From positions 1 through 64,000 of IMG/VR virus record IMGVR_UViG_3300042884_001293: DNA of 64,000 nt; one strand, given 5' to 3'. Shown here one piece after another: positions 1 to 64,000 of the stretch. Made by a program: the position numbers and the translations under genes. The notes beneath the pieces were generated by a model. The model was not told where the DNA came from and ran no database searches. It was given only the letters and a program-made list of their open reading frames with translations. This stretch comes from a virus. How positions within the stretch are numbered: the first letter of the stretch is position 1; each line of letters opens with the position of its first letter.

Positions 1-20
1 TCACGTTACAGCCAAATCAA

Positions 21-1613
21 TTGCCAGAAGCGATCGCTAAAGGCTATCGTGGCGGTAACATACTTGGCGACGATAACAACCCAACATTAAAGAGCATTGC
101 TTATCAAAGACAGCAAGCTAATGTCAGACGTTGCATAGATTTCTACGAGGGCCAAAGCGCTTGGATTTATGGCGAAAACCTCGATCAGATTATTGATGAT
201 TTGGCTGAGGAGTACTTACCCCTTATGCCAAGCGAAACACCGAAAGAGTGGTATTTCAGATTAAGGCGATCGCTATTTGTTAATTTCTTTAAACCAGCCG
301 TCAAGATTGTATCTAGTCTGCTAAGTAAATGGGTGCTTAGTGGCAATGTACCTGAGTCGGTTGTCAATGCCACTAAAAACTTTGATAAGCGCGGCACATC
401 AATTAGAGCATTCTTTCTTGAAGCCGATCGCATGGCTGTTAGAGATGGCTTTGTAGGGGTGCTTACCCTTTATCCTAATTTTGGCGAAATTCCTAATCGT
501 GCAGTTGAACAACAATTAGATTTGCGCCCATATTCAGTGCTAATTCCTAGATTAGATATTGATATCAAGGATTACGAATACACCAATGACGGCTCTGTAC
601 TGCTTAAGCACGTCACGATTGATCGGAGTGAGGTAATTAGCGAAACCCGTTACAAGCAATCAATGAAAAATTATTGCTGGGAATACGAGCTAATCAAAGT
701 GCAAGAAGAAGATCGTATTTATTATGCTGTGATGCGATCGGTAACTTGCATTGAAACTAACGACAAAGGCGAAAAGGAATATGTACAGGTAGAATCGCCT
801 AAGCCATTGCTAGATACCAATGGCTTGCCATTGAGTCAAATCCCCTTTGTCCTGTACTCAGTAACAAATCCCAACCCATGGGATACGATACCCCCGTTAC
901 TTGACCTACAGCAAAAAAATCATACTTATTACCAAGTATTTAGCGATTGGCTTGCAACAGTTCGCAAGATGCAGCCAACGGCAGTTCGTGAGCATATCGA
1001 TTTTATTCCAGAGAAACTCAGTCCTCTATCCACAGGCGGCGCTGCTGTTATTGAGACAGTGTTAACCCAAATCGGAGCCGCTAAAGTTTACTATTTGCAA
1101 GCTGATGCCAATAGTGTTGCGCCTATGATTCAGGCTCTAGACCGATTAGAGTCATTGATTAAGCAGACTGTTTTCAACTTTTTGGGTGAGTCTTTTGTCC
1201 AACAATCAGCTACTGAGGTAAGCATCAAAGCTGGGCAAAACGAAGCAGGATTACAAGAGTATGAGGTAAACAAAGAGTCATGCTCACAGCAGGTTTTTTG
1301 TCATTGGGCAATGTGGGAGGGTGAAGACGTAACCGAGGATCACGGTACAATTGACGTAGATTTGAGCTTTATTCTTGCCCCTGCTGATGTGAATCTGATT
1401 CGCACTATCTTCGAGGTAATTAATAAAGGCTTAACTGAAGAAGCTGCTACTGAGATTTTGCATAGGGTTAACTTCTTACCAAAAGATCAGAAGATTGTGG
1501 CGATCGCTCAGCCTGTTGAGGTGGTTGCTGCTAATCAAAGCCAATCGGTAGAGACTGATGATGAAGATGACAGCGAAAATGATGAAGAAGATGAAACGGA
1601 GTCGGAATCATGA
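21..1613 (+). CDS. putative portal protein
   Basis: 530-aa ORF opening a co-directional head block. Its stop/start overlaps the next two ORFs and a coiled-coil scaffold-like ORF follows. The size and the acidic C-terminal tail ETDDEDDSENDEEDETESES are portal-like. The family cannot be proven by eye. Confidence 0.5.
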   Translation: MPEAIAKGYRGGNILGDDNNPTLKSIAYQRQQANVRRCIDFYEGQSAWIYGENLDQIIDDLAEEYLPLMPSETPKEWYFRLRRSLFVNFFKPAVKIVSSLLSKWVLSGNVPESVVNATKNFDKRGTSIRAFFLEADRMAVRDGFVGVLTLYPNFGEIPNRAVEQQLDLRPYSVLIPRLDIDIKDYEYTNDGSVLLKHVTIDRSEVISETRYKQSMKNYCWEYELIKVQEEDRIYYAVMRSVTCIETNDKGEKEYVQVESPKPLLDTNGLPLSQIPFVLYSVTNPNPWDTIPPLLDLQQKNHTYYQVFSDWLATVRKMQPTAVREHIDFIPEKLSPLSTGGAAVIETVLTQIGAAKVYYLQADANSVAPMIQALDRLESLIKQTVFNFLGESFVQQSATEVSIKAGQNEAGLQEYEVNKESCSQQVFCHWAMWEGEDVTEDHGTIDVDLSFILAPADVNLIRTIFEVINKGLTEEAATEILHRVNFLPKDQKIVAIAQPVEVVAANQSQSVETDDEDDSENDEEDETESES

Positions 1614-1978
1614 GTACATGGACAAACAATGATCGCGATCGCATCGTGAAATACCTCAACCTCACACGCGACTATTACACTCTAATTGAAAGCACTCTCA
1701 CAACCTACGAAGACACCTACGGGGTAAGTGCTATAACTGAGGTACAATCAAAGCTTGACGGGTTAGACACATACAAAACTACTATCGATGGTCAAATGAC
1801 CGACGGCAGTCTTGGAGTAACCAGTCAATCTGTTCCATCGTTCTACAGTATTACAAAACAAAGTGGCTCTGATCTTAGAGCTACAATGGTTTTATACAAT
1901 GGCGATCGGCAATGGCTTATCGACAATTTGAAACTACAGAATTATGCGAGTCTATCAGGTAAACATACTAGAGCTTGA
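1610..1978 (+). CDS. hypothetical protein (head module)
   Basis: ATGA overlap with the portal-like ORF and with the next ORF. No motif recognised. Confidence 0.55.
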   Translation: MSTWTNNDRDRIVKYLNLTRDYYTLIESTLTTYEDTYGVSAITEVQSKLDGLDTYKTTIDGQMTDGSLGVTSQSVPSFYSITKQSGSDLRATMVLYNGDRQWLIDNLKLQNYASLSGKHTRA

Positions 1979-2730
1979 ATATGCGATTTAAATTTAGAAA
2001 CTATTTCTACCAGAATGAAGAAGTCGGCGCAGACTCTACCGATGGCGTTAGCAGTGGCGCAGCGGATGAGATTAAAGCACCCGCAAAGCCAGAGGAAGAT
2101 GACACGGTTAAGCGTACCCTTAAGAAGCTGCGTGAAGAAGCTGAAGCAGCTAATAAACGAGCTAAACAACTTGAGGATCGCCTAAAAGAGCGTGAGCGCT
2201 TGGATGAAGAAGAAAAAGCTAAGCGGACGGGTGATTTTGAGACTTGGAAAGAGCGTATAAGAGCAGAAACAGCAGCACAAATCGAAGCTGAACGTAAAGC
2301 TAGGCTTGATGAAGTTTCAGCTACTACCAAAGACGCTGAAGAATTAAAGCAAGAGTGGAAACACGAAAAAATTGTTTCAGCTTTCTCTAAATTCTTAAAG
2401 CCAGAATTTGCAGAGCGTTTTGCAAAGATCGAAGATTACAACAAGTTGGTTGAGGTCACAAGGAGTGATAACGGTCGTTACTCTGTAGTAGTAGTTGAAT
2501 CATTAACGGATCGCACACCTCGATTTAAATCTGATGGTAAAAAGACAGTACCTTTTACTCTTGATGATTTAGCTGATCAAATCGCTAATGAAATCCCTAC
2601 AGCAGCAAAGCCACTTAATCGCGCTAGTGGTGACAATATCCCTAATGGCAGTGGCAAGCGTCAAACCAGTGATTTTAACCGCACAGCCGATCCGATGGAC
2701 TTAGTGAAGAGAGGGTTAGGACTTAGCTAA
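1975..2730 (+). CDS. putative scaffolding protein
   Basis: 251 aa, highly charged E/K/R/A-rich coiled-coil centre (KRAKQLEDRLKERERLDEEEKAKR), positioned after the portal-like gene. Confidence 0.4.
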   Translation: MNMRFKFRNYFYQNEEVGADSTDGVSSGAADEIKAPAKPEEDDTVKRTLKKLREEAEAANKRAKQLEDRLKERERLDEEEKAKRTGDFETWKERIRAETAAQIEAERKARLDEVSATTKDAEELKQEWKHEKIVSAFSKFLKPEFAERFAKIEDYNKLVEVTRSDNGRYSVVVVESLTDRTPRFKSDGKKTVPFTLDDLADQIANEIPTAAKPLNRASGDNIPNGSGKRQTSDFNRTADPMDLVKRGLGLS

Positions 2731-2747
2731 TTAGCTGAACTAAAATC

Positions 2748-2972
2748 ATGGAAATCTACCAAATTAGTGGATGCTCGGACACTTTAAAGACTTGGGTGCA
2801 AAATCTTTTTACTGAAAATGACATTGATTATCACTTAAATAAAATGTCTGACGGATGGTGTTTCGACATTGAGCAAACAAAAAAGTGTATCTGGAAAACA
2901 ACCTTTCTTGAACGACTTGCTGTTTCTAATTTAGGTGATTCAGACAAACAATTCTTGTTAGGTGTTTTTTAG
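2748..2972 (+). CDS. hypothetical protein
   Basis: ORF track; co-directional; no motif. Confidence 0.4.
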   Translation: MEIYQISGCSDTLKTWVQNLFTENDIDYHLNKMSDGWCFDIEQTKKCIWKTTFLERLAVSNLGDSDKQFLLGVF

Positions 2973-2994
2973 CTAATTAGCTAACTCAACCAAC

Positions 2995-3026
2995 AAAAAA
3001 GCGCTGTAGTGATATGGCGCTTTTTT
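2995..3026. terminator. bidirectional hairpin terminator
   Basis: AAAAAAGCGC-(12 nt)-GCGCTTTTTT: A-tract, stem, T-tract. Confidence 0.55.
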
Positions 3027-3050
3027 GGTAATAAATTTAAGGATTTAATT

Positions 3051-3239
3051 ATGCAAAAAGAAGTTGAAGAAATGAATGCATCAGAGTTAATAGGTTTTGC
3101 CTTACTGAATCCTGATAAAACTAAATCAAGTCTGTCACGGATTGAGAGCGAAAATAGATATAAGTTTTATCGCGATCAAAACTACAATAGCGATCGCGAT
3201 AGAAGAGCGCAGGAGTGGATAGCGGTACTAAAATCATGA
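3051..3239 (+). CDS. hypothetical protein
   Basis: ATG at 3051 lies downstream of the terminator hairpin, so the longer ORF-track start at 3009 would lie inside the hairpin. Confidence 0.4.
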   Translation: MQKEVEEMNASELIGFALLNPDKTKSSLSRIESENRYKFYRDQNYNSDRDRRAQEWIAVLKS

Positions 3240-3583
3240 GTATTCAAATTGAAGCGGAAAGGCTTACTGAGAAACATAAAAAAGCATTAATCCTAGAACT
3301 TGACGAATTACTAGAAAAATATCGTAAATACCCTGACGGATTCATTTTTTACTTTAGAGGCAAAGATGACGAGCTAGAAGAATGCAAGATTCTTAATGCG
3401 TATGTAGATTTTCAGCCAAACAAAAATATTCTTTTTGATTATTCAGGGTTTGCAATTTGGTATAGGTGTCACAGCCCTTATTGGTGTACCGAGGAAGGGA
3501 CTCATTACCCCATGACAGAGCAGCTTATCGATAGAGCTATCGAGAAATATGGATTACATAGCCCGACTACTACCAAAGCTTGA
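3236..3583 (+). CDS. hypothetical protein
   Basis: ATGA overlap with the preceding ORF (internal ATG of ORF 3215-3583). Confidence 0.45.
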   Translation: MSIQIEAERLTEKHKKALILELDELLEKYRKYPDGFIFYFRGKDDELEECKILNAYVDFQPNKNILFDYSGFAIWYRCHSPYWCTEEGTHYPMTEQLIDRAIEKYGLHSPTTTKA

Positions 3584-5008
3584 TTGACGATTAACAGGAG
3601 GCATTGACGCGATCGCATACCGTAAACAGTCGATGCCATGCGTCACCTGGTTATCGGCTTCTTCTTCTGTGATATTGCCATACTTATCCTTCTTGCGGTG
3701 ATACGATTGGCACTCCTCAAAGAACTGAGGCACTGTATCCACAATCTTGATCCGTTCGTGGTAGAAGTCGCTACTCATTAAGTCAACGCCCTTAATAAAG
3801 TCGTTTACCGCGCCCCTAACTTCTGAGCAGTAATTCTTAAATGGTTCTTTGAATACTTGCCCCTCTTTTGGTTTCCACACTCGTAATGATTTGATCGCAT
3901 CAGGTCGAGATGGATCACCAAAAGCGCGATTAACTTGCCATTTCATTGCTAATTTATGGCACTCGTATAAAAAATCATCTTCTAATATTGCTTGCCCCTG
4001 CATCGCTCTAGGGACACGCCACTCATCTACAACAAACCAGTGATAAAAGCCGTCTTTGATAAAAGCGCAAACTACCAAGGCTCTAGGATTTACCGCGCCC
4101 CAATCCACCGCTAATATACGATACGCAAAATCTTTAGGTAAGTCGCGATCGCTGATGATGTGCGATTCAGATAATGTCTCAAAGAATTGTCCCTCAAAAG
4201 TTTCAAATGATGCTTCCATCTCTTGACGGAATAAGCGGGGGGATAAGCTTTGTCTAAGCAGCTCAATATCTTCTGGCTTAAGGATCGGATTATCGGCACT
4301 CTTAAACTTAAACGCTTGCCATACCCTAGGATCGGCAACAAGTGCGTTTTGATAAGCCTCATAGGTATGATTAACTTTGCCCTTGGGAGTATAAGTGAAT
4401 AGCGCTGTACTGCCTTGCGTATCAGATAGCGCAGGTTGAATAATCTCTGGAAAAATACTTGCTTTCCAGTCTTGCCACTCATCACCCCCAAAATGCCATA
4501 GGCGCAAACCACGAGCGCGATCGCCGTCACCATCGTTAAGTCCCATGATCATTAGATCGGGCATATAGAACTTATACGGATCGGGGTTCTTGAAGGTAAT
4601 TGTAAATTCTGATTTACTAACATTCTCAACAGCTTTGTGATTGCGTAAGGTGTTTAGCAACTGCTTCCATAGCAGCCTACGAGCCATAACCAAGGTAGGA
4701 GCAGCTAACACCACTACAGGCGGCGCTACTGGGTTATATGGCGCACCAACCGCAACGCGCTCAAGGGCTTTGTATATCTGCAAGATGGTTTTACCAAAGC
4801 GCCGCCCTGATACTGCGATCGTGTATTTAGCTTGGCTATTGGCTATCGTTTGCTGTAGCGGATGTAGTTGGAGCTTCTTCTGCTGTTGCGAGTATGTCTG
4901 AGAACGGGTTTGCCTCTGTGCTATCTGAGTCTCTACCTTTTCCCAAGCTCTTTCCATCCGAGCCTGTGTCGCTGGTAAGAGTTCGAGGATCGGTGAGAAG
5001 GTAGCCAA
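3554..5008 (-). CDS. terL: terminase large subunit
   Basis: 484 aa. Walker A-like 'VSGRRFGKT'. C-terminal nuclease-type motifs 'LAVDWGAVNP', 'GDPSRPD' and 'HGIDCLRYAI'. It overlaps the upstream TerS-like ORF by more than 120 nt whichever ATG is used. Confidence 0.85.
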   Translation of the reverse strand: MATFSPILELLPATQARMERAWEKVETQIAQRQTRSQTYSQQQKKLQLHPLQQTIANSQAKYTIAVSGRRFGKTILQIYKALERVAVGAPYNPVAPPVVVLAAPTLVMARRLLWKQLLNTLRNHKAVENVSKSEFTITFKNPDPYKFYMPDLMIMGLNDGDGDRARGLRLWHFGGDEWQDWKASIFPEIIQPALSDTQGSTALFTYTPKGKVNHTYEAYQNALVADPRVWQAFKFKSADNPILKPEDIELLRQSLSPRLFRQEMEASFETFEGQFFETLSESHIISDRDLPKDFAYRILAVDWGAVNPRALVVCAFIKDGFYHWFVVDEWRVPRAMQGQAILEDDFLYECHKLAMKWQVNRAFGDPSRPDAIKSLRVWKPKEGQVFKEPFKNYCSEVRGAVNDFIKGVDLMSSDFYHERIKIVDTVPQFFEECQSYHRKKDKYGNITEEEADNQVTHGIDCLRYAIASMPPVNRQSSFGSSRAM

Positions 5009-5450
5009 GTTTTAATGCCTCATTTACAATTTTGTCAGGTGACCATGTATCAAGGTCTAATGCTGTACGTCCTATGCGTTGGATTGTAGATAGAGAGCCA
5101 GATAACAGGCTTATATCCTTTGGGGGTAGAAGCTCTTTTTTTAGCTTAGCTTCATTCAAATGACCTATAATTTGCCCTTGCAATGCCCTCGCAACAGTCA
5201 AGATATCAGTATCAAATTTAGTCTGTTCCCCCGCTAAGCTTGACACTTTCTCCTGCTTCGACTCTTGAGAGACGCGCCTTAGAAAGATTTTAGATTGCTC
5301 TACCCATTTATCTTTTGCGGATCTTTGCTGAATATAGTTGTAGTTTATGCCATACTTTGTAGCCAAACTTTGCAAAGATGGGCGCACATCATCGCTAGAG
5401 GCTTCTATATACTCCTTACTAATTTTTTCCCAATCGTGTTTTGTTGCCAT
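4836..5450 (-). CDS. putative terminase small subunit / DNA-binding packaging protein
   Basis: 204 aa immediately upstream of terL on the same strand. N-terminal HTH-like 'LQSLATKYGINYNYIQQRSAKDKW'. Confidence 0.45.
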   Translation of the reverse strand: MATKHDWEKISKEYIEASSDDVRPSLQSLATKYGINYNYIQQRSAKDKWVEQSKIFLRRVSQESKQEKVSSLAGEQTKFDTDILTVARALQGQIIGHLNEAKLKKELLPPKDISLLSGSLSTIQRIGRTALDLDTWSPDKIVNEALKLGYLLTDPRTLTSDTGSDGKSLGKGRDSDSTEANPFSDILATAEEAPTTSATANDSQ

Positions 5451-5507
5451 ATAAGCTAGATTACATCACCCTTATATTATTTTATCAGCTAGCTTATATT
5501 ATCTAGT

Positions 5508-5960
5508 TTAAATACCTAATGAACGACCGTAAACAGAAGGAGCTAGCGCCGCCGATCTCGCTTGTTGCGCCCTAGATTGCAATCCAAAACGTGAGGTTAC
5601 TTGATCACTTCCTACATTTCGTTGGATAGATCCTGTTGCAGTCCTTGTATTAGCCATGATCTTGCGTGTCGCGATCGCCCGTTGTTCTGGCGTTGAACTG
5701 GGATTTTTAAGAATAGCTTGATTTTTAGCAATATTAGCGGCACTAGCCCCAAACTTAGACTCAACACTACTACGCTGACCTACGGCGCTACGTTTAGCGG
5801 ATGATGCTGTAGCACTACCGCTAGAGCCTCGACCACCGCCCTTCTTGAATCTACCACTCATCTTAGAAGGATCGTTACCACCGTAGTATTGAATCCCGTC
5901 GCTATTGTCTAATGATTCCAACATAATCGACCTCGTTAATTTCATTATCATCATACTCAA
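5508..5960 (-). CDS. hypothetical basic low-complexity protein
   Basis: 150 aa, rich in S/G/A/R (KKGGGRGSSGSATASSAKRS). Overlaps the end of the radical SAM gene. Confidence 0.4.
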   Translation of the reverse strand: MSMMIMKLTRSIMLESLDNSDGIQYYGGNDPSKMSGRFKKGGGRGSSGSATASSAKRSAVGQRSSVESKFGASAANIAKNQAILKNPSSTPEQRAIATRKIMANTRTATGSIQRNVGSDQVTSRFGLQSRAQQARSAALAPSVYGRSLGI

Positions 5961-7146
5961 TCATAGTATGAGTCCATCCATCCGCGCCATAACATAGTAT
6001 AGGCAATTTATCCACATCATCTAATAAATAATTACCGTTGCTATCTACAGCATAGCTAAAAGCGGCTTTGTTGACAGGGTGAAACGGTACATTATGAGAC
6101 TTCAAAGAACATTTTAAAATCGTCTCAAATGTTGGATTTTTGGGGACTTTAAACCCTAATGCTTTTTCAGGACACATCCTAACATTGCTATCAATATAGT
6201 GATAATTTTGCGATGTGACAAAAGTTGGCAGTAAAGGAGTAAAGAACTCTACCCATTCCCGTTGTGTAAAAAACTCACGATTTAACGTAGCGCACCGATT
6301 AATAAATTGCTGCACAACTGGGAATAATTTTGGATACATTTTATAAGCATCAAAAAAGTTTGAATACCTACCGTTAGCAATACTGTAATTCTCTAACCCT
6401 ATTGATCTTGAATATTCCCTGCACATCTCAACAAATTCTTTCCTGTAAGGATCGCTATGTTTTTTCTTGAGGCAATCAGCAATCAAGTCTTCACCCAATA
6501 ATTTGCGATCGCGTTCTGGCATTACCTGTTTCTGCTTGGTGTTAATATGCAAATTCTCCATCCAAGTACCAAACACGCCGATCTCTTTTAGGTTGTCAAA
6601 AAATGGGATAGGGTCTAATAGCCAATCTGGTTCGCATGGATTACAGCCAACAATCACCGTATGACCTTTTGAGATTAATGCTTTTAACAACTCATAGCGA
6701 TGCTCTAAAGGCGGCGCACTAGGCTCTATAGCTTTGCGTGTCTCATCATCAGAGAACGAAATCGAAACATACCAAACACCGATCGGCATGAACTCTAATA
6801 CTTTTTCCCATCCTTTACCACCCTTGGTTTGCACTGAGTAAGGTATACCAAGCTCAGTCATGGTTTCCATAAAAGGAACCATTTGACGATAGTTTGAGGC
6901 ACTAAACGGATCTATGTGGTTACTGACAATTACAGGATAACCATCACGCAGCAAATAACCCTCAATGGTATTTCTGTTTTGATAATCAGCTAATAATCTT
7001 GAAACACCGTTAACGTCAAGTGTACGAGTAGGGGAATTAAGATTTGCAAAGCAATAAGGACAAGCGTGAGCGCACCAATTACCGCTTAGTTCTAATGGCG
7101 CGGGTATCTTGAGTAAACCACCGTAGAGAGGCTTTAATCCGTCCAT
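5902..7146 (-). CDS. radical SAM enzyme
   Basis: CX3CX2C cluster motif 'NWCAHACPYCFANLN' near the N-terminus. 414 aa. Resembles the SplB/COG1533-type layout. Confidence 0.7.
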   Translation of the reverse strand: MDGLKPLYGGLLKIPAPLELSGNWCAHACPYCFANLNSPTRTLDVNGVSRLLADYQNRNTIEGYLLRDGYPVIVSNHIDPFSASNYRQMVPFMETMTELGIPYSVQTKGGKGWEKVLEFMPIGVWYVSISFSDDETRKAIEPSAPPLEHRYELLKALISKGHTVIVGCNPCEPDWLLDPIPFFDNLKEIGVFGTWMENLHINTKQKQVMPERDRKLLGEDLIADCLKKKHSDPYRKEFVEMCREYSRSIGLENYSIANGRYSNFFDAYKMYPKLFPVVQQFINRCATLNREFFTQREWVEFFTPLLPTFVTSQNYHYIDSNVRMCPEKALGFKVPKNPTFETILKCSLKSHNVPFHPVNKAAFSYAVDSNGNYLLDDVDKLPILCYGADGWTHTMIEYDDNEINEVDYVGIIRQ

Positions 7147-7781
7147 AAATCTAATAGCGCCTCAAACGCAGCAGTATCATTTTCTATGCCTACGCTTTCC
7201 TTATACTCATTCCACCGTTTCATCGTGCCACTGCCAACGACTATCGGTATGGGTTGCTTATTGCCACCACTGCGATCGCTTGCGTAAGCGGGTAAGTCAT
7301 TATTATCTGAGAACTTGAGAAAGTCAGGCTCTTGATGGTCGATTATCTCTTGCTTTTGCTCTGCTAATTTTGCGAGTTCATCATCAAAATATAGATCGCT
7401 AATGTCGATTGTTTGTGCTGTTTCTTGCAGTAAATCAATATCTAGATCATAGTTAACTTCACTGATGCGATTATCTGCAATGCCTAACCTGATAGCCCTA
7501 GGATCGTCAGCAGTAGGAATATCAACCCGCCTAAGGATTACGGGGCGTGTACCGTCAATATCAAATACGATAGGCTCCGATTCATCACCAAAGCGCTCTT
7601 GTGCAACTTCTAAGCGCGCGCTTCCTGCAAAGGTTTCACCGTTAGCAGCCGTAGTTATTGCGCCCTGCCATCCATCCTTTGCAATGACGTTGTCTAGCAT
7701 CCCCATACCACGGGGGCGGTGTTTATTGAGATTTCTTTCTTGAGTACGAAAGTCTGAGAGCTTGGCTTTTTTCTTTGGCAT
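7134..7781 (-). CDS. ParB N-terminal-like domain protein (paralog 1)
   Basis: 'NLNKHRPRGMGMLDNVIAKDGWQGAITTAANGETFAGSARLEVA...LGIADNRISE' fits the ParB/sulfiredoxin-like pattern. Clear paralog of 8515-9075. Confidence 0.5.
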   Translation of the reverse strand: MPKKKAKLSDFRTQERNLNKHRPRGMGMLDNVIAKDGWQGAITTAANGETFAGSARLEVAQERFGDESEPIVFDIDGTRPVILRRVDIPTADDPRAIRLGIADNRISEVNYDLDIDLLQETAQTIDISDLYFDDELAKLAEQKQEIIDHQEPDFLKFSDNNDLPAYASDRSGGNKQPIPIVVGSGTMKRWNEYKESVGIENDTAAFEALLDLWTD

Positions 7782-7816
7782 ACAGTTAATTACTCCTGTA
7801 TGAATAATAACTTAAA

Positions 7817-7882
7817 GCGCTATGGTCGGACTCGAACCGCCATGCATTGAGGGGGACTCTTTGCAGTTCCATTCTATAGCGC
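7817..7882 (-). other. tRNA-like remnant (non-canonical)
   Basis: The minus strand reads GCGCTAT...GGCGGTTCGAGTCCGACC-ATAGCGC. It has a 7-bp acceptor-like closing stem and a T-loop GGTTCGAGTCC. It is only 66 nt, with no D arm or anticodon arm that I can fold. Confidence 0.3.
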
Positions 7883-8518
7883 AGGTTTAGGATATGGCTT
7901 CCGTAACGGTTCAATTTTATCACGCATTTCTGGAGTAAGTGGATATAAGTAGCGATGCTTAGACGATCCTTGTATCTTTTTTATGTTTGGATCTAAAACT
8001 TTTCTAGCCCAATCTTCTATGTTTTTTGCTGAAATGTTTTTTAATTTATGTGTTGATCTTGTACTTCTTAATGCCCTCCCATGCATCCTTTGACCATTGA
8101 CAATATACTCATCAGCAGCAATTGTTTTTCCTGTATAAATCCAGTTGCCAGCTTGATAAATTCCACCATGATGATTTTGATCGGGATCTGCAAAAGATGC
8201 AATCAAAATAATATTGGGACATCTTTTTATTAAAAACTTAAAGCATATAGAAATAATTCTGCTAACAGTCGTTTGATGATTTGTTAAAGCAACTCTAACC
8301 AGTTCGCATCCTTGAGTACTTTTTAATCCATAGGGATTAAATAACCCATTGTTAGCTCCGTCTCCAAAAATAACACAGCCAATAAAAATACTGTCTTCCC
8401 ATACTCCTATCTTAACCGTTTTTTGATTTGGAACACATTTAGAATAATGCCAATGTTCACAAGCATACTTAGCCGCTTCATGGCTACACCAATCAAGTTT
8501 AAGGATCGCTTTACTCAT
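7874..8518 (-). CDS. mom: Mom-family DNA (adenine) modification protein-like
   Basis: 'EAAKYACEHWHYSK', 'LIASFADPDQNHHGGIYQAGNWIYTGKT' and 'KHRYLYPL' follow the conserved blocks of the Mu Mom / acyltransferase-fold family. Confidence 0.65.
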   Translation of the reverse strand: MSKAILKLDWCSHEAAKYACEHWHYSKCVPNQKTVKIGVWEDSIFIGCVIFGDGANNGLFNPYGLKSTQGCELVRVALTNHQTTVSRIISICFKFLIKRCPNIILIASFADPDQNHHGGIYQAGNWIYTGKTIAADEYIVNGQRMHGRALRSTRSTHKLKNISAKNIEDWARKVLDPNIKKIQGSSKHRYLYPLTPEMRDKIEPLRKPYPKPAL

Positions 8519-9075
8519 AGCAACTTAATAAAATCATGTCCACACTGAGGGCATTTGCAATCAATCTCTTTAGGCTGTATCTGGTCTAGCTTGCCCTGTT
8601 CATCCATTCCTACAGGTTCAAAGTCTGGTGTTTCTTCTTCCTGATCCCTCGCAACCAACGCCGCTAACTCGTCTTCATAATACAAATCGTCAAGCTGAAT
8701 AATCTCATCGTTGATCTCAATTAATAGCTCAATATCAGGATCGTAGTTAAGCTCAGATATCCGATTATCAGCTACTCCCAACTTAACCGCTTTCGGGTCG
8801 CTAGCTGTGGGGATATCATCACGAATTACGATGACGGGGCGATCGCCAGTCGTATGCACTGTAATAGGCTCTATCTCTTGACCAAAGCGATCGTATGAGA
8901 CTTCTAAACGCGCCGATCCTGCGAACGTTTCGCCATTTGCAGCCGTGGTAATTGCACCGATCCATCCTGAATTTTCGATGGTATCGCTCAAGGCTTTCAT
9001 ACCACGATTTTTATGGCGGTTGACGTTTTTGGATTGGACTGTAAAATCCGATAACTTAGCTTTACTTTTCGCCAT
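8515..9075 (-). CDS. ParB N-terminal-like domain protein with C-terminal zinc ribbon (paralog 2)
   Basis: N-terminus is near-colinear with 7134-7781 (KAKLSDF..Q..N.N.H..RGM...ITTAANGETFAGSARLEV). C-terminal 'CKCPQCGHDF'. Confidence 0.5.
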   Translation of the reverse strand: MAKSKAKLSDFTVQSKNVNRHKNRGMKALSDTIENSGWIGAITTAANGETFAGSARLEVSYDRFGQEIEPITVHTTGDRPVIVIRDDIPTASDPKAVKLGVADNRISELNYDPDIELLIEINDEIIQLDDLYYEDELAALVARDQEEETPDFEPVGMDEQGKLDQIQPKEIDCKCPQCGHDFIKLL

Positions 9076-9261
9076 AAATCAACATACGAATTTACAGCGA
9101 TTCTAGCATTATCGCGCCCTTTGATGGCGATATTGCAAGATTACTGATATTAAAAAGTGGTAAAATATTAGTGGCGATCGCGTATTCCCGTACCGATCAC
9201 CTGATTAACCTTATCTTTAAGCGCAGGTCAATATGAATAGTTTAGCAAATGTGAAACACCT

Positions 9262-10017
9262 TTACTCCACCCATTCCCATTTCATACCAGCGCTTTTACC
9301 ACCCCTAGCGATCGCTTGGGATATGCAGTTATGCTTAACAAAATTAGCTCTAGCAGCTTCTTTTACACCAGAATAAACTCTAATGCCATCAGGAGCATAA
9401 CAACGCACAGCACGGCGAAAACCTCTAGTTGACGGCTCTGAGTTTTTGACTTTTTCGACTAGCTCTGCATCTTCTAGCAGCCAGAACAAGTTATCGCGAT
9501 CGCAGTTAGCAAAATACGAGGGATTATTCAGGACTAAGGCGATCGCGTCTTTACGTTTAACTGCGTTCTGATTTCTGGCAATTTTGCGGGGTTGCAATTT
9601 CCCATTGCGGACAAATGAGCGAACTCGATCCATTGATAAGCCTAACCCTCTCGACAGTTCGTACACAGTAAAATTATCTTCAGTGCATTTGCGGCTCAAA
9701 GGGGAATTAGATGTCATGCGATGGATTTGAACTTCTATCGCAGTATCTGTCCGTTCTGGGTAGCCTTGTTTTTTAGACCATTTCTTAAAGGATTTAACCA
9801 ATACAGGAAAAGGCAAAACACCAAGATTATCTTCAAGATATTCGATCTCTTCTTGTTTCCATGCCGATCCGCCTTTTTTCTCTGTGGAAAACTTTGCTGC
9901 ACACGATCTAGTACAGCAAAGCCGTTTTGTTTTACCTTCATCAAATTCTTTCTTGCAAAATATACAGTTTTTCATATTTACTGTCTGCCATATCTTACTC
10001 TGATACTTTTGCAACAT
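9262..10017 (-). CDS. zinc-finger / HTH DNA-binding protein
   Basis: N-terminal 'CIFCKKEF...RLCCTRSC'. C-terminal NUMOD1-like 'YSGVKEAARANFVKHNCISQAIARGGKSAGMKWEWV'. An alternative ATG at 9975 removes the overlap with the upstream gene. Confidence 0.45.
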   Translation of the reverse strand: MLQKYQSKIWQTVNMKNCIFCKKEFDEGKTKRLCCTRSCAAKFSTEKKGGSAWKQEEIEYLEDNLGVLPFPVLVKSFKKWSKKQGYPERTDTAIEVQIHRMTSNSPLSRKCTEDNFTVYELSRGLGLSMDRVRSFVRNGKLQPRKIARNQNAVKRKDAIALVLNNPSYFANCDRDNLFWLLEDAELVEKVKNSEPSTRGFRRAVRCYAPDGIRVYSGVKEAARANFVKHNCISQAIARGGKSAGMKWEWVE

Positions 10018-10714
10018 AGCTAACCAAATCTAGCAAGCGATTACCACGCTTAGCAGCGATCACAGCCTCACATGCTGCGTACTCACTGATGCACTTAGCT
10101 AATTTGTCAGAGCGATAGTTGCCACTATTAATCTCGGTTTTTGAGAATCCCATAGCCATAAGCTCCTCGTACCGTGCGAGTAAATGCGTAAAGGCAGATC
10201 GATATATATGCAACGTATCGAGCTCAAATTGCACTGGGAAATAATCGCGATTAGTTGCCTCTAGCGCCCAAGGCAAAATATGTTTTTGCCCTGATTCCGC
10301 AACGCAAATAGTAAAGGGCGGCTTTGGCGGATCAAGCAACCAGGTCCTGATTTGAGCGCGTGTGGGGAGGCGATCAACTATTTCTAGCGTGTTCCCCCCC
10401 TCAGTATGTTGACCGCCAAATTTAGGATAAGAACCATACGCATTATCAGCAGAAAGGAGCCATGACCAGCCCCTAGCAAATAATGTGCTGTATTTTCCCT
10501 TCGCTTCATTCCAATAAAAAGCCCTTAACGGAATCACCCATGCACAGCGATCGCATAGATGCTTAGACTCAGGGCATCTAGCGCTACTATGTGCAGTAAA
10601 TGAATCTTTGAGAACTAACGGGTTATCAGCGTTAGGGGCGGCGCAAAGGTAGCAGTAATTATTATTATTCATGGCAAAAGCCATCCTATAGGATGGCTGA
10701 TTAAGTTTATTCAA
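9995..10714 (-). CDS. Csf1-like (type IV Cas8-like) zinc-finger protein, tentative
   Basis: 239 aa. 'CYLC'...'CPESKHLCDRC' zinc-ribbon arrangement, then 'LDPPKPPFTICVAESGQKHILPWA'. Size and motif order match my recollection of Csf1. Not verifiable here. Confidence 0.3.
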   Translation of the reverse strand: MNKLNQPSYRMAFAMNNNNYCYLCAAPNADNPLVLKDSFTAHSSARCPESKHLCDRCAWVIPLRAFYWNEAKGKYSTLFARGWSWLLSADNAYGSYPKFGGQHTEGGNTLEIVDRLPTRAQIRTWLLDPPKPPFTICVAESGQKHILPWALEATNRDYFPVQFELDTLHIYRSAFTHLLARYEELMAMGFSKTEINSGNYRSDKLAKCISEYAACEAVIAAKRGNRLLDLVSYVAKVSE

Positions 10715-10732
10715 TGTCCGTGGTCGCCACCT

Positions 10733-11191
10733 CTAGTCATAAGTTGGCAGAAAAAAAGCTTTTGTAGTGCAATCGGATGTCATTTTACGAACTTGTGAGA
10801 TCGCCTCGTTTAAAGTTTTCCCGTAGCCATTAAAACAGCCTTCCTGAATCTTCCACATCCCATACCGCGACAACCCTTCTTCACAAGTAAATTTTATGGA
10901 GCGATGATATTCTTTGCCATTCTGTAGGTCTAACGCAATAAAATCTTGTGTGCTTCCATAAAAATCGGTTTTCACAGAAAAAATATTCCCAAAAGCTTGA
11001 TTAACCTCTTGGCTGAATTGATTAATGTTCATCTCAATGTCCATCTCCTTAATTACCTTCTTAGATACAAAACGAGCGCCCTTACCTTGAACTACAACAA
11101 AAAGCACATTCTTCCATTCTTCAGCTCTCTTGATTTGGTTGGGAGAGACGTTTAAAGCGGTTGCGATTTGTGCGATTTGGTTGGCGTTCAT
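10733..11191 (-). CDS. hypothetical protein
   Basis: First gene behind promoter family B copy a; no motif. Confidence 0.55.
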   Translation of the reverse strand: MNANQIAQIATALNVSPNQIKRAEEWKNVLFVVVQGKGARFVSKKVIKEMDIEMNINQFSQEVNQAFGNIFSVKTDFYGSTQDFIALDLQNGKEYHRSIKFTCEEGLSRYGMWKIQEGCFNGYGKTLNEAISQVRKMTSDCTTKAFFLPTYD

Positions 11192-11262
11192 GGCTTTGTT
11201 TAACTCGATAACCTATTGTTGATCGAGTCTATAGGTTTTGTCAATAGTAAAACCAAAAATAT
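11192..11262 (-). promoter_or_regulatory. promoter family B, copy a
   Basis: The reverse complement reads TTGGTTTTACTATTGACAAAACCTATAGACTCGATCAACAATAGGTTATCGAGTTAAACAAAGCC-ATG. About 90% identical to 62461-62535. -35 TTGACA at 11244-11239. Confidence 0.6.
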
Positions 11263-11348
11263 TTAAACTCTTAATATTTGTTTACAAAGTAGGGTATCGG
11301 CGCACAAAATTAGGGTCTTCAAAAAAGCTGAGCTGGTAGCTGCTTAAT

Positions 11349-11380
11349 AAAAAAGCCCGATCAAATGATCGGGCTTTTTT
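11349..11380. terminator. orphan hairpin terminator in a divergent intergenic region
   Basis: AAAAAGCCCGATC-AAAT-GATCGGGCTTTTTT. Confidence 0.5.
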
Positions 11381-11436
11381 ATGTTAATATAGCTTCACCA
11401 CTGGTTAATTTTGATCTCTGACCTTCAAAATTAACG

Positions 11437-12405
11437 TTGCTCGAAAGGGTGCGTGGAGATCCAACTGCTACTGACAGTCGAATGACACAAGTTTATCACA
11501 GAATCGTCGAAATTTATAGCAGTTTTGCTCAGTGTTGGAAAATCCCTCACTTAGTGAAGATGTTATATCTTTTTGTGCGTTCGCATGATAAACAGCATCA
11601 TGTCCCTAAATACCAATCAGGTGAAGCAGGAAAAGGCGCTGGTAAGGTTAGTTTAGACTTACCAATGCTTGCCCGTACATTTAATCGCAGTGTTGCCACA
11701 ATTAAAAAAGCCCTTAGATTAGCGTATAACCTAGGGGTTTTTTGGCTGCTAGAGATTAAAGGCGATGGCGCTAGGCTTATCTATACTTCACTCAAGAAAG
11801 TCTGCTCAAAGCTAAATATCAGCAATTTGGGCGCGATCTTTGAGATGGACTCTGTAGATATGCCTAACCAAGTGCGATCGCAAGTAGTGCAAGCGGTAAC
11901 AGCACAAAAGCAAGAAGCGTCATTTTATGCTGCAAAACGAGAAACCAAGGAGAATAATAAAAAATATAAAGGCAAGAAATTAGCAAAGCACGTCAAGAAA
12001 TCCCAGAATATTTTTAAGCACGCATCTACAATTATGCTTTCGGGTGTCAAGGGTTTAAAAATTAAAGGCAGATTTCTACTCGTTCATCGCTTATTTGTGC
12101 CATACGGTGTTTCTCAAGATTTAGTAGCTGATTTAGTCAGTCGTACCCCTCAAACCGTGCGTAAGCATCTCAAAGGTATTAAGCGTTATCAGGTGTGTGA
12201 ACCTTGCAATGATGCTATTAATACCCCTGAATTTTGGTTAACCCATAATTTAGGTGAGAAGCATTACATGAAGTTTGATGGCGATCGCACCCTATATCAA
12301 GCTAGAACAAATATCTACAACCTTGAGAGCAAATCAATGCGCCGTATGCATTTAAGGAAACGAGTAAGCAAATATACCCGCCAAGTAGCACAATCCCCTG
12401 CCTAG
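11437..12405 (+). CDS. putative winged-helix DNA-binding protein (possible replication/regulatory initiator)
   Basis: 322 aa, basic, with HTH-like 'RSVATIKKALRLAYNLG' and 'VSRTPQTVRKHLKGI'. ORF-track start is TTG; the first ATG is at 11482. Confidence 0.45.
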   Translation: MLERVRGDPTATDSRMTQVYHRIVEIYSSFAQCWKIPHLVKMLYLFVRSHDKQHHVPKYQSGEAGKGAGKVSLDLPMLARTFNRSVATIKKALRLAYNLGVFWLLEIKGDGARLIYTSLKKVCSKLNISNLGAIFEMDSVDMPNQVRSQVVQAVTAQKQEASFYAAKRETKENNKKYKGKKLAKHVKKSQNIFKHASTIMLSGVKGLKIKGRFLLVHRLFVPYGVSQDLVADLVSRTPQTVRKHLKGIKRYQVCEPCNDAINTPEFWLTHNLGEKHYMKFDGDRTLYQARTNIYNLESKSMRRMHLRKRVSKYTRQVAQSPA

Positions 12406-12518
12406 AGATGGGGGGCATAAGAAGCCGCTACTTTTTATCCCTCACTCATCAGATCGCTGTCATAGGCGATCGCTTTGCTGTGTTTGGGGTTGAGTGTGAT
12501 GTGCAAAGTATTTATTAA

Positions 12519-12555
12519 TTACCCCTTTACAATAACCACGTTTACCCCTACAATT
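12519..12555 (+). promoter_or_regulatory. two direct repeats TTACCCCT(T)TACAAT upstream of the RHH gene
   Basis: TTACCCCTTTACAAT (12519-12533) and TTTACCCCTACAATT (12541-12555), 24-60 nt upstream of the ATG at 12579. Confidence 0.4.
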
Positions 12556-12578
12556 AATATTGTCGAGTTAATTAATTA

Positions 12579-12755
12579 ATGGCTAGACCAAAAGGAACAA
12601 CTAAACCAAACTCGCTAATACAAGCCGACTTAACTTTGCGAGTAGATCAAGAGACTTGGGAATGGTACAAAGCACTCCCAAAAGGAACAAAAGCCAAAAT
12701 TCTAAGAGAAGCAATCTCTTTATATCGTAATCAAAACAAAACTAAAGAACTATGA
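12579..12755 (+). CDS. ribbon-helix-helix (CopG/Arc-like) protein
   Basis: 58-aa ORF below the track cutoff: MARPKGTTKPNSLIQADLTLRVDQETWEWYKALPKGTKAKILREAISLYRNQNKTKEL. The beta-strand then two-helix pattern is typical of RHH. Confidence 0.5.
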   Translation: MARPKGTTKPNSLIQADLTLRVDQETWEWYKALPKGTKAKILREAISLYRNQNKTKEL

Positions 12756-12918
12756 CGCAAGGAATCTACGCAATCACAAACAAAGTAAAAAAAATGGTTA
12801 GACTGCAATTTCAACTTATTGTTTTAAGGCTTCAGTTTTTCCTTGTTTACTCTGGCTTGATTGATCGCCGATCTATTGCAAATAAAATTTTATGGGAGCT
12901 TCAAAAGCTTTTTGATTG

Positions 12919-13011
12919 ATGGCTAGACATAAGGGAACAACCAAGCCTGATTCACCACTTGTATTTATTAAAGTGGTTTTGGGTGTAAACAAAAAAACAG
13001 GAGATAGATGA
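12919..13011 (+). CDS. short ORF with an N-terminus paralogous to the RHH protein
   Basis: MARHKGTTKPDSPLVFIKVVLGVNKKTGDR. Its TGA overlaps the ATG at 13008. The first 12 codons are homologous to 12579-12614. Confidence 0.3.
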   Translation: MARHKGTTKPDSPLVFIKVVLGVNKKTGDR

Positions 13012-13382
13012 TGAGTAACATTTTTGATGTTTTTGACTTTGGTAAAATCCGATGGATGCAAAACATTTGGGTTTTTAAAGATGGCAATAAAAAGCCCGTC
13101 CTTACCCTTGGATCTGGTGAGCCTATCATCAGTAAAGACGGATTGAAAGTATTGATTAAGGGCGCTTCTACCGTATGTCGCATCAAAGATTTTTCTGGCA
13201 TATATCCCGAAAGCTCAAAACCCAATACTTTTAATATCCCCAAAAAAGTATGCCAAGCTTGCGAACATTTTGATAATGGATATTGCAAGCCCAAAATCGA
13301 ATTAAACCGCACTGAGTTTAATGAAAATCTGGCTAAAGTTACCGATAAGTTTGCAAAAAATATGAAAGAGACTTTTAGATAG
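13008..13382 (+). CDS. hypothetical protein
   Basis: ORF track; co-directional. Confidence 0.5.
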   Translation: MMSNIFDVFDFGKIRWMQNIWVFKDGNKKPVLTLGSGEPIISKDGLKVLIKGASTVCRIKDFSGIYPESSKPNTFNIPKKVCQACEHFDNGYCKPKIELNRTEFNENLAKVTDKFAKNMKETFR

Positions 13383-13386
13383 AATC

Positions 13387-13629
13387 ATGAACGACACTAA
13401 CGACTATTACCTATACCAAGGCAAGCGTTACCACTGCTCGGACTGCACAACAGAAGCTGAGCTTTATAGCGCTGACAGCTCCTATGGTTATGGCAAAACA
13501 CTTTTATTTTTGGATGAACTTGGCGAATATGTTGATGCCAATGATTGCGTACAAGTTGCGCCTAATTTCTGGCAACATTTTGAGTTTTGGGTTTGCTCGG
13601 TAGTTGCAAGTTTGAATGCAAATGTTTAA
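13387..13629 (+). CDS. hypothetical protein
   Basis: ORF track; 4-nt gap from the previous gene. Confidence 0.5.
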   Translation: MNDTNDYYLYQGKRYHCSDCTTEAELYSADSSYGYGKTLLFLDELGEYVDANDCVQVAPNFWQHFEFWVCSVVASLNANV

Positions 13630-13876
13630 AGCAACTAAAAACGCAAATCCGTATCACCAGCAAGTGTACGAAGAAAATCCATATCTTCAGAAAATTTATA
13701 ACACTTTTGAAGAGATAACCAATCAATTCCCCCACATTCAAAAACCATATGATCGCCATGTAATAAGGCTTGATCTAGGCTTTGATTTTGCAACTCTTAT
13801 TTTTAGTGTTGAAGTAGTTGAAATGAATTGCAATGGGTTTATTTTTACAGCGTTTGTTTTTGTTCCTTTGTACTGA
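13616..13876 (+). CDS. hypothetical protein
   Basis: ORF track; overlaps the previous stop. Confidence 0.35.
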   Translation: MQMFKATKNANPYHQQVYEENPYLQKIYNTFEEITNQFPHIQKPYDRHVIRLDLGFDFATLIFSVEVVEMNCNGFIFTAFVFVPLY

Positions 13877-13883
13877 TAAATAA

Positions 13884-14495
13884 ATGATTCTGCAATACAT
13901 CATAGACGAACCGCCCAAAAACACAAGTAACGGGCGTGGCAACTGGATACTACACCTCAAAGAAAAGCAATCACTGAAGCAAGGCGGCGCGATTGAGTCT
14001 GCTTTTGATTGGGATACTAAATCCCAACTACGCATACATTTTCATCGCTTCGCTGCTGCTAATAGACCGATGGATGATGACGGCTTGGCGATCGCTTTTA
14101 AACCTGTGAGAGATGGTTTGATTGACAGCCTATCTCAGTACTTTGGACAGAAATTTGATGATGGCAATCAGGATTTATTCCACTTTGTTTACTCTCAATG
14201 TAAAGCGCCCGATCCTGTTTTTGCGGATACCATCGTGATTACTATTGGCTGTATGCCAAGTCCATCACCATACAGTAGCGTAGTAATTAAATGGGGCCAT
14301 AATCCCATGTTGCATGACAAAGCCTCTCTCATCGCAACATTAGGCGAACTACGCGCCGCTAGGATTGCTGAGATAGTTGCTGAGCTTAAGTGGTCAAAGA
14401 CTGGAACTAAGAAAGTGGATAAACTTAAGAAAGAGTTAGTCAAAACTCAGAAGGCGATCGCGCATTGTGTGGCTGAAACTGTGTTTAATGACTAA
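13884..14495 (+). CDS. RusA-like Holliday junction resolvase (with C-terminal extension)
   Basis: 'DEPPKNTSNGRGNW' and 'RPMDDDGLAIAFKPVRDGLID...FDDGNQ' parallel the RusA blocks PPSxN and RxxDxDNxxKxxxDAL...DD. Confidence 0.45.
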   Translation: MILQYIIDEPPKNTSNGRGNWILHLKEKQSLKQGGAIESAFDWDTKSQLRIHFHRFAAANRPMDDDGLAIAFKPVRDGLIDSLSQYFGQKFDDGNQDLFHFVYSQCKAPDPVFADTIVITIGCMPSPSPYSSVVIKWGHNPMLHDKASLIATLGELRAARIAEIVAELKWSKTGTKKVDKLKKELVKTQKAIAHCVAETVFND

Positions 14496-14496
14496 A

Positions 14497-14568
14497 TCGG
14501 AATGGTTGGAATCGAACCAACTACTTTCGGTTCCCAAAACCGACCGTCTACCAATGGCTTACAATCCG
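14497..14568 (-). tRNA. tRNA-Pro (anticodon UGG), slightly degenerate
   Basis: The minus strand reads CGGATTG-TA-AGCC-ATTGGTA-GACG-G-TCGGT-TTTGGGA-ACCGA-AAGTA-GTTGG-TTCGATT-CCAAC-CATTCCG-A. The anticodon and T arms are perfect. There is one mismatch in the acceptor stem and a weak D stem. No encoded CCA. Confidence 0.6.
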
Positions 14569-14678
14569 AGGTGCGATCGCTTTATCCGCTGCCATCAACA
14601 ATCTACACGGTGCGTAAATCTCAGGCTTAGGAGCGATCGCGTTTACAATATTAGCATTAAGCTTTATCGGTTGCCATC

Positions 14679-15191
14679 GTGAAAACACCGCTTGAAATCA
14701 GAACAGCCATACTCGCTGCTATTCCCGATCTAATTGGCATCAGGTATTTTGGCGACATTGTGCAACCCTCTATCTTGATGCTACCCGATCCCGCTCTTGA
14801 AGAGTCGGGAATGTCCTTTCCCGCGATCATTAATGGCAGTCCAGTCATGTATCAGGGCATTGAGATTATAATTTATCGCAATCGCACCTTAGATTCGTTT
14901 GCTCCTATGCTTAATTCGGAAGTAGATTTTAGGGCTAAATCGTGGGTATTGCTTAAAGATCATGCGAGTCTAGACAACTTTAGCCTCGCTCAAATTAATG
15001 CGCTTAGATCGGTCGCAGGATTAAGCGCTATTACTCAAGAGGGGCTAGATGAGGGACTTAGTTATGCTGCTGCAAAAGTTTGCAAGTTACTGAATCTATA
15101 CAAGCAGCTACCTTCCCCCACTCCCAAGAACGACCAATCTTCTCTATTAGATTCACTTATCTTTGAGTTTGATTACGCAGGATATTTGTAA
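14679..15191 (+). CDS. hypothetical protein
   Basis: 170-aa ORF with GTG start; no motif. Confidence 0.45.
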   Translation: MKTPLEIRTAILAAIPDLIGIRYFGDIVQPSILMLPDPALEESGMSFPAIINGSPVMYQGIEIIIYRNRTLDSFAPMLNSEVDFRAKSWVLLKDHASLDNFSLAQINALRSVAGLSAITQEGLDEGLSYAAAKVCKLLNLYKQLPSPTPKNDQSSLLDSLIFEFDYAGYL

Positions 15192-15205
15192 CGGAATATT
15201 ACGAT

Positions 15206-15295
15206 CTAAAAAATAGTTTGCTTACCCTATTGACACCTTTTACTTAGTGGTGATACTATTTTATTCATACAGACAAAACAAAAACAATAACACAG
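15206..15295 (+). promoter_or_regulatory. promoter family A, copy 1
   Basis: TTGACA (15230-15235), 18 nt, TACTAT (15254-15259). Conserved block CTAAAAAATAGTTTGCTTACCCTATTGACACC...GATACTATTTTATTCATACAGACAAAACAA. Confidence 0.65.
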
Positions 15296-15304
15296 GAAAA
15301 CGCA

Positions 15305-15457
15305 ATGACCACTACTCAGCTAGAAAAAGCAATCGCCCGTTGTGAAAGAGAAATCGCAGACATGGACAACACTTTTGAGCAACGCCAAGACTGGAAGCGA
15401 CACTTTGTAATGCTTACATCTAAAGGTCGTTACTGCACACCTCAAGAGCTAGCTTAG
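15305..15457 (+). CDS. hypothetical small protein
   Basis: 50-aa ORF (MTTTQLEKAIARCEREIADM...) directly behind promoter A1; below the track cutoff. Confidence 0.4.
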   Translation: MTTTQLEKAIARCEREIADMDNTFEQRQDWKRHFVMLTSKGRYCTPQELA

Positions 15458-15497
15458 AGACGACTAAACCCGCAAACAATAAAAGGAGTAAACGACC

Positions 15498-15797
15498 ATG
15501 ACTGTTATCCAATTCGATCTATTTGGCGAAGACGAAGAAACTACTGAACTTAATACTATCTTGATCGAAACCGCAGAACAATTAGAGGCTTTGTGGACTA
15601 GTGTTTGTGGTAAGTCTGAAGAGCAAATCGCTTATGACAATGCCAAGAAGGCTTGGGATGATTACTACCCTATCTGGACTAAAGCTCAAAACGACTACTA
15701 CCAAAAAGACGCGATTTCTAAAGCTGAGTTTTTGGCAGCAAAAGCCATTTTTACGGAATTGGACAAAGCGTATAACGATGCTTACAACGCTTTTTAA
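15498..15797 (+). CDS. hypothetical acidic protein
   Basis: Preceded by the conserved RBS block AAGGAGTAAACGACCATG. Confidence 0.6.
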   Translation: MTVIQFDLFGEDEETTELNTILIETAEQLEALWTSVCGKSEEQIAYDNAKKAWDDYYPIWTKAQNDYYQKDAISKAEFLAAKAIFTELDKAYNDAYNAF

Positions 15798-15841
15798 TAT
15801 TACACATCAGGGGCTTAACCGCCCCTCATTCAACTAACATT

Positions 15842-15931
15842 CTAAAAAATAATTTGCTTACCCTATTGACACCTTCCATCTAGTACTGATACTATTTTAT
15901 TCATACAGACAAAACAAAGGAGTAAACGACC
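15842..15931 (+). promoter_or_regulatory. promoter family A, copy 2
   Basis: TTGACA (15866-15871), 18 nt, TACTAT (15890-15895), then the conserved leader TTTTATTCATACAGACAAAACAAAGGAGTAAACGACCATG. Confidence 0.7.
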
Positions 15932-16183
15932 ATGAAATTAGCTAACGCGATCAAAAAACTAACAACTAACGGGTTTGAAGTTACAACAAGCGCTCACACT
16001 CTCCAAGCCAAGAAAGGGAATCAAATTGTAGGTTGTGCAATAAGCAGAGATGGATCGGCTAATTCTTTTTATACCAAAAACGCTGATCAGCATTCAGACG
16101 TGCAGAGAGATTATTTTGTTGAAAGATGGCATAACAATATATCGCAAGCAATTCAGTTTGTTAATAGATACGACAAAGCCTAA
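15932..16183 (+). CDS. hypothetical protein
   Basis: Starts at the ATG of the conserved leader. Confidence 0.6.
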   Translation: MKLANAIKKLTTNGFEVTTSAHTLQAKKGNQIVGCAISRDGSANSFYTKNADQHSDVQRDYFVERWHNNISQAIQFVNRYDKA

Positions 16184-16247
16184 CCACACCCGCGCAAACG
16201 AGGGAGTTGCGCCCCTCTCTCAATCAACATTCACAAAGGTAACGACG

Positions 16248-16511
16248 ATGACAATGCTAAAAATACACATGATCGAAATCGCGCTAGCCAATCTAGTCGC
16301 ATCAGAATCAGCCGAGATCGTCGGCATGGGTTGGCAGATTGAGCTAAGTAGCGGGAACACGCTATTTATTGAGCCAAGTGATGAAGGGTTTGTTTATCAA
16401 GTGCTTTATAAAGCTACTGATGAGCATAAAGAGTATTTTGGCGATTGGTTAACCTTGGAACGTGTTAGCCGATTGACTGAGCTAATTAATGAGGTTGATG
16501 AAGATGCCTAA
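16248..16511 (+). CDS. hypothetical protein
   Basis: Internal ATG (MTMLKIHMIE...) of ORF 16050-16511, which avoids overlap with 15932-16183. Confidence 0.45.
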   Translation: MTMLKIHMIEIALANLVASESAEIVGMGWQIELSSGNTLFIEPSDEGFVYQVLYKATDEHKEYFGDWLTLERVSRLTELINEVDEDA

Positions 16512-16773
16512 CCCAGACTGCCCCTACTGTCACAAACCGATGACCTACAACGGCACAAAATCGTCGGGAGCGCGACAATATCGCTGTAGGCGTGGCTGTC
16601 TCACTCCTGAAGGGAAAACAGTCACCATGACTGACAGCGATCGCAAGCGTGGAGGTCAAACAATAGGCGATAAGCCCATGAGTCAGGCTGAGTATGATTT
16701 ACGGTATCGATTGGCACATCCTGAGAAGTATAAGGAAGTGCATAAGTACAAGCCAAAAACTAAAGGTGAGTAG
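16489..16773 (+). CDS. zinc-ribbon protein
   Basis: 'CPYCHKPMTYNG...YRCRRGC' four-Cys ribbon, basic tail. Confidence 0.5.
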   Translation: MRLMKMPNPDCPYCHKPMTYNGTKSSGARQYRCRRGCLTPEGKTVTMTDSDRKRGGQTIGDKPMSQAEYDLRYRLAHPEKYKEVHKYKPKTKGE

Positions 16774-16789
16774 CTAATTGTAAACAAAT

Positions 16790-16867
16790 ATTACAAATAT
16801 CTTGACACCTTTCGCCTAGTACTGATACTATTTTATTCATACAGACAAAACAAGGGAGTAAACGACA
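16790..16867 (+). promoter_or_regulatory. promoter family A, copy 3
   Basis: TTGACA (16802-16807), 18 nt, TACTAT (16826-16831), same leader ending GGGAGTAAACGACAATG. Confidence 0.7.
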
Positions 16868-17158
16868 ATGCAAACACAAATTAACTGCTACTTTAATCAC
16901 GCATGGGACAGCGAAACACACCCCGATCTAGCTGACAAGAAAGCGGCGATCGCATTAGCTAAATCCTTAGCTCCCAATGTCAAAAGCTTTGAGTATAACG
17001 GTAGCCAAGCAGATGGCTTTGAGTTTTACTTTACAGAGATTGTGACTGTGACGGTAGACTTTGAAGATGGCGACTGCCTAGCAGACTTCGATGAAGTTCA
17101 GAACGCACAGCCATTGATTGCTGGCGGCGAAATGACAACGGCTCGTAGGGTAAAGTAG
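16868..17158 (+). CDS. hypothetical acidic protein
   Basis: Starts at the conserved leader ATG. Confidence 0.6.
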   Translation: MQTQINCYFNHAWDSETHPDLADKKAAIALAKSLAPNVKSFEYNGSQADGFEFYFTEIVTVTVDFEDGDCLADFDEVQNAQPLIAGGEMTTARRVK

Positions 17159-17166
17159 AAAGAATG

Positions 17167-17209
17167 CCACAAAAAAGCACCTTATCAAAAATAAGGTGCT
17201 TTTTTGTGG
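17167..17209. terminator. bidirectional rho-independent terminator
   Basis: CCACAAAAAAGCACCTTAT-CAAAA-ATAAGGTGCTTTTTTGTGG between convergent genes. Confidence 0.8.
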
Positions 17210-17211
17210 AT

Positions 17212-18129
17212 TTACTGACCTATCAGCATTTGCCAGTTTTTGACATCTCGAAGGTACTCAATAGCTTTTGCTGTGTGTTCATCTGGTATATAGGTAGTCG
17301 TCACCGTGCGGGGTAATTCTGCAAGCAAGCTGACACCAAATTTAGACTCAATCTCTTCTAGTACACGTTGGACATCAGCACCAGATTTAAAAGTGATACC
17401 AAATCGCTTTTTCATGTAGTCCTTGAGTTGACCACAAGTTTGACCACTGTATTTAGTCTGCTGATTGTGGCGATCGTCGATGACTTCGATTACTGGCTTC
17501 TCAACTTCTACGATCGCATTATCGCGACCCATCAAACATAAAGTTGTAGGAACTCCATGCAATGCAGTCATCGAACTCATGCGATCCATACGTTGAATCT
17601 CAAGCCTCATATTTTCGTTAATGAGTTCAAGTTCACGAAGGCGATCGTTTTGTTGAGGGACTAGCATTGCCACATCAAGCAAAAGTGTCCTGACTTGTTT
17701 GGCGATCGCAGAATCTCGCAGTAACATACCTAATCTAAGGGCGGCGCGAGGTGTCCAAATAACTAGAGATGAAGTAAAAGAGGTGATGGACAGATTGTCC
17801 ATACCTTGATTCCATAAGGCTTTGACCTCTTTAGCATTGTATTTACGCAACCCGTCGGATTCTAATTCGCCTTTATGGCGTTGCGAAATTTTCTGCACAG
17901 TATCAGTAGAGACTTCGTAGTAATCTGCCATCTGTTGAGTAGTAGCCACGCCTGTACCTTGCCACATCGCCATAACTAGAGACTTAGCTCTATTCAGATA
18001 CTCTAGCGATGCATCCTGACTGAGATCAATTAGCTTCTCATTACGAGCGGATACAGATTCGATTAAAATAAGATCGTTCATATTGCCTAATATTCCTAGG
18101 TAATGTGGATTAAGCGATCGCCTTTCCAA
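17212..18129 (-). CDS. DNA-binding protein (ORF6N/antirepressor-like), tentative
   Basis: 'ATTQQMADYYEVSTDTVQKISQRHKGELESDG' HTH-like segment. A lone minus-strand gene. Confidence 0.35.
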   Translation of the reverse strand: MERRSLNPHYLGILGNMNDLILIESVSARNEKLIDLSQDASLEYLNRAKSLVMAMWQGTGVATTQQMADYYEVSTDTVQKISQRHKGELESDGLRKYNAKEVKALWNQGMDNLSITSFTSSLVIWTPRAALRLGMLLRDSAIAKQVRTLLLDVAMLVPQQNDRLRELELINENMRLEIQRMDRMSSMTALHGVPTTLCLMGRDNAIVEVEKPVIEVIDDRHNQQTKYSGQTCGQLKDYMKKRFGITFKSGADVQRVLEEIESKFGVSLLAELPRTVTTTYIPDEHTAKAIEYLRDVKNWQMLIGQ

Positions 18130-18157
18130 AATCTGCGATCGCTATTAATATTTTACC

Positions 18158-18574
18158 ATGCTCAAATTCACCCTACCCAACACACCGATCGCCGCTAAGC
18201 TCTTATCCAAGCTGCAAAACATAGAGCCTGTGATAAAGACTGTCAGCGCGGATCATGTGATTGCACTGCAAGATAATATTATTCGTGAGGGTGGCGATCC
18301 TGATACGGGTGCGGCGTGGAAAACACTCAGCGCTAAGTACCTCGCACACAAGCGCTTAATTGGCGCGTTCCTTACGATTTTGCGGCGTACTGATGCGATG
18401 CGTAAAGGGATAACGGTAATCAGTAGCGATGGCAAGAGCTATCGAATATCGGTAACAGGTGAGGCTAAACGATACTTTGCATATGCCAATGAGGTGAGGC
18501 GGTTTTTAGGTATGAGTCCAGAGACGAAAGAACGCGCTAAAATTGAGTTAAGCAAGCATTTGAAGGGTAAGTAA
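18158..18574 (+). CDS. putative virion morphogenesis / tail completion protein
   Basis: 138 aa. '...AWKTLSAKYLAHKR...ILRRTDAMRKGI' resembles the Mu gpG/Phage_tail_S family. Located at the start of the tail block. Confidence 0.35.
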   Translation: MLKFTLPNTPIAAKLLSKLQNIEPVIKTVSADHVIALQDNIIREGGDPDTGAAWKTLSAKYLAHKRLIGAFLTILRRTDAMRKGITVISSDGKSYRISVTGEAKRYFAYANEVRRFLGMSPETKERAKIELSKHLKGK

Positions 18575-18577
18575 TGT

Positions 18578-18772
18578 ATGGGACGAATGACACCTGATCA
18601 GCAAGAGTTTTACGAGCATTTGCAAAGAGTACATCCACACTTTGAAAGCCGCTATACAGGCTCTTATCCTCATTTAGCGCACTTAACAACACCTGCTGAA
18701 CGGTATCGGAATTTATGCGAAAGCTACGAGCCTCCAAGATTTAAGAAAGAGAGACATCATGCCACTCCCTAA
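18578..18772 (+). CDS. hypothetical protein
   Basis: ORF track; co-directional. Confidence 0.4.
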   Translation: MGRMTPDQQEFYEHLQRVHPHFESRYTGSYPHLAHLTTPAERYRNLCESYEPPRFKKERHHATP

Positions 18773-19169
18773 CCTCATACCCCCATTTGCGCCCAAAAAC
18801 CCCGATAGCAGTTACAAGCTTAACTGCACGTTTTGGGTACGCAATAGCATAGATACAGGCACGGTTAACGCGCTAGGTAATCCTGTGATTGATAGCGATA
18901 CAAGAGCGGTACAGGGCTGGGCAGTGCGTGAAAGCAATCCGCAATTACTTGAGACGATCGGCGCTAGTGTGGAGGAAACACCGATCAAGATATGGATTCA
19001 AGATCCCAAATGTTTACCAGCTAATTTTGCGTCATTTAATAACGTGCGTTGTGAGTTAGATTTAGGCGGTAAGCGTGTTGGTTTACTTCGTCCTGTGCCA
19101 ATGGCACATCCGTTTGTGCTTAGCAATTTCCAGTTTGTGATTGGAGCTTTTAAAGGTGTAAATGCATGA
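18759..19169 (+). CDS. hypothetical structural-module protein
   Basis: 136 aa. Its last 33 nt are repeated at 19413-19445. Confidence 0.5.
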   Translation: MPLPNLIPPFAPKNPDSSYKLNCTFWVRNSIDTGTVNALGNPVIDSDTRAVQGWAVRESNPQLLETIGASVEETPIKIWIQDPKCLPANFASFNNVRCELDLGGKRVGLLRPVPMAHPFVLSNFQFVIGAFKGVNA

Positions 19170-19369
19170 GTAAAAGTATTCTTTACACGGTTGAAAAAAT
19201 TATTGACGGTTTGCAAGAATTAAAGATAAACGATCTTACAAACATTGAAGCTCACAATAAAAGAGTTGATTACTGGGCTGAAGAACTCCGTAATTATGTA
19301 ACATCCTACGGAAAATGCGCCGATATAATTTCCCGTGCTGCCGCTCTTCTTGAAAAGGAAAAACCATGA
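19166..19369 (+). CDS. hypothetical protein (cassette gene 1)
   Basis: ATGA-coupled; bounded by the duplicated junction sequences. Confidence 0.45.
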   Translation: MSKSILYTVEKIIDGLQELKINDLTNIEAHNKRVDYWAEELRNYVTSYGKCADIISRAAALLEKEKP

Positions 19370-19441
19370 AAAAATATCTACTGCTCCCCCTTCTACTTTT
19401 CGTCATCCCATTGTAATCGGAGCTTTCAAAGGAGTGAATGC

Positions 19442-19672
19442 ATGAAAAGAAAACTAAGACGAATAAGGCATACTCGTCCTGAATGGGTTACGGCTTTAAA
19501 TTTTGCAAGAGTCTACCCTTCAGCGCAAATAAATGAAGTTCTAACTCAATCAATAAATGGAGTTAGATTCGTGCAAATACATATTAAAAATTGGGTGAAT
19601 GCTTGGTACTTTGCTAAAGGAAACGCAGAAATCAGGACAATTGGAATTAAACCAAATAAAACAAAACCATGA
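19442..19672 (+). CDS. small basic protein with RxRxTRPEWV motif (cassette gene 2)
   Basis: MKRKLRRIRHTRPEWV...; N-terminal paralog of 43996-44172. Confidence 0.45.
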   Translation: MKRKLRRIRHTRPEWVTALNFARVYPSAQINEVLTQSINGVRFVQIHIKNWVNAWYFAKGNAEIRTIGIKPNKTKP

Positions 19673-19947
19673 AAAAATACCTACTCCCCATCCTACTTTT
19701 CGCCATCCCATCCCCCGCGATCGCTATTGAACCTCTCAACTATCCCGCCAACTTCATCGAATGGCGCGGCGTAGTCTACAACCTCGATCACTTAGCTGGC
19801 AAAGGCGTGCAACAAATTATCACAGTGCAACAAAAGCCTGTTGAGAAATCAGCGGAATCGCGTGAGGTGAGAGACAATAGGCAGCGGGTTAATTTTGAGA
19901 ATGCTCGGAAATTGCTTTTGATTGAACGCTTACGAAATATGCGATAA
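19669..19947 (+). CDS. small secreted protein (signal peptide)
   Basis: MKKYLLPILLFAIPSPAIAIEP... hydrophobic signal. Similar N-terminus in 51590-51805. Confidence 0.5.
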   Translation: MKKYLLPILLFAIPSPAIAIEPLNYPANFIEWRGVVYNLDHLAGKGVQQIITVQQKPVEKSAESREVRDNRQRVNFENARKLLLIERLRNMR

Positions 19948-20041
19948 TCACAGTGTAAATCGCTTGACTGCGTGTTTACTCCTTTACTATGTCTTGAATG
20001 CGATCGCTGTCCTGAGTTAATTGGATGGCGATCATTTTTTA

Positions 20042-20311
20042 TTAATCAGTTATATATTCTTGTAGAATTTTACCTTTTTCAATACTGCTATCAGCGATTC
20101 CCAAATACTTAACAGTAAGTAAATGTTTAGATCCTTCTGGAACCCAATTCCCGCGATCTAACCTTTCATCATTTCCGTATTGATAGCTAGGCTCAAACGA
20201 TAGATCCTTAGCTTCATCTTCGCTATCAGCGCAAATCACAAAGCCTAAATAACGGGCATAGGATTCTGACTCATGCGATTCGATTGGTTTGACTAGGTAT
20301 AGTTTAGCCAT
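20042..20311 (-). CDS. hypothetical protein
   Basis: ORF track; abuts the upstream gene. Confidence 0.5.
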   Translation of the reverse strand: MAKLYLVKPIESHESESYARYLGFVICADSEDEAKDLSFEPSYQYGNDERLDRGNWVPEGSKHLLTVKYLGIADSSIEKGKILQEYITD

Positions 20312-20527
20312 TTAGCTTCTCCTTAAATAATCGCGATTACTGTGATTTTGGCGTGGCTCTTGCTGTGATTTGGCTAGAGTTGCCCTCATTCCTTCATCGA
20401 TAAACCAATAGATAACCCTTGTTTTCTCGCCTCTACCTTTAGCATGATCTGGCATAAGTTTAATTAACTCAGCAAACTTACTAGGGGCTATGACAATTTT
20501 TATTTCTATTGATTTACCTTCTTCCAT
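20312..20527 (-). CDS. hypothetical protein
   Basis: ORF track; 2-nt gap to the upstream gene. Confidence 0.45.
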   Translation of the reverse strand: MEEGKSIEIKIVIAPSKFAELIKLMPDHAKGRGEKTRVIYWFIDEGMRATLAKSQQEPRQNHSNRDYLRRS

Positions 20528-20529
20528 GC

Positions 20530-21981
20530 TTACTCACCAACGAGACGAGCGATGATTTTTTTAGCTTGATCCAGCTCCTCTTTAAGCTCAATCACCTCAG
20601 TAGTAATATCCATTGGCTTGCAGTTTTCTGGGAGCTTAAGGTATTTGGAAATCACTTCTAACTGAAAGTAGCCTTTGTAATATTTCTTTTTTTCTTGCTT
20701 TAACTCCATGATCGCAAAACAAATGTCAGGTTGCTTGGCATCGCTAGGCAAGTCCAAGAATGAGGCAATACTAGATAGACAGCGATTTAGTCTCTCAATT
20801 TCGCGATCCTTGTCTCCTGTAAGTTGTTCAATCTTGGCGATCGCCTCTTCATTGCTAATATCTTTACCAACTGAATCAATTAAAAGCTGTTTAACCTCAA
20901 GCGCAAATTGAGTAAACTCATGATCGCGTTCCCAGTGTTTGTGACGATCTATTAAATGCTCTACAAAGCTGATAGCGTCATCGTCAGGGAACTCATCAAT
21001 AGACGGATATTTGTCTTTCCTGACCCCTTCATATAGCGCTTGTTTGATCTGACTGCGAAACTTGATTTCTTCCTGATCATAGGCTTGCTTTTGGGCTTGT
21101 AAATCTACTGAGTTTAGCAAATCATTAATAATGCGACTGCCATAAATCTCGTACTCACTACGCTTTCCGAAAAGAGCTAAGTGAATATCGCATAATCGGC
21201 GGAATCCAGTAACAACGATCTTTTCTTCTTGCTTGAATCTGCGATGGTCAAGACATTCTGCATTAGCCTTATTTAAAATGTCGGTAATCTCACCTAGTAG
21301 CTGTGATTGCTCTGATGATTCTTTGATTTTAGCGATCGCTTCATCATCAGATAGCTTGCCCTGATTTAACACTTCTTTGATTGCCATAACAAATCTATTG
21401 GATTGATTTTGATCCCATCTCCTAGCTTTGATTGCCATAACAAATCTATTGGATTGATTTTGATCCCATCTCCTAGCTTTGATTGCTGCAATAGTTTCGT
21501 CATCACTCAAACCTTCGCCAAATAAAAACTTGACCTGATCGCGAAACTCATTAGCAGCCGTGAGATCGTTATACATCTTTTCAATCCTAGCCAACATTTG
21601 ATCATCGCCTAAGACGGTCAGAATCTCATCAGGATTATCATCCAATAATACGTTTACTCGACGACTGAAACTGCAAGGGCGGCGGTTATCAATGGCAAGA
21701 TTTTCTGGTTCTGATGTTTTCACAATGCGAACATCTTTTAACCTTTCAAACCCATTCGCCCATAGTTGCAAGCGATCGCAAAGATGATCGAGGATGCCTC
21801 GATAATAGGAGCGCTCTGTTTTTAGATTGTGGATTTCTGCAATAGTTGCGTCATCGGATTGGATGCCTAATGCTAAAGCTTTCTTTACTTGATCGCGAAA
21901 TGACATAGCTTGTATTGCGTTCTCATGTATTTGATGATTTTCTGGAATAAGAAACCCATACTCATCATTATTCTTAACCAT
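20530..21981 (-). CDS. repeat-containing protein (periodic 'F-R-x-Q-[VI]-K ... SDDE-[AT]-IA-x-I' modules)
   Basis: 483 aa. At least five copies of the module (SDDATIAEI, SDDETIAAI, SDDEAIAKI, DDDAISFV, SNEEAIAKI) plus an exact 17-aa tandem duplication. Confidence 0.6.
   Translation of the reverse strand: MVKNNDEYGFLIPENHQIHENAIQAMSFRDQVKKALALGIQSDDATIAEIHNLKTERSYYRGILDHLCDRLQLWANGFERLKDVRIVKTSEPENLAIDNRRPCSFSRRVNVLLDDNPDEILTVLGDDQMLARIEKMYNDLTAANEFRDQVKFLFGEGLSDDETIAAIKARRWDQNQSNRFVMAIKARRWDQNQSNRFVMAIKEVLNQGKLSDDEAIAKIKESSEQSQLLGEITDILNKANAECLDHRRFKQEEKIVVTGFRRLCDIHLALFGKRSEYEIYGSRIINDLLNSVDLQAQKQAYDQEEIKFRSQIKQALYEGVRKDKYPSIDEFPDDDAISFVEHLIDRHKHWERDHEFTQFALEVKQLLIDSVGKDISNEEAIAKIEQLTGDKDREIERLNRCLSSIASFLDLPSDAKQPDICFAIMELKQEKKKYYKGYFQLEVISKYLKLPENCKPMDITTEVIELKEELDQAKKIIARLVGE
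21379..21480. repeat. perfect 51-bp tandem duplication (2 copies)
   Basis: GATTGCCATAACAAATCTATTGGATTGATTTTGATCCCATCTCCTAGCTTT occurs twice back to back. In frame it gives AIKARRWDQNQSNRFVM x2. Confidence 0.95.
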
Positions 21982-22067
21982 AAATCTCAGTCCGTAGTTA
22001 GTCCGTACTCAATATTATAGCTGTTTTTTGATGCAATCCTAGAGGTAAAGTATCTAGGATTAAAATC

Positions 22068-22847
22068 ATGGGTGAGAAGCTCACGACATTTGAGACGGGT
22101 AATGGCGCTAAAGTCGAGATCGTGCCTTTAGGTAAAGGCGACACCGATTACCCCAAGCGCATTGCGATCACCGTTACCACGGCTGCTATTAAGAACGCGA
22201 CTACTGTTGCTGTTTCCTATAGCGTTGCTACGGCTGGGCAAACAATTAAGATCCCTGCTGGAACTTGTCTGCCATTTACCGATCCAGTAACTGGAAACGT
22301 AGTTAGCGCAACGGTTACAACTTCTGTCAGCACGGCGTTAAGCACTGGGTCGGGGCCATATACTGCCACTGGCTCAATTGCATTAGACGCAAATCATCTA
22401 GCGATCCCAAATAACAGCACCAGCTCTAACTTTATTCCTCTTGGGGCGCGTTCAACAGCTACAGGTACAGTAACCCTCGCTGATGAACAGTTGCGAACCT
22501 TTGACTCGACCCTATTTGATCAAGGTCAAATCGTTAGTGGCGCGGGTGAATTTAGCTGTGATGGTGCATTTAGCTCTATCGATGCTGGGCTAACTACCGT
22601 AGCCAACTTGACGATTGGCGCAACTGCGATCGATGGGACAACCGTGATTTCAACTCCAGGGAATTATATGTGGGTAGTTGTCACTACTCCGCCCCCAGCG
22701 GCTGGCTATACATCGGGATTGGTTCGCCGTGCTATCTGCTATTGCACAGACCAGACTATTGACGTACAGGCTGGAGCGATTAGCAAGCAATCGTTACCTT
22801 TCAAAGCTAACGGAAGTGTATTCACAGATCCCGCAGTCGTAACTTAA
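22068..22847 (+). CDS. putative major tail (tube) protein
   Basis: 259 aa, T/S/A/G/V-rich beta-type composition. Located immediately upstream of the chaperone-frameshift pair and the tape measure, which is the canonical order. Confidence 0.5.
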   Translation: MGEKLTTFETGNGAKVEIVPLGKGDTDYPKRIAITVTTAAIKNATTVAVSYSVATAGQTIKIPAGTCLPFTDPVTGNVVSATVTTSVSTALSTGSGPYTATGSIALDANHLAIPNNSTSSNFIPLGARSTATGTVTLADEQLRTFDSTLFDQGQIVSGAGEFSCDGAFSSIDAGLTTVANLTIGATAIDGTTVISTPGNYMWVVVTTPPPAAGYTSGLVRRAICYCTDQTIDVQAGAISKQSLPFKANGSVFTDPAVVT

Positions 22848-23059
22848 TGCATGAATATCTAATCTCTCCCAAAGCATACGCAATAAGTTGCAAGCTAGAC
22901 GGCAAGCAGATTATCGCCGAAATGCTTTATCTAAGGGAAGAGTTTACGCAAGAAACAAAAGTGGATTTATACAGTGGCGATCGCGTTTTGGTTGCCACTG
23001 TATTAATCCCAAAGACTGACATTAATACACATCAAAATATCACTTTGCAAATATGCTAA
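22847..23059 (+). CDS. hypothetical protein
   Basis: ORF track; overlaps the neighbouring stop and start. Confidence 0.45.
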   Translation: MHEYLISPKAYAISCKLDGKQIIAEMLYLREEFTQETKVDLYSGDRVLVATVLIPKTDINTHQNITLQIC

Positions 23060-23514
23060 TTTTTGAGATTGAGCAAAAGCCTCCCTTTAAATCTAAAACC
23101 GTTTTTGGTGTTGAAATTCCTTTACTAGGGGAATTAACCGTAGATGAAGCGATTGCAGTCGATAAAGCGATCGCTATTGATTTAAGCTCGACCAGTGCCA
23201 ATACTGAGTGGAAAATCGTACAGGTATCGGCATGGTTGGCGGTGCGATTATCTGTAAGCCGTGAAGAAATTACAGCACAACTCAAAAAGTCAATACTTTT
23301 GATCGAGGCTTTGTGGCTAACTTTTGTATCTGAACGCGAGGGAATTACCGAAAACTATGAACTTGATGAACCCGTGACTGAGGGAAAGGACGGAAGTCCA
23401 ACCGTACCGTTAAAGACATCGAGGAAGAGTGGAATCAAATCTACCTCAAACTCACAGGATCAAGATTCCGAGACAGATTTAGTGGAGATTTCGGGTCTAC
23501 TCGAATCAGCGTAA
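23053..23514 (+). CDS. tail assembly chaperone (G-like)
   Basis: Positioned before the tape measure and contains a G GGA AAG slippery heptamer in the zero frame. Confidence 0.65.
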   Translation: MLIFEIEQKPPFKSKTVFGVEIPLLGELTVDEAIAVDKAIAIDLSSTSANTEWKIVQVSAWLAVRLSVSREEITAQLKKSILLIEALWLTFVSEREGITENYELDEPVTEGKDGSPTVPLKTSRKSGIKSTSNSQDQDSETDLVEISGLLESA

Positions 23515-23801
23515 TTAGGCAATATCTTGCTTATATTAACGAGCAAGAGTTACAGCGATCGGCAGAACTAGAGGTGATAGCGGCGCGAAATACCCTAGCA
23601 ACAGGTGATTTTAAAGACCGCGAGAAAGCCTTTAGATCGCTTACCCCTTCACTGCAAGCATTGCGTAGAATGCAAGCTAAGAAGCGGATGTCTGTAACCT
23701 TTGCCAAGAAGTTTGCTTTGCTGTTTAAGAAAGGCAAGATCCCGAATTGGGTTGTAGAAATTTGCGATTACGAGACGATTGAATTATTAGCTGGTGATTA
23801 A
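23053..23801 (+). CDS. tail assembly chaperone frameshift product (G-T-like; join 23053..23388, 23388..23801)
   Basis: The -1 frame continues ...TEGK/GRKSNRTVKDIEEEWNQIYL...ISVIRQYLAYINEQE... into ORF 23574-23801. Confidence 0.6.
23382..23388 (+). promoter_or_regulatory. -1 programmed ribosomal frameshift slippery site G GGA AAG
   Basis: The heptamer is in the X XXY YYZ register of ORF 23053-23514. The -1 frame has a TGA at 23379-23381 and is then open from 23382 to 23801. Confidence 0.7.
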
Positions 23802-23803
23802 AT

Positions 23804-24544
23804 ATGAAAAACATCCATGCAGTCTTATCGCATCATATTGCTGATGAATTTATCGACATTTTTGGGCTCGATAATCCATTAACAATTAGTTGTTTTTGGA
23901 GTATTGAAAAAAATATTGGTAATAGTGATTTAACGATCGCGCCAATTACTAAACAATACGATGAACCATTGAGTGACTCTACTAACTATTTAATAATTGC
24001 AGCCCCGTCTCGTTTTTTGATTGATACTAATCGGAATACTTTTTTAGATCAAAATCAAGGATTAAGCGTTGATTTGCAAATTGTAGAAATTTTAATAGAG
24101 TCAACTTTAAAAGATGTTGGTTTTACACCTGAAATAGTAAAACTAAGGCGTAAATCTTTAGAGTATAAAGGCGAATCAGTCCATGTTATCCCTATTGATG
24201 ACTTGAGAGAACACGATGAAAATAATGACGGCTCTTGCTGGTGTAATCCACGCATAGAACAAGAAGAGAACGGACGAGTAATTATTCATAACCCTCTTGA
24301 TGGAAGGGAGATTTTAGAAAGCCTTGATCTAAAGCGCAAAGACATCCCCAATCACCTTGCCTTAGTTGCTAAGCACTGGCTACCCTCCAGCGATACAGAC
24401 GATCTAAATGTAGCGATCGCTTTGAGATGGTTGCAAAAAAGGCATAAGTATTTGACCCCAACTCTAGGGGCAGAAGAAGCTTTAACCGTTTCTTTGGTTA
24501 ATTATTTCGACACTTTTTTAAGAAGTTTGATTGAGGGTGATTGA
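23804..24544 (+). CDS. hypothetical protein
   Basis: 246 aa between the chaperone and the tape measure. Contains 'CWCNPRIEQEENGRVIIHNPLDGRE', a short motif I recognise from many phage hypotheticals. Confidence 0.5.
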   Translation: MKNIHAVLSHHIADEFIDIFGLDNPLTISCFWSIEKNIGNSDLTIAPITKQYDEPLSDSTNYLIIAAPSRFLIDTNRNTFLDQNQGLSVDLQIVEILIESTLKDVGFTPEIVKLRRKSLEYKGESVHVIPIDDLREHDENNDGSCWCNPRIEQEENGRVIIHNPLDGREILESLDLKRKDIPNHLALVAKHWLPSSDTDDLNVAIALRWLQKRHKYLTPTLGAEEALTVSLVNYFDTFLRSLIEGD

Positions 24545-24545
24545 T

Positions 24546-27500
24546 ATGGCTGATGAAAATTATGCAATTAGAGTAAGTTTTGATGGCATCGACAAGGCGA
24601 TCAGTGACATCAAAACTTTGCAATCTGCGATCGGTAATATCAAAGCACCCGTCTTAAATTTGGGCGGCGCGGATGCTTCTAACATAGCTGTCGCTGCACT
24701 AAAAAAACTACAGCTAGAAATAGACGCTTTAGAGAAGAAAAAGTCACAAAGCGGCGCAAATGACGCAACTAGATCGGCTGCTTTTATTTCGCAACTAGAG
24801 AGGCAAAAAGCAGCTAGCGCTGTACGGGTATCAGATGGCGCTGACAAAGAGGCGGCGCGAGTTGCACAAGAATTACTACGTTATAAACAGCAATTAGCAG
24901 CTATAGATGCAAAGCTGATTAATCCTGCTGATATTGCTAACGCTAAAGCTCTAGCGAGTGAGATCAATAAACTTAATCTAGAAAAAATCAAGAAAGGATT
25001 TGACGATGCTAGCCCTGTAACTTTTAATCAGTTCATTGGCGCTACTACCGAGAAAGCGCGAGATTTAGCTGAGCAACTACAAAATACATCGCAGACATTA
25101 GAACGGATTGGTACTACTTTCAATCAAGTTTCTAGTGCTGCTAATCAAGCTTTTTTGGCTTTTGATACTGCCAAAACTAAAGTAGCGACATTATCTACTC
25201 AATCTAACGCTTTTGCTAATACAGCTATCAAGCTATCAAAGGATTTAAACAATCAAGTAACCAGCACCGAAATATTAACAGCACAATACGAAATTCTATC
25301 TAGTGGATTTATTAATGCTGCTGATGCTTCAGAGATTGCCAGAGTATCGGTATTAGGTGCTAAGGCTGGTTTTACTGACACAGCTACGGTAGCTGATGCA
25401 ACTACCTCAATTTTGAATGCCTATGGTTTAGCTGCTAGCGATGCTGCTAAGGTAGTAGACCAATTAGCAGTAGTCCAAGATAAAGGTAAAACTACAATCG
25501 GATTATTTGCTGGTCAGCTTGGTAAAGTTGCGCCAATTGCTGCAAGTGCGGGCGTAACACTAAACGAGTTAAACGCTGCCATAGCAAGCGTTACGATTAA
25601 AGGCGTTAAAACCGAGACTGCGGTTAGTGGTATTAGACAGGCGATTGTCAACTTGGTCAAGCCCACGCAATCCGCACAAAAAGCATTGGAGGCTATTGGG
25701 ATCACTAACGCTGCTACAACGCTTAAAACTGAAGGATTAACAGGTGTACTCAATCGATTAAAAGCGGCTGGCTTAACCACCAGTAGTCAGCTATCTAAAA
25801 TCTTTACAGATATTGATGGTTTAACTGCTGTTGTCCCTTTACTTAACGACGACCTTAAGAACTTTAATGAGAATCTAGTAGCTGTTGGCAATGCTTCGGG
25901 CAAAGCGCAAACTGGTTTTGATGTTGTTGCTAAATCTGCTGAAGGAAAAATAACAACAGCAATCAACAAAATCAATGAAGCTTTAGTAAATTTAGGACGT
26001 GGTACACAAACAGCATTTGCGCCATTAATAGCGGTTGTAGGCGCGGCTGTTGATGTATTCAACCAATTACCCGCACCAATTCAAGTAGGTTTAGGCGCGA
26101 TTATTGGACTAGCTGGCGGTATTGTTACATTAGGTGCGGCTCTTACAGCGATCGGCGCGGCGGCTCCAGCTTTTGTTGGGGGGTTAAAGTTATTTGGTGG
26201 GGCGGCTGGTATTGCAGCTTTTGGTGCTAATGCCCTCACCTTTGCGACTACCCTAGCTAGTAATGCCTTTACACTGCTAACCACTAAAGCGGGATTAGCG
26301 GCGATCGCTCAAGGGGCACTTGCTGTAGGTACGGGAGTGCTAACAGGTGCGCTCACGGCTGCTAGTGTAGCGGCGTATGCACTGACAACGCCATTGGGGT
26401 TAATTGTTATTGCTGCGATTCCACTAATTGCAGTAGGTAAGCAATTATCAGCAGCTTTTAATGTTTCGGAATCGACAAAAAGCTTGCAGGATTACAAGCA
26501 AAAATTAGCAGAATTACAAGCGCTACGCGGTAAGCTAGCGTCACCTGAGCAAGCTACTGACGACGGATTAGGAAGACAAGGCGCAACATTTGATGTTTTT
26601 GGGGCGCAAAGGGGGCGACAAAAAGAAGTAATTGCTTTTGCTGAAAATCAAAAGGAATATACCAAAGCCCTCGACGAATCACTCAACGTATTGAACAAAT
26701 ACGGTGTAGCCATTGACGCTACAGGGGCTAAAAATAGATTAGGTGCCGAAGGAGTAGCGAAATTTAATAAAGAAACCAAGGAGCAGGTTGAAAATATTGA
26801 TTTAGCTATTAATTCCTTGAAAGCGCAAGCTCAAGGCGCTTCTGATAACCCTGCTTTACAAAAACTTCTAAACAATGAGATTGCAATATTCTCCAAACGC
26901 AAAAAACTTTTAGAAGATCGAATTGCTGCGGTAAATAGTACAGCAGCAAAGGAAGCATCAGCGATCGCTGAAGTAACCGATGAACAACGCAAGCAAGCTG
27001 AAAGAATCAGGGAAGCCCAAAACCAAGACGCTGAAAAAAATATCAAGCGATCCTTTGAAGACACCAAAGCCAAGCGCGATCGCGAGAATGCCAATGCAAT
27101 CAAAGCAATTGAAGAAAAAAATGCACTCGCAAAAGGTGAGCTAGATCGCAAGCAAGCGCTAGAAACAGAGGCACTAAAGGAAAAGCAAGCCCTAGCTTTA
27201 CAAGATAAGCAACGCGCATTTGACGACACTCAGAATGCCAAAAAACTACAACTTGAGGATGCTCTTGATGCCAAGAAACGTGCAAACGAGGAGAAACTAA
27301 ACAAACTCAAGCAGGATTTTGATGACAAGCAAAATGCGCTTAAGGAACAGAGAGCAGAAAAGCAACGTAAGGATGACGAGTTGTTTGCAGCGCAACGCGC
27401 TCAACGTGACAAACAAGCGTCTGAGGCTTTGTCAAAAGCTAAGCAATTAATCAGTAATGAAGGCGCGATCGCTACTGCTAGCCCAGAAGATCGGGCTAGG

Positions 27501-28499
27501 ATTGCAGCGCAAATCGAAGAAGAGAATCGCATTAGAGCACAAGCAGCTACCCAAGGTCAGGGCGGGGTACAAAGTCAAGAACAGTTAGTTGCTCAAGCCA
27601 AGCAAATAGCTCAAGTATCCGCGATCGCTACGGGTGAAGAGCAGAAAAAAGTACAACTTGCATTGGACGAACTTGAGAAAGCCAACAAAGCCAAACAAGC
27701 AGAGATTGATAAAGCTGAAGATGCAAAACGCACTGAAGCTAAGAGGGTTAGTGACAAGGCTTTTGAAGCTGAATTAAACGCTGCTAAGTTGGCTTTTGAA
27801 GCTGAGCAAAACACGGCTAAATTGAATTTTGAGAACACTGTACTCAGAACCGAAAAGCAGAAGATCGAAGCCGAATTGCAAGCTAGCAAATTAGCTTTCG
27901 AGAGAGGTGAACTTGCAGCAATTAAAAAGCAGCAAGCCGATGAAGAACGTGCTTTAAAACTACAGCAAACCAACGAGGACTTAGCACTCAGGAAAGCTGC
28001 TGATGCTGAGCTAGAGACGATTAAGTTAGCTCAAAAAGAGAAAGAGCTAGCGCTTGATCGGGCGTTTGAGGATCAGAAAATCGAACGCGAGAGAGTATTT
28101 AAAGAGCAACAAAGGGCGCTAGATAAAGCCAGTGCAATTGAGATACAACAAATCCTTGGTAAGTCTGCACAGCAAATTATTGATGCGATCGCTATCACTA
28201 AAGGCGGTACATCACTTAGCGCCGCTACTGGTGTTGGCGCTCCTAAAGTCCCAGCTTTTGCGAGTGGTGTTACAAACTTCCGCGGCGGTATGGCATTGGT
28301 AGGAGAACGAGGTGCTGAGCTTGTGACATTGCCTAGAGGCTCTAATGTCCTACCTGCAAATCAAACCAAGAACGTATTGAACAATTCAGGTGGCAACAAA
28401 ACCTATAACGTAAACGTGACGACTGGCAGTGGCAATGCTACAGAGATCGCTTTGCAAATTCAGAGGGAGATGGCACGATCGGCGGCGTTGAGTATGTAG
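24546..28499 (+). CDS. tape measure protein
   Basis: About 1317 aa from the ATG at 24546. Long A/K/E/Q coiled coils, a central glycine/alanine-rich hydrophobic segment (GLGAIIGLAGGIVTLGAALTAIGAAAPAFVGG...), and a position after the chaperones. Confidence 0.9.
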   Translation: MADENYAIRVSFDGIDKAISDIKTLQSAIGNIKAPVLNLGGADASNIAVAALKKLQLEIDALEKKKSQSGANDATRSAAFISQLERQKAASAVRVSDGADKEAARVAQELLRYKQQLAAIDAKLINPADIANAKALASEINKLNLEKIKKGFDDASPVTFNQFIGATTEKARDLAEQLQNTSQTLERIGTTFNQVSSAANQAFLAFDTAKTKVATLSTQSNAFANTAIKLSKDLNNQVTSTEILTAQYEILSSGFINAADASEIARVSVLGAKAGFTDTATVADATTSILNAYGLAASDAAKVVDQLAVVQDKGKTTIGLFAGQLGKVAPIAASAGVTLNELNAAIASVTIKGVKTETAVSGIRQAIVNLVKPTQSAQKALEAIGITNAATTLKTEGLTGVLNRLKAAGLTTSSQLSKIFTDIDGLTAVVPLLNDDLKNFNENLVAVGNASGKAQTGFDVVAKSAEGKITTAINKINEALVNLGRGTQTAFAPLIAVVGAAVDVFNQLPAPIQVGLGAIIGLAGGIVTLGAALTAIGAAAPAFVGGLKLFGGAAGIAAFGANALTFATTLASNAFTLLTTKAGLAAIAQGALAVGTGVLTGALTAASVAAYALTTPLGLIVIAAIPLIAVGKQLSAAFNVSESTKSLQDYKQKLAELQALRGKLASPEQATDDGLGRQGATFDVFGAQRGRQKEVIAFAENQKEYTKALDESLNVLNKYGVAIDATGAKNRLGAEGVAKFNKETKEQVENIDLAINSLKAQAQGASDNPALQKLLNNEIAIFSKRKKLLEDRIAAVNSTAAKEASAIAEVTDEQRKQAERIREAQNQDAEKNIKRSFEDTKAKRDRENANAIKAIEEKNALAKGELDRKQALETEALKEKQALALQDKQRAFDDTQNAKKLQLEDALDAKKRANEEKLNKLKQDFDDKQNALKEQRAEKQRKDDELFAAQRAQRDKQASEALSKAKQLISNEGAIATASPEDRARIAAQIEEENRIRAQAATQGQGGVQSQEQLVAQAKQIAQVSAIATGEEQKKVQLALDELEKANKAKQAEIDKAEDAKRTEAKRVSDKAFEAELNAAKLAFEAEQNTAKLNFENTVLRTEKQKIEAELQASKLAFERGELAAIKKQQADEERALKLQQTNEDLALRKAADAELETIKLAQKEKELALDRAFEDQKIERERVFKEQQRALDKASAIEIQQILGKSAQQIIDAIAITKGGTSLSAATGVGAPKVPAFASGVTNFRGGMALVGERGAELVTLPRGSNVLPANQTKNVLNNSGGNKTYNVNVTTGSGNATEIALQIQREMARSAALSM

Positions 28500-28501
28500 A
28501 A

Positions 28502-28984
28502 TTAGCCGCCACTACAAATCTTGAATACGGTTGTAATAGAAACATTGTAATCACTGGCTATGGTTCTATGTATCTCATTGTTAGATCGGCGTGTTTTAAT
28601 GTCATCTATATCAGATTCTGTCAGCTTATAATGTCTTGCGTGTTGTATTGGAGGCGCATCGTTGTTTACATAAGCAAGATTTGAAGCATGATCGTTTAAC
28701 TTGTTTCCATCAAGATGAATTAGTTTAGGTAAATTATCAGGGTTGCTAACAAAAGCTTGTGCAACTAAAAACGAAATCAAATGATGCTCACGCTTCTCCC
28801 CCGCCAACAGTATCACTGCATAAGCCTTACAACCTTTATTGTAAACAGGCTTTCTAATGGATTCTTGGATTGTGCGTGTAGAGCCATTTTTTGATGCCAC
28901 TTGCCGCTCTACACTTTTTATCCGACCATAGTTTGATACTTGATAATGCCCTTCAAAACCTTTGATATCAGTCCAAACTTCCAT
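28502..28984 (-). CDS. HNH homing endonuclease (NUMOD4 + HNH_3)
   Basis: 'EVWTDIKGFEGHYQVSNYGRIKSVER' (NUMOD4) and 'IHLDGNKLNDHASNLAYV' (HNH). Confidence 0.85.
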   Translation of the reverse strand: MEVWTDIKGFEGHYQVSNYGRIKSVERQVASKNGSTRTIQESIRKPVYNKGCKAYAVILLAGEKREHHLISFLVAQAFVSNPDNLPKLIHLDGNKLNDHASNLAYVNNDAPPIQHARHYKLTESDIDDIKTRRSNNEIHRTIASDYNVSITTVFKICSGG

Positions 28985-29001
28985 ACGGTTTTAATGAAAA
29001 T

Positions 29002-29031
29002 GAATTATGTGATAATAATATCACATAATTC
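29002..29031. promoter_or_regulatory. perfect 12-bp inverted repeat upstream of the HNH gene
   Basis: GAATTATGTGAT-AATAAT-ATCACATAATTC, 18-47 nt upstream of the HNH start. Confidence 0.4.
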
Positions 29032-29076
29032 AGTCGAAAGAAGCATTAATTAAATCTATGGCGCTGAGTATGTAAA

Positions 29077-29277
29077 CTAATCATTAAAGAGATCTGAGAG
29101 ATCTATAACTTTTCCTAATCTATTCAAACAACCTTTGCGACCTCGACTGATAGCGATCTGGCAACACCTTGTATAATGCAAATCCTTATTAGATACAGAT
29201 ATATGCCGATTGCGGTCGGCAGACAGAGATATATTACCGTTAGTTTCTTGAGCGCCGCAAATATCGCAAACTTGCAT
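29077..29277 (-). CDS. hypothetical small Cys-rich protein
   Basis: ORF track (MQVCDICGAQ...). No RBS, and it competes with the overlapping ORF 29124-29399. Confidence 0.25.
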   Translation of the reverse strand: MQVCDICGAQETNGNISLSADRNRHISVSNKDLHYTRCCQIAISRGRKGCLNRLGKVIDLSDLFND

Positions 29278-29344
29278 AATCTTGTTTTGATAGGTTGGTT
29301 AATTATTGCAAGTATTTCGCAGGTTTTTGTATAGGAAATTACGC

Positions 29345-29384
29345 AACAAAAAGCCGACCAACAAGCGATCGGCTTTTTTGTTGC
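29345..29384. terminator. bidirectional hairpin terminator
   Basis: CAACAAAAAGCCGA-(loop)-TCGGCTTTTTTGTTG. Confidence 0.6.
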
Positions 29385-29438
29385 AAGGGGCTGACTCAAC
29401 GCTAATAATAGGGTTTAACCTTGCCTTGTGATTTTAGC

Positions 29439-30113
29439 TTAGGCGGCTGTATATTTTATTCTGTCTATCATGGGCAAAGAATTGTAGCGATCCTGATAAA
29501 CAGGGCTTTGAGGGAAATAAAAATACAATTCATTCTCAAAAAGTTTTTCAACTTCTTGCCTATAATTTCCCATAAAGTCTTGCAATTTATAGCTAATCCA
29601 TCCGTATTTAAAGCCCTTGCTTTGTTGTATTAAGGTTAAGCGATCTTTCTCAGTTAAAATCCTTTTGTTTACGGTTTCAACCTTGCTTTTAATTTCACTA
29701 GGGATTTCATTACCTCTAATATAAAATTTTGACAAAGAAATGCTTGCAAAGGCTTGACCACTTGGAGAATAAGTGGATTGAGGCGAATCAATAAACGATA
29801 ATCCACCATGATAAAATCCGCCATAAAATCTTTGATGTGGAATATTTTTATAAACATCAAAATGATGATCATCTTGCAAATAGCCGCTATGCCATAAACG
29901 CCCTAAATTTTTAGCGGTTATAAAACTACAATGATTTTCGAGTACTGAATAAAAATCAGTACATGAATCTTCACAGCCATGATGATGGACAATAAAATCG
30001 GTTAACCCTAATATACCAACGGGGAGTATATCATCAGCTATAGTTATACGCAAAAGAGAAGAGATATCTTTAGCGTAAACAGGTAAAGATATCGTTTTAG
30101 TTTTTATCAACAT
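29439..30113 (-). CDS. hypothetical protein
   Basis: 224 aa; no family recognised. Confidence 0.55.
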   Translation of the reverse strand: MLIKTKTISLPVYAKDISSLLRITIADDILPVGILGLTDFIVHHHGCEDSCTDFYSVLENHCSFITAKNLGRLWHSGYLQDDHHFDVYKNIPHQRFYGGFYHGGLSFIDSPQSTYSPSGQAFASISLSKFYIRGNEIPSEIKSKVETVNKRILTEKDRLTLIQQSKGFKYGWISYKLQDFMGNYRQEVEKLFENELYFYFPQSPVYQDRYNSLPMIDRIKYTAA

Positions 30114-30378
30114 CCCAATCCTCAGTTTTAATCACATCAACAATCGCACCAAAGCCAGCCATGACATCAACAAAATTACTTTCTGGAGTCCAGAAAACAC
30201 GTTTTTCATGGCAATGCAAGCACCATTTACCGCCGATCCTTTTCCTATACCATTGCTGATTAAAAAGAAATTGCTCCCAAACGCATTGGAAATCTTGAGA
30301 GATGCGAAACCATAGCAGGGCTAAAATCTCGCTGTATTTAGAGTCGAAGATAGAAAATTCTTGTGTATTGTTACTCAT
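30097..30378 (-). CDS. hypothetical protein
   Basis: ORF track; overlaps the downstream start. Confidence 0.5.
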   Translation of the reverse strand: MSNNTQEFSIFDSKYSEILALLWFRISQDFQCVWEQFLFNQQWYRKRIGGKWCLHCHEKRVFWTPESNFVDVMAGFGAIVDVIKTEDWDVDKN

Positions 30379-30398
30379 GTTTACTCCTTAATATTTAC

Positions 30399-30548
30399 TC
30401 AATCCCGAATCAACCGCCCCTCTAACTCAGGATAATACTCACGGATCAAGCGCTTGGTTAATGCGCTCGTATCGATAGGGAACGGGTTGCACACTTTGGG
30501 TTTTGGGCTTGCCCTTGGTACGCATTTGGTGATGTCAAATTGCTCCAT
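30399..30548 (-). CDS. hypothetical small protein
   Basis: Internal ATG at 30548 abuts the stop of 30550-30981. Confidence 0.3.
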   Translation of the reverse strand: MEQFDITKCVPRASPKPKVCNPFPIDTSALTKRLIREYYPELEGRLIRD

Positions 30549-30549
30549 A

Positions 30550-30981
30550 CTATTCACCAATCCATTTTTGGCGATTACTGTCATTGACCAATCGCTCTTG
30601 AAATTTCTTGTTACGGGTTAGCTCGTAAGCATAAAGTGCGATATGCGCTTTATGCAAATTGCTATACAAACTTAGTTCTTCGATTTCATCTTCGATCATT
30701 GATTTAAAAGATTGAGAAAGTTCTTTTTCTGATTTTTCTTCATCCAAATAAGGGATAAGAAATTTTAGATCTGGCTGGTTGGCAGCAAATAATACTAAAG
30801 CTTGAAGGATTTCTATAGACTCAGGGTTATTCCCTCGCTCATTTCTAAAGCTTGCGACTTTACTCGCAGCTTTTTTTGACTCAAGCCAAATTGCTTGTAT
30901 GCCAAACTCTCCTTGCAAAGCCTCCTTTCTTAGACTGTCTAAGAAAGATTTAAAATCTTGTTCGTCTTTAGGTGTATCCAT
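30550..30981 (-). CDS. hypothetical protein
   Basis: ORF track. Confidence 0.5.
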   Translation of the reverse strand: MDTPKDEQDFKSFLDSLRKEALQGEFGIQAIWLESKKAASKVASFRNERGNNPESIEILQALVLFAANQPDLKFLIPYLDEEKSEKELSQSFKSMIEDEIEELSLYSNLHKAHIALYAYELTRNKKFQERLVNDSNRQKWIGE

Positions 30982-31079
30982 TTTTCTCCTTTGATTTATA
31001 TTAATGCTGATTGTTCGTCCTTCTCAACTCAGGCAACAAATTGATCGCAGTGTCATAAGCCATCTGTACATTATCAATG

Positions 31080-31718
31080 TTATTCACCATTAATATTGCA
31101 AGCTTTAGCAGCACAGAAATACATAGAATCAGAATATTTTGCAGCTTCTGAATGCTCAGCAATATATGCAGATTCGTGATAATCGCCATAGCCAAGAACA
31201 AGAGTTATTTCAAATTCTTTAGCGCCTGTAATTTCTGCCCAGTCGCAAAACTCAGAAAGGTGTCTAATATATTGGCTTGTAGTTTCGATATCAAATTGAG
31301 CATGAGATTTGTCCTCATGACTAAAGCTCAAATAGGTAAGCTCATCAACAGCACTAAGGAATGCGTCAACTACAGCGTCTTTAGCCAGTTTCAGGACTTG
31401 GTAATCATCTTTGGTTAACTCTAGCTGATGAATAGGACGGGGGAACCTATAGAACTTGTCACCAATAATGCAAACTTTAATTTCAAGCCCAGAGATGTTA
31501 TTTTCAATTTGATACTTTTGAACTTGATCGCGAAACTCATGATAACAACCAACCTCAAATAATCTTTGCGCCCCCAAAATAGAGCCTAGTGGTGTTTGCT
31601 TTGCAATTTCATCGGCATTATCAGGCATAGGGAATGTGCCCTGACCTTTGACGCAAGCCATTCTCTCTATTTCTAGAATTTTAGTTAGCTCTTCAGTTGT
31701 GTAAACTTTGTCAAACAT
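31080..31718 (-). CDS. hypothetical protein
   Basis: 212 aa; 2-nt gap to the antirepressor gene. Confidence 0.55.
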   Translation of the reverse strand: MFDKVYTTEELTKILEIERMACVKGQGTFPMPDNADEIAKQTPLGSILGAQRLFEVGCYHEFRDQVQKYQIENNISGLEIKVCIIGDKFYRFPRPIHQLELTKDDYQVLKLAKDAVVDAFLSAVDELTYLSFSHEDKSHAQFDIETTSQYIRHLSEFCDWAEITGAKEFEITLVLGYGDYHESAYIAEHSEAAKYSDSMYFCAAKACNINGE

Positions 31719-31720
31719 AA

Positions 31721-32581
31721 CTAAGCCCTCTTCATCGCTACGATTTTGTCAGAATCAAAGTTAAATCGATACTGCTTATCCCTTGGGATAACTTGATGTT
31801 TACGCAATAGGTCAAGAATGCGATCCAATCCCTTCCAAGAGAATACAGGGCTAAATCTCATGCGTCCATCAAAACATTGACCATCACGAATCGTAGCAAG
31901 CCCTTCATTTTGCCAACTGGCATAAGGTAAATTAGTGCCATCGCTATTAAATAGTACTTTCTCCTTACGCAAAATGTCGTAAAGCTTGCGAACAGAAAAC
32001 TTGGAAATATTCAACTGCTTAACAATCTCTTCCCCAGTCATCCATCCATCGGTAGCCAAAATCAAATCATAGCGATCGACTTTTGGTTCTAAAGTCTGTA
32101 CTTCGATTTCTAGGGATTGATTGGCGGCGATCAATTTCTGGTTAGCTTCAGCAAGTACCTTTTTATCTTTCTCAGATTGTAGATGTGCCTCTAGAGCCTC
32201 AATATAGTTTTGAGGTAGTGCGGGTTGAGATGGGGCTAACTCATACTTGCCAGTTTTGCGGATGATTGGCAAGATTTGCTCACATACCCAATCCTGAAAA
32301 GGTTCAGCTTGAGGTTTGCGAGATTTCATGGTTAAGCGGTACAAACCAGACTCTGAAACCGCTAAAAGCCTTGTGGTGTCTGGATCATCACTTGAAGTTA
32401 TACCCATCTCATGCAAATTTAAAACTTGCTTTTCGCGATCTTTTAATGGGTTACAAGCCTTGCTGACATTCCTTATATCTAAAATGTCACATACGTCCTG
32501 AGCGACAAACCAAGGCTCGTTATTAATGGAAACAATACGAACCTGTTGAGAATTAAATGCAAATTGAGTTAAACTTGTCAT
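31721..32581 (-). CDS. antirepressor (Bro-N domain + KilAC-like C-terminus)
   Basis: 'FAFNSQQVRIVSINNEPWFVAQDVCDILDIRNVSKA' is a Bro-N signature. The C-terminal HTH-like segment is 'MTGEEIVKQLNISKFSVRKLYDILRKEKVL'. Confidence 0.75.
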   Translation of the reverse strand: MTSLTQFAFNSQQVRIVSINNEPWFVAQDVCDILDIRNVSKACNPLKDREKQVLNLHEMGITSSDDPDTTRLLAVSESGLYRLTMKSRKPQAEPFQDWVCEQILPIIRKTGKYELAPSQPALPQNYIEALEAHLQSEKDKKVLAEANQKLIAANQSLEIEVQTLEPKVDRYDLILATDGWMTGEEIVKQLNISKFSVRKLYDILRKEKVLFNSDGTNLPYASWQNEGLATIRDGQCFDGRMRFSPVFSWKGLDRILDLLRKHQVIPRDKQYRFNFDSDKIVAMKRA

Positions 32582-32642
32582 ATTGACCTGCGATTAATGG
32601 ATAAGGTTGATCACGCGATCGGGACTAGCATCCGCGATCGCA

Positions 32643-32855
32643 TTAATATTTTACTACTTTTTTAGCTCTTGATTCCGCTTGCTTCAGTCGCATGTATAGC
32701 TTGCCATCATCCGTTTTAAGCCAACAGGCGCGGCAAATAGTGAGAGGTGAATCTGATCTGAGTTGGCGATCGCATTGCGTACAGTAGTAGCGGAGTTTGT
32801 CTGCTGTACGCCTTAGATATGCGGCGCGATCTATTTCGGCGCGTGATTTAGGCAT
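32643..32855 (-). CDS. zinc-ribbon protein
   Basis: Internal ATG at 32855 gives MPKSRAEIDRAAYLRRT...CTQCDRQ...CRAC. Confidence 0.4.
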   Translation of the reverse strand: MPKSRAEIDRAAYLRRTADKLRYYCTQCDRQLRSDSPLTICRACWLKTDDGKLYMRLKQAESRAKKVVKY

Positions 32856-33243
32856 TTTTATTAGTAAAAACATTTTCGTATTCACGTTTGAGAATATGCG
32901 GAAACATATTTTTATAGGCATATTCAGCACTTGCACTTGGATTCTTTGCAATGAGTTCTTTTCTCATGCGATGAATATCTTCCCAACTTAGATCATCATC
33001 GTCATCATCGTCATCATCGTATGATTGATCTGTAATCTTTTCTAACTCAATAGCAGCAATCTTTTTTGCTTGTTTCTCCGCAAAATCTTGAGCGTCATAT
33101 TTTGATTTAAACGAGTTATCTTCAAAATCTGTAGATGGGATGTTATTGGTATAAATAAACCAGTTCCCATCATCAGACTCAATATAAACGTGTATAGAGT
33201 CATTGATTTTGGCATGTACTGAGCTAATCCATTTAATAGTCAT
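32848..33243 (-). CDS. hypothetical acidic protein with poly-Asp tract
   Basis: 131 aa; D9 run encoded at 32998-33026. Confidence 0.5.
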   Translation of the reverse strand: MTIKWISSVHAKINDSIHVYIESDDGNWFIYTNNIPSTDFEDNSFKSKYDAQDFAEKQAKKIAAIELEKITDQSYDDDDDDDDDLSWEDIHRMRKELIAKNPSASAEYAYKNMFPHILKREYENVFTNKNA

Positions 33244-33316
33244 TGTGTTTTTCCTTGTTTAGTTGATGTGTAGAAAGGGGCGCTACTCCCTTATGTGCGC
33301 TTAACGCGCTTAGTGA

Positions 33317-33775
33317 TTAAACGGCTTGCATAAACCAGTCTTCACCTAGTTCATAAAGCCAGTCAGTAGCGGCACTCAATTCAAACTTAATTGCGTTGGC
33401 GATCGCGCCGTAGATAAATGTTGTACCGAATACTTGAGTGATTGCTTCGCCTTGGTCATTAGCGACAATGTAGCCAGTGATTGTGTCTTCTACGGCTTCG
33501 CTCTTAGCGATTTCATCTTGGCAGTGTTCAAAGTATTCTGCGAAGTCTTCAGCAAATGCTTTTGCTTCGGTCAATGTTTTAAATCCGTTAGCAGGGTGAT
33601 TGTCCATGTCATCTGAATTATGGTCTTCTGCGAAAACGTTCCAGCGATTATCGTCTTTGGTGATTGAGATAATGTAGCCTTGGTCATCAGTGGGGCTTAT
33701 TGCGTTCATTTCGTAGTAGCATCCGTTCTTAACCCAGTGTCCGCGCCCTTCAGATGTCTTGTAAGTAGTAGCCAT
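33317..33775 (-). CDS. hypothetical protein
   Basis: The ATG at 33775 lies downstream of the promoter B copy; the ORF-track start at 33826 would lie inside the promoter. Confidence 0.5.
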   Translation of the reverse strand: MATTYKTSEGRGHWVKNGCYYEMNAISPTDDQGYIISITKDDNRWNVFAEDHNSDDMDNHPANGFKTLTEAKAFAEDFAEYFEHCQDEIAKSEAVEDTITGYIVANDQGEAITQVFGTTFIYGAIANAIKFELSAATDWLYELGEDWFMQAV

Positions 33776-33785
33776 TGCCTTTGCC

Positions 33786-33850
33786 CTCTGTGTTTTTCGG
33801 TATAACCTATTATTGATCGATACCATGTATTTGTCAACTACTATTTACAA
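33786..33850 (-). promoter_or_regulatory. promoter family B, copy b
   Basis: The reverse complement reads TAGTAGTTGACAAATACATGGTATCGATCAATAATAGGTTATACC. It shares TTGACAAA and TCGATCAATAATAGGTTAT with copies a and c. Confidence 0.55.
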
Positions 33851-34051
33851 CTAATTTAGGTGCAAAAAAAAAGACGACCTCGCGATCGCCTTCAAATTCT
33901 CAAAAAATCATTAACAAATCCACAAATCAAAAATAATCGGCTTTTCGGTTCTCCTTAGCTCTTTAGAATCTAGATCAATCGAAATTTAACGCAATCAAAA
34001 TGTAGCATAGATTGATGTGCGATAATTAGCACAATAATCCCCTGACTCACA

Positions 34052-34783
34052 ATGGCGATCGGCGATCTCACACTCGTATATTTTGGGCGTAGCTACACAT
34101 TTACTTTTTCAGGTAGCGCCATAACTCCTTTACTGCAAGTATTTGCGGTTGATGATGTTGTGCGGTTTACCACTACAGGCACATTGCCAACGGGACTAGC
34201 ATTAAATACTAGCTATTATGTGGTCAGTGTAGGCTCGACTATTACCGTATCAGCTACGCAGGGGGGATCAGCTATAAGTCTTAGCGGTGGAAGTGGTACG
34301 CACTCGATCCGCGTTTATCTGAGTGTTGTATTCAGGAATTTTAGTTCTGATTCTCCCCCGCCCCGCCAAAGTTCTCGGTTATCAGGAAATGGGACTTTTA
34401 GCGTAAACGGAAATTTCATCGATACGGGCATTAGTTTTGAAGATCCGCAACAATACAATATTCAAGCAAAAGTTAGTATCGCTGATTCACTAAAGTTAAG
34501 CGCAATGTGGTCTACAGCTAATAATATACGGCGTGCTCAGACTCTAACAGGTTCGCCATACTTAGAGTTGACTGACGAAATCACACTGTATTTTGAAGAG
34601 GGGAAAACATCGTCAACTAAAACCCGTTCATCTGTTGGCATTCCCTTCCAGCGAAACGGCGGGGTAAATTATTACCCTAAGTTACAGGTAAAAATGCCTA
34701 TTGAGCCAACGTTTAGCCCTGATACGGGGGTTGGTAATATTACCGCGATCGTTGAGTTGCAAGAGACGGGGGTTAAGATCTAA
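34052..34783 (+). CDS. putative minor/distal tail protein
   Basis: First plus-strand gene after the tape measure once the antisense island is discounted. ATGA-coupled to the 680-aa tail protein. Confidence 0.4.
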   Translation: MAIGDLTLVYFGRSYTFTFSGSAITPLLQVFAVDDVVRFTTTGTLPTGLALNTSYYVVSVGSTITVSATQGGSAISLSGGSGTHSIRVYLSVVFRNFSSDSPPPRQSSRLSGNGTFSVNGNFIDTGISFEDPQQYNIQAKVSIADSLKLSAMWSTANNIRRAQTLTGSPYLELTDEITLYFEEGKTSSTKTRSSVGIPFQRNGGVNYYPKLQVKMPIEPTFSPDTGVGNITAIVELQETGVKI

Positions 34784-36825
34784 TGACCATTAACCTAAGC
34801 TCTAGGCCTTTTTTACTCACGATCGCAGGGGTAGATCGCACGTCAGAGCTAGCATCTATCACACTCTCGCAACCATCAACATTAGAGCGTAGAGACGCAC
34901 CAACTACAGGATCGATAACCTTAACTTTTAACCCTCTCAGATACAACGAATTTATAACTATTGGCGATCCTGTGACGGCTGCTAATTGGGCTGTAGAAGC
35001 GGCTGTTGTCTTCCAAACTGCTAATGAGTCAGGAACGCTCGTTAATTACTTCACGGGATTCATTCTAAAGGAGCCATCACCTCCAAATATAGGCTTTAAC
35101 GAGGGAATATTACAGATTGATGTTGGCGATATCCTTGCATACCAATCACAGCGCACAGCCGATAGCGATGTAAGTGGAGTAACGATTGGTACTAATACCG
35201 ATCGCGATGAAATTGTGGTTAGAGTTCTTGAAAATGCGAGAATTACATCTCACTCAATCCCATCTCTTGGATATCCATTTAATACACCAATCCAAAAAAC
35301 GGGCGGATCGCCTATTAAGTTTGCAGGGGATTTAGTAGGAGCCGATCGCCATGTGCTTTATTGCAATGCATCAGGTACGGTAATAGCCTCACCAATTGAC
35401 TTAGCTGCAAGCCCGATCGCTACTCTTACGATTGGCTCTGATGAGGAAAAGTTCCCCCCTGTTGATGGTTCATCTATTCCCACTGTTACCGAATTAACGA
35501 TCGCGGGTGTGGTACAAGAGCCTGACAGTGGTAATTATCCGATCTTAGTTGTTACTCAGCAACAATCAGAATATGGCGTAACTGGAAGCTCGGCTAGAGT
35601 GGTATTAACGATTGGGCAAAACACTTTAAATATTACGAGTGAAAATTATTCGGTTGAAGTCGAAGAGATTGGCTATGCTTATGTCGCGATAATTGACGGG
35701 TTGGCTCAAATGGTTGTATCTCCTTTAATTGCAAATAATATTAAAGAAGTAATTACAACTTTTGATTCTCAGAATAGGCTTAACTCAACTACTACCAGAA
35801 AATATTCAAGGCAAATAAATAATATTGTTGGAGGTGCGGCTCCAATAGGTACAGCAGCAAGCCCATTTTTTGAGATTGAGCGCACAATTATCGATTATGT
35901 TTATCACCCTGATGGTTATCCCTCAAACATAATCACAACGGTATATACAGGCGTTATCCCTACGTCAGGCACTCTCGCAACTTTATACAGTTTGAGCCGT
36001 GAAACCATCCAGTATTCTCCTAATCTGCCTTATTGGAGTCAGATAAAATTTGTCGAGACTTTTGGCACTAATTTTGACGGTGTATCAGGATCAATCGCTA
36101 GATCGATAACTTGTAACGGGGTAACTTATTCAGCCTTTACCACGGGCAATGATAGACTCCCTTCTAATTTTGTTGGAGCAACTCGCACTCCAAAAACTGC
36201 TAACGATGGCTCGACCAGACCACCATCAATTACTTATAGTGAGGCTGCAAAAACCAAAAACAAAGAAGTAACAGCAACGGTAAACGCGATACCTTTGGGC
36301 GGCGTGCCTAGCAAAGAAAAACGTCAACCGCTTTTGGTGGATTGGCTAACCAGTAATGCTCATGCTCTTGAGTATGGACAGCTAGAGATAGTGCTAATTA
36401 ACGGGCGCAAACAATGCCGATTCATGGTCACGGCTTTGACTGATGCTCTTTTAAATTTGCGCCCTCGATGCAGGATCGATATTATTTTTAATGGGATTTT
36501 GTATCGATGCTTGGCGGATGCGATCGCATTTAGTCAGGATCTGACAAAACGATCTATCGGGTTTATGTGCGATGTTATTTCGACTAGCCCTGCTGCTACA
36601 CCGTCAACGGTTTACAAACCTATGATGGTGACTAACTCTATTCAATGCATTGCACAAGCATCACCAGCAACAGTCGCTATATCCGCAAATATTAACTTTG
36701 ATGTAATATTTGCCCAGTGCGAACCAGCAACGGCGGCGATTGATATTGGTGTAAATGTCAGTGCAACTATTACCGCACAATGCGAACCAGCAACTGCAAT
36801 CATTTCTAGTACTTTCACTCCTTAA
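34783..36825 (+). CDS. putative tail tip / baseplate protein
   Basis: 680 aa, by position. C-terminal 21-aa tandem repeats (AQCEPATA...). Confidence 0.45.
   Translation: MTINLSSRPFLLTIAGVDRTSELASITLSQPSTLERRDAPTTGSITLTFNPLRYNEFITIGDPVTAANWAVEAAVVFQTANESGTLVNYFTGFILKEPSPPNIGFNEGILQIDVGDILAYQSQRTADSDVSGVTIGTNTDRDEIVVRVLENARITSHSIPSLGYPFNTPIQKTGGSPIKFAGDLVGADRHVLYCNASGTVIASPIDLAASPIATLTIGSDEEKFPPVDGSSIPTVTELTIAGVVQEPDSGNYPILVVTQQQSEYGVTGSSARVVLTIGQNTLNITSENYSVEVEEIGYAYVAIIDGLAQMVVSPLIANNIKEVITTFDSQNRLNSTTTRKYSRQINNIVGGAAPIGTAASPFFEIERTIIDYVYHPDGYPSNIITTVYTGVIPTSGTLATLYSLSRETIQYSPNLPYWSQIKFVETFGTNFDGVSGSIARSITCNGVTYSAFTTGNDRLPSNFVGATRTPKTANDGSTRPPSITYSEAAKTKNKEVTATVNAIPLGGVPSKEKRQPLLVDWLTSNAHALEYGQLEIVLINGRKQCRFMVTALTDALLNLRPRCRIDIIFNGILYRCLADAIAFSQDLTKRSIGFMCDVISTSPAATPSTVYKPMMVTNSIQCIAQASPATVAISANINFDVIFAQCEPATAAIDIGVNVSATITAQCEPATAIISSTFTP
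36652..36822 (+). repeat. about 63-nt tandem repeat x about 2.7 at the 3' end of the tail gene
   Basis: AQASPATVAISANINFDVIF / AQCEPATAAIDIGVNVSATIT / AQCEPATAIISSTFTP. Confidence 0.8.
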
Positions 36826-36829
36826 AATT

Positions 36830-37213
36830 ATGGCAATTACTCACAGCACAACGATTAGAAACGGGCTTTGTAACTACACCGTAGATGCTTTAGACCAAGG
36901 ATCGGGCGCAGGTAAATTAAAGATTTATTCTGATACTGGCTTAACTACTTTACTTGCTACTTTTACCCTAGCCGATCCTGCCTTTGGAGCGGCTTCATCA
37001 GGGCAAGCTACAGCCAATGCAATCACACCAATTACAGCATCAGCAAGCGGTACAGCGTTAGCTTTTTCTGCTACCGATTCCGATAATGTTGTCATTTTCC
37101 AAGGCAATGTAGGAGTATCAGGATCGGGCGCTTCATGCATTTTAAATACCACTACTTTAGTTAGTGGCGGATCTCTGTCTGTAAATACCTTTACCTATGC
37201 CGCTCCTGTGTAA
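36830..37213 (+). CDS. small conserved tail-module protein
   Basis: MAITHSTTIRNGLCNYTVDALDQGSGAGKLKIYSDTG...PAFGAASSGQATAN...ASGTA. The pattern recalls a small phage protein family of unknown function. The ATG at 36830 lies after the upstream stop. Confidence 0.5.
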   Translation: MAITHSTTIRNGLCNYTVDALDQGSGAGKLKIYSDTGLTTLLATFTLADPAFGAASSGQATANAITPITASASGTALAFSATDSDNVVIFQGNVGVSGSGASCILNTTTLVSGGSLSVNTFTYAAPV

Positions 37214-38019
37214 TGGACAATCTCACCCCTGCCCAAAAAGTACGATTACAGCTCGAAAAAAGTATGACGTATGACTCTCAATCTAGAGCCATACGTGATC
37301 GCTTATTCAAAAATGCGCCTCAACTTGCCACAATTGGAGCCGATGGCAAAATTAAAATGCTTAGCGGTGACGATGCACCAGCCGAATTTATGCCAAATTT
37401 GTACTATGGGCAGGGAGAGATTGTAGACTATACGCCAGTGCAAGGCGGATTAGGTAAAGCGGATAAAAAGAGCTTTATCGGTGCTACTGAACCCGATATC
37501 CTAGATATAATTCCCGCATTTCTCCTTGATGGACTTTTTCAAGAAGTTCTCATTACCTACACGGGAGGCTCTACTCAAACATTTATTACATTTGAGCAAT
37601 CTGCCTATAATTTGGAGGGTGATTATATCCCAGTGACCGAACGCGAAGAGGTAATATCCTCAGATGATATCGATTACGCATATACAGGGGAAGTTATTTT
37701 TAGAAATGCAATTCCCTATATCAAACATGCAATTACTTTTGAAAATACCTCCATAGGGATAACGCTACAAAGAGGGGTGGCAATAGGCTTGCCTACCGCA
37801 AGCCCTTTATTTACTGCCTCGACTTTTGCGATCGCAACAACCATTACTGGCTATATAAAAATAGAAGGGTTTCCCGAAGAATCTACCCCGCCTGTTAACT
37901 GGACTTTTGACGAAACTTTGACCGAAAGCCCTCAAATATTTACAGATTCCTATGCTGTCGGGGCTATCCCGTTTGAAGTTTGGGTCAACATCGAAATAAA
38001 CAGTATTACTTTTAGCTAA
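37213..38019 (+). CDS. hypothetical tail-module protein
   Basis: Overlaps the upstream stop (TAATG); 268 aa. Confidence 0.55.
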   Translation: MDNLTPAQKVRLQLEKSMTYDSQSRAIRDRLFKNAPQLATIGADGKIKMLSGDDAPAEFMPNLYYGQGEIVDYTPVQGGLGKADKKSFIGATEPDILDIIPAFLLDGLFQEVLITYTGGSTQTFITFEQSAYNLEGDYIPVTEREEVISSDDIDYAYTGEVIFRNAIPYIKHAITFENTSIGITLQRGVAIGLPTASPLFTASTFAIATTITGYIKIEGFPEESTPPVNWTFDETLTESPQIFTDSYAVGAIPFEVWVNIEINSITFS

Positions 38020-38022
38020 ACT

Positions 38023-38274
38023 ATGAGCATAGAAAACTTACTATCAACAGCATTCATGGATTCAGTGCTAGCTATCAACCGAAAGCTCACAATTGATGAC
38101 GCGCAACGAAATGTAAGTGCAACTTATTTGGGAGCTAATAAAGTACAGCTTGCTAATGGCGATATCCGTACAGCCTACAACCAAGGTACAAAAGAAGTAT
38201 TGATCGGGGAATCAGTGATTTGTACTTTTCCGATCCATTCAGCGATCGGCACTTATACTAGCAAGATTTCTTAA
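38023..38274 (+). CDS. hypothetical protein
   Basis: Last gene before the terminator. Confidence 0.5.
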   Translation: MSIENLLSTAFMDSVLAINRKLTIDDAQRNVSATYLGANKVQLANGDIRTAYNQGTKEVLIGESVICTFPIHSAIGTYTSKIS

Positions 38275-38275
38275 A

Positions 38276-38308
38276 CAAAAAAGCGCTCTAAATTTAGAGC
38301 GCTTTTTT
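38276..38308. terminator. bidirectional rho-independent terminator
   Basis: AAAAAAGCGCTCTAAA-TTTAGAGCGCTTTTTT. Confidence 0.8.
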
Positions 38309-38312
38309 GTTG

Positions 38313-38468
38313 CTATTTTTTCTCCACTCCCTTACCTAACGCACCCATTCCGATAATGCTTAAGCCAAAAGCCCATGACGCATATTCAGGATAGATATTT
38401 TTCGAGATCGCTAGCTCGGATGCTCCAGCGACAACACCCAAAACAGTTAGCCATTGTGTAGAGTTCAT
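38313..38468 (-). CDS. small membrane protein (holin-like size), tentative
   Basis: 51-aa ORF below the cutoff: MNSTQWLTVLGVVAGASELAISKNIYPEYASWAFGLSIIGMGALGKGVEKK, with two hydrophobic segments. Confidence 0.35.
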   Translation of the reverse strand: MNSTQWLTVLGVVAGASELAISKNIYPEYASWAFGLSIIGMGALGKGVEKK

Positions 38469-38478
38469 TTGATTTTCC

Positions 38479-39270
38479 TTGAAAAAGTGCCATAATCATT
38501 CTAATACTTTCCCTATTGTTTCAATAATGAAATCTTATATCGCTGTAGCCCCCGCTACACAATCGCAGTCTACGCAAAATAGCGGATCTAGTAATGAAAT
38601 ACCTATAAATTTAGGGACAGGGGCTGTAGGGACTGGACTAGTTGTTTTGTCTGTAATTTTGACTAAGCTATCTGGCTTTGTGGATTGGAAAGAGATTGGG
38701 AAACAATGGTCAGGATCGCAGACTAGTAGGATACTGCAATCCGAAAACCGCAAAGGGCAAGAGCTAGAAGCAGAGATTGATATTAATCAAGGTCTGTCCG
38801 ATACCGTATCCCAACTTGCTACAAGGGGAATGGATACCACTACAGCCATCACAAAAGACTTATTGCATTTAGTGTCTGATGCAATCCAAACCTCATCGGC
38901 TAATGCTCAAAGCTTGCAGTCATTGGCTAAGGCTAACGAGTCGGTAAATAAAGCGCATGAGGATTTGATTAATGCCACTAGGCACAACACCGAGGCAATT
39001 CAAGCATTGGAACAAGCGATCGCTAGCATTCCCACAGAGACAGCTTCTATATTAGAAATTTATGCATCAGAATTGAGAATTGCCTTAAATAGTATTGATC
39101 GCAGGATTGAGGAAAGCAATCAGATTAAGCATGGGGGGTACGAGCGAATCGAAAAAATTATTCAGCTAGCAGAAACCCGCATCATCGAACAGTACACGGG
39201 TACAATTGCTCAGTTGCGGGTTGAGATAAAGGATTTAGAGAAAGTGATTAAGGGTCAACAGCTTGGCTAG
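38479..39270 (+). CDS. membrane-anchored coiled-coil protein
   Basis: TM segment 'GTGLVVLSVILTKLSGFV' followed by long heptad-like helices. TTG start in the track; ATG at 38527. Confidence 0.5.
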   Translation: MKKCHNHSNTFPIVSIMKSYIAVAPATQSQSTQNSGSSNEIPINLGTGAVGTGLVVLSVILTKLSGFVDWKEIGKQWSGSQTSRILQSENRKGQELEAEIDINQGLSDTVSQLATRGMDTTTAITKDLLHLVSDAIQTSSANAQSLQSLAKANESVNKAHEDLINATRHNTEAIQALEQAIASIPTETASILEIYASELRIALNSIDRRIEESNQIKHGGYERIEKIIQLAETRIIEQYTGTIAQLRVEIKDLEKVIKGQQLG

Positions 39271-39799
39271 GATCGAGCTTACAGATTGCATCGTAAATCA
39301 CTCGCTTAATTAGGTGTATAGCGCCGCTAAGTCTATCAAGCATTGGTATTGATTCTAGGGCTTGCACCATACGCATGATTGATGTTAGCTCTGATAGGCG
39401 ATCGCTGTCGGAACGGTCAAGATTATCTTCTAGGATGTCGATTTTATTGCAACGCTCTTCAATTACCGCTAAAAGCCGTTCATTCTCTTGAGCAAAAGCT
39501 TTGTTATTCTGATCGATAACTTCACGTAGTTGGTCAATCCTTTCAGCACTGCTATGGGCTATAGGCTGAACGCTTTTTGAAGCTTCTTGCAGCCTTTCGA
39601 TTTCTTGATTTAGCCCTTGAATTATTTTGGCACTACCTCTAAGGGCCGCATCTCTTCCGTCGATCTGGTCTTTGAGATTGGAGATAGTGCGATCTTGTTC
39701 TTTGAGCTGTGATTCCACAAACGCCGTATGCCATCGGCAAACAAAAGCGAAGACGATTAGAGCGATTGGAATTAGAAGTAAATTAGTTGAGTTTTCCAT
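39248..39799 (-). CDS. membrane-anchored coiled-coil protein
   Basis: From the ATG at 39799: MENSTNLLLIPIALIVFAFVCRW, then coiled coil. Confidence 0.5.
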   Translation of the reverse strand: MENSTNLLLIPIALIVFAFVCRWHTAFVESQLKEQDRTISNLKDQIDGRDAALRGSAKIIQGLNQEIERLQEASKSVQPIAHSSAERIDQLREVIDQNNKAFAQENERLLAVIEERCNKIDILEDNLDRSDSDRLSELTSIMRMVQALESIPMLDRLSGAIHLIKRVIYDAICKLDPSQAVDP

Positions 39800-39974
39800 T
39801 GTTTCCAAAAGTCCGTTTATCTTGTCTGTACGTGCCATCGGGTAACAAATAATACTTGTAGTTAACGTCATCAAATTTTGGCGAAATAACGACTTTGTGA
39901 GGGTTGCAAACTTGCATCAAAAGCTCAGTAAGTTCTTCTTTTAGTCTTGATGGGATGTTTTGATTTAATGTCAT
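39783..39974 (-). CDS. hypothetical protein
   Basis: ATGA-coupled to the upstream ATPase gene. Confidence 0.45.
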   Translation of the reverse strand: MTLNQNIPSRLKEELTELLMQVCNPHKVVISPKFDDVNYKYYLLPDGTYRQDKRTFGNNGKLN

Positions 39975-41296
39975 ATTTTCCTTGCTTCTAATCCGTTTCT
40001 TCCAGCGTTACGAGTTTCCACATAGCCCTGCACCTCCAAATATTGCAGATAGCCTTGGACTTCAGCGATCGGTGTTTTGGCTACCTTAAACTCAGTGATT
40101 GATTGACTGATTAAATTATCACGCACCCAATCGCGCCCATCCAAATAATTAATAATTGCTTTTAATGTTGGCGCGGTAATTTGCGATTTAGGGGTATCCA
40201 CAATCTCGCTAGATTTTACCGATACTGTAGGCTGCGATAAATCATCGCAATCATTGTTAATAATTGCTAGCAGCCCATTAGGAATAGGCAATTGATTAAT
40301 CTGCATTAAGTTTTTAGGTGGATTACCTTTCTTCCTGAAAGTAGAATAATGCCCATGCGTAGGATGAATTGCTATAGATGGCGCGATACTGCCATCAAGC
40401 AAGCAAGGATAAGCCACATCAGTAAAAGATTTGCCTAATTGAGCATGACTTCTTGCTGATTGACCTAGCAAAATCAATGCATAGTTAGATCGGTATTTGG
40501 CATCAATACCGATCGCGTTTACATTTGAGCTTTGATTTAATCCGCAAAAGGTAAGTCCAAATTTGCGTCCCTCACTGCCTAATCTTTTTAAAGCTGATTC
40601 AACTACCTTTTTATCTTTGAATCGTTCTAGCGCCGCGTTTAGCTCATCACAAATTACAAATAAAGGATCTCCTAATGGTTCACCTTTGCCTTTGCGATCG
40701 CATCTTGCGTCTAGCTCAGAAAGTAGCCAAATTAAAGCAGCTTCAATCTTTTCGATTTTGCCAATACTAGTAATCCCTGCTAGTTTCCAACAATCATTCC
40801 AGTGTGGGTCAAGGGCAATTACAGCCATTGGCTCATCTTTGGACAAATGCCCAGCCAGCCAAGTAGCAAGAGAGCTTTTAGCACTGCCAGAATTGCCACA
40901 AATCAGGAATCCAACAGCCTCATCAGCAATATTATTCCAATCATAATAATTAGGCTTTTCAACAATCTCTAATTGGGCAATCGTTACCTCACGCTTAGGC
41001 GGCGCATAGGATACCGCTAAATGATTAGATAAGCCCTCGTTAGCTCTATCAATAACGCTTTCATGATTGTCATAAGTCAAGTTTTGGTTAAATCTCGACA
41101 ATTTAAAACATGTCGCTGTAGCTGCTAATTGAGAAACAACAATAACTCCTTTAGCAAAATCATTTGATTGGAATGGAACGGACAAAAATAGCATAAAAGC
41201 AATAAACGAACTAGAAAGACTGCCATAGTGAGAATAGCGCTGAGCAAGAATGACTAGCGCTACTTGCGATACATGGAAATCTTTCGTTAAGTTCAT
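39971..41296 (-). CDS. membrane-associated FtsK/HerA/TraB-like P-loop ATPase with C-terminal winged helix
   Basis: N-terminal hydrophobic segments. Walker A 'ICGNSGSAKSSLA'. Walker B 'LFVICDELNA'. C-terminal 'VQGYLQYLEVQGYVETRNAGRNG'. Confidence 0.55.
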   Translation of the reverse strand: MNLTKDFHVSQVALVILAQRYSHYGSLSSSFIAFMLFLSVPFQSNDFAKGVIVVSQLAATATCFKLSRFNQNLTYDNHESVIDRANEGLSNHLAVSYAPPKREVTIAQLEIVEKPNYYDWNNIADEAVGFLICGNSGSAKSSLATWLAGHLSKDEPMAVIALDPHWNDCWKLAGITSIGKIEKIEAALIWLLSELDARCDRKGKGEPLGDPLFVICDELNAALERFKDKKVVESALKRLGSEGRKFGLTFCGLNQSSNVNAIGIDAKYRSNYALILLGQSARSHAQLGKSFTDVAYPCLLDGSIAPSIAIHPTHGHYSTFRKKGNPPKNLMQINQLPIPNGLLAIINNDCDDLSQPTVSVKSSEIVDTPKSQITAPTLKAIINYLDGRDWVRDNLISQSITEFKVAKTPIAEVQGYLQYLEVQGYVETRNAGRNGLEARKI

Positions 41297-41598
41297 TGCC
41301 CTGCTCTCAGTGCCTTTTCCAGTTTGCGGTTAGCAGCTTTTAAATTTTCATCAGTAACAGATCTAAGATTGACATCGCTTTTAAATCCTGATTTCTCAAG
41401 CAATTCACGATGCTTTTTCTTTAATTCTTTGCGAGATTCCGAGACTTCTACTACTGCAACTTTAGGCTGTAGATAGGTAGAGTAAACCCAACTACCAGCA
41501 AGCCAAACACCAGACAAAACACAAGAACTCATGGCAACTAAAAAGGAAGTGCTGATCGCTCGTACATGGTTAAGGTTGTGCTGTCTGGTTGTAGGCAT
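41293..41598 (-). CDS. small membrane protein
   Basis: TM 'FLVAMSSCVLSGVWLAGSWVY' plus a charged tail. Confidence 0.45.
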   Translation of the reverse strand: MPTTRQHNLNHVRAISTSFLVAMSSCVLSGVWLAGSWVYSTYLQPKVAVVEVSESRKELKKKHRELLEKSGFKSDVNLRSVTDENLKAANRKLEKALRAGQ

Positions 41599-41761
41599 CG
41601 CGGATCTCTCGCAATAATTGATTCTTTTTGAAAGCTGCTTTTGATTCTGTTATTTGCTCTGGTAGCGAGTTCAGGATGTAAGCAGCAAAGCCGATATATC
41701 CTGAACTCGCTACGGTCAAAACGATTGAAATAATCTGTTTAATCATCCCAATCATTAACAT
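41570..41761 (-). CDS. small membrane protein
   Basis: TM 'IISIVLTVASSGYIGFAAYIL'. Confidence 0.45.
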   Translation of the reverse strand: MLMIGMIKQIISIVLTVASSGYIGFAAYILNSLPEQITESKAAFKKNQLLREIRDAYNQTAQP

Positions 41762-41845
41762 CGCGATCTTGCCTTGCTTCCCAGTCTGTATCCCAATCAG
41801 GGGGAATACCTAAAATCCAACTAAAGAAATTTACAAAGAAGTTAG

Positions 41846-42031
41846 TCATTTTGCCCTCTGTATTTGTGATGCTGTATAGCCTGATGGGAACCCAATCGCA
41901 AATCCAACTGATACGCCAGTAATCAAAGTAGAGATTATTGATAGAACAAGCAGAGCAATTATTTTGTCTTTGCTTTGTAATCTCTCGATTAGCTCAACGG
42001 ACGAGAGAGTAGCTAAATCGCGTGAGGTCAT
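41846..42031 (-). CDS. small membrane protein
   Basis: TM 'IIALLVLSIISTLITGVSVGFAIGF'. Confidence 0.45.
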   Translation of the reverse strand: MTSRDLATLSSVELIERLQSKDKIIALLVLSIISTLITGVSVGFAIGFPSGYTASQIQRAK

Positions 42032-42501
42032 CGCTTTAGCACTCCCAATTCCTTAAGCCTTGCCTCAACTTCATCTAACTCAGTTAGCAGCTCATCGCTA
42101 ATCTCTGAGCTTTGCTCCAAAGTAACAAGCTCGTCAAAACGGGCGGTAAGTGTTTCGATTTCTTGATCGGGTTTAGACTCAGCAAGGGAAGACGGAATGG
42201 ACAATAGCATAGGCGTATGATTCAGAGCGATCGGACTGTAATTTTTTGACAAATTGGTAAAAAAATCGGGAGCGATCTTTGGCTCCTCTAATGCACTGTC
42301 AAACTCATCTCGCCATGCTTCAAATTTAATTCTTTGCACAACTGAACGGGCTTTGTTGCGCTGATGAGTGTAAATCATCTCAAGACTACCTTCTAACCCC
42401 TCAATAACGGGAATAGAGGTATTATTTGCATCTTGAGATGGCTTATCTTGAGATGCTTGTTCTGCTTTTACTTGTTCTTTAGTCTTGTATTGGGTTGTCA
42501 T
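42028..42501 (-). CDS. hypothetical acidic protein
   Basis: ATGA-coupled on both sides. Confidence 0.5.
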   Translation of the reverse strand: MTTQYKTKEQVKAEQASQDKPSQDANNTSIPVIEGLEGSLEMIYTHQRNKARSVVQRIKFEAWRDEFDSALEEPKIAPDFFTNLSKNYSPIALNHTPMLLSIPSSLAESKPDQEIETLTARFDELVTLEQSSEISDELLTELDEVEARLKELGVLKR

Positions 42502-42764
42502 AACGATCTTAAGATCCTTGATATTTTACGAGTGTTTTTGTTTTTAGAAGCTCCAAACGCTTTAGCAGACCTCTTTTCAGCATACTCAAGAATGATTTTC
42601 AATTCATCTTGTGAATAAGGCGGATCGCCAACTCCTGAATAAACAGCATCGCGCCAATCCTCAAAAGTTGATCTTGCAAATCCGTATGCTTCAATAATCT
42701 GCTTAACGCTAAGCTCTATATGGCTTTCAGTGTGCGTCATAGCGTGAGCGATCGTGTGCGTCAT
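42498..42764 (-). CDS. hypothetical small HTH-like protein
   Basis: First gene of the minus operon; 'LSVKQIIEAYGFARSTFEDWRD'. Confidence 0.4.
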   Translation of the reverse strand: MTHTIAHAMTHTESHIELSVKQIIEAYGFARSTFEDWRDAVYSGVGDPPYSQDELKIILEYAEKRSAKAFGASKNKNTRKISRILRSL

Positions 42765-42843
42765 GGCTTATGAAATAGGATACTACAGCTCGTAGTATTA
42801 GCTTGTCAAGTGCTAAAGTAAAATAAATTTATATTGGCAAAAT

Positions 42844-43071
42844 ATGGAAGGTATACCGCGCAGCATTCGTTTCTATCCAGATATTTACGCATCACTCATA
42901 AAAGAGTTAGAGCGTAGAAGATCAAACGGTGACAAAGAAATTGATTTTACTAAATTGGTTAATGAGCTTTGCTTAATCATGCCTGCCGATGCATGGGGAG
43001 ATTTAAGCGATCGCCTTTCCAATTTAGAACAGGAAGTTAAAGAAATTAAATTAAAACTTGAAAATGATTAA
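42844..43071 (+). CDS. ribbon-helix-helix-like protein
   Basis: 'PRSIRFYPDIYASLIKELERRR' is an RHH-like N-terminus. Divergent from the membrane/ATPase operon. Confidence 0.4.
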   Translation: MEGIPRSIRFYPDIYASLIKELERRRSNGDKEIDFTKLVNELCLIMPADAWGDLSDRLSNLEQEVKEIKLKLEND

Positions 43072-43613
43072 TTTCTTTTTTTTTTGATTTGATAATTCGC
43101 TAATTCCGTTTGATGCTCTAGATTTGAGCAATGCAGAGCCTTATGTAGAGTCTTTATTAGCACTCTACAAATTTATGAGTCTTTCACTCAATCACCTAAG
43201 TCAGTAATTTAAACCCATTTTTATTACTCTTGTATTGAGTATCACAGGTGACGCTAATCTGGCGGATGGCTTGCCTTTTTATTTGCGGGATGCCTCCCTA
43301 ATTAAGTCAGACGCATTGGGGCTTATATCCAACGGTGACACCATCGACCTATTGCTTGCGTGTCTACGTCATTGTCCTTTGCTAAAGGCTCTGACACGCG
43401 TAAGGGGGAATAATTGTTATGCACTGAGTCATCACAACGCTTTCACCTTACAGAGATACAGCTAACCACTTTCTCTGCGTAGACCACAAAACCCAAAATT
43501 CTTATGCTAAATACTTGCAAAACTATAACGCTAGCTGCTAATATTGATTTACATAAAAAAGACGGGACGTTAGATTTTGTTTGTGGTAATTCAATACTAA
43601 CTCCTCAAGTTTA

Positions 43614-43659
43614 AAAAGTAAAGCACCTCTACCGATTTTGGTAGAGGTGCTTTACTTTT
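43614..43659. terminator. very strong hairpin (20-bp perfect stem) terminator
   Basis: AAAAGTAAAGCACCTCTACC-GATTTT-GGTAGAGGTGCTTTACTTTT. Confidence 0.8.
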
Positions 43660-43689
43660 ATGTTTTAAAGGTTGCGATTAGACAATAAA

Positions 43690-43725
43690 AAAGGCGGATC
43701 GCTGTAGGGAGTGCGATCCGCCTTT
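43690..43725. terminator. hairpin terminator
   Basis: AAAGGCGGATCGC-TGTAGGGAGT-GCGATCCGCCTTT. Confidence 0.65.
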
Positions 43726-43798
43726 GATCAAGAAAGTAACAAGTTAAACAAAGGTAACAATGCTTTTAAATTATAACTGTTAAAACACAAAATAAAAC

Positions 43799-43999
43799 AT
43801 GTCGCCACAACTTACCGAATACCAAGTACAAGAGTCTTACCCCGTCCTGCTAGCAAATACTCATGACGTGCGATCGCTGAAAGGTTGCCACAACTGCCGA
43901 TTTAATAATTGGCGGCTCTGTACCAAAGTACCGCCACGGGATAGCGCTAGTTTCTATACTCCTAATGATTGCCACGATTGGCAACGAGAAATGAAATGA
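43799..43999 (+). CDS. hypothetical Cys-rich protein
   Basis: ORF track; ATGA-coupled to the next ORF. Confidence 0.45.
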   Translation: MSPQLTEYQVQESYPVLLANTHDVRSLKGCHNCRFNNWRLCTKVPPRDSASFYTPNDCHDWQREMK

Positions 44000-44172
44000 G
44001 GTCAAAACGATGGCGACGGCGTAATAGAAAAACCCGTCCTGAATGGGTCAAAGCTGAATTTGAGTATCACGAGTTCCCAGCCTTTCACCCCTATACTAAA
44101 CATCCAATTACGGGCATTGTCTTGCATATGGATTTAAGAAAATTGGCATGGGATTTAAGGAAAAGTGTTTAA
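43996..44172 (+). CDS. small basic protein with RxRxTRPEWV motif
   Basis: MRSKRWRRRNRKTRPEWVKAEF...; paralog of 19442-19672. Confidence 0.45.
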   Translation: MRSKRWRRRNRKTRPEWVKAEFEYHEFPAFHPYTKHPITGIVLHMDLRKLAWDLRKSV

Positions 44173-44292
44173 AAGCTAATCTGATTTAAACCATCGCAAT
44201 TACTCAAAGCTTTGCGCTGTATAGAAAAAAGTGCTTTAACGCTAATCGGCTAAAAGCGAATATTTGCGGGTGTAGTCAAATGACGGTCAAAT

Positions 44293-44334
44293 AAAAAATG
44301 AACTACTCAAATAATTCGAGCAGTTCATTTTTTT
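44293..44334. terminator. bidirectional hairpin terminator
   Basis: AAAAAATGAACTACTC-(loop)-GAGCAGTTCATTTTTTT between convergent gene sets. Confidence 0.65.
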
Positions 44335-44490
44335 ATCTCAAATACTCCCTATGCATCGCTGGATATTTATCCGCAGGAACATACAGCGCAACGAACTCCG
44401 CCCAAGTGTGGCGAGGTCTATATCGCTCAATGATCGGCGTTGCCTCAACCGTCAGTTCTTTTTTGGGTGCTGATTTTCTGGTTGCCATAA

Positions 44491-44712
44491 TTACTCACTC
44501 TCAAGCTGTTTCTTTATTTTCTCTTGCCAAATTTGATGCTTTAGCGCTTCCTCAGGTGTGCGTGTAGGGTGATCAATAACCTGTTGCCAAGTCTTTTTAT
44601 GTCTTGGATTTCCTTTTATTATTGCCAGTGCCCAAGCGCGATCTTCTCCATGCTTAGCGATTGCAATGCGGTTAAGATCCGCGAGTGTTTGAGTTTTAGC
44701 CATTGTTACCAC
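44491..44712 (-). CDS. hypothetical protein
   Basis: ORF track; last gene of the minus operon. Confidence 0.45.
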   Translation of the reverse strand: MVTMAKTQTLADLNRIAIAKHGEDRAWALAIIKGNPRHKKTWQQVIDHPTRTPEEALKHQIWQEKIKKQLESE

Positions 44713-45074
44713 CTAAAAATAAAAGCTTGCACACGATACCAAAGCCCCGCATACCATGGCGACTTCATTGGATATGCCTTTTCTTCAAAATGCTCTGAAA
44801 GCAAAAGCGGCAAATCAAACAGCTTATCTTCTTCTGGTGTGCGGTTTTCAATGCTCCATAGCCTCTCAATGTGCGCTAGGTTTGCGTCGTTTTCTGCATC
44901 ATTGGTGATGACTTGGGGCTGTATTTCTGCTAGTAATTCGCTGTAGGTTTTAGTTGACTTAAGCTGATTTCTAATGTTTTCAGCCTCTTCTTGCAGTTCT
45001 TGAATCTGGTAATAATTACCACACTCTTCATTGCATTCTAAAATCATGTCTTCAATCTGTTCTAATTCACTCAT
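44706..45074 (-). CDS. hypothetical protein
   Basis: ORF track; overlapping starts and stops. Confidence 0.5.
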   Translation of the reverse strand: MSELEQIEDMILECNEECGNYYQIQELQEEAENIRNQLKSTKTYSELLAEIQPQVITNDAENDANLAHIERLWSIENRTPEEDKLFDLPLLLSEHFEEKAYPMKSPWYAGLWYRVQAFIFRW

Positions 45075-45654
45075 TGTTGTTACCTATAAGCTTAAATTTA
45101 TAAACCCATAGCCAAGGGTTTGAATTAGCGATCGCCTTGCCATGCAGCATCTCGATCTCTGAGATATAAGAATCAATGGGAGACTTAAAAGAGTAATCTT
45201 CTGCCATGTAATCCCAATAACGATCCCAGTAATCGTCATACTCAATCCCTTCAGCGATCGCCGCCTCAGCCGTGATATCAAGCAATCGCTCTAACTTCAC
45301 ATCAACAATCTCAACCCAGTAACGGGCAAAGGACTTCAGCATGAAACGGGCGTTTTGTTTTGAGTATAAGCCAGTTTTGCGGTTGTTGATTTTTATCAAA
45401 TCTTGCTCAGTAGGAGTTACCCACTTAGATTCTGGACTATGCCAAAAATACTGAATATGCAGTTTTTTGTTTGTGTAATCAGCGCCAGCTAGATTTTGCG
45501 TTGGCTCTGTTAGGTAGCAGCGATCGCCCACATTATACTTAGGCTTATCACTGCCATTAGATAATCGCCGCGTCTCGGTCTTAGGATTAGGCGATCGCGG
45601 ATCAACTATCGCGCAGAAGTTAGCTTCAGTCATGCCTAGCGGTGGGGTTTTCAT
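45067..45654 (-). CDS. ASCH-like domain protein, tentative
   Basis: 'KTETRRL...YNVGDRCYLTE...ARYWVEIVDVKLERLLDITAEAAIAEGI...NPWLWVYKF' follows a pattern common in phage ASCH-like proteins. Confidence 0.35.
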   Translation of the reverse strand: MKTPPLGMTEANFCAIVDPRSPNPKTETRRLSNGSDKPKYNVGDRCYLTEPTQNLAGADYTNKKLHIQYFWHSPESKWVTPTEQDLIKINNRKTGLYSKQNARFMLKSFARYWVEIVDVKLERLLDITAEAAIAEGIEYDDYWDRYWDYMAEDYSFKSPIDSYISEIEMLHGKAIANSNPWLWVYKFKLIGNNNE

Positions 45655-45866
45655 AATTCAATACCTCTAACAACCTTTACAACCGCAATCGTAGTAGTCT
45701 CTTCTTCAATCGCAACCCGATACTGTAATTCAGGATGTCTCAATCTCATCCTTTTTAGTAATTTGATTGCATCAGATTCTTTTTTGTTGGATCTCAGTGT
45801 TTTCCACTCGTTGCGATCTGAGATAAATCGCTGGAGTAGATAGGCGATCTTGATTTGTTGGGTCAC
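45651..45866 (-). CDS. hypothetical protein
   Basis: ATGA-coupled. Confidence 0.45.
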   Translation of the reverse strand: MTQQIKIAYLLQRFISDRNEWKTLRSNKKESDAIKLLKRMRLRHPELQYRVAIEEETTTIAVVKVVRGIEL

Positions 45867-46273
45867 AATGCAACCTCCAATAGTTCTTTACTTTCTGGCA
45901 ATGCGATCGCGCTATCAGGCACAGCAATATAAAAATACTCACCATGCCGCGAGTGATAAGCCCTGCCTGATTGCTGTAGCTTGGCTTTGTTGATGTGGAA
46001 TTTACCGCCCTTGTAGAGGTCTGGAAATATTTCTAGGATTTCTGGCGATAGATCCTGTGATACCACAATGATTTCCATCGCTGTAGTTTTCACTACAGGG
46101 CAAGGCTCGTACAAGGTTAGCCAAGTATTAGATACTGATTTACCGATAAAATTCAGCAATGAAAAAGCAGTATCACCAAAGTAAATATGCTGATAAGGTA
46201 GCGACAGACCACGATTACCAGTGTTATACCGTCGAGCGCGGTATAGATGCGTGAGGTTTTCTACGGGGTGCAT
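45863..46273 (-). CDS. hypothetical protein
   Basis: ORF track. Confidence 0.5.
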   Translation of the reverse strand: MHPVENLTHLYRARRYNTGNRGLSLPYQHIYFGDTAFSLLNFIGKSVSNTWLTLYEPCPVVKTTAMEIIVVSQDLSPEILEIFPDLYKGGKFHINKAKLQQSGRAYHSRHGEYFYIAVPDSAIALPESKELLEVAL

Positions 46274-46275
46274 AA

Positions 46276-46479
46276 TTATTCCTTCTCCTCTAAATTTTTA
46301 CCAACAACAGCAATCCCTAAACCAAAAGCAGTTAAAGCCCCTGATACAACGAAATGGCGATCGCCAAGCTGTTTATTTTCCTTTGCAGAGTAGTAAGCCA
46401 CCAAAAATAAACTGGACATAGCAGCCCCTAAAAGAACGGCGCAAACCGCTAGATAGTGTTTCAAGAAAAATGTTTTCAT
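46276..46479 (-). CDS. small two-TM membrane protein
   Basis: From the ATG at 46479: MKTFFLKHYLAVCAVLLGAAMSSLFLVAYY...GALTAFGLGIAVVG. Confidence 0.45.
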   Translation of the reverse strand: MKTFFLKHYLAVCAVLLGAAMSSLFLVAYYSAKENKQLGDRHFVVSGALTAFGLGIAVVGKNLEEKE

Positions 46480-46481
46480 GG

Positions 46482-47225
46482 CTAACCTCTCGCAAAGAAT
46501 AAGTGGATACGAGCGTCCCACTTATGCACCAAAGGAATGTGTGAAGAAAGCATCTTTCCTGCTATTTCATCAAAAGTAACTCGCAAAAATTGAACATTGC
46601 TAGGGATCTCAATCTCCAAATCAGGCGCGATCAAATAGCCAGTTTTAGACTGCATGGTTTTCATGTACCGCAAAAGCTGATTTAGCGCATCTTTGCCAAT
46701 AGGATCTTTTTTGATTTCTACAGGGATAGATTTGTCTAAAACAAAATCAACTCTTGACTGCTTATTTAGGCAGTATTCATGTTCAATTGTTTTCACAAAA
46801 GGGAAAAGCTCTTCCCAAAACAATTTGACATAGGTATGGATCAAAGCTTCACTTTCTGCATACCCCATCCGCGTAATTATTTGACTAGAAACATTGTGGA
46901 AAATAGCAGTTGCTGATTGCCCTTTATAAAACGACAATGCCAACTTGTGAACATAAGAAGCGTCTTTTAGATACCCAATACTAGATTGCATAGACAGTAC
47001 TGAAGATAGTTCAAGTAATAAAAAACCCAGATCTTCAGAACTTAAAAAAGTTTTTGTGGTTTGCAACTGAAATTTGTTTCTTACCCACAAAGGTAATTCT
47101 GGAAACAAAAGATTTAAATCCAACAATGGCATCAACTCTCTAGCAATCCAATATTCTTTTCCACTTTCATCAAAGCGGCGGATCGCATCAAATGGAGAAT
47201 CATTCTGTACTGTAATTTCACTCAT
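46482..47225 (-). CDS. DinD/Bro-N-like N-terminus fused to a PD-(D/E)xK-like nuclease domain, tentative
   Basis: 'PFDAIRRFDESGKEYWIARELMPLL' at the N-terminus. 'SRVDFVLDKSIPVEIKKD' resembles a D...ExK nuclease core. Confidence 0.4.
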   Translation of the reverse strand: MSEITVQNDSPFDAIRRFDESGKEYWIARELMPLLDLNLLFPELPLWVRNKFQLQTTKTFLSSEDLGFLLLELSSVLSMQSSIGYLKDASYVHKLALSFYKGQSATAIFHNVSSQIITRMGYAESEALIHTYVKLFWEELFPFVKTIEHEYCLNKQSRVDFVLDKSIPVEIKKDPIGKDALNQLLRYMKTMQSKTGYLIAPDLEIEIPSNVQFLRVTFDEIAGKMLSSHIPLVHKWDARIHLFFARG

Positions 47226-47422
47226 TAATCTACCTCTACTAAATCTTCAGGTTTACATCCTAATGCTTTACATAATTTTGCAAAGCGTTCAATAGACTTC
47301 TTATTGTTTTTGCCTTTCTCCCAATTTTGGAAACCAGCGACAGTCATTCCTAACTCGTCAGCCAAAGCTTTTTGAGTCAATCCTTTTCTTTGCCTAAGCT
47401 CTGAAATTTTTGATAAAGCCAT
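47225..47422 (-). CDS. XRE-family HTH regulator (Cro/CI-like)
   Basis: 'ISELRQRKGLTQKALADELGMTVAGFQNWEKG' is a classic HTH_3 segment. Sits at a divergent promoter region. Confidence 0.8.
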   Translation of the reverse strand: MALSKISELRQRKGLTQKALADELGMTVAGFQNWEKGKNNKKSIERFAKLCKALGCKPEDLVEVD

Positions 47423-47578
47423 AAGCGCCTCTATGTAATTCGATCCTTAGTAAAGCATAAATATTTTTACAAGTCAATAGAATATTTAATCAAAAAAGTA
47501 TTGCATTTTAGGAAATACTATGTAATACTGTTTCACATACAGTTAAGAAAACACAAGCAAGCAAAGGACGAGCGCATC

Positions 47579-48040
47579 ATGATCAGCAAAGCAGTAAAGA
47601 AAATCGCAAACGATAACGGGTTCGACTTCTATGTTTCTGGCTTAGGGTACAGACAATCAGCGCAAATCACCACATTGGGAGATAAGCCCCAAGCGGTAAG
47701 CCGTTGCAGCAATAATTCTAAGGATGCACTGCAAGCAATCAACACTCTAATTACACAACGCAAGCTTGATGCTAAATCCGATGAAGCGATCGCCACTGAA
47801 TCCGAGCAAACCATCAGCGATTTACTTCCCCCTGTCGTCACTATCTGCGAAACCGTAGCTGAGCAAGCTTATCAAGAGCTTTTGCCAGTAGACCCATGGG
47901 AACAACGCCGACAAGAACGCATTACTGCACAAGGCGCATTGACAGCCGATGATTTTGCATCTACCTACACAAGGCGCGATGATTTTGGTGATGACGCTTT
48001 TGTGTTTAGCGCTCGTTACGGTTGCGGAGCTTTGATTTAA
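47579..48040 (+). CDS. hypothetical protein
   Basis: ATG at 47579 behind TTGCAT-16 nt-TAATAC. Divergent from the XRE gene. Confidence 0.5.
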   Translation: MISKAVKKIANDNGFDFYVSGLGYRQSAQITTLGDKPQAVSRCSNNSKDALQAINTLITQRKLDAKSDEAIATESEQTISDLLPPVVTICETVAEQAYQELLPVDPWEQRRQERITAQGALTADDFASTYTRRDDFGDDAFVFSARYGCGALI

Positions 48041-48304
48041 TGTGCCAACCATCGCAACAAGTCCTTTACAAAGGCGCGATCGCCACAATAATCGATACAC
48101 TCCCTAGCGTAATTGGATACGATTATTTGATCCATTGCAGTAACGGAGTCCAAAGACCAGTCACACATGATGAGCTAACGGAGATAGAAGTATGACTCCA
48201 TACGACTATCTCCATCAGCAAATGGTTTACTGGCTATGCGTTGCATTCTTATCGCCTATCCTTTTGGCGATCGCTATTAATATTAATCCGCACAGGTAAA
48301 CATC

Positions 48305-48571
48305 ATGAGATTAGAAAAAGTTGGAGCTGAATATAAGCGTAAGTTCAATTTAGGCAACTACGAATCAGCAGAGATCGGCGCTATTATTTGGGCTAGCTGC
48401 GATGAAGGTGATGACATTGGCGAAGTGTTTGACACCTTATTTGAAGTAGCTAAGGAAACAGTTAAAATCAACGTTCCACCAAGCTACAAAAAACACACTC
48501 CAGACTATACAGAATCGTTTACTAAGTACGGTCAAAAAGTTGATAAATCTGAGCTAGAGAGTGAACAATAA
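48305..48571 (+). CDS. hypothetical protein
   Basis: ORF track. Confidence 0.5.
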   Translation: MRLEKVGAEYKRKFNLGNYESAEIGAIIWASCDEGDDIGEVFDTLFEVAKETVKINVPPSYKKHTPDYTESFTKYGQKVDKSELESEQ

Positions 48572-49095
48572 TGACTTTACCATCGGCATCAGCCGTACTA
48601 AAAGCAGAAATCAGCACCTTAAATGATGCGATCATTTCATTAAAAAAAGAATTAGCAATTACTGAATCAGCGGATTTAGGGTTTGAGTTAGCTATCTTAG
48701 GCGATCGCTTAGTCGTTATGTCAGATCCTTTATCCCGTCATGGATGGGAGGTTACTGCATACATTGGATTTGCAACTAAAAAAGATGCTAATGCAATGAT
48801 TGATCGCTTTACTAAAAGCGCTTACGAGTGCAAAAAAACTAACAAACCTATTCCATTTCTATTTATGGAGTTAAGAGAATCAGAAAGAGTTTTTGAGGGT
48901 AAATGGGAACTTAAAATTATTGATCTTCACCAATCGTTAATTAATAAGCTCTGCAAGGAGTTTGGATACGCTATCAGGAATAATGCCCCTGTTGAATCAG
49001 TACCAATTATAGAACCTCAAAAACCCTTGTCTAAAGAAGAAATAGAAGACATTCAAGATTTGGTTGCAATTGCCCAAAAAGCAACTATCAATTAA
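48571..49095 (+). CDS. hypothetical protein
   Basis: Overlaps the upstream stop. Confidence 0.55.
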   Translation: MTLPSASAVLKAEISTLNDAIISLKKELAITESADLGFELAILGDRLVVMSDPLSRHGWEVTAYIGFATKKDANAMIDRFTKSAYECKKTNKPIPFLFMELRESERVFEGKWELKIIDLHQSLINKLCKEFGYAIRNNAPVESVPIIEPQKPLSKEEIEDIQDLVAIAQKATIN

Positions 49096-49176
49096 ATCAG
49101 CGATCGCCATCCTCGCAGTATTTTGGCGATTGCATTGGCTCAATACAGAGTCATTTATTTACAAGGAATAATTATT

Positions 49177-49749
49177 ATGGCGAAAGCTAAAGAGCAAGAA
49201 CAATTCACAGAAGCGCCTGAAACCGATTTGATGGCTGTCTATGAAGCTAATCAAGCTGGATCTACTCAACTCGCAGTAAGGCAAGAATCAGAATCTATTG
49301 CTTTATTGAATGATAAAGACAATGATACTGGACTGACTGCAACACCTGTAAAAGTCAGCGCTAGCACACTTGAACAAGTGCTAAACACCTTGGATGAGAT
49401 CGAAACTTACGAAGATGGGATGAACTTTACCCCTCGTTACAAGGAGTTTGACAAATCCGATGAAGGCAAAGAATATCGCATTGTTTACATGGGTAAAAAG
49501 ATCATTGAAAAATCTGACAAAGGAGAGCTTAAAAAGATTGAATGTGTCGCTTGGTTGCAACGTGAAGATGATTGCGTTAACGCCTACATGAACGGCGGCA
49601 CGATCCTTGTTGATGCTTTTGACGGTGCGACTGTTGGAGAACCTTACAAGATCATTTATCAAGGCACTAAAAAGACTGGAAGTGGCTTCAATGTTAAAGA
49701 CTTCCAATTGATTTCGCTTCGTGTTCCTAAGCGCTTAACAGCTAACTAA
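49177..49749 (+). CDS. hypothetical protein
   Basis: ATG at 49177 (MAKAKEQEQF...). Confidence 0.55.
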   Translation: MAKAKEQEQFTEAPETDLMAVYEANQAGSTQLAVRQESESIALLNDKDNDTGLTATPVKVSASTLEQVLNTLDEIETYEDGMNFTPRYKEFDKSDEGKEYRIVYMGKKIIEKSDKGELKKIECVAWLQREDDCVNAYMNGGTILVDAFDGATVGEPYKIIYQGTKKTGSGFNVKDFQLISLRVPKRLTAN

Positions 49750-49946
49750 CCCACACTCACAGGCGGCGCAATGCCGCCTAAACATTATGCAAAAACTACT
49801 ACAACAAGTTCTATACCTCGCTATTAAGATTGCGGTTGCGAGGAGTTGATTATGATCGGAGTATCTATTTTTACTGTGATTTGTTGTCTAGTGTCTTTAA
49901 GTATTTCTTCTTTTACCCTTGGCTACACTATTGGCAAAAGAAGCAG

Positions 49947-50228
49947 ATGAGCGATAAGAAATTTAAACTCATCCGCACCATCCGCAAAGATGAAGATGTA
50001 ACCAAGCTAACAGCAAGGCTTGACATATTGCGTCTTATGATGGAACGCCATCAAAACAGCAATCCTGATTACGATTATGCGATCGTAGACGAACAAGGCA
50101 ACCCCGCCGAACTAGCCGATTTCCTTGAATCAGAGCTAGCCCATCCCGTGGCTAAAGCGAAGCGGGTGAAGGAAGAGAAGAAAGAGCAGTACAAAAAGAA
50201 AGTAGTCAAGAGGTTGAAGCGATGCTAA
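49947..50228 (+). CDS. hypothetical protein
   Basis: ATG at 49947 (MSDKKFKLIR...); basic C-terminus. Confidence 0.45.
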   Translation: MSDKKFKLIRTIRKDEDVTKLTARLDILRLMMERHQNSNPDYDYAIVDEQGNPAELADFLESELAHPVAKAKRVKEEKKEQYKKKVVKRLKRC

Positions 50229-50503
50229 GTACAATCAAAGTATCTGTAACCGCCGCACACATCGCCGCCGCAAAGTATCCTAGTAAGTCACCATTAGCTC
50301 TTGCCCTGCGAGAGATGGGGTATACAGATACCCACGTCAATCAACATTTTGCATATATCGGCAACAAAGTTTATGCATTGCCAGAATCAGCAATTGCATC
50401 AGAGCGTTGTTTTGATTTCCTTACTAAAGGCGGATCATCGCAGGGTGAGATTGCTGAGAATATTTTTGCTTACGAGTGCGAGTTAGTGGAGCTAGTGCAG
50501 TGA
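50222..50503 (+). CDS. hypothetical protein
   Basis: ORF track; overlapping. Confidence 0.5.
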   Translation: MLSTIKVSVTAAHIAAAKYPSKSPLALALREMGYTDTHVNQHFAYIGNKVYALPESAIASERCFDFLTKGGSSQGEIAENIFAYECELVELVQ

Positions 50504-51519
50504 GTAAAAAAACATTTACAGCATTATTTGCTGGTGGCGGTGGTGCAGATTTAGGAGCGATCGCCGCAGGACTAGAACCATGTGAATCAGTGGAATACGA
50601 TCCTGCGATCGCTGAAGTTCACAAGGCAAATATAAACGGCAAAATGCATGTTGCCAATATCCTTGATTGCGATCCTTATCGCTTTGAAAAGCCTGATATC
50701 CTTCACGCTAGCCCAGTCTGTAAGCAATTTAGCATAGCTAATGCTAACAAAGGCGAAGCACAACTTGATATCGACTGCGCCCGAAAGGTAGCAGAATTTA
50801 TCCAAGTGCTACAGCCTAAGCATTTTACTCTTGAGAATGTGGAAGCTTACCGCAAATCCAAATCGTTCCATTTAATTGTTGAGATGCTTCATAAGCTTGG
50901 ATATTTCTGTAATTGGCAAGTATTAAATGCTGCTGATTTTGGAGTGCCACAGTCGCGCCGACGATTAATCTTAATCGCTGTCAAAGATGGCTTTATCCCA
51001 TCGTTGCCACTGCCTGAAAAGCATATTGGATGGTATGAAGCGATTAAGGATAAGGTGCATGATTTACCTAATAGTCAGTTGGCAGATTGGCAGCTTAGAG
51101 CGTTGCCCAGTGAGATTAAAGAAGTATGTGATCATACTTTACTTCTTAGAGATACTAAATTTACTCATTCGCAAAGACAAGAACCAAGCCCGACCTTAAC
51201 TGTTGATGCTTGTCAACAAGATTACAAAGCCATCCTAGTCGAAAACACAGGAGCGAGAAGCGATCGCGAATTACAAACGCGAGAAGCAACAGAGCCATGT
51301 TGGACACTAAGAGCAATGGGGCAGGACGGGCATTATCACAGGGCTAATGCCATATTAAACACTCGTATCGTAGCTCTAGACATTGCTTGCTTAGCTCGTT
51401 TACAGTCGTTTCCTGATAACTATCAGTGGAGAGGCAAAAAGTCGCTAGACGGCAAAATTATTGGTAATTCAGTACCACCCCTGATGTATCAAAAGATTTT
51501 GCAATCGATCATCCAATAA
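50476..51519 (+). CDS. DNA (cytosine-5)-methyltransferase
   Basis: Motif I 'FAGGGGADLG', motif IV 'ASPVCKQFS', motif VI 'TLENVEAY', motif VIII 'QSRRRLILIA', motif X 'GNSVPPLM'. The true start may be the GTG near 50500. Confidence 0.85.
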   Translation: MRVSGASAVSKKTFTALFAGGGGADLGAIAAGLEPCESVEYDPAIAEVHKANINGKMHVANILDCDPYRFEKPDILHASPVCKQFSIANANKGEAQLDIDCARKVAEFIQVLQPKHFTLENVEAYRKSKSFHLIVEMLHKLGYFCNWQVLNAADFGVPQSRRRLILIAVKDGFIPSLPLPEKHIGWYEAIKDKVHDLPNSQLADWQLRALPSEIKEVCDHTLLLRDTKFTHSQRQEPSPTLTVDACQQDYKAILVENTGARSDRELQTREATEPCWTLRAMGQDGHYHRANAILNTRIVALDIACLARLQSFPDNYQWRGKKSLDGKIIGNSVPPLMYQKILQSIIQ

Positions 51520-51589
51520 AAATCAGCGATCGCCCCATGACAAGCGATCGCTGAAACCCGAAAACTGCATTTCTACCAAATATTAAACC

Positions 51590-51805
51590 ATGAAATATCT
51601 ACTAATCCTCGCATTGCTTTCTATCTCCACCCCTGCGATCGCGCAAGTTAATCGCACCGTTGGCAATGGCTTCTCTGACCTTGGTAAAATCACAGCTAGA
51701 AGCAATCAAGAGGCTTCTAGGCTATGTCGCAAAAAGGGCGGTAACGTTGTGATTAAGACTGGTAACAGATACACTTGCCACTATTTCCAGAGGTTAGCAA
51801 AATGA
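51590..51805 (+). CDS. small secreted protein (signal peptide)
   Basis: MKYLLILALLSISTPAIAQV... Confidence 0.5.
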   Translation: MKYLLILALLSISTPAIAQVNRTVGNGFSDLGKITARSNQEASRLCRKKGGNVVIKTGNRYTCHYFQRLAK

Positions 51806-51966
51806 TCGACCTAACACGCCTATACGCATTGACTGACGAAATGAAATACGCAGCCCAAAACAAGGGTTTAGACGAAAGAGCGTTACGCGCTCAACTGATT
51901 GAACTACGCAGCAAGATCAACCGCGAGCTAGCGGCGATCGTTGTTACTAATACTAGAATTGAGTGA
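51802..51966 (+). CDS. hypothetical small protein
   Basis: ATGA overlap; MIDLTRLYALTDEMK... Confidence 0.4.
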   Translation: MIDLTRLYALTDEMKYAAQNKGLDERALRAQLIELRSKINRELAAIVVTNTRIE

Positions 51967-52094
51967 TGATCTATTAAATTAAATCTTGAGGACAATCTGC
52001 GATAATAAAAGTGTAAAGCCACAAAACCACTGCCATGAAAATGAAGCCCAAGCCAAAAGGTAGTAAGCCAAAGCCAAAGCCTTATAAATAGACA

Positions 52095-52131
52095 AAAAGA
52101 GAGAGCGATCTCAATGATCGCTCTCTCTTTT
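52095..52131. terminator. bidirectional rho-independent terminator
   Basis: AAAAAGAGAGAGCGATC-TCAAT-GATCGCTCTCTCTTTTT between convergent blocks. Confidence 0.8.
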
Positions 52132-52140
52132 TGCTGTTGG

Positions 52141-52599
52141 TTACTTTAATTTAGTAATTGTAATCAAGCCGCCACTATTTTGCTTAACTACGGATGTCCA
52201 AAAATCACGATCGCCAGTCATATCTCCAAAAGCAGAAGCTTTGTTATCTACAAGCCAATCAATCAAATCATCTTCAGTAGCCATCACTGGAGATATAGGA
52301 GTACCTTCAGTTGTATTCTCATAAGCTTGGTAATGTGTACGCTCTGAATTTTCCCAATCTGGCATATAGTCATTAGGATCAGGGCAATCGCCATCATATT
52401 CACTGTATGAAATATTCTTGTATTTGTCTGCGATAGGTTCCCATTGCTTAGTAGTGTAATTAAGCTCAAATCCTTGATTCCATTTATCGTTATGTTCAAC
52501 CCATCGCGCCAATGCCTTGTTATAGCAGTCAAACAATGGCTGATCCGAATAACTCCAATGATCCCAATCAGGGGGAACTCTACGAACTTCACGACCCAT
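52141..52599 (-). CDS. hypothetical protein
   Basis: 152 aa, W/D/Y-rich; no family assigned. Confidence 0.55.
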   Translation of the reverse strand: MGREVRRVPPDWDHWSYSDQPLFDCYNKALARWVEHNDKWNQGFELNYTTKQWEPIADKYKNISYSEYDGDCPDPNDYMPDWENSERTHYQAYENTTEGTPISPVMATEDDLIDWLVDNKASAFGDMTGDRDFWTSVVKQNSGGLITITKLK

Positions 52600-52619
52600 T
52601 ATGTTTACTCCTTTATTAA

Positions 52620-52790
52620 TTAATCTTGTTTACCCTCAACAAATAACTTACACCGCCGCCTCTTAAATTGCCATCGCTTACAAACCTTACAGAATGATTG
52701 CGGATTACGCTTGATGTAATCCTCGCTGTAGCCTGTGTGCAGATACCCTTCAGGGGTTTGACAGATGGTGATTTGTTGTGCGGTAGTCAT
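52620..52790 (-). CDS. small zinc-binding-like protein
   Basis: ATGA start at 52790; 'CQTPEGY...CKVCKRW'. Confidence 0.4.
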   Translation of the reverse strand: MTTAQQITICQTPEGYLHTGYSEDYIKRNPQSFCKVCKRWQFKRRRCKLFVEGKQD

Positions 52791-52990
52791 GGTTCTTTCC
52801 ATTCTTGCATTGTCAGATTTAAGAACGTTACTGAATCTGATTTGGTGCGAGTTTTAATCCTGTTCTCAGCTTCTGCTAGCGCTTCTGCGAATTCTGAAGG
52901 ATGGGCTATATCTATGTCAAAGCCGCATGATCCTTGTACTGAAATTCCTTGTTTGCTTACTTTGTAAGCCGCGAATACTAAAATCTTCAT
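52787..52990 (-). CDS. hypothetical protein
   Basis: Internal ATG at 52990 abuts the upstream stop. Confidence 0.4.
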   Translation of the reverse strand: MKILVFAAYKVSKQGISVQGSCGFDIDIAHPSEFAEALAEAENRIKTRTKSDSVTFLNLTMQEWKEP

Positions 52991-52992
52991 TT

Positions 52993-53370
52993 CTAAATCA
53001 ACTCCATCGCTACCCATTGGAGTAGCGCTTTGAATGTTTCTCTTGATTGCGCGGTTAGCCAATCATCTGCTTTTTGTGTAAAGCCGTCGGTTACTTTTGA
53101 GGGGGTATCCCATCTTTCGGTCATCAAAGCCCATCCCAAGTTAATAACTATATCTGCAAGATATTCTTGAGGCATAGCCATAATCTCACCCTCAAGCCAA
53201 TCAGGGATCTCCACATAGTCGCTTGCTGGTTTGGGTGTGTCTAGCTTTGTTTCTGTATTACCAAAAACAAGATATGCATTTTTAAGCATATCGGGATCTC
53301 TAAGCATTTCCATGCGTTGCTCAACAGAAAATTGCTCAAAAAATTCTCTAGGGATTCTCATTGTGTCCAT
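52993..53370 (-). CDS. hypothetical protein
   Basis: ORF track. Confidence 0.5.
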   Translation of the reverse strand: MDTMRIPREFFEQFSVEQRMEMLRDPDMLKNAYLVFGNTETKLDTPKPASDYVEIPDWLEGEIMAMPQEYLADIVINLGWALMTERWDTPSKVTDGFTQKADDWLTAQSRETFKALLQWVAMELI

Positions 53371-53379
53371 GGCTGTTTG

Positions 53380-53667
53380 TTACTCTTCCTTTAAAATTTG
53401 ATTAGCTGATATAACAAGCCCTTTAAACTCTTTATATCGAATTGTGTAAACTTGTTGATCAATTTCTACGACTACAGAATGGTCTATAGATTTCTCATCA
53501 GCAAGGTCGGCTAGGCGACCAAACTCTTGAGAGAATTGACGATCAAGGCTTGCGATTTCATTGCATAATCTATTTTCTTGCTCTTGCAAATCTGCGATCG
53601 TTTGCCTGAGTGCTGCTAGCTCAGCCTTTTCTTTTAAAACGGTTTTGGCTAGTTCAATTATTTTCAC
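53380..53667 (-). CDS. coiled-coil protein
   Basis: 95 aa, heptad-rich. Confidence 0.5.
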   Translation of the reverse strand: MKIIELAKTVLKEKAELAALRQTIADLQEQENRLCNEIASLDRQFSQEFGRLADLADEKSIDHSVVVEIDQQVYTIRYKEFKGLVISANQILKEE

Positions 53668-53821
53668 AATAAACCTCAGTCATTCCTACAATTGGTTGCG
53701 ATTCAATCACAAATAGGCATTTTCGGCTTACCTTATTGCCATAATGAAATACTGGAATACTCGCTATTGCAATATTGCGAGAAATCCAGTATTTTTCGCA
53801 ATAATGGATTTCTGTCATGGG

Positions 53822-54247
53822 TTAAGCAGCCTCTCTACGAGCGATCATCTTTTGCACCTTAACCAAAAACTTGTATTGCTCCTTTTGAGCGTCTTGCAAA
53901 GCAAGATCGGCGGCGCGTGGATTCGATACTGTGCAAAGGATATTAGCCATCAAAGAACCGATGCGATTGGCAATGTAGCTTGAGTCAAATAAATTAACAT
54001 CTAAATCAAAAGTGCTAGTAAATGAATCGCAAAACGATTGGTTATACTGCCAGATCATACATTCATGCATAGAGCGTGATGCTCTTACAAAGTCGCCTTT
54101 AGCGATCGCCGCTTGGCATTGATTTTTTTCGTATTCGTGGTTTTCTCTCAAGTCTTGCAACTCTAATGCGATTGCGTTTTTGATTGGTGCGAGTTGTGCT
54201 GCTGTAGTCATTGCGTTTTCCTGTGTTATTGCTTTCTGTATATACAT
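53822..54247 (-). CDS. hypothetical protein
   Basis: First gene of the minus block. Confidence 0.5.
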   Translation of the reverse strand: MYIQKAITQENAMTTAAQLAPIKNAIALELQDLRENHEYEKNQCQAAIAKGDFVRASRSMHECMIWQYNQSFCDSFTSTFDLDVNLFDSSYIANRIGSLMANILCTVSNPRAADLALQDAQKEQYKFLVKVQKMIARREAA

Positions 54248-54382
54248 TACTACCCTTTTGAGGGATAGTCAATACACAAATGATTAGTATTGTCACTGCT
54301 TCTCATCTAATTATATAAGTAAAAAGTATCCTTTTAGGGGGTAGTAGATAGTATAGTGATTAGTAGTTAATGAGGTAACAAT

Positions 54383-54616
54383 GTGGAAATAATTAGAGAA
54401 ACCACAAGAACTACAACCTTGATAGAGTTTGAAGGTGCGGCGTATGTCCGTAATGAAGATAACTCTAGTATTTGGTGGAATAAAGAGTTAATGCCTTATT
54501 CGTATGAGTATTCTAAATCTACTGGTAAATGGTACGAGTTAACCGTCAACGGGGATCTCGAATGCGAACTACCAGAATTAGAGCGCAAATATCAAGAACT
54601 AAAATCATGCAACTAA
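54383..54616 (+). CDS. hypothetical protein
   Basis: ORF track; first gene of the long plus-strand block. Confidence 0.45.
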   Translation: MEIIRETTRTTTLIEFEGAAYVRNEDNSSIWWNKELMPYSYEYSKSTGKWYELTVNGDLECELPELERKYQELKSCN

Positions 54617-54843
54617 ATCTCAAGCGCTTACGCAAAGCGCGATCGCTAACACAAAAAGAATTAGCTAAGCAGTGCGATGCTTGGCTAAAAGCTAATGCTG
54701 CAAGTATGGATAGCTGCAATCTACGCAAAATCCAAAAGTTAGAGCAGGGTTATTACAGGTTCTTGGAATTTGACCTAATTGACGCGCTTTGCAATGTGCT
54801 TAATTGCAATGCTGATGATTTACAGAAGATTAGGAGGCTTTAG
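54607..54843 (+). CDS. XRE-family HTH protein
   Basis: From the ATG at 54607: MQLNLKRLRKARSLTQKELAKQCD... Confidence 0.65.
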   Translation: MQLNLKRLRKARSLTQKELAKQCDAWLKANAASMDSCNLRKIQKLEQGYYRFLEFDLIDALCNVLNCNADDLQKIRRL

Positions 54844-54846
54844 AGC

Positions 54847-55212
54847 ATGACTAACACGATCTCAATCCGAAAGAAAGTCGCTGAGCTTTGCGGGTTTACT
54901 GGTGATTATCAAGAATTTGTTTTAGATGGACTCTGTGGAATTAACGACAGATCAACCGTTAGAAACCCTCTTGATGGCAGTAAGCAATATATTCCAGTGC
55001 CAAAATATGACGCATCTCTAGACGCAATCACACAAGCTTTTGATGACTATGGGTTGACTTACACTTTACAAAAAGGCGTAGCAGATAATGGTGATATTGG
55101 CTATTTTGCTTCTAATCCTAAAGGCGAAAAGTACTCTGATACAGCAGCTAAAGCCATGTGTTATCTATTTATTCACTGTATGGAGAATAATGATGGCTAC
55201 AAGTCAGACTGA
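54847..55212 (+). CDS. hypothetical protein
   Basis: ORF track. Confidence 0.5.
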   Translation: MTNTISIRKKVAELCGFTGDYQEFVLDGLCGINDRSTVRNPLDGSKQYIPVPKYDASLDAITQAFDDYGLTYTLQKGVADNGDIGYFASNPKGEKYSDTAAKAMCYLFIHCMENNDGYKSD

Positions 55213-55453
55213 AGTTAGTATAAACAATAGGTTGTACCTAGAAAAAGCCAATGAAGAAGTCAGCAAAATTGTCATTATTCCTGAATGGCAAAAGCTTTTG
55301 AGAAGTTTTGAATGTGAGCTTAGCGCTACCAAAAAATATTCTTTTGATGGATTAAGAGCCATAGAAATGGCGATCGCCGCTAACCCATTGTTAAACAATG
55401 AAGATCGATTGGTACTTGTTCAAGAATTTATAAGTAAAAATAACCATGAGTGA
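55190..55453 (+). CDS. hypothetical protein
   Basis: ATG at 55190 (MMATSQTEV...). Confidence 0.45.
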   Translation: MMATSQTEVSINNRLYLEKANEEVSKIVIIPEWQKLLRSFECELSATKKYSFDGLRAIEMAIAANPLLNNEDRLVLVQEFISKNNHE

Positions 55454-55607
55454 CACAGAAAAACAGCCAGAAAAACAGCGTATCCTGATCGCCATTTCAT
55501 CACAGCAGATGGAAGATCGGTATAGGGTAGAAGCTTCTCGCGCAAAAGCTCAGAAGATGGGTGCTAGTTCTAGGATTTTGAGGTTATTTGAAAATGACGC
55601 TAGTTGA
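55446..55607 (+). CDS. hypothetical small protein
   Basis: 53-aa ORF below the cutoff (MSDTEKQPEKQRILIAISSQQ...), overlapping both neighbours. Confidence 0.35.
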   Translation: MSDTEKQPEKQRILIAISSQQMEDRYRVEASRAKAQKMGASSRILRLFENDAS

Positions 55608-56136
55608 CCACGAAATCGAAAAGCTTTGCGAAGAAAAGGGTGTTATCGTGCCATTTGACAAAGCAATGCTTAACCCACAATCACTTGATGTGCGGATAGG
55701 CTACACGCTGAAAACTGAGAACAACTGGCTTAAACGATGTCTAACAGGTCAAGAGTTTACTACTCACGACTTAACCAATTACTCAGAATCAAACCCGTTT
55801 TGGGTATCGCCACTAAGTTTTATTCTGACTTGTACCTACGAGACTTTCAATATGCCGAGTAATTACTCAGCAGAGTTTAGACTTAAGTCAAGTAGAGGGC
55901 GATCAGGATGGGGTCACGTTTTGGCAGTATGGATTGATGGTGGTTTTAATAATTCAAAGCTGACCTTAGAGTTATTAAACCATCGTATTTGGGCTTGGCA
56001 ACCTATTTATCCCATGATGCGAATCGGACAAATCGTATTTGCTGAGACGGCTTACCCAAGGCATGATTACTCAGAAACAGGACGGTATAACAACGATTTG
56101 GATACGCAACCAGCAAAACCAGAGAAGAGAATATAA
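55594..56136 (+). CDS. dcd: dCTP deaminase / dUTPase-superfamily protein
   Basis: 'LVDHEIEKLCEEKGVIVPFDKAMLNPQSLDVRIG', 'RLKSSRGRSGW' and 'MRIGQIVF...TGRYNND' are colinear with the Dcd blocks. Confidence 0.75.
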   Translation: MTLVDHEIEKLCEEKGVIVPFDKAMLNPQSLDVRIGYTLKTENNWLKRCLTGQEFTTHDLTNYSESNPFWVSPLSFILTCTYETFNMPSNYSAEFRLKSSRGRSGWGHVLAVWIDGGFNNSKLTLELLNHRIWAWQPIYPMMRIGQIVFAETAYPRHDYSETGRYNNDLDTQPAKPEKRI

Positions 56137-56140
56137 AAAG

Positions 56141-56374
56141 ATGATCGTCAAAATTGAAGACATCCAAGCATGGCTAGCTCAAAAAGCTCTTTGGGATAGC
56201 CAAAATATAGAAGATGTTGAGTTCACGCTAAACGGCGAACCATATAAACCGCAAATGTTTTGGACTGATGCTGATGACGGTAATCCAACTAACCCGATCG
56301 CCGCAGATAATTTTAAATTTATGGGCTGTTGCACCCATAGCATTTTTGAGATGATTGTTGGGGATTTGAAATAA
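56141..56374 (+). CDS. hypothetical protein
   Basis: ATG at 56141. Confidence 0.45.
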   Translation: MIVKIEDIQAWLAQKALWDSQNIEDVEFTLNGEPYKPQMFWTDADDGNPTNPIAADNFKFMGCCTHSIFEMIVGDLK

Positions 56375-56616
56375 TGAGTTGGACATATCGAATCTCAAAG
56401 CAAACTCTCGCAAACGGTGATGATGTATTTGCTATTCGTGAATTTTATCCCAATAGCAAGGGAGAACTAACAAGCTGGAGTGCTAACGAGATTACACCTG
56501 TTGGCACAACACTGGAAGATCTAAAAGGCGAGTTAGCACTAATAATGCAGTGCTTGGACAAGGAAGTAATTGATATTGGAGGTGAAGACAATGAAAAAAT
56601 GGTACGCGATGTTTGA
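56374..56616 (+). CDS. hypothetical protein
   Basis: Overlaps the upstream stop. Confidence 0.45.
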   Translation: MSWTYRISKQTLANGDDVFAIREFYPNSKGELTSWSANEITPVGTTLEDLKGELALIMQCLDKEVIDIGGEDNEKMVRDV

Positions 56617-57334
56617 GGACCGAGGCTTAAACTGCATTGCTTATGGCGGATTTGACACTGAAGACGAAGCGAAAGCTATGTTTGGTGGAAGGGTTAGCTA
56701 TGCAATGCTTATCCCAGACGATAAATTGGTTGTTTATCCAGATTATCGCACCGCAAAGTCCTGTATAGGAATAGGACTTTGCGGTGCACATGGCACGGGC
56801 AAAACCACACTGGCAAACGCCTTATCGCAAAAGCTAGGGATTCCATATATCCCTATTGATGCGAGTAGTGTGTTTTTGGAGCATGGTTTCCACCCGTCCG
56901 ACAAATTGGATATCCGCACTAGGTTGTTTTTGCAACAAAAGATTTTGGCTAAAGCTGTAGATATTTGGTTTGACGTTGACGAGCCTAGCTTTATATGCGA
57001 TCGCACACCGTTGGACATGGCTGCTTATTTGCTTGCTGATGTTGGCAATGGTGAGTTAGATAAGCATACACAGTCTGAGGTTATGGACTATTTGCAAGAT
57101 TGCTTTAATGTCACGATTCGATATTTTGACAAAATTGTACTAATTCCTCCTGCAATCCCTTTTGTCGAGCGTGAGTACAAAGCGGCGATTAATCAACCGT
57201 TAATATTCAAGTTGCATACTCAGCTTTTAGGGATACTCAATTATCTAGATTTACCTTACAAGGAGTTGCCAAAAGACTGCATAAAGTTGGGTGATCGGGT
57301 GAAATTTGTTGAAGATTATTTAGAGGAACCATAA
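56591..57334 (+). CDS. P-loop NTPase / nucleotide-kinase-like protein
   Basis: Walker A 'GLCGAHGTGKTTLANAL'; 'FICDRTPLDMAAY' is a kinase-like lid. AAA_28/NadR-like arrangement. Confidence 0.5.
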   Translation: MKKWYAMFEDRGLNCIAYGGFDTEDEAKAMFGGRVSYAMLIPDDKLVVYPDYRTAKSCIGIGLCGAHGTGKTTLANALSQKLGIPYIPIDASSVFLEHGFHPSDKLDIRTRLFLQQKILAKAVDIWFDVDEPSFICDRTPLDMAAYLLADVGNGELDKHTQSEVMDYLQDCFNVTIRYFDKIVLIPPAIPFVEREYKAAINQPLIFKLHTQLLGILNYLDLPYKELPKDCIKLGDRVKFVEDYLEEP

Positions 57335-57678
57335 TGCCTCTAGAATTTGAACGAGCCAAGCTCATCGGCTTTTTTGATGCCCATCGCGGCTCTTACTCTC
57401 TACGCTATATCGAAATCTGTACGCAAATCAATACGAGCGCATTGCGCTTACTTCTTAACCAAGGCGCGATCGCATACGGTAACAGGCGCTTGTATATTGA
57501 ATGCGTTGAGGGTAATTATCGCGCTATCCCTAAGCTACGTAAGGCGACACCAAAGGAGCTAAAACAGCGGGAATTAAGCAGACTGCGTAATAAAGCTTTT
57601 GACCACGCTAGGGCGCGTGGTGTGTCTGTCGGTAAAGCTAAGTTGGCGGCTTGGAATGTTGTTTGCGATCTAGAATAA
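57334..57678 (+). CDS. hypothetical (winged-helix-like) protein
   Basis: 114 aa, basic C-terminus. Confidence 0.45.
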   Translation: MPLEFERAKLIGFFDAHRGSYSLRYIEICTQINTSALRLLLNQGAIAYGNRRLYIECVEGNYRAIPKLRKATPKELKQRELSRLRNKAFDHARARGVSVGKAKLAAWNVVCDLE

Positions 57679-57706
57679 AAACACCGTAGATGTACGAGAA
57701 ATATTT

Positions 57707-58237
57707 ATGTATGGAATAGAAACGGAAGACAGGGTTACAGCTTTAGCCAGTGCGCTTAGTTATTGGGTTTTTCGCTGTAGAGACAAGGGCAAAAGCCCTG
57801 CCATGGGCTTAAGAACATGGGAATATTTTCAAAGCAGTATCCAAAATGCTGCTATTCCCTCTCGCAATATCGACGACTACATTGAGAATTTAGCCAAGAA
57901 GCTTATTGTTGCACACCTCAACCCAAAAGAATGGACTCGCATAATCGCGCCAAAACAAGTGGTTTTACGGGCTACTGTGAATGATGATGGCAGTATGGGA
58001 GACATTCAGCAAATTGATAGCGATCAAAATATTGATCTTTGGTGGTTGGGATGGAACGACATTTTAGCCAAATTGAAACATACGCACGGGATAAGCGATC
58101 GCCATATCCTCAGTTTGTGTAAATCAAAACCGCACATTATTACTACTTTCTGTCGTGTTCGCTTTGAAAGCGATCGCGCTTTGAATATTCCAGAAGAAAC
58201 AGAAAACACTCTAGATGTAGAGGCTAACAATGCTTAA
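57707..58237 (+). CDS. small helical protein in the cas11 position (tentative small subunit)
   Basis: 176 aa; overlaps the Cas7-like gene by 8 nt. Called by position only. Confidence 0.2.
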   Translation: MYGIETEDRVTALASALSYWVFRCRDKGKSPAMGLRTWEYFQSSIQNAAIPSRNIDDYIENLAKKLIVAHLNPKEWTRIIAPKQVVLRATVNDDGSMGDIQQIDSDQNIDLWWLGWNDILAKLKHTHGISDRHILSLCKSKPHIITTFCRVRFESDRALNIPEETENTLDVEANNA

Positions 58238-59435
58238 TTACAATCCCCACGATCGCCACAATATCAAGCTTCACTTACAGATTACACTGCTACAGCCTTT
58301 GTCCCATATCAGTGAGTCTGTAGGCAATCAAACCAATTTACGAACGATGAAAGTGACAGATTTAGAGGGAAATCCCTCTGAGGTGTTTTGTCTTTCTGGT
58401 AACTCGCTACGCAATCGTATTTTGAGACGCTGTGGTATTGATTCTTTCCTCTCTCAGATTGGTGTGCAAGTATCGCCAACGATGCATCACGCTCTATTTT
58501 GCGGCGGCGCGATTGATGGTGGCACGGGTAATGATTTGGATTTGGACAGAAAGATTAGACAGCTTTTGCCATGCCTCTCAGTGCTAGGAACTGCCAAACC
58601 TAAAGGATTGTTTGGTGTATCCGATGCTCAAATGGTGCACGGTCGGATCGCTGTTGGTGATGCGTATTTGGCTTGTGTAGAGAGCGCTAAGTATCTTTAT
58701 CAGATGTTCCCCCCTGCGTTGCCAATCGAAGTCATACCAGCACTAGAGCAGATTATAGATGGCAAAGACTTACAGCATAGTCAACGAGTGAATCAATGGC
58801 TAGGAATTGATACCAATGTTTCTCAATACGATCTAAAGGCATTGCTTGATGAGTGGCTACCGTTCTTAGGAGAGAAGCTTCGATATTATTCCGATTGGCT
58901 TACCTATAGCCAAAAAACAAGGCGCGATTCACTTCACGATCCTAACTTTGCAAAACATTTGATCGGCGCTACTCCAGAACCTCAAAAGATGATTTCTCAA
59001 TGCGATCTATTTGGTATAGTTTCGGAGCCTGAAACCAAGAAAGGTAAAAGCGACAAAGCCAAGCCCGAAAAAGAGAAAAGCCAACAGATGATTATGGGTA
59101 ATTGGCTACTCCAAACAGGTGCTACTTTGTACTCTTATTGGAGCGCAAACGTCACCAGAATCGAAGAAGGATTTATTGCAGATGCTTTACTCAAGTTTGC
59201 AGAATCGCCATACTTGGGCGGTCAATCAGGAACGGGTTGCGGACTATGCTCTATGCAGTTTTGGTTTGAGACTGCGGAGGGCGATCGCGGTGAGTTTATG
59301 ACGATTACACCTCATGCTCAGAAATTAAGCGATCGCGCCTCTGAATCTCATGCAAGGTATAAAGAATACCTCGAAGATTACAAAGGCTTTCTCGCGGATT
59401 CTAAGAGCGATATTAGGAGTTTATTGAATGGGTAA
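58230..59435 (+). CDS. cas7: Cas7-like RAMP protein (Csf2-like)
   Basis: 'PSEVFCLSGNSLRNRILRRCG', 'HHALFCGGAIDGG', and a C-terminal glycine-rich loop 'YLGGQSGTGCGLC'. Confidence 0.55.
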   Translation: MLNYNPHDRHNIKLHLQITLLQPLSHISESVGNQTNLRTMKVTDLEGNPSEVFCLSGNSLRNRILRRCGIDSFLSQIGVQVSPTMHHALFCGGAIDGGTGNDLDLDRKIRQLLPCLSVLGTAKPKGLFGVSDAQMVHGRIAVGDAYLACVESAKYLYQMFPPALPIEVIPALEQIIDGKDLQHSQRVNQWLGIDTNVSQYDLKALLDEWLPFLGEKLRYYSDWLTYSQKTRRDSLHDPNFAKHLIGATPEPQKMISQCDLFGIVSEPETKKGKSDKAKPEKEKSQQMIMGNWLLQTGATLYSYWSANVTRIEEGFIADALLKFAESPYLGGQSGTGCGLCSMQFWFETAEGDRGEFMTITPHAQKLSDRASESHARYKEYLEDYKGFLADSKSDIRSLLNG

Positions 59436-59805
59436 TTTTTCTTTCTCTATTTCAGTAAAACCAAAGCCCATCCCTTTTGATTTTGGTGATTTAACTCAGT
59501 TCAAAAAATATGAAAGTTATTCTGATTTACCGTGTGTTGAAGGCGTGTATCTTGTGTTTACTCAAGATATGAAATGCGTGTATGTTGGACAATCTGTAAA
59601 CATACAAAAGCGCTTTAAAGCTGGGCATTTACATTGCGGGAAGCTCCGTGCCATGTACGATTTAGGCGCAAAATTTTTCTATGTAATCCCTTGCGGTTAC
59701 TCCATGAAAAGCCATATAGAAGCATCTGCTATGCACGTTTTTAAGCCAATGTTAAATATAGTTCCAGTGTGTGGTTATGGAGTGAAACATGGAAACCCGT
59801 TTTAA
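59428..59805 (+). CDS. stand-alone GIY-YIG nuclease
   Basis: 'EGVYLVF...CVYVGQSVNIQKRFKAGH...HIEASAMH...LNI' gives the GIY, YIG, R, E and N catalytic positions. Overlaps both flanking genes. Confidence 0.6.
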   Translation: MGNFSFSISVKPKPIPFDFGDLTQFKKYESYSDLPCVEGVYLVFTQDMKCVYVGQSVNIQKRFKAGHLHCGKLRAMYDLGAKFFYVIPCGYSMKSHIEASAMHVFKPMLNIVPVCGYGVKHGNPF

Positions 59806-60487
59806 TAACCTCCAAATAATTGCACACATGGCAACCCCGCTAGTTGCCTATGATGACTGGTCCCCTAGCTTTGACGCTCTGATTGAGTATCAATTGTTAG
59901 ACCAATTAGGGTTAATCACGCCTAATCCAACGGCTGCGGATGCCGAAAAGAATCTGCCCTTGATTTTTGATAAAATGCCGATCGCTCGGAAGACGCTCAA
60001 AGGCGAGTGGTATTGGGCTGTGAGTTCACCACACTACATCGAAAATCATCAACAAACTCAGCGTTACCGTAAGCGATGGGACAAGCAAGAACTACACCTT
60101 GATTGGGGTAAAAAGAAAGCTAAGGTTGATGGTTCGCAAGGGCATTTTAAAGCCTATGATTTGCCACGATACGATCGCGAAATGCAGACTATACACTGGT
60201 TTGCGATTGGCAATGCTGACAAGATTAGCGAACTAATCCTAAATGTTACGCATCTTGGTAAGAAGCGATCGCAAGGTTGCGGACAGGTACACAAATGGGA
60301 AGTACTTCCTTTTGAACATGATTGGCATTTGTGGAGAGGTGAAAGCTTAGCCCGACCAATGCCAATTAATATGATTCCACAGCCTCAATCTATCAATATG
60401 ATGAACTGGGGGTGGCGAACACCGTATTTTGTGCAATCCAATAGAACTATGTGCTATATGCCAACGGATAATGTATGGAGAGAATAG
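59789..60487 (+). CDS. cas5: Cas5-like RAMP protein (Csf3-like)
   Basis: N-terminal 'LQIIAHMATPLVAYDDWSPSFDALIEY' and glycine-rich loop 'HLGKKRSQGCGQV'. Placed directly after the Cas7-like gene. Confidence 0.45.
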   Translation: METRFNNLQIIAHMATPLVAYDDWSPSFDALIEYQLLDQLGLITPNPTAADAEKNLPLIFDKMPIARKTLKGEWYWAVSSPHYIENHQQTQRYRKRWDKQELHLDWGKKKAKVDGSQGHFKAYDLPRYDREMQTIHWFAIGNADKISELILNVTHLGKKRSQGCGQVHKWEVLPFEHDWHLWRGESLARPMPINMIPQPQSINMMNWGWRTPYFVQSNRTMCYMPTDNVWRE

Positions 60488-61170
60488 AACGCGATGCATT
60501 CTTGGCTCATGCGACACTGCCAACATTTAAGCGCAAAGTTGAGAAAGCTAAAGAGATTATTCGAGAGGCTTTAGCGATCGCCCCTGCTTATGTTGCGGTG
60601 TCATGGGGTAAAGATTCAGTCGTAATGCTTCATTTAGTGCAGTCTATTTGTCCTGATATTTTGGCTGTGTTTTTAGGGCATTCTGAGCAGGATTTAATCA
60701 CCAATTTTAGTGGAGTGCAAAACTCTTATTTAACTAAATTTGCAAGTAATTACAAAGCTATTTTTTTAGATAGAAATCAAGAACTTGAGTATTCCCCAAC
60801 TAAGATAAAAGACGCTTTAGACCGTTTGCAAATACCACTAGCTTTTGTTGGTGTACGCTCAGAAGAAAGCAAGGTTAGACGATTTTCTGTTAAGAAATAT
60901 GGCTATATTTATCAGTATAAAGCTGGTAATTTTAGATGCTATCCTATTGCTAATTTTTCATGGATAGATATATGGGCTTACACCTGCTTAAATGAATTGC
61001 CTTATTTAGAAGCCTATGATAAAATTGATTTTAGTAGTCCTGAATCGCGCACGTCTCTACACTTTGGTAGAAGCAAAAAATCTGCTTTAGGTGTTCAAAG
61101 ATTTGAGCAATTTAAACGTATTTGTCCACAATTTTTTGAGTATGTGAAAGAGAATTATGAAGGATTTTAA
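60475..61170 (+). CDS. PAPS reductase / CysH-like PP-loop protein
   Basis: PP-loop 'AVSWGKDSVVMLHL', 'FVGVRSEESKVRR' and 'YPIANFSWIDIWAYTCLNELPY'. Confidence 0.75.
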   Translation: MERIERDAFLAHATLPTFKRKVEKAKEIIREALAIAPAYVAVSWGKDSVVMLHLVQSICPDILAVFLGHSEQDLITNFSGVQNSYLTKFASNYKAIFLDRNQELEYSPTKIKDALDRLQIPLAFVGVRSEESKVRRFSVKKYGYIYQYKAGNFRCYPIANFSWIDIWAYTCLNELPYLEAYDKIDFSSPESRTSLHFGRSKKSALGVQRFEQFKRICPQFFEYVKENYEGF

Positions 61171-61747
61171 TTGGGCTGACTATTCCTTAGCTAGGATCAA
61201 TTTAGTCGCATCAGGACGTGGGAATTGTGGAGAAATTCTGCCTAAAGCTACCGATGAAACTATTATCAAATTTCGAGAATCTCTAGCAGGTCGTTTGGAT
61301 GAAGACGATCGTCAAATGCTAGGAATTTATGACAAATTGGTAGATTGCCCTGTTAATACTTTAGGCTTTGAGATGCGTAATTATTACAAAAATAACGGGC
61401 ATTCTCCCATTGAGCCTACAGGTACTTTTCCCGTGCGCTACATCATGATTCACGATGCTCATCACGTTTTAATTAACGCTTCTACCTCTGAGCAAGGCGA
61501 ACTTAATGTGCTTGCGTTTGAGTGTGGAATGATTAAGCACGGCAGCTCGTCAGAATCAATTATTCCCTTACTAGCACAGGCTAAAGCTTTCCCAGATTGC
61601 GATATTGTTGAGATTGCAAAATATTGGGAAATGGGCTGTAATGCTAAGTTTGGGCTTTTGGAACAATGGGATTTGGCTCAATGGATTGACAAACCAGTAC
61701 AAGAAATCAAACAAACTTATGCAGTCAAACAACCCTTACAAAAATAA
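61157..61747 (+). CDS. Coq4-family-like metal-binding protein
   Basis: 'HDAHHVLINASTSEQGE' fits the Coq4 HDxxH-x11-E zinc-ligand motif exactly. Confidence 0.35.
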   Translation: MKDFNWADYSLARINLVASGRGNCGEILPKATDETIIKFRESLAGRLDEDDRQMLGIYDKLVDCPVNTLGFEMRNYYKNNGHSPIEPTGTFPVRYIMIHDAHHVLINASTSEQGELNVLAFECGMIKHGSSSESIIPLLAQAKAFPDCDIVEIAKYWEMGCNAKFGLLEQWDLAQWIDKPVQEIKQTYAVKQPLQK

Positions 61748-61777
61748 AGGATTGTCAAATGTTAGGGGCTTTTAAAA

Positions 61778-62359
61778 ATGAGTAACTTTATTGAATTTCT
61801 TTTCAGTATTGAAGGCTCTTTAATCCCTAGAAACTACCATTATTGTCTCTATTCCGCTTTGACGGGATTAGCTCCTAAGTTCAAAGATAACCCTGAGTGG
61901 GCGATCGGTAGAATCAGTAACACAAATATTTTTGACGATCGCACATTACGTTTAACTCAAAGCACTATAAAACTACGTTGCTCCAAAGATTTAATTACAG
62001 AGCTAACGATGCTTTTTGATTGTCAAATCCATTTAGGCAAAGAGTTGATTAAACTCAAGCTGGTTAATGGCACAGAGCTAAAATCTCAAGAGAATCTAGC
62101 GGCTTGGGTATCAATTAAAACCGACAACAATCGTGAACCCGATCTTACTAGGTTTGCGGTGTCGCTAGGTAAGCAACTAGCAAAGTTTGATATTAATACA
62201 CTGCCAATAATAGGGCGCAAAGAGCAGCTAATTATTAAAAAACAGCCGTGTGCTGTATACCCTGTAATGTTTTCAGATTTGCATCCTAACGAGTCTTTGA
62301 CATTACAAGAGAAAGGGTTGGGAGGTCGCAAACATCTAGGATGCGGGTTTTTTGAATAA
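61778..62359 (+). CDS. cas6: Cas6 (Cmx6-type) endoribonuclease-like protein
   Basis: The length (193 aa), the N-terminal 'IEFLFSIEGSLIPRNYHYCLYSAL' and the terminal 'ESLTLQEKGLGGRKHLGCGFFE' follow the Cas6/Cmx6 family pattern. Confidence 0.6.
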   Translation: MSNFIEFLFSIEGSLIPRNYHYCLYSALTGLAPKFKDNPEWAIGRISNTNIFDDRTLRLTQSTIKLRCSKDLITELTMLFDCQIHLGKELIKLKLVNGTELKSQENLAAWVSIKTDNNREPDLTRFAVSLGKQLAKFDINTLPIIGRKEQLIIKKQPCAVYPVMFSDLHPNESLTLQEKGLGGRKHLGCGFFE

Positions 62360-62418
62360 ATAACAAAATCACTCGGCGGAGCGATCGCTTAAAATAGAGT
62401 GACTACTTCGCATTCCCC

Positions 62419-62446
62419 AGCCGTTGCACTCGCGACGGCTTTTTTT
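62419..62446 (+). terminator. rho-independent terminator of the cas-like operon
   Basis: AGCCGT-TGCACTCGCG-ACGGCT followed by TTTTTT. Confidence 0.65.
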
Positions 62447-62460
62447 GTGTCTATAAAAAT

Positions 62461-62535
62461 AGTTTGGTTTTGCTATTGACAAAACCTATAGGTCGATCAA
62501 TAATAGGTTATTGAGTTAAACAAAGGAACAAAGCA
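62461..62535 (+). promoter_or_regulatory. promoter family B, copy c
   Basis: TTGACA (62476-62481), 17 nt, AATAAT (62499-62504). The palindrome ACCTATAGGT lies in the spacer. Leader is GAGTTAAACAAAGG. Confidence 0.6.
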
Positions 62536-63210
62536 ATGCTACTAGGTAATCTTGATCTTGAATGCGGCGAAGACCCTTCGTGGTCTGTGTCAACAGATAT
62601 TTTTGTTGACGAGGATAGTCTGAAGATCTCCAATATTCCATATACCATCAACGAAGAGGGGGTATATCAACTCCTTGCTTTGTTAGAGGATCACGGGATT
62701 GAGCCCGTCGAAGCGTTTGAAGATTGGCAAGAAGGCTGCATGGAATTGTCCTTTCATGTAGCTCCAATTCTTTCGGGAGTTGACGCTACACAGGGTCAAC
62801 TCTTGGAAAAAGCAATCTCCACAACTGTTAAATGCTGGGAAGACGAGTTCGGAAACGACAAGCTAGATCCCGCCTCGTCTGACTGGGTTGACGAGACATA
62901 CATTGAGGGGATAGAGGAAACCCCTCTGATCAGGGAGCGCTTTAATATTGAAGTGCTTCTAAAAATAGGCACAGATGATGCCTTGTCAGCTTATTATTGG
63001 GAGTTTTTAAAGGAAAGGGTTACTATCCAAGAAGTGTGGATCGCCGATCACTATCCATCGGATGGCAATATCCCATTGACAGTTCATTTTATGTCTGATG
63101 GATCTGCTATCGTTTTGAATCCTCTAACAGGGGATGAATTTTATCCAACTGTTAGAGGATTTAATGAAGCTTACGCTGAATTTGATTACGATTGGAAAGT
63201 AGATGCCTAG
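62536..63210 (+). CDS. hypothetical acidic protein
   Basis: ORF track; behind promoter B copy c. Confidence 0.55.
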   Translation: MLLGNLDLECGEDPSWSVSTDIFVDEDSLKISNIPYTINEEGVYQLLALLEDHGIEPVEAFEDWQEGCMELSFHVAPILSGVDATQGQLLEKAISTTVKCWEDEFGNDKLDPASSDWVDETYIEGIEETPLIRERFNIEVLLKIGTDDALSAYYWEFLKERVTIQEVWIADHYPSDGNIPLTVHFMSDGSAIVLNPLTGDEFYPTVRGFNEAYAEFDYDWKVDA

Positions 63211-63517
63211 AGGAGGCAACCATGGAGGCGGTAGACCTAAGAAACCGCCCGAAATAAAGGCTAAGACATATTCCTACTGTTTTAGCCCAATCTTAGGAGA
63301 TGCGATCGCCGCTATTGGTGACAACGCATCGCAGTCAATCCAAGCAATTGTGCTTAAGCATTTTGGGATTACTCCCTTGCAATGGGAGATATACACAACT
63401 TGGATCGAGTGCGATCGCAAGGTCATCGCAACAGCCGAAAAGCTAGGGCGCGATCCTGAGAACATCAGGCAAGTCGTTGCAAAGGTTGAACGGAAATTAG
63501 AGCAGGGCAAGAGTTGA
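63203..63517 (+). CDS. hypothetical DNA-binding-like protein
   Basis: 'MPRGGNHGGGRPKKPPEIKAKTYSYCFSP' is an RHH-like N-terminus. Confidence 0.4.
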   Translation: MPRGGNHGGGRPKKPPEIKAKTYSYCFSPILGDAIAAIGDNASQSIQAIVLKHFGITPLQWEIYTTWIECDRKVIATAEKLGRDPENIRQVVAKVERKLEQGKS

Positions 63518-63557
63518 GGAAAATTGAGCGCGAGATTAAAAAATTACAGGTGAAATC

Positions 63558-63899
63558 ATGAAGCATGAATCTTTATTGCTGGACGAGCAAAAGTGTAAAC
63601 TCCTTACACAAGATGAGCAAAATCAAATTATGAGTGATTTGATTGAGTATTTAGAGTCGCTAGATCCTAGTGACTATTCGTTTCATGGCGAAAACGAGTA
63701 TGGTTTCCAGATGTCAATTAGTGAATGTAGAGGCTATAGATTCTCTATTGATCTTTGCTGGGATAGTAAAAACTTATGGTGCTATCGGAATTTTGGATAT
63801 GTACATCCTAATTTAGCAACTGTCTCTGGTGAATTGAGGAATGCGCTTATTAACAGACTTGGCGCAATAGCTATGAAATGGTGCGGAGTGAAATCATGA
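63558..63899 (+). CDS. hypothetical protein
   Basis: ORF track. Confidence 0.5.
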   Translation: MKHESLLLDEQKCKLLTQDEQNQIMSDLIEYLESLDPSDYSFHGENEYGFQMSISECRGYRFSIDLCWDSKNLWCYRNFGYVHPNLATVSGELRNALINRLGAIAMKWCGVKS

Positions 63900-64000
63900 G
63901 TAATCCAATTCTTAGAGGTGTCGCACTATCCACTGAGTTTTATAGAAGCCACCGACTTGAAAACTATAAAACTGATGAAGGGCAAGCTATCAGAGTACTT
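63896..64000 (+). CDS. hypothetical protein (5' partial, runs off the window)
   Basis: ATGA overlap; the frame stays open to the window end. Confidence 0.35.
   Translation, partial: MSNPILRGVALSTEFYRSHRLENYKTDEGQAIRVL

Follow-up and report, generated by a model that had tools for sequence, protein, structure and literature searches.

A ParB–Mom module and a ParB–radical SAM module stand side by side among the probable DNA-modification genes of a phage

Does a Mom-like gene that shares a locus with a radical SAM (rSAM) gene and two related ParB-like genes belong to one DNA-modification pathway, or do two systems lie next to each other? The question is raised by IMG/VR virus record IMGVR_UViG_3300042884_001293, of which positions 1 to 64,000 were analysed here (the window, 64,000 nt). 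The locus and the adjoining terminase genes comprise the following features, listed from upstream to downstream:

8515-9075 (-): ParB-like protein 1, 186 aa, with a Cys/His tail; partner of the Mom-like gene
7874-8518 (-): Mom-like protein, 214 aa, a GNAT-fold, probable DNA-modification enzyme
7782..7873 (-): inter-module spacer, 92 nt, belonging to the inserted cassette
7134-7781 (-): ParB-like protein 2, 215 aa; partner of the radical SAM gene
5902-7146 (-): radical SAM enzyme, 414 aa; phage-associated family without a characterised member
5508..5960 (-): small basic Gly/Ser-rich protein, 150 aa
4836-5450 (-): TerS, small terminase (PHROG TerS, E=4e-5)
3554-5008 (-): TerL, large terminase (PHROG TerL, E=4e-31)

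A preliminary description had proposed four co-directional, overlapping genes. The four ORFs are all present on the minus strand, but they overlap at two junctions only, by 4 nt between the Mom start and the ParB-like 1 stop and by 13 nt between ParB-like 2 and rSAM, while a 92-nt gap separates Mom from ParB-like 2. TerS and TerL follow directly downstream of the rSAM block, giving a locus of the type 'ParB - modification enzyme - terminase'. The identical four-gene order was found on an independently assembled contig (L190) and is therefore not an assembly artefact. In the spacer, no tRNA or Rfam match was found, and promoter and terminator signals were not above shuffled expectation. Three further genes had been cited as additional layers of DNA modification, and all exist: a C5-methyltransferase gene (50476-51519), a dCTP-deaminase-like gene (55588-56136) and a PAPS-reductase-like (CysH-like) gene (60475-61170). 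The last of these does not serve as such a layer, as it belongs to a phage-borne type IV-B-like CRISPR-Cas operon (PMC8175902).

The nearest sibling phages (L009-L013), whose rSAM is 89–98% identical, carry one ParB and rSAM, with no Mom. In blastn comparisons, the siblings' single ParB gene aligns to 9204..9043, covering the 5' end of ParB-like 1 and its upstream region, and then to 7782..7162, the body of ParB-like 2. This split match means that this phage carries an insertion of ~1.3 kb, with the Mom cassette located inside what the siblings carry as a single ParB gene. The module junction falls just downstream of the spacer, at the 5' end of ParB-like 2, where sibling homology begins at 7782. 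The cassette probably entered the lineage by recombination within the ParB N-domain, and in doing so created the apparent ParB duplication. The suggestion that Mom is 'bracketed' by duplicated ParBs is thus not supported; two ParB copies are present because each enzyme brings its own partner.

Nor did the proposed coupling of Mom to rSAM in a single four-gene pathway hold up, since just one of 96 other rSAM loci contains a Mom gene and the 80 Mom loci taken from viral contigs all lack this rSAM. A tblastn search of rSAM against 50,697 isolated-phage records returned three weak matches, all to records of Acidianus two-tailed (archaeal) virus, and thus none to a bacterial-phage genus represented among the 147 isolated-phage records that are Mom-positive. 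One locus, L073, has the arrangement ParB-Mom-rSAM with a single ParB, so that shared ParB use is possible. Mu Mom itself does not need a ParB.

These distributions bear on whether the two enzymes could form a split Elp3-like system, in which rSAM would make an acetyl-CoA-derived radical for the GNAT-fold Mom, yielding a joint carbamoylmethyl-adenine product with the ParBs as shared scaffolds. The tRNA carboxymethylase Elp3 joins radical SAM and GNAT domains and makes the chemically analogous cm5U/ncm5U, the Mom product bears the same carbamoylmethyl group as Elp3-derived ncm5U, and a trans-acting rSAM partner was explicitly considered by those who characterised Mu Mom (PMC7261163). As in Elp3, a radical SAM and a GNAT-fold enzyme are encoded together, in one co-directional string here, on L190 and in L073. 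However, unlike in Elp3, the genes are unfused, a ParB gene lies between them and their distribution over phages is independent, down to the siblings with an 89–98% identical rSAM that lack Mom. Furthermore, each enzyme has its own ParB, the rSAM-linked one with its own tail type, and Mu Mom is active in E. coli without a phage rSAM (PMC7261163). We regard the joint pathway as highly improbable. It is instead reasonably probable that the locus holds two self-contained ParB–enzyme modules side by side, each acting independently, in a 'ParB - DNA-modifying enzyme - terminase' arrangement.

In the first module, assignment of the second gene to the Mom family was confirmed: the motifs HHGGIYQAGNWIYTG and KHRYLYPL are present, and the protein matches Pfam PF25680 (E=8.8e-47, 159.8 bits against a cut-off of 27.1) and PHROG 1384 (E=6e-54). 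The catalytic core is intact, as the alignment shows no change at any of the six functional residues of Mu Mom (H48, Y49, R101, S114, D139 and Y149; PMC7261163), which include those that bind acetyl-CoA and Fe as well as R101. Identity to Mu Mom is only 23%, and the product here is predicted from sequence. The Mom-like protein falls in the ParB-linked clade also found in phiEf11 (51% identity) and in Microbacterium and Arthrobacter phages; ParB-Mom adjacency is not new, since annotations of isolated phages, phiEf11, Appa and Martha among them, already record it. Both here and in Mu with its Com, a small zinc-binding element forms the end or the whole of what the overlapping upstream gene encodes, but the partner here is a zinc-knuckle ParB-like protein and not the Com translational activator.

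ParB-like 1 (PHROG 620 ParB-like, E=1.5e-13) comprises a ParB/Srx N-terminal domain of the CTPase fold, which an acidic linker joins to a zinc-knuckle tail (CxCxxCxH) at the C-terminus. The 'zinc ribbon' previously assigned to a ParB is accordingly a short C-x-C-x2-C-x-H knuckle at the extreme C-terminus. Tails were inspected in the Mom-linked ParBs of phiEf11, Appa, Martha, L073, L163, L170, L178, L182, L183 and P0351, and these share the form CPxCG(H/Y). Module 1 (zinc-knuckle ParB plus Mom) would most likely install a Mom-type N6-adenine adduct, carbamoylmethyl or related, that blocks restriction.

Both ParB-like proteins match PHROG 498 through the ParB domain, and ParB-like 2, whose match to the PHROG ParB-like families has E=6.8e-9, also matches PHROG 620; a profile of the family finds Spo0J/ParB/Noc structures in the PDB, aligning with their N-terminal CTP-binding domain (E=2e-12). 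In the domain check by HMM, Mom and Radical_SAM were recovered in Pfam, but neither ParB-like protein matched Pfam ParB_N at E<=0.1, the ParB-like assignment coming from PHROG. The two proteins are indeed related, but the ~40 aa of colinearity originally noticed is too short an estimate, as they are 59% identical across 155 aa. In ParB-like 2, a ParB N-domain and an acidic linker are followed by a conserved C-terminal tail of ~45 aa (consensus PLAIVL..W..K..G..D), which is kept in most rSAM-linked ParBs, across phyla; the structure model of ParB-like 2 (pLDDT 55) is too poor for use. A canonical helix-turn-helix is absent from the ParB-like proteins, and several rSAM-linked ParBs lack the arginine of Box II in the ParB NTP pocket.

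The same N-domain is found ahead of other DNA-modifying enzymes. In sibling L004, the ParB preceding a TET/JBP (Tet_JBP) gene is 96% identical to residues 1-141 of ParB-like 1; close homologues of the N-domain with other tails stand ahead of Mom (P0351) and of a TET-associated glycosyltransferase (P0340), and a further homologue precedes a C5-methyltransferase, behind which come an amidotransferase and a SAM methyltransferase (P0335). ParB-N6/N4-methylase fusions adjoin ParB-rSAM in L029 and lie ~5 kb upstream within the ParB-rSAM locus L081. The ParB N-domain thus looks like a generic partner of DNA-modifying enzymes, and the tail tends to co-vary with the partner enzyme, although one C5-methylase-linked ParB also ends in CPxCG, so that tail specificity is not absolute.

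The closest experimental precedent is the phage thymine dioxygenase 5mYOX176, which requires its partner ParB176 on dsDNA; neither the N-domain nor the C-domain of the ParB is dispensable, and the cognate-specific pairing relies on the C-terminal domain (PMC13229309; O'Toole et al., PNAS 2026). Like ParB176, the proteins described here are short, with an NTP-binding-fold N-domain, a C-terminal domain and no obvious DNA-binding HTH, and are encoded directly upstream of a (here putative) post-replicative DNA-modifying enzyme, frequently together with terminases; the Tet_JBP gene of L004 brings the resemblance closer still. Unlike in that system, Fe/2OG dioxygenases are replaced as partners by Mom, with its GNAT fold, and by a radical SAM enzyme, the tails are the zinc knuckle and the PLAIVL type, and ParB dependence is predicted by analogy. 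The match to PHROG 498 also recalls phage ParB-DNA methyltransferase fusions (PMC12704722), although here the ParB domain and the enzyme are on separate polypeptides. By analogy with the thymine dioxygenases, each ParB-like protein would load or activate its cognate enzyme on double-stranded phage DNA.

Across 78 non-identical rSAM loci with enough upstream sequence, a co-directional ParB lies <=1.3 kb upstream of rSAM in 63, abutting or overlapping it in 42. TerL lies <=3.5 kb downstream of rSAM in 55 of 75 loci. The terminases are of two unrelated types, and several bacterial phyla are represented. About 19% of rSAM loci have no adjacent ParB, and four of these (L014, L016, L018 and L058) keep rSAM between TerL and portal, so that the link to packaging is no weaker than that to ParB. 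The arrangement resembles the 'ParB-terminase large subunit' loci of Iyer, Zhang, Burroughs & Aravind (NAR 2013), which, as summarised in PMC4738411, run from ParB to a DNA-modifying enzyme to terminase and have been predicted to modify the DNA of the phage during packaging; relative to the loci as described there, the present one has two modules in tandem.

Terminase adjacency could also be expected if the ParB-like proteins were packaging or partition factors or nucleases, acting for example in pac-site recognition and unrelated to the enzymes, their adjacency reflecting a shared insertion hot spot; nucleases and NTPases do occur in the ParB superfamily (PMC10853773), and the loci that lack ParB would also fit. 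Nevertheless, translational coupling through 4-nt ParB/rSAM overlaps recurs over dozens of divergent loci, tails tend to change with the downstream enzyme while the N-domain remains 96% identical, ParB-methyltransferase fusions are known (PMC12704722), and dependence of a phage dioxygenase on ParB has been shown experimentally (PMC13229309). Such an unrelated role is very unlikely, and a functional link of the ParB-like genes to their enzymes is supported.

The enzyme of the second module was correctly recognised as radical SAM: the CAHACPYC motif is present, Pfam PF04055 matches at threshold (30.7 bits against a cut-off of 29.5), and the AF2 model (pLDDT 90.6) matches radical SAM structures, with PFL-AE, spore photoproduct lyase (SPL) and viperin as the top Foldseek matches at a TM of only ~0.44. 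It has one CxxxCxYC cluster motif, with C25, C29 and C32 as the only invariant cysteines; the alignment contains no conserved cysteine beyond this motif, no auxiliary cluster and no SPASM/twitch domain. Some homologues carry inteins within the cluster motif, a position that marks a functionally critical site. The family comprises at least 353 clusters at 50% identity (E<=1e-30), with no characterised member.

SPL, itself a radical SAM enzyme, has DNA as its direct substrate. An SPL-like repair lyase, reversing a UV or dehydration lesion of tightly packed capsid DNA and installing no protective modification, would agree with the JGI label 'DNA repair photolyase' on family members and with the nearest curated sequence families, the SplB-like COG1533 families Rv2578c and PA0069, which are matched weakly in NCBIfam by 35 and 32 of 35 aligned members, respectively, the SPL model being touched by 3. 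SPL is also a top structural match, the radical SAM core with a single CxxxCxxC cluster and no auxiliary cysteines fits H-abstraction chemistry of the SPL type, cyanobacteria and other light-exposed taxa are the source of several cellular loci, and the small basic proteins nearby loosely recall the DNA-coating proteins of spores. On the other hand, every NCBIfam match is far under its family cut-off (best 1e-17 against cut-offs of 360-430 bits), a fourth conserved cysteine as H-donor is lacking and the C-terminal ~150 aa are distinct, without a recognised relative. Moreover, the family is phage-borne and linked to ParB and terminase, the gene sits with late packaging genes rather than early or repair genes, and the ParB partners of close relatives all go with modifying, not repair, enzymes. 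A repair function is therefore unlikely.

The presence of PFL-activating enzyme, which activates a protein, and viperin, which modifies a nucleotide, among the best structural matches raises the further possibility that rSAM acts on a protein or nucleotide rather than DNA. Candidates are the small Gly-rich protein, another protein of the virion or the packaging machinery, or a ParB-held NTP; ParB folds bind CTP, ATP or GTP (PMC12704722), and rSAM remains in the terminase-portal block even without ParB. The small Gly/Ser-rich protein has a conserved N-terminus (SLDNSxGxQYYGGNDPxKMxGRxKKGG) and a variable tail, occurs in 1-3 paralogous copies flanking rSAM in sibling phages, and has counterparts of similar composition between ParB and rSAM in many distant loci; it had no PHROG or PADLOC match and in Pfam only a sub-threshold one to DUF1542 (E=0.0065). 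Yet in most loci such an ORF is absent and ParB and rSAM overlap directly, the enzyme lacks what peptide maturases typically have, a SPASM/twitch domain or an auxiliary cluster, and neighbourhood clustering of rSAM loci gave no conserved substrate gene besides ParB and terminase. A non-DNA substrate thus appears rather unlikely, and the small protein may be an accessory of the rSAM module or an unrelated packaged protein.

We therefore return to DNA as the most likely substrate of module 2. Its single [4Fe-4S]/SAM site most likely makes a 5'-deoxyadenosyl radical, which would take hydrogen from a base or sugar of phage DNA, and the outcome would be a post-replicative DNA modification around the time of packaging. 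The ParB-rSAM pair was not described in the literature searched; it occurs widely in phages and appears to be a DNA-modification system not described before.

Between 3.5 and 11.2 kb of the window, the minus strand carries a single co-directional gene string, in which ParB-like genes, putative modification enzymes and the large terminase follow one another in the order ParB-Mom-ParB-radical SAM-150 aa-TerS-TerL:

9995–10714, minus strand, Csf1-like protein (239 aa)
9262–10017, minus strand, protein without assigned function (251 aa)
8515–9075, minus strand, ParB-like protein 1 (186 aa; PHROG ParB-like match)
7874–8518, minus strand, Mom-like protein (214 aa; Pfam PF25680, PHROG)
7134–7781, minus strand, ParB-like protein 2 (215 aa; PHROG ParB-like match)
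5902–7146, minus strand, radical SAM protein (414 aa; PF04055)
5508–5960, minus strand, small basic protein (150 aa)
4836–5450, minus strand, TerS (204 aa)
3554–5008, minus strand, TerL (484 aa)

The ParB-like 1 and Mom-like genes overlap by 4 nt and the ParB-like 2 and radical SAM genes by 13 nt, while the Mom-like and ParB-like 2 genes lie 92 nt apart (spacer 7782–7873). The order of the four genes from ParB-like 1 to radical SAM is identical in L190, an independently assembled locus. The four central genes of the preliminary description are therefore borne out by the gene string itself, by Pfam, PHROG and PDB-profile domain matches and by the order in L190. PADLOC returned no match for these four genes, so they belong to no known defence system. 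Isolated phages gave no nucleotide match to the four-gene region or to the first 25 kb, and the window phage has no close cultured relative. Promoter and terminator counts across 3400–11400 were not above those of shuffled sequence, so that scan is uninformative on operon structure. On the minus strand, the 92-nt spacer contains GGCGGTTCGAGTCCGACC, a stretch similar to the T-arm of a tRNA; neither ARAGORN nor Rfam calls a tRNA at this place, and it is therefore at most a degenerate remnant. In Microbacterium phage Appa, a tRNA gene lies just 3' of Mom.

The assignment of the Mom-like protein holds. Residues 7–211 align to positions 3–202 of the 202-position PF25680 profile (159.8 bits against a cut-off of 27.1; Pfam E=8.8e-47), and the PHROG family 'Mom-like DNA modification protein' is matched at E=6e-54. 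Mutagenesis of Mu Mom identified six required residues, H48, Y49, R101, S114, D139 and Y149, which are needed to bind acetyl-CoA or iron or to handle the substrate (PMC7261163). None of the six columns varies in an alignment of Mom from Mu, the window, phiEf11, Appa, Martha and locus L073 (the NC_000929 annotation of Mu Mom is offset by +10 in residue numbering), and the catalytic core is intact.

In Mu-type mom operons, the zinc-finger translational activator Com overlaps the start of mom, and in many Mu-type Mom loci an ORF of ~62 aa overlaps Mom; in Mu, this ORF is Com. In the window, by contrast, the overlapping upstream gene encodes a 186-aa ParB-like protein. A tblastn search with the Mom-like protein found matches in 147 isolated phages, and in the best-ranked records inspected (phiEf11, Microbacterium phage Appa and Arthrobacter phage Martha) a ParB-like gene lies directly upstream, overlapping or abutting Mom in most. 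We analysed Mom loci from 3 isolated phages and from 80 viral contigs; the 11 that have a ParB-like match are the 11 top Mom scorers against a profile of the ParB-linked clade. Every Mom-linked ParB whose C-terminus was read ends in a CPxCG(H/Y) zinc knuckle. The upstream ParB and its zinc tail, recurring across this clade, make ParB(Zn)-Mom a recognisable module, which is already annotated in isolated phages and known at that level.

Both ParB-like proteins match ParB-like families in PHROG, as well as the ParB portion of a ParB-methyltransferase family, and a profile of 40 ParB-like proteins matched the N-terminal CTP-binding domains of Spo0J, ParB and Noc in the PDB (E=2e-12 to 1e-8). The ParB domain reported earlier therefore stands at the level of PHROG and PDB profiles, but not of single-sequence Pfam searches, in which neither window protein reached ParB_N (PF02195) at E<=0.1. 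The PDB matches stop near profile position 94–100, with one reaching 137, and no HTH domain was matched in this search against ParB, Spo0J and Noc entries. Canonical partition ParB has a central HTH domain that binds parS, whereas the window proteins, of only 186 and 215 aa, lack it. None of the genes scanned at 3554–11191 encodes ParA. Both window proteins carry the Box II GxxR arginine of the NTP pocket (as G-S-A-R), which is missing from several distant ParBs linked to radical SAM genes.

A 2026 study reported that a phage thymine dioxygenase requires a ParB-like partner for activity on dsDNA, that both the N-domain and the C-domain of this partner are needed, that the pairing is cognate-specific, and that mutations in the NTP site have little effect (PMC13229309). 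Experiments have now established, for dioxygenases, that DNA modification can depend on ParB, and the loss of the Box II arginine in several radical SAM-linked ParBs is compatible with the mild effect of the NTP-site mutations.

Homologues of the window ParB N-domain, ~70–80% identical and with other tails, are found upstream of other DNA-modifying enzymes: Mom (homologue P0351), a TET-associated glycosyltransferase (P0340), and, in P0335, a C5-methyltransferase, with genes for an Asn-synthase-like amidotransferase and a SAM methyltransferase coming next. In L004, residues 1–141 of the ParB are 96% identical to ParB-like 1 before the sequences diverge fully, and the next gene encodes a Tet_JBP dioxygenase. 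Fusions of ParB to N6/N4-methylases adjoin ParB-radical SAM in L029 and share its locus in L081. Most ParBs linked to radical SAM genes have in common a C-terminal tail of ~45 aa with the consensus PLAIVL..W..K..G..D. Its beta-alpha-alpha pattern fits a ribbon-helix-helix, but PDB and Pfam profile searches returned nothing significant, and a DNA-binding identity of this kind is a guess. The structure model of ParB-like 2, built from a shallow alignment (pLDDT 55), was kept out of the fold search. These associations suggest a rule by which a small ParB-fold protein whose tail is matched to its partner identifies that partner as a DNA-modifying enzyme. Mom, TET/JBP, the glycosyltransferase, the methyltransferases and the uncharacterised radical SAM family all conform to it; tail specificity is not absolute, because a C5-methylase-linked ParB also ends in CPxCG. 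In L194 (a contig of JGI 3300080854; 4001–7665), a CPxCG-tailed ParB-like gene precedes genes for a C5-cytosine methylase, an Asn-synthase-like glutamine amidotransferase and a SAM methyltransferase, which together form a candidate cluster for hypermodification derived from 5mC; downstream of them come two more ORFs, of 204 and 494 aa, that are TerS/TerL-like in size and have no Pfam match.

The proposal that Mom and the radical SAM enzyme form a single coupled system is not supported by their distribution. The nearest relatives of the window (L009–L013), whose radical SAM proteins are 89–98% identical to that of the window, have a single ParB and no Mom. A Mom gene occurs in 1 of 96 other radical SAM loci (L073), and a radical SAM gene of the window type in none of 80 Mom loci. 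Among isolated phages, tblastn with the radical SAM protein gave three weak matches only, all to records of Acidianus two-tailed (archaeal) virus. An Elp3-like coupling or fusion was attractive because the Mu Mom authors themselves sought a trans-acting radical SAM partner (PMC7261163), and is rejected on the same distribution; the data say that the two halves are not one system. In blastn, the lone ParB gene of the relatives matches the start of ParB-like 1 with its upstream region, and then the body of ParB-like 2. The window therefore has an insert of ~1.3 kb within a ParB N-domain, which runs from the body of ParB-like 1 and its zinc tail through Mom and the spacer into the 5' end of ParB-like 2. 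This comparison shows that recombination within the conserved N-domain of ParB is the means of exchange for such cassettes. At the position of the Mom cassette, L010 and L012 carry T5orf172/MUG113 endonuclease-like genes, which the N-terminus (M.RSLNPHYLG) of a 305-aa window ORF (17212–18129, minus strand) resembles.

The radical SAM protein passes the PF04055 threshold narrowly (30.7 bits against 29.5). Its AF2 model (pLDDT 90.6, pTM 0.90) has a partial TIM-barrel radical SAM fold, with 73 PDB matches at E<=1e-3; among the matches listed, all 50 are radical SAM enzymes. The matches are to generic cores (PFL-activating enzyme, spore photoproduct lyase and viperin, TM ~0.44), and the C-terminal ~150 residues have no recognised relative. 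The only cysteines invariant among 35 homologues are C25, C29 and C32 of the CxxxCxYC triad, so the family has no auxiliary cluster. A word-indexed search found ~120 clusters of relatives, and a full HMM scan (E<=1e-30) at least 353 at 50% identity.

In some homologues, an intein or HNH element interrupts the protein precisely at the third cysteine of the cluster motif: P0159 and P0189 have an insertion of ~340 aa directly before it, and in L073 (6138–8170) the interrupting ORF has an HNH_3 domain. NCBIfam includes an 'intein-containing Rv2578c family' model.

A rival reading, less likely than DNA modification, is that the enzyme repairs lesions in the manner of spore photoproduct lyase (SPL). 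The 35 aligned members match the SplB-like Rv2578c family (35/35), PA0069 (32/35) and SPL (3/35), all far under the family cut-offs: the window protein scores 28.7 bits against 430 for Rv2578c, itself uncharacterised, and 15 against 360 for PA0069, and the SPL model (TIGR04070) is touched by only those three members, at E>=2e-5. The family sequence profile gave no meaningful match in the PDB, SPL included. SPL uses an extra cysteine as hydrogen-atom donor, whereas this family has no invariant cysteine outside the triad; the position of the donor residue varies even among true SPLs.

We examined the surroundings of 100 radical SAM loci from viral contigs and GTDB genomes, 96 with non-identical radical SAM sequences, using an HMM for ParB that started from the window proteins and was extended iteratively. 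Among the 78 loci with at least 700 nt of upstream sequence, 63 have a co-directional ParB-like gene within 1.3 kb upstream, abutting or overlapping in 42; in most of these divergent loci, an HTH-less ParB-like gene lies just 5' of the enzyme gene. In 55 of 75 loci, a large terminase gene is found no more than 3.5 kb downstream. These terminases belong to two unrelated families (T4-like and lambda gpA), with portal genes next. In four loci without ParB (L014, L016, L018 and L058), the radical SAM gene sits between a Mu-like terminase gene and a portal gene. These loci match the 'ParB-terminase' type, for which the Aravind group predicted a role in modifying phage DNA during packaging (as summarised by PMC4738411). 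In the searchable full-text literature, whose coverage stops short of the ParB-terminase catalogue of Iyer et al. 2013, no description of a ParB-radical SAM-terminase module was found.

The small basic protein encoded at 5508–5960 on the minus strand belongs to a Gly/Ser/Lys-rich family with a strongly conserved N-terminus (SLDNSxGxQYYGGNDPxKMxGRxKKGG) and hypervariable tails, a pattern that recalls leader-plus-variable-core peptides or capsid-targeted internal proteins. Members also flank the radical SAM gene of L009–L013, in one to three paralogous copies, and occur at 7705–8001 of L004; in many distant loci, compositionally similar small ORFs lie between ParB and the radical SAM gene. In a prophage region of Oculatella sp. 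LEGE 06141 (L006), an ADP-ribosyltransferase-family gene (9219–9872; Pfam ART / ADPrib_exo_Tox) abuts the 3' end of the radical SAM gene, in the order integrase-ParB-199 aa-radical SAM-ART.

Elsewhere in the window, the C5-methyltransferase and dCTP-deaminase-like genes cited for a layered DNA modification are present, but the CysH-like gene lies within a type IV-B-like CRISPR-Cas gene set (57707–62359, plus strand, and 9995–10714, minus strand) and is therefore not counted as a modification layer. The plus-strand genes are:

57707–58237, plus strand, Cas11
58230–59435, plus strand, Csf2/Cas7
59428–59805, plus strand, inserted GIY-YIG endonuclease gene
59789–60487, plus strand, Csf3/Cas5
60475–61170, plus strand, CysH-like protein of the PAPS-reductase family
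61157–61747, plus strand, 196-aa gene without assigned function
61778–62359, plus strand, Cas6

The gene at 9995–10714, just upstream of the ParB/Mom cluster and ~47 kb from the other cas genes, encodes a full-length Csf1 homologue (PADLOC Csf1_0_IV, E=1.2e-26) conserved in the nearest relatives. Type IV-B systems comprise csf1, csf2, csf3, cas11 and cysH-like, the last being their signature accessory gene, with no CRISPR array and no cas6 (PMC8175902). No array was found in the 64-kb window; the Cas6 gene and the detached csf1 are atypical. A broad Pfam scan of the other window genes revealed no additional DNA-modification enzymes, and several further features were recorded:

11250–11450, both strands, several sub-threshold Rfam matches to attenuator/leader and sRNA models, in the divergent intergenic region between 10733–11191 (minus) and 11437–12405 (plus)
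14496–14569, minus strand, one tRNA-Pro(TGG)
21375–21486, minus strand, perfect 51-nt tandem duplication (2.2 copies) inside ORF 20530–21981, repeating the peptide IKARRWDQNQSNRFVMA in a 483-aa protein without assigned function
28502–28984, minus strand, NUMOD4 homing-endonuclease-like gene (Pfam scan)
31721–32581, minus strand, Bro-N/ANT antirepressor-like gene (Pfam scan)

The presence of Rfam matches on both strands at 11250–11450 suggests a hairpin that is strong and symmetric and may be an operator or a bidirectional terminator.

On the basis of analogy and gene linkage, each ParB-like protein would load or activate its cognate enzyme on phage dsDNA. Given its fold and conserved residues, Mom would form an N6-adenine adduct. 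The radical SAM enzyme, through one [4Fe-4S]/SAM site, would abstract hydrogen from DNA and lead to a modification at about the time when DNA is packaged; its motif, fold and linkage are observed, and the substrate and chemistry are predicted from them. Less probable alternatives are that the radical SAM enzyme acts on a protein, possibly the adjacent small Gly-rich one, or on a nucleotide. We tentatively propose, as a possibility we rate somewhat short of probable, that ParB-radical SAM is the first radical SAM system to place a post-replicative modification directly on double-stranded phage DNA, recruited by a ParB-fold loader and acting at packaging.

By modifying their DNA, phages defeat restriction and CRISPR systems, and these modifications are a source of biotechnology tools. 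To our knowledge, in vitro Mom chemistry has never been achieved for Mu Mom, and the ParB-linked Mom clade, supplied with its ParB partner, offers a new route to reconstituting it. If the radical SAM proposal is correct, ParB-radical SAM would represent a new class of hypermodification chemistry, such as the formation of a C-C adduct or a base or sugar radical rearrangement, spread over hundreds of phage lineages with hosts among cyanobacteria, Bacteroidota, Proteobacteria, Chloroflexota and others. Radical chemistry would then join post-replicative DNA hypermodification, and a function would be provided for at least 353 protein clusters now labelled 'DNA repair photolyase' or 'hypothetical'.

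Follow-up and report, generated by a model that had tools for sequence, protein, structure and literature searches.

What could a CRISPR-Cas effector operon that includes a Cas6 gene and is accompanied by no detectable CRISPR array contribute to the cyanophage that carries it? The question bears on type IV-B, to our knowledge the only widespread CRISPR-Cas subtype still lacking an assigned function. The operon is encoded in a 64-kb window (the entire stretch of DNA analyzed here) of IMGVR_UViG_3300042884_001293, which, in agreement with the initial annotation, comes from a siphovirus-like, HIP1-rich cyanophage: the HIP1 motif GCGATCGC is present in 85 copies against 0.42 expected from base composition, and portal, terminase and tape measure genes are all recognizable (Table 1). 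The carrier is a roughly 75-kb siphovirus-like cyanophage that probably infects Pseudanabaena.

Organization of the operon

The operon consists of seven intact, translationally coupled plus-strand ORFs (57707-62359), with overlaps of 8, 8, 17, 13 and 14 nt and a single 30-nt gap, as calculated from the ORF coordinates. All seven ORFs were recovered with the coordinates and lengths originally assigned to them, each of the peptide motifs noted at that stage occurs at the expected place, and the hairpin terminator could be located as well. The top-scoring sigma-70-like promoter of the region (11/12) lies past this terminator, at 62476-62504.

Table 1. Positions of the genes and other features of the window
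Feature	Position	Strand	Size	Remarks
Portal	21-1613			Phage context gene
Large terminase	3554-5008	-		Phage context gene
csf1 (type IV large subunit)	9995-10672	-	about 225 aa	Unlinked; about 47 kb from the operon
Tape measure	24531-28499			Phage context gene
cas11 (type IV small subunit)	57707-58237	+	176 aa	PADLOC typeIV_Cas11 (Cas11_2_IV), E=9.7e-13
csf2 (type IV Cas7)	58230-59435	+	401 aa	PADLOC Csf2_0_IV, E=4.1e-44, residues 11-390
GIY-YIG endonuclease ORF (putative)	59428-59805	+	125 aa	Within the mobile insertion
Mobile insertion	59432-59804	+	373 nt	cas7/cas5 junction
csf3 (type IV Cas5)	59789-60487	+	232 aa	PADLOC Csf3_0_IV, E=6.5e-47, full length
cysH-like PP-loop gene (PAPS-reductase family)	60475-61170	+	231 aa	Pfam PAPS_reduct, E=2e-13; directly 3′ of csf3
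Coq4-fold metal-site protein	61157-61747	+	196 aa	AF2 model and Foldseek
cas6 (Cmx6/I-MYXAN family)	61778-62359	+	193 aa	Last operon gene; Pfam Cas6 (PF09559), E=7e-34
Intrinsic terminator	62419-62450	+		Operon end; GC-rich 9-bp stem, 6 GC pairs, then T-run TTTTTTTGTGT

Core type IV proteins

Profile searches bear out the RAMP identities first proposed for the 401-, 232- and 193-aa proteins, which are recognized as Csf2, Csf3 and a Cmx6-type Cas6, respectively. In addition to its PADLOC match, Csf2 is detected by TIGR03115 (E=6.7e-6, score 25.6, with the equivalog cutoff of 130 not reached), and the profile of its family retrieves from PDB Cas7c (11fs, 1e-8), the IV-B Csf2 (7jhy, 4e-6) and the IV-A Csf2 (8rc2, 4e-6). 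Csf3 is matched over its full length by TIGR03116 (E=2.4e-17, 63 bits versus a cutoff of 140), and an identical protein carries a precomputed PF27782 (Csf3) annotation. The slot in which a cas11 gene had been suspected is indeed occupied by one: the PADLOC match of the 176-aa protein is accompanied by that of a second profile, "putative small subunit of type IV" (E=4.9e-11), and an HMM of this family identifies the ORF immediately 5′ of cas7 in virtually all of the 80 related viral loci, also where the order is the canonical csf1-cas11-cas7. The AF2 model of this protein is helical (pLDDT 82), with no significant match among PDB folds. The csf gene family to which these proteins belong is represented in at least 80 viral contigs in IMG/VR and in further metagenome contigs; the gene order is kept, and across the IMG/VR set the core proteins range from 25% to 96% identity.

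A displaced csf1 gene

The operon was originally described as having no linked large subunit; a csf1 gene is nevertheless present in the same window, on the opposite strand. The gene is intact and its product is recognized by TIGR03114 (E=7.4e-11) and PADLOC Csf1_0_IV (E=1.2e-26), Csf1 sequences from related phages are 49-52% identical to it in tblastn (E 1e-64 to 1e-70), and a precomputed PF27781 annotation exists for an identical gene in another contig (L091). In the sister phage L019 (92% Cas7 identity), csf1, whose counterpart in the window is 87% identical, lies directly 3′ of cysH and is followed by genes for a 251-aa protein, a ParB-like protein and a radical-SAM protein, that is, the same flank as that of csf1 in the window. 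Given that csf1 adjoins cysH in the sister phage, a genome rearrangement has split the operon. The L019 arrangement and the common flanking genes suggest that Csf1 belongs to the system encoded by the operon; its stoichiometric participation is an assumption because csf1 is transcribed apart from the operon.

Judged by sequence comparison, the five IV-B signature proteins are thus recognized by type IV-specific profiles and by PDB profile matches, and since Csf1, Csf2 and Csf3 score below their NCBIfam equivalog cutoffs, they represent a distant branch.

The GIY-YIG insertion and the integrity of the operon

The GIY-YIG gene, initially counted as an operon component, proved to be a presence/absence insertion that is carried only by the window and an identical contig (L001) and is missing from all other relatives with ~96% Cas7 identity, so that it is not a component of the system. 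In the DNA alignment, the insertion is clean, flanked by TTGAATGG on one side and ATAACCTCC on the other; it restores the cas7 stop precisely and supplies a new cas5 start. The ORF matches Pfam GIY-YIG (24.7 bits versus a cutoff of 22.6). These comparisons identify the gene as a selfish homing-endonuclease insertion, a passenger that encodes a putative nuclease.

An operon that has become separated from csf1 and into which a homing endonuclease has inserted, with the Coq4-like gene truncated or lost in relatives and Cas6 reduced to fragments in two related loci (L027 and L060), could be viewed as a CRISPR-Cas locus that was captured, has lost its function and is decaying. We consider this extremely improbable: the core ORFs are all intact, with coupled starts; their products and their order have been preserved over the entire identity range of the at least 80 loci; the insertion itself leaves the cas7 stop and the cas5 start in place; and the displaced csf1 is intact and close to its L019 homologue.

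CysH-like and Coq4-like proteins

The PAPS_reduct match substantiates the early assignment of a PP-loop CysH-like protein, which is also similar to phrog_2302 (E=7.9e-19). As read from the sequence, it contains an SWGKDS variant of the P-loop and is devoid of the C-terminal ECGLH-type cysteine motif. For the next gene, the proposal of a Coq4-like metalloprotein gains support from the AF2 model (pLDDT 75), for which Foldseek retrieves Nostoc Alr8543 (6e12; E=9.4e-6, prob 1.00, TM 0.56) as well as 3msq, and from the invariant motif H99-D100-x-x-H103-x11-E115; the Pfam Coq4 score is below the cutoff (E=6e-4, 19.5 versus 22.9), and some family members are above it. The Coq4-like gene is located directly 3′ of cysH in every locus where it is found, and its family is small: at E≤1e-10, a set of 1.84 billion proteins contains only 16 representative clusters of it. 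It is truncated or missing in some 96%-identical relatives (L009, L012 and L015) and is hence dispensable. Our literature search found no paper that mentions a Coq4-like partner of CysH, and such a dedicated partner represents a new lead.

Conceivably, the ribonucleoprotein complex could position the CysH-like enzyme and the Coq4-like metalloprotein for adenylation or another modification of DNA or RNA, either of the phage or of the host, as part of an anti-restriction toolkit. Consistent with this possibility, which we rate as quite unlikely, cysH is kept in nearly all related loci, one class of CysH is accompanied by a dedicated Coq4-like partner, the ancestral operon runs directly into ParB-like, Mom-like and radical-SAM genes, and CasCysH has been argued to lack the catalytic cysteine and might AMPylate substrates (PMC8175902). 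However, no CasCysH has a demonstrated modification chemistry, the neighborhood association is limited to a few lineages, close relatives can do without the Coq4-like gene, and the presence of Cas6 would be left unexplained.

Cas6 and the search for an RNA partner

Cas6 passes the TIGR02807 cutoff (107.6 bits versus 98.85) and is only 25-33% identical to its cellular homologues. A histidine that is invariant in 16 cellular homologues (LPADHGY) and also present in most phage Cas6 homologues is replaced by a tyrosine (IPRNYHY) in the Cas6 of the window and its clade. By analogy with other Cas6 families, this histidine is likely to be catalytic, and the His-to-Tyr change therefore casts doubt on the activity of the phage enzyme. 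The cas6 gene is found in at least five sublineages of the related viral loci, at differing operon positions, and its distribution and that of the Coq4-like gene indicate that both are recurrent rather than accidental.

As initially noted, the 64-kb window contains no CRISPR array detectable by TRF, repeat search, k-mer scan or Rfam; as for an array just outside the window, none is present in the 93-97%-identical contigs that cover the roughly 12 kb beyond it. Searches of the window for an RNA partner yielded no Cmx6-type repeat, no related-phage repeat, no solitary repeat and no Rfam CRISPR-DR match; the repeat common to the arrays beside cellular Cmx6 homologues (...TGATGCCGTAAGGCGTTGAGCAC) is not found there at up to 3-4 mismatches. 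The reported lack of Cas1, Cas3, Cas10 and DinG holds for the 10 largest unannotated ORFs of the window, none of which matches the respective PADLOC models; in this search, which covered the operon genes and those 10 large ORFs of the window, no DinG/RecD helicase, Cas10-like protein or adaptation genes were detected.

In five related viral loci (L043 and L049-L052), csf1 is followed by CRISPR arrays at a distance of 1-6 kb, and in L056 two repeat copies are located immediately 3′ of csf1. These arrays, the bona fide family-level Cas6 and a published virus-borne IV-B locus with a mini-array (PMC10541130) are compatible with crRNA-guided interference or silencing, whereby Cas6 would mature crRNAs from arrays located elsewhere, on the host chromosome or a co-resident element, and the Csf complex would bind complementary targets on rival phages, plasmids or the host nuclease-free, as in IV-A. 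This scenario appears unlikely to us: neither an array nor a solitary repeat is present in the window or in the near-identical contigs covering the rest of the genome, no array was found within 10 kb of any Cas6-bearing viral locus, and the arrays of L052 and L043 adjoin a 622-627-aa Cas12f1-like protein to which they may belong. Moreover, the invariant histidine is missing from the Cas6 of the window, and of 785 spacers taken from Cmx6 arrays of cellular genomes, none has a full-length match in these phages.

Relationship to known systems

Taken together, these findings define the locus as a genuine but divergent variant of type IV-B; the kind of system is a known one, not a new one. The departure from known IV-B is smaller than first described: 12 IV-B loci with Cas6, which this subtype otherwise lacks, have been listed as rare exceptions, and IV-B on prophages has been noted (Pinilla-Redondo et al., 2020, PMC7038947), and virus-borne IV-B has been described, with lytic phages carrying type IV systems cited (PMC10541130). 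The IV-B system on a plasmid of Mycobacterium sp. JS623 (7JHY; PMC7937560, PMC8175902) similarly combines Csf1, Cas11, Csf2 and Csf3 with an adjacent cysH-like gene on a mobile element, without an array; it also lacks an adaptation module, helicase and nuclease, as does the present locus as far as the operon genes and the 10 largest unannotated ORFs are concerned. In contrast, the present locus is cyanophage-borne, its csf1 is unlinked, a Cmx6-type Cas6 and a Coq4-fold protein are added, and its scores fall below the equivalog cutoffs. The 12 Cas6-carrying loci, compared by their published description only, share with it the IV-B set, Cas6 and the absence of an array. Viruses of Bathyarchaeia ("Fuxiviridae"; PMC10541130), for which counter-defense has been proposed, also encode Csf1, Csf2, Csf3, Cas11 and a CysH-like protein, but they infect archaea, have a mini-array of two repeats and lack Cas6, whereas the cyanobacterial virus has Cas6 and no repeat. 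Types IV-A and IV-C resemble the locus in combining Csf2 and Csf3 with a Cas6-family RNase, in their case recruited from a type I system; however, IV-A has DinG and an array but no Cas11, IV-C has a Cas10-like large subunit and neither has CysH, and none of those features was detected in the present locus.

Proposed mechanism

With moderate confidence, we propose that the locus encodes a divergent type IV-B Csf effector module, in which the Cas11-Csf2-Csf3-CysH operon is supplemented by the Coq4-fold protein and Cas6 and served by the displaced Csf1, and that this module has an RNA-scaffolded role in phage-host or inter-element conflict. The mechanism is modeled on the Mycobacterium IV-B complex of known structure, from which the RNA scaffolding is taken (PMC7937560). 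Under this model, Csf2 would polymerize along an RNA, accompanied by a minor filament of Cas11, the complex would be capped by Csf3 and Csf1, and Cas6 would bind hairpin RNA and so select or cap that RNA, which it may no longer cut. Because the phage contains no array encoding it, the scaffold RNA would most likely be supplied by the host or another element. The CysH-like protein and its Coq4-like partner might form an enzymatic accessory acting on whatever the complex binds, and the phage would benefit in conflict with host defense or competing mobile elements rather than gain adaptive immunity for itself.

A more specific scenario, which we consider very unlikely, is a multi-subunit anti-CRISPR decoy: the histidine-less Cas6 would grip host repeat hairpins, the Csf2/Cas11 filament would sequester host pre-crRNA or crRNA, and the CysH-like and Coq4-like pair would chemically mark or inactivate the captured RNA. 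The decoy Cas9/tracrRNA "biomimicry" anti-CRISPR of phages (PMC10910872) offers a parallel, in that a virus encodes CRISPR effector components that give it no immunity, and capture of host crRNA has been proposed; however, that is a class 2, single-protein device with a host-matching anti-repeat, and no such host link was found here. If this scenario were true, type IV-B would serve to capture and modify RNA in counter-defense.

Returning to the Csf effector module that we favor, the phage family provides natural comparisons among close relatives that differ in the presence or absence of Cas6 and of the Coq4-like partner, in the linkage of csf1 to the operon and, in a few cases, in having arrays beside it. 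Given these comparisons, and given that phages of this host group can be isolated, the identity of the RNA bound by the Csf complex and the role of CysH are experimentally approachable.

The csf1 neighborhoods of this family contain genes associated with conflict: Mom-like, ParB-like and radical-SAM genes lie near csf1, and in one related locus (L006) an AcrVA2-like gene is located 3′ of csf1.

Identity and setting of the operon

The seven-gene operon is a real feature of this genome, and we regard its identity as a type IV-B system as secure, with high confidence. The seven plus-strand ORFs lie at exactly the coordinates that the initial annotation gave, and their junctions (overlaps of 8, 8, 17, 13 and 14 nt and a single 30-nt gap), the peptide motifs quoted from them and the hairpin terminator at the operon end were all recovered; moreover, profile searches uphold the Cas7-type, Cas5-type and Cas6 identities proposed for the 401-, 232- and 193-aa proteins. 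NCBIfam agrees on Csf2 and Csf3, though the scores fall under the equivalog cutoffs, and the Csf2-family profile matches three solved type IV Cas7 chains, among them that of the IV-B complex 7jhy. The proposed small subunit is likewise supported: across the 80 related viral loci, a Cas11-family HMM recovers, essentially without exception, the ORF directly upstream of cas7. The AF2 model of the window Cas11 is confident and helical, and neither a significant Foldseek match of this model to PDB nor a PDB profile match was found, so that the Cas11 call rests on PADLOC HMMs and gene position.

Coordinates of features in the window and in related viral contigs, with supporting matches
Feature	Source	Coordinates	Strand	Length	Evidence or description
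Cas11	window	57707-58237	+	176 aa	PADLOC typeIV_Cas11, E=9.7e-13
Csf2 (Cas7)	window	58230-59435	+	401 aa	PADLOC Csf2_0_IV, E=4.1e-44
GIY-YIG protein	window	59428-59805	+	125 aa	Pfam, over cutoff
GIY-YIG insert	window	59432-59804		373 nt	between cas7 stop and cas5 start
Csf3 (Cas5)	window	59789-60487	+	232 aa	PADLOC Csf3_0_IV, E=6.5e-47
CysH-like PP-loop protein	window	60475-61170	+	231 aa	PAPS_reduct, E=2e-13
Coq4-like protein	window	61157-61747	+	196 aa	Pfam Coq4, below cutoff
Cas6	window	61778-62359	+	193 aa	PADLOC Cas6, E=6e-36; PF09559, 7e-34; TIGR02807, above cutoff; Cmx6/I-MYXAN family
Terminator	window	62419-62450			GC-rich hairpin, 9 bp, and T-run
Predicted promoter unit	window	62455-62504
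Sigma-70-like promoter	window	62476-62504			strongest in region
ORF after cas6	window	62536-63210		224 aa
Stretches upstream of operon	window	55588-57334, 50476-51519	+		dCTP deaminase (phrog_1663, 5e-40); AAA_28 or nucleotide-kinase-like ATPase; DNA methyltransferase
Csf1	window	9995-10672	-		TIGR03114, 7.4e-11; PADLOC Csf1_0_IV, 1.2e-26
ORF adjoining csf1	window	10733-11191	-	152 aa
DNA-modification-like block	window	5902-9075	-
Radical SAM protein	window	5902-7146	-
ParB-like N-domain paralogues	window	7134-7781, 8515-9075	-
Mom-family protein	window	7874-8518	-		PF25680, 9e-47
Repeated unit, three copies	window	15205-15282, 15841-15918, 16777-16854		78 nt	TTGACA/TACTAT promoter, shared leader, Shine-Dalgarno
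tRNA-Pro (TGG)	window	14496-14569	-
Tandem duplication	window	21375-21476		51 nt	perfect
ORF with duplication	window	20530-21981	-	483 aa
IS605/TnpB-like C-terminal fragment, duplicated csf1 5' end	L002	15008-15460			between cas6 and csf1
AcrVA2-like gene	L006	13429-14238			precomputed Pfam
Region with long CRISPR array	L052	14179-19070
Region with long CRISPR array	L043	17713-21059
7-repeat array	L049	16600-17090
Repeat pair	L056	13301-13388		37-nt repeat	51 nt spacing

The window was rightly taken to be tailed-phage DNA rich in HIP1: it encodes a portal, a large terminase and a tape measure, and has 85 copies of the HIP1 octamer where 0.4 would be expected. Contigs assigned by binning to Pseudanabaena and other cyanobacteria carry close homologues. 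Nucleotide and protein searches of 50,697 GenBank phage records with the operon returned no match, and hence no isolate-level relative. The dCTP deaminase, ATPase and DNA methyltransferase encoded upstream place the operon within a region of nucleotide metabolism and DNA modification. Just past the cas6 terminator lies a predicted promoter stretch (62455-62504) that resembles the promoters of the 78-nt units and would restart transcription; within its coordinates falls the sigma-70-like promoter that is the strongest of this region. Elsewhere in the window, one tRNA-Pro gene and a tandem duplication inside a minus-strand ORF were observed.

Separation of csf1 from the operon

The large subunit, for which the initial annotation gave no gene linked to the operon, is encoded in the window, about 47 kb from the operon and transcribed separately from it. 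The product is 49-52% identical to the Csf1 proteins of relatives (tblastn), and an identical gene has a precomputed PF27781 match. In related phage contigs the Csf1 gene is located after cysH; in the sister phage L019, whose Cas7 is 92% identical, the gene order is cas11-cas7-insert-cas5-cysH-csf1, followed by 251-aa, ParB-like and radical-SAM genes, which are also the flanking genes of csf1 in the window. This gene order, together with the common flanks, indicates that the operon was contiguous in the ancestor and that a rearrangement in the window lineage broke it up; csf1 is still intact after the split. No member of the Cas6-bearing clade to which the window belongs has csf1 within 10 kb, and in a Cas6-less clade at ~90% identity csf1 adjoins the operon. 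The ORF that follows cas6 was considered as a Csf1 candidate and rejected, since its sequence is not similar to that of Csf1 in relatives.

In the ORF adjoining the window csf1, the first 63 residues match the N-terminus of a 181-aa ORF that L019, L021 and L025 carry as an insertion between cas7 and cas5; this match may be the scar left when recombination broke the operon apart. In the related locus L002, cas6 and csf1 are separated by an IS605/TnpB-like fragment and a second copy of the csf1 5' end. Rearrangement appears to have a hot spot at the csf1 boundary.

With respect to gene neighborhood, the window csf1 lies next to a DNA-modification-like block encoding a radical SAM protein, two ParB-like paralogues and a Mom-family protein. 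A Mom-like gene likewise follows csf1 in L041, and in three relatives (L006, L007 and L053) an AcrVA2-like gene is directly 3' of csf1. These neighbors point to a putative role in conflict.

Inserted and exchanged genes

The GIY-YIG gene, initially counted as an operon component, is a clean presence/absence insert that restores the stop of cas7 and the start of cas5. The insert is missing in every relative with ~96% Cas7 identity, except for one identical contig; in other relatives this junction holds different insertions, whose ORFs (187-aa, 181-aa and others) have no Pfam match. The GIY-YIG gene is a passenger, encoding a putative homing endonuclease.

The Coq4-like identity of the 196-aa protein holds despite the sub-cutoff Pfam score, given that its AF2 model matches the Nostoc Coq4 homologue Alr8543 (6e12) with a probability of 1.0 and that it contains an invariant HDxxH-x11-E motif. 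With 16 representative clusters reaching E<=1e-10 in a search of 1.84 billion proteins, the family is very small, and its gene is always positioned directly after cysH. Some 96%-identical relatives have a truncated or missing Coq4-like gene, and in these the cysH allele is likewise only 51-55% identical, a pattern that indicates cassette exchange. We found no paper tying a Coq4-like protein to CRISPR-Cas.

Cas6 and the search for its RNA

Cas6 is present in at least five sublineages, at varying operon positions, and two loci retain decayed fragments. The window protein shares only 25-33% identity with cellular relatives and has a Tyr at the position of a His that is invariant in 16 cellular homologues; judged from the sequence, the protein may be an RNA binder that does not cleave.

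The operon was correctly described as array-less, in that four independent scans and Rfam revealed no CRISPR array in the window; near-identical contigs spanning ~12 kb beyond it also contain none. Arrays beside cellular Cas6 relatives have in common a strikingly conserved repeat with the end TGATGCCGTAAGGCGTTGAGCAC, and neither this repeat nor those of related phages was found in the window. Rfam detected only the tRNA-Pro and terminator-like noise, and no Cas6 substrate. Spacers from cellular Cmx6 arrays, 785 in all, gave no match to these phages over the full length and provided no host link. Two repeats were rejected as Cas6 substrates: the 78-nt units are promoters with a shared leader ahead of small ORFs, and a 71-nt-spaced repeat in L002 is the duplicated csf1 5' end beside the IS605-like fragment.

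Relation to known type IV-B systems and a possible mechanism

The cyanophage gene set agrees with the definition of type IV-B (PMC7038947, PMC8175902), with two exceptions: it includes Cas6, and its csf1 is unlinked. The degree of departure from known systems first claimed is not supported: 12 IV-B loci with Cas6 are already on record, as is IV-B on prophages (PMC7038947), and archaeal viruses with IV-B have been described and type IV in lytic phages cited (PMC10541130). We found no paper on cyanophage IV-B.

Our best guess for the whole mechanism is that, by analogy with 7JHY (PMC7937560), Csf2 and Cas11 would assemble on RNA into a filament with Csf3 and Csf1 as its caps, that Cas6 would select or cap a hairpin RNA provided in trans, and that the CysH-like and Coq4-like pair would act upon the bound nucleic acid. 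Nothing is overturned by these observations, which provide a natural system in which the unsolved question of IV-B becomes tractable.

Arrays in more distant relatives

Five more distant relatives have arrays 1-6 kb past csf1. Long arrays, with up to 28 repeats and, in one locus, two repeat types, lie downstream of the IV-B operon in L043, L050, L051 and L052. In two of the five array-bearing relatives the arrays are next to a Cas12f1-like protein (622-627 aa, with a Cas12f1-like TNB domain). These arrays and the Cas12f1-like protein may constitute a phage-borne type V-like system, or else the arrays may serve IV-B as well. The L049 array (GTTTCCTCCCACCCCAACTCTTTCGCCCCTTAGCAAG) lies ~870 nt after csf1, in a locus with no Cas12-like gene, and in L056 a repeat occurs twice immediately after csf1; some members of the IV-B family are thus not array-less.
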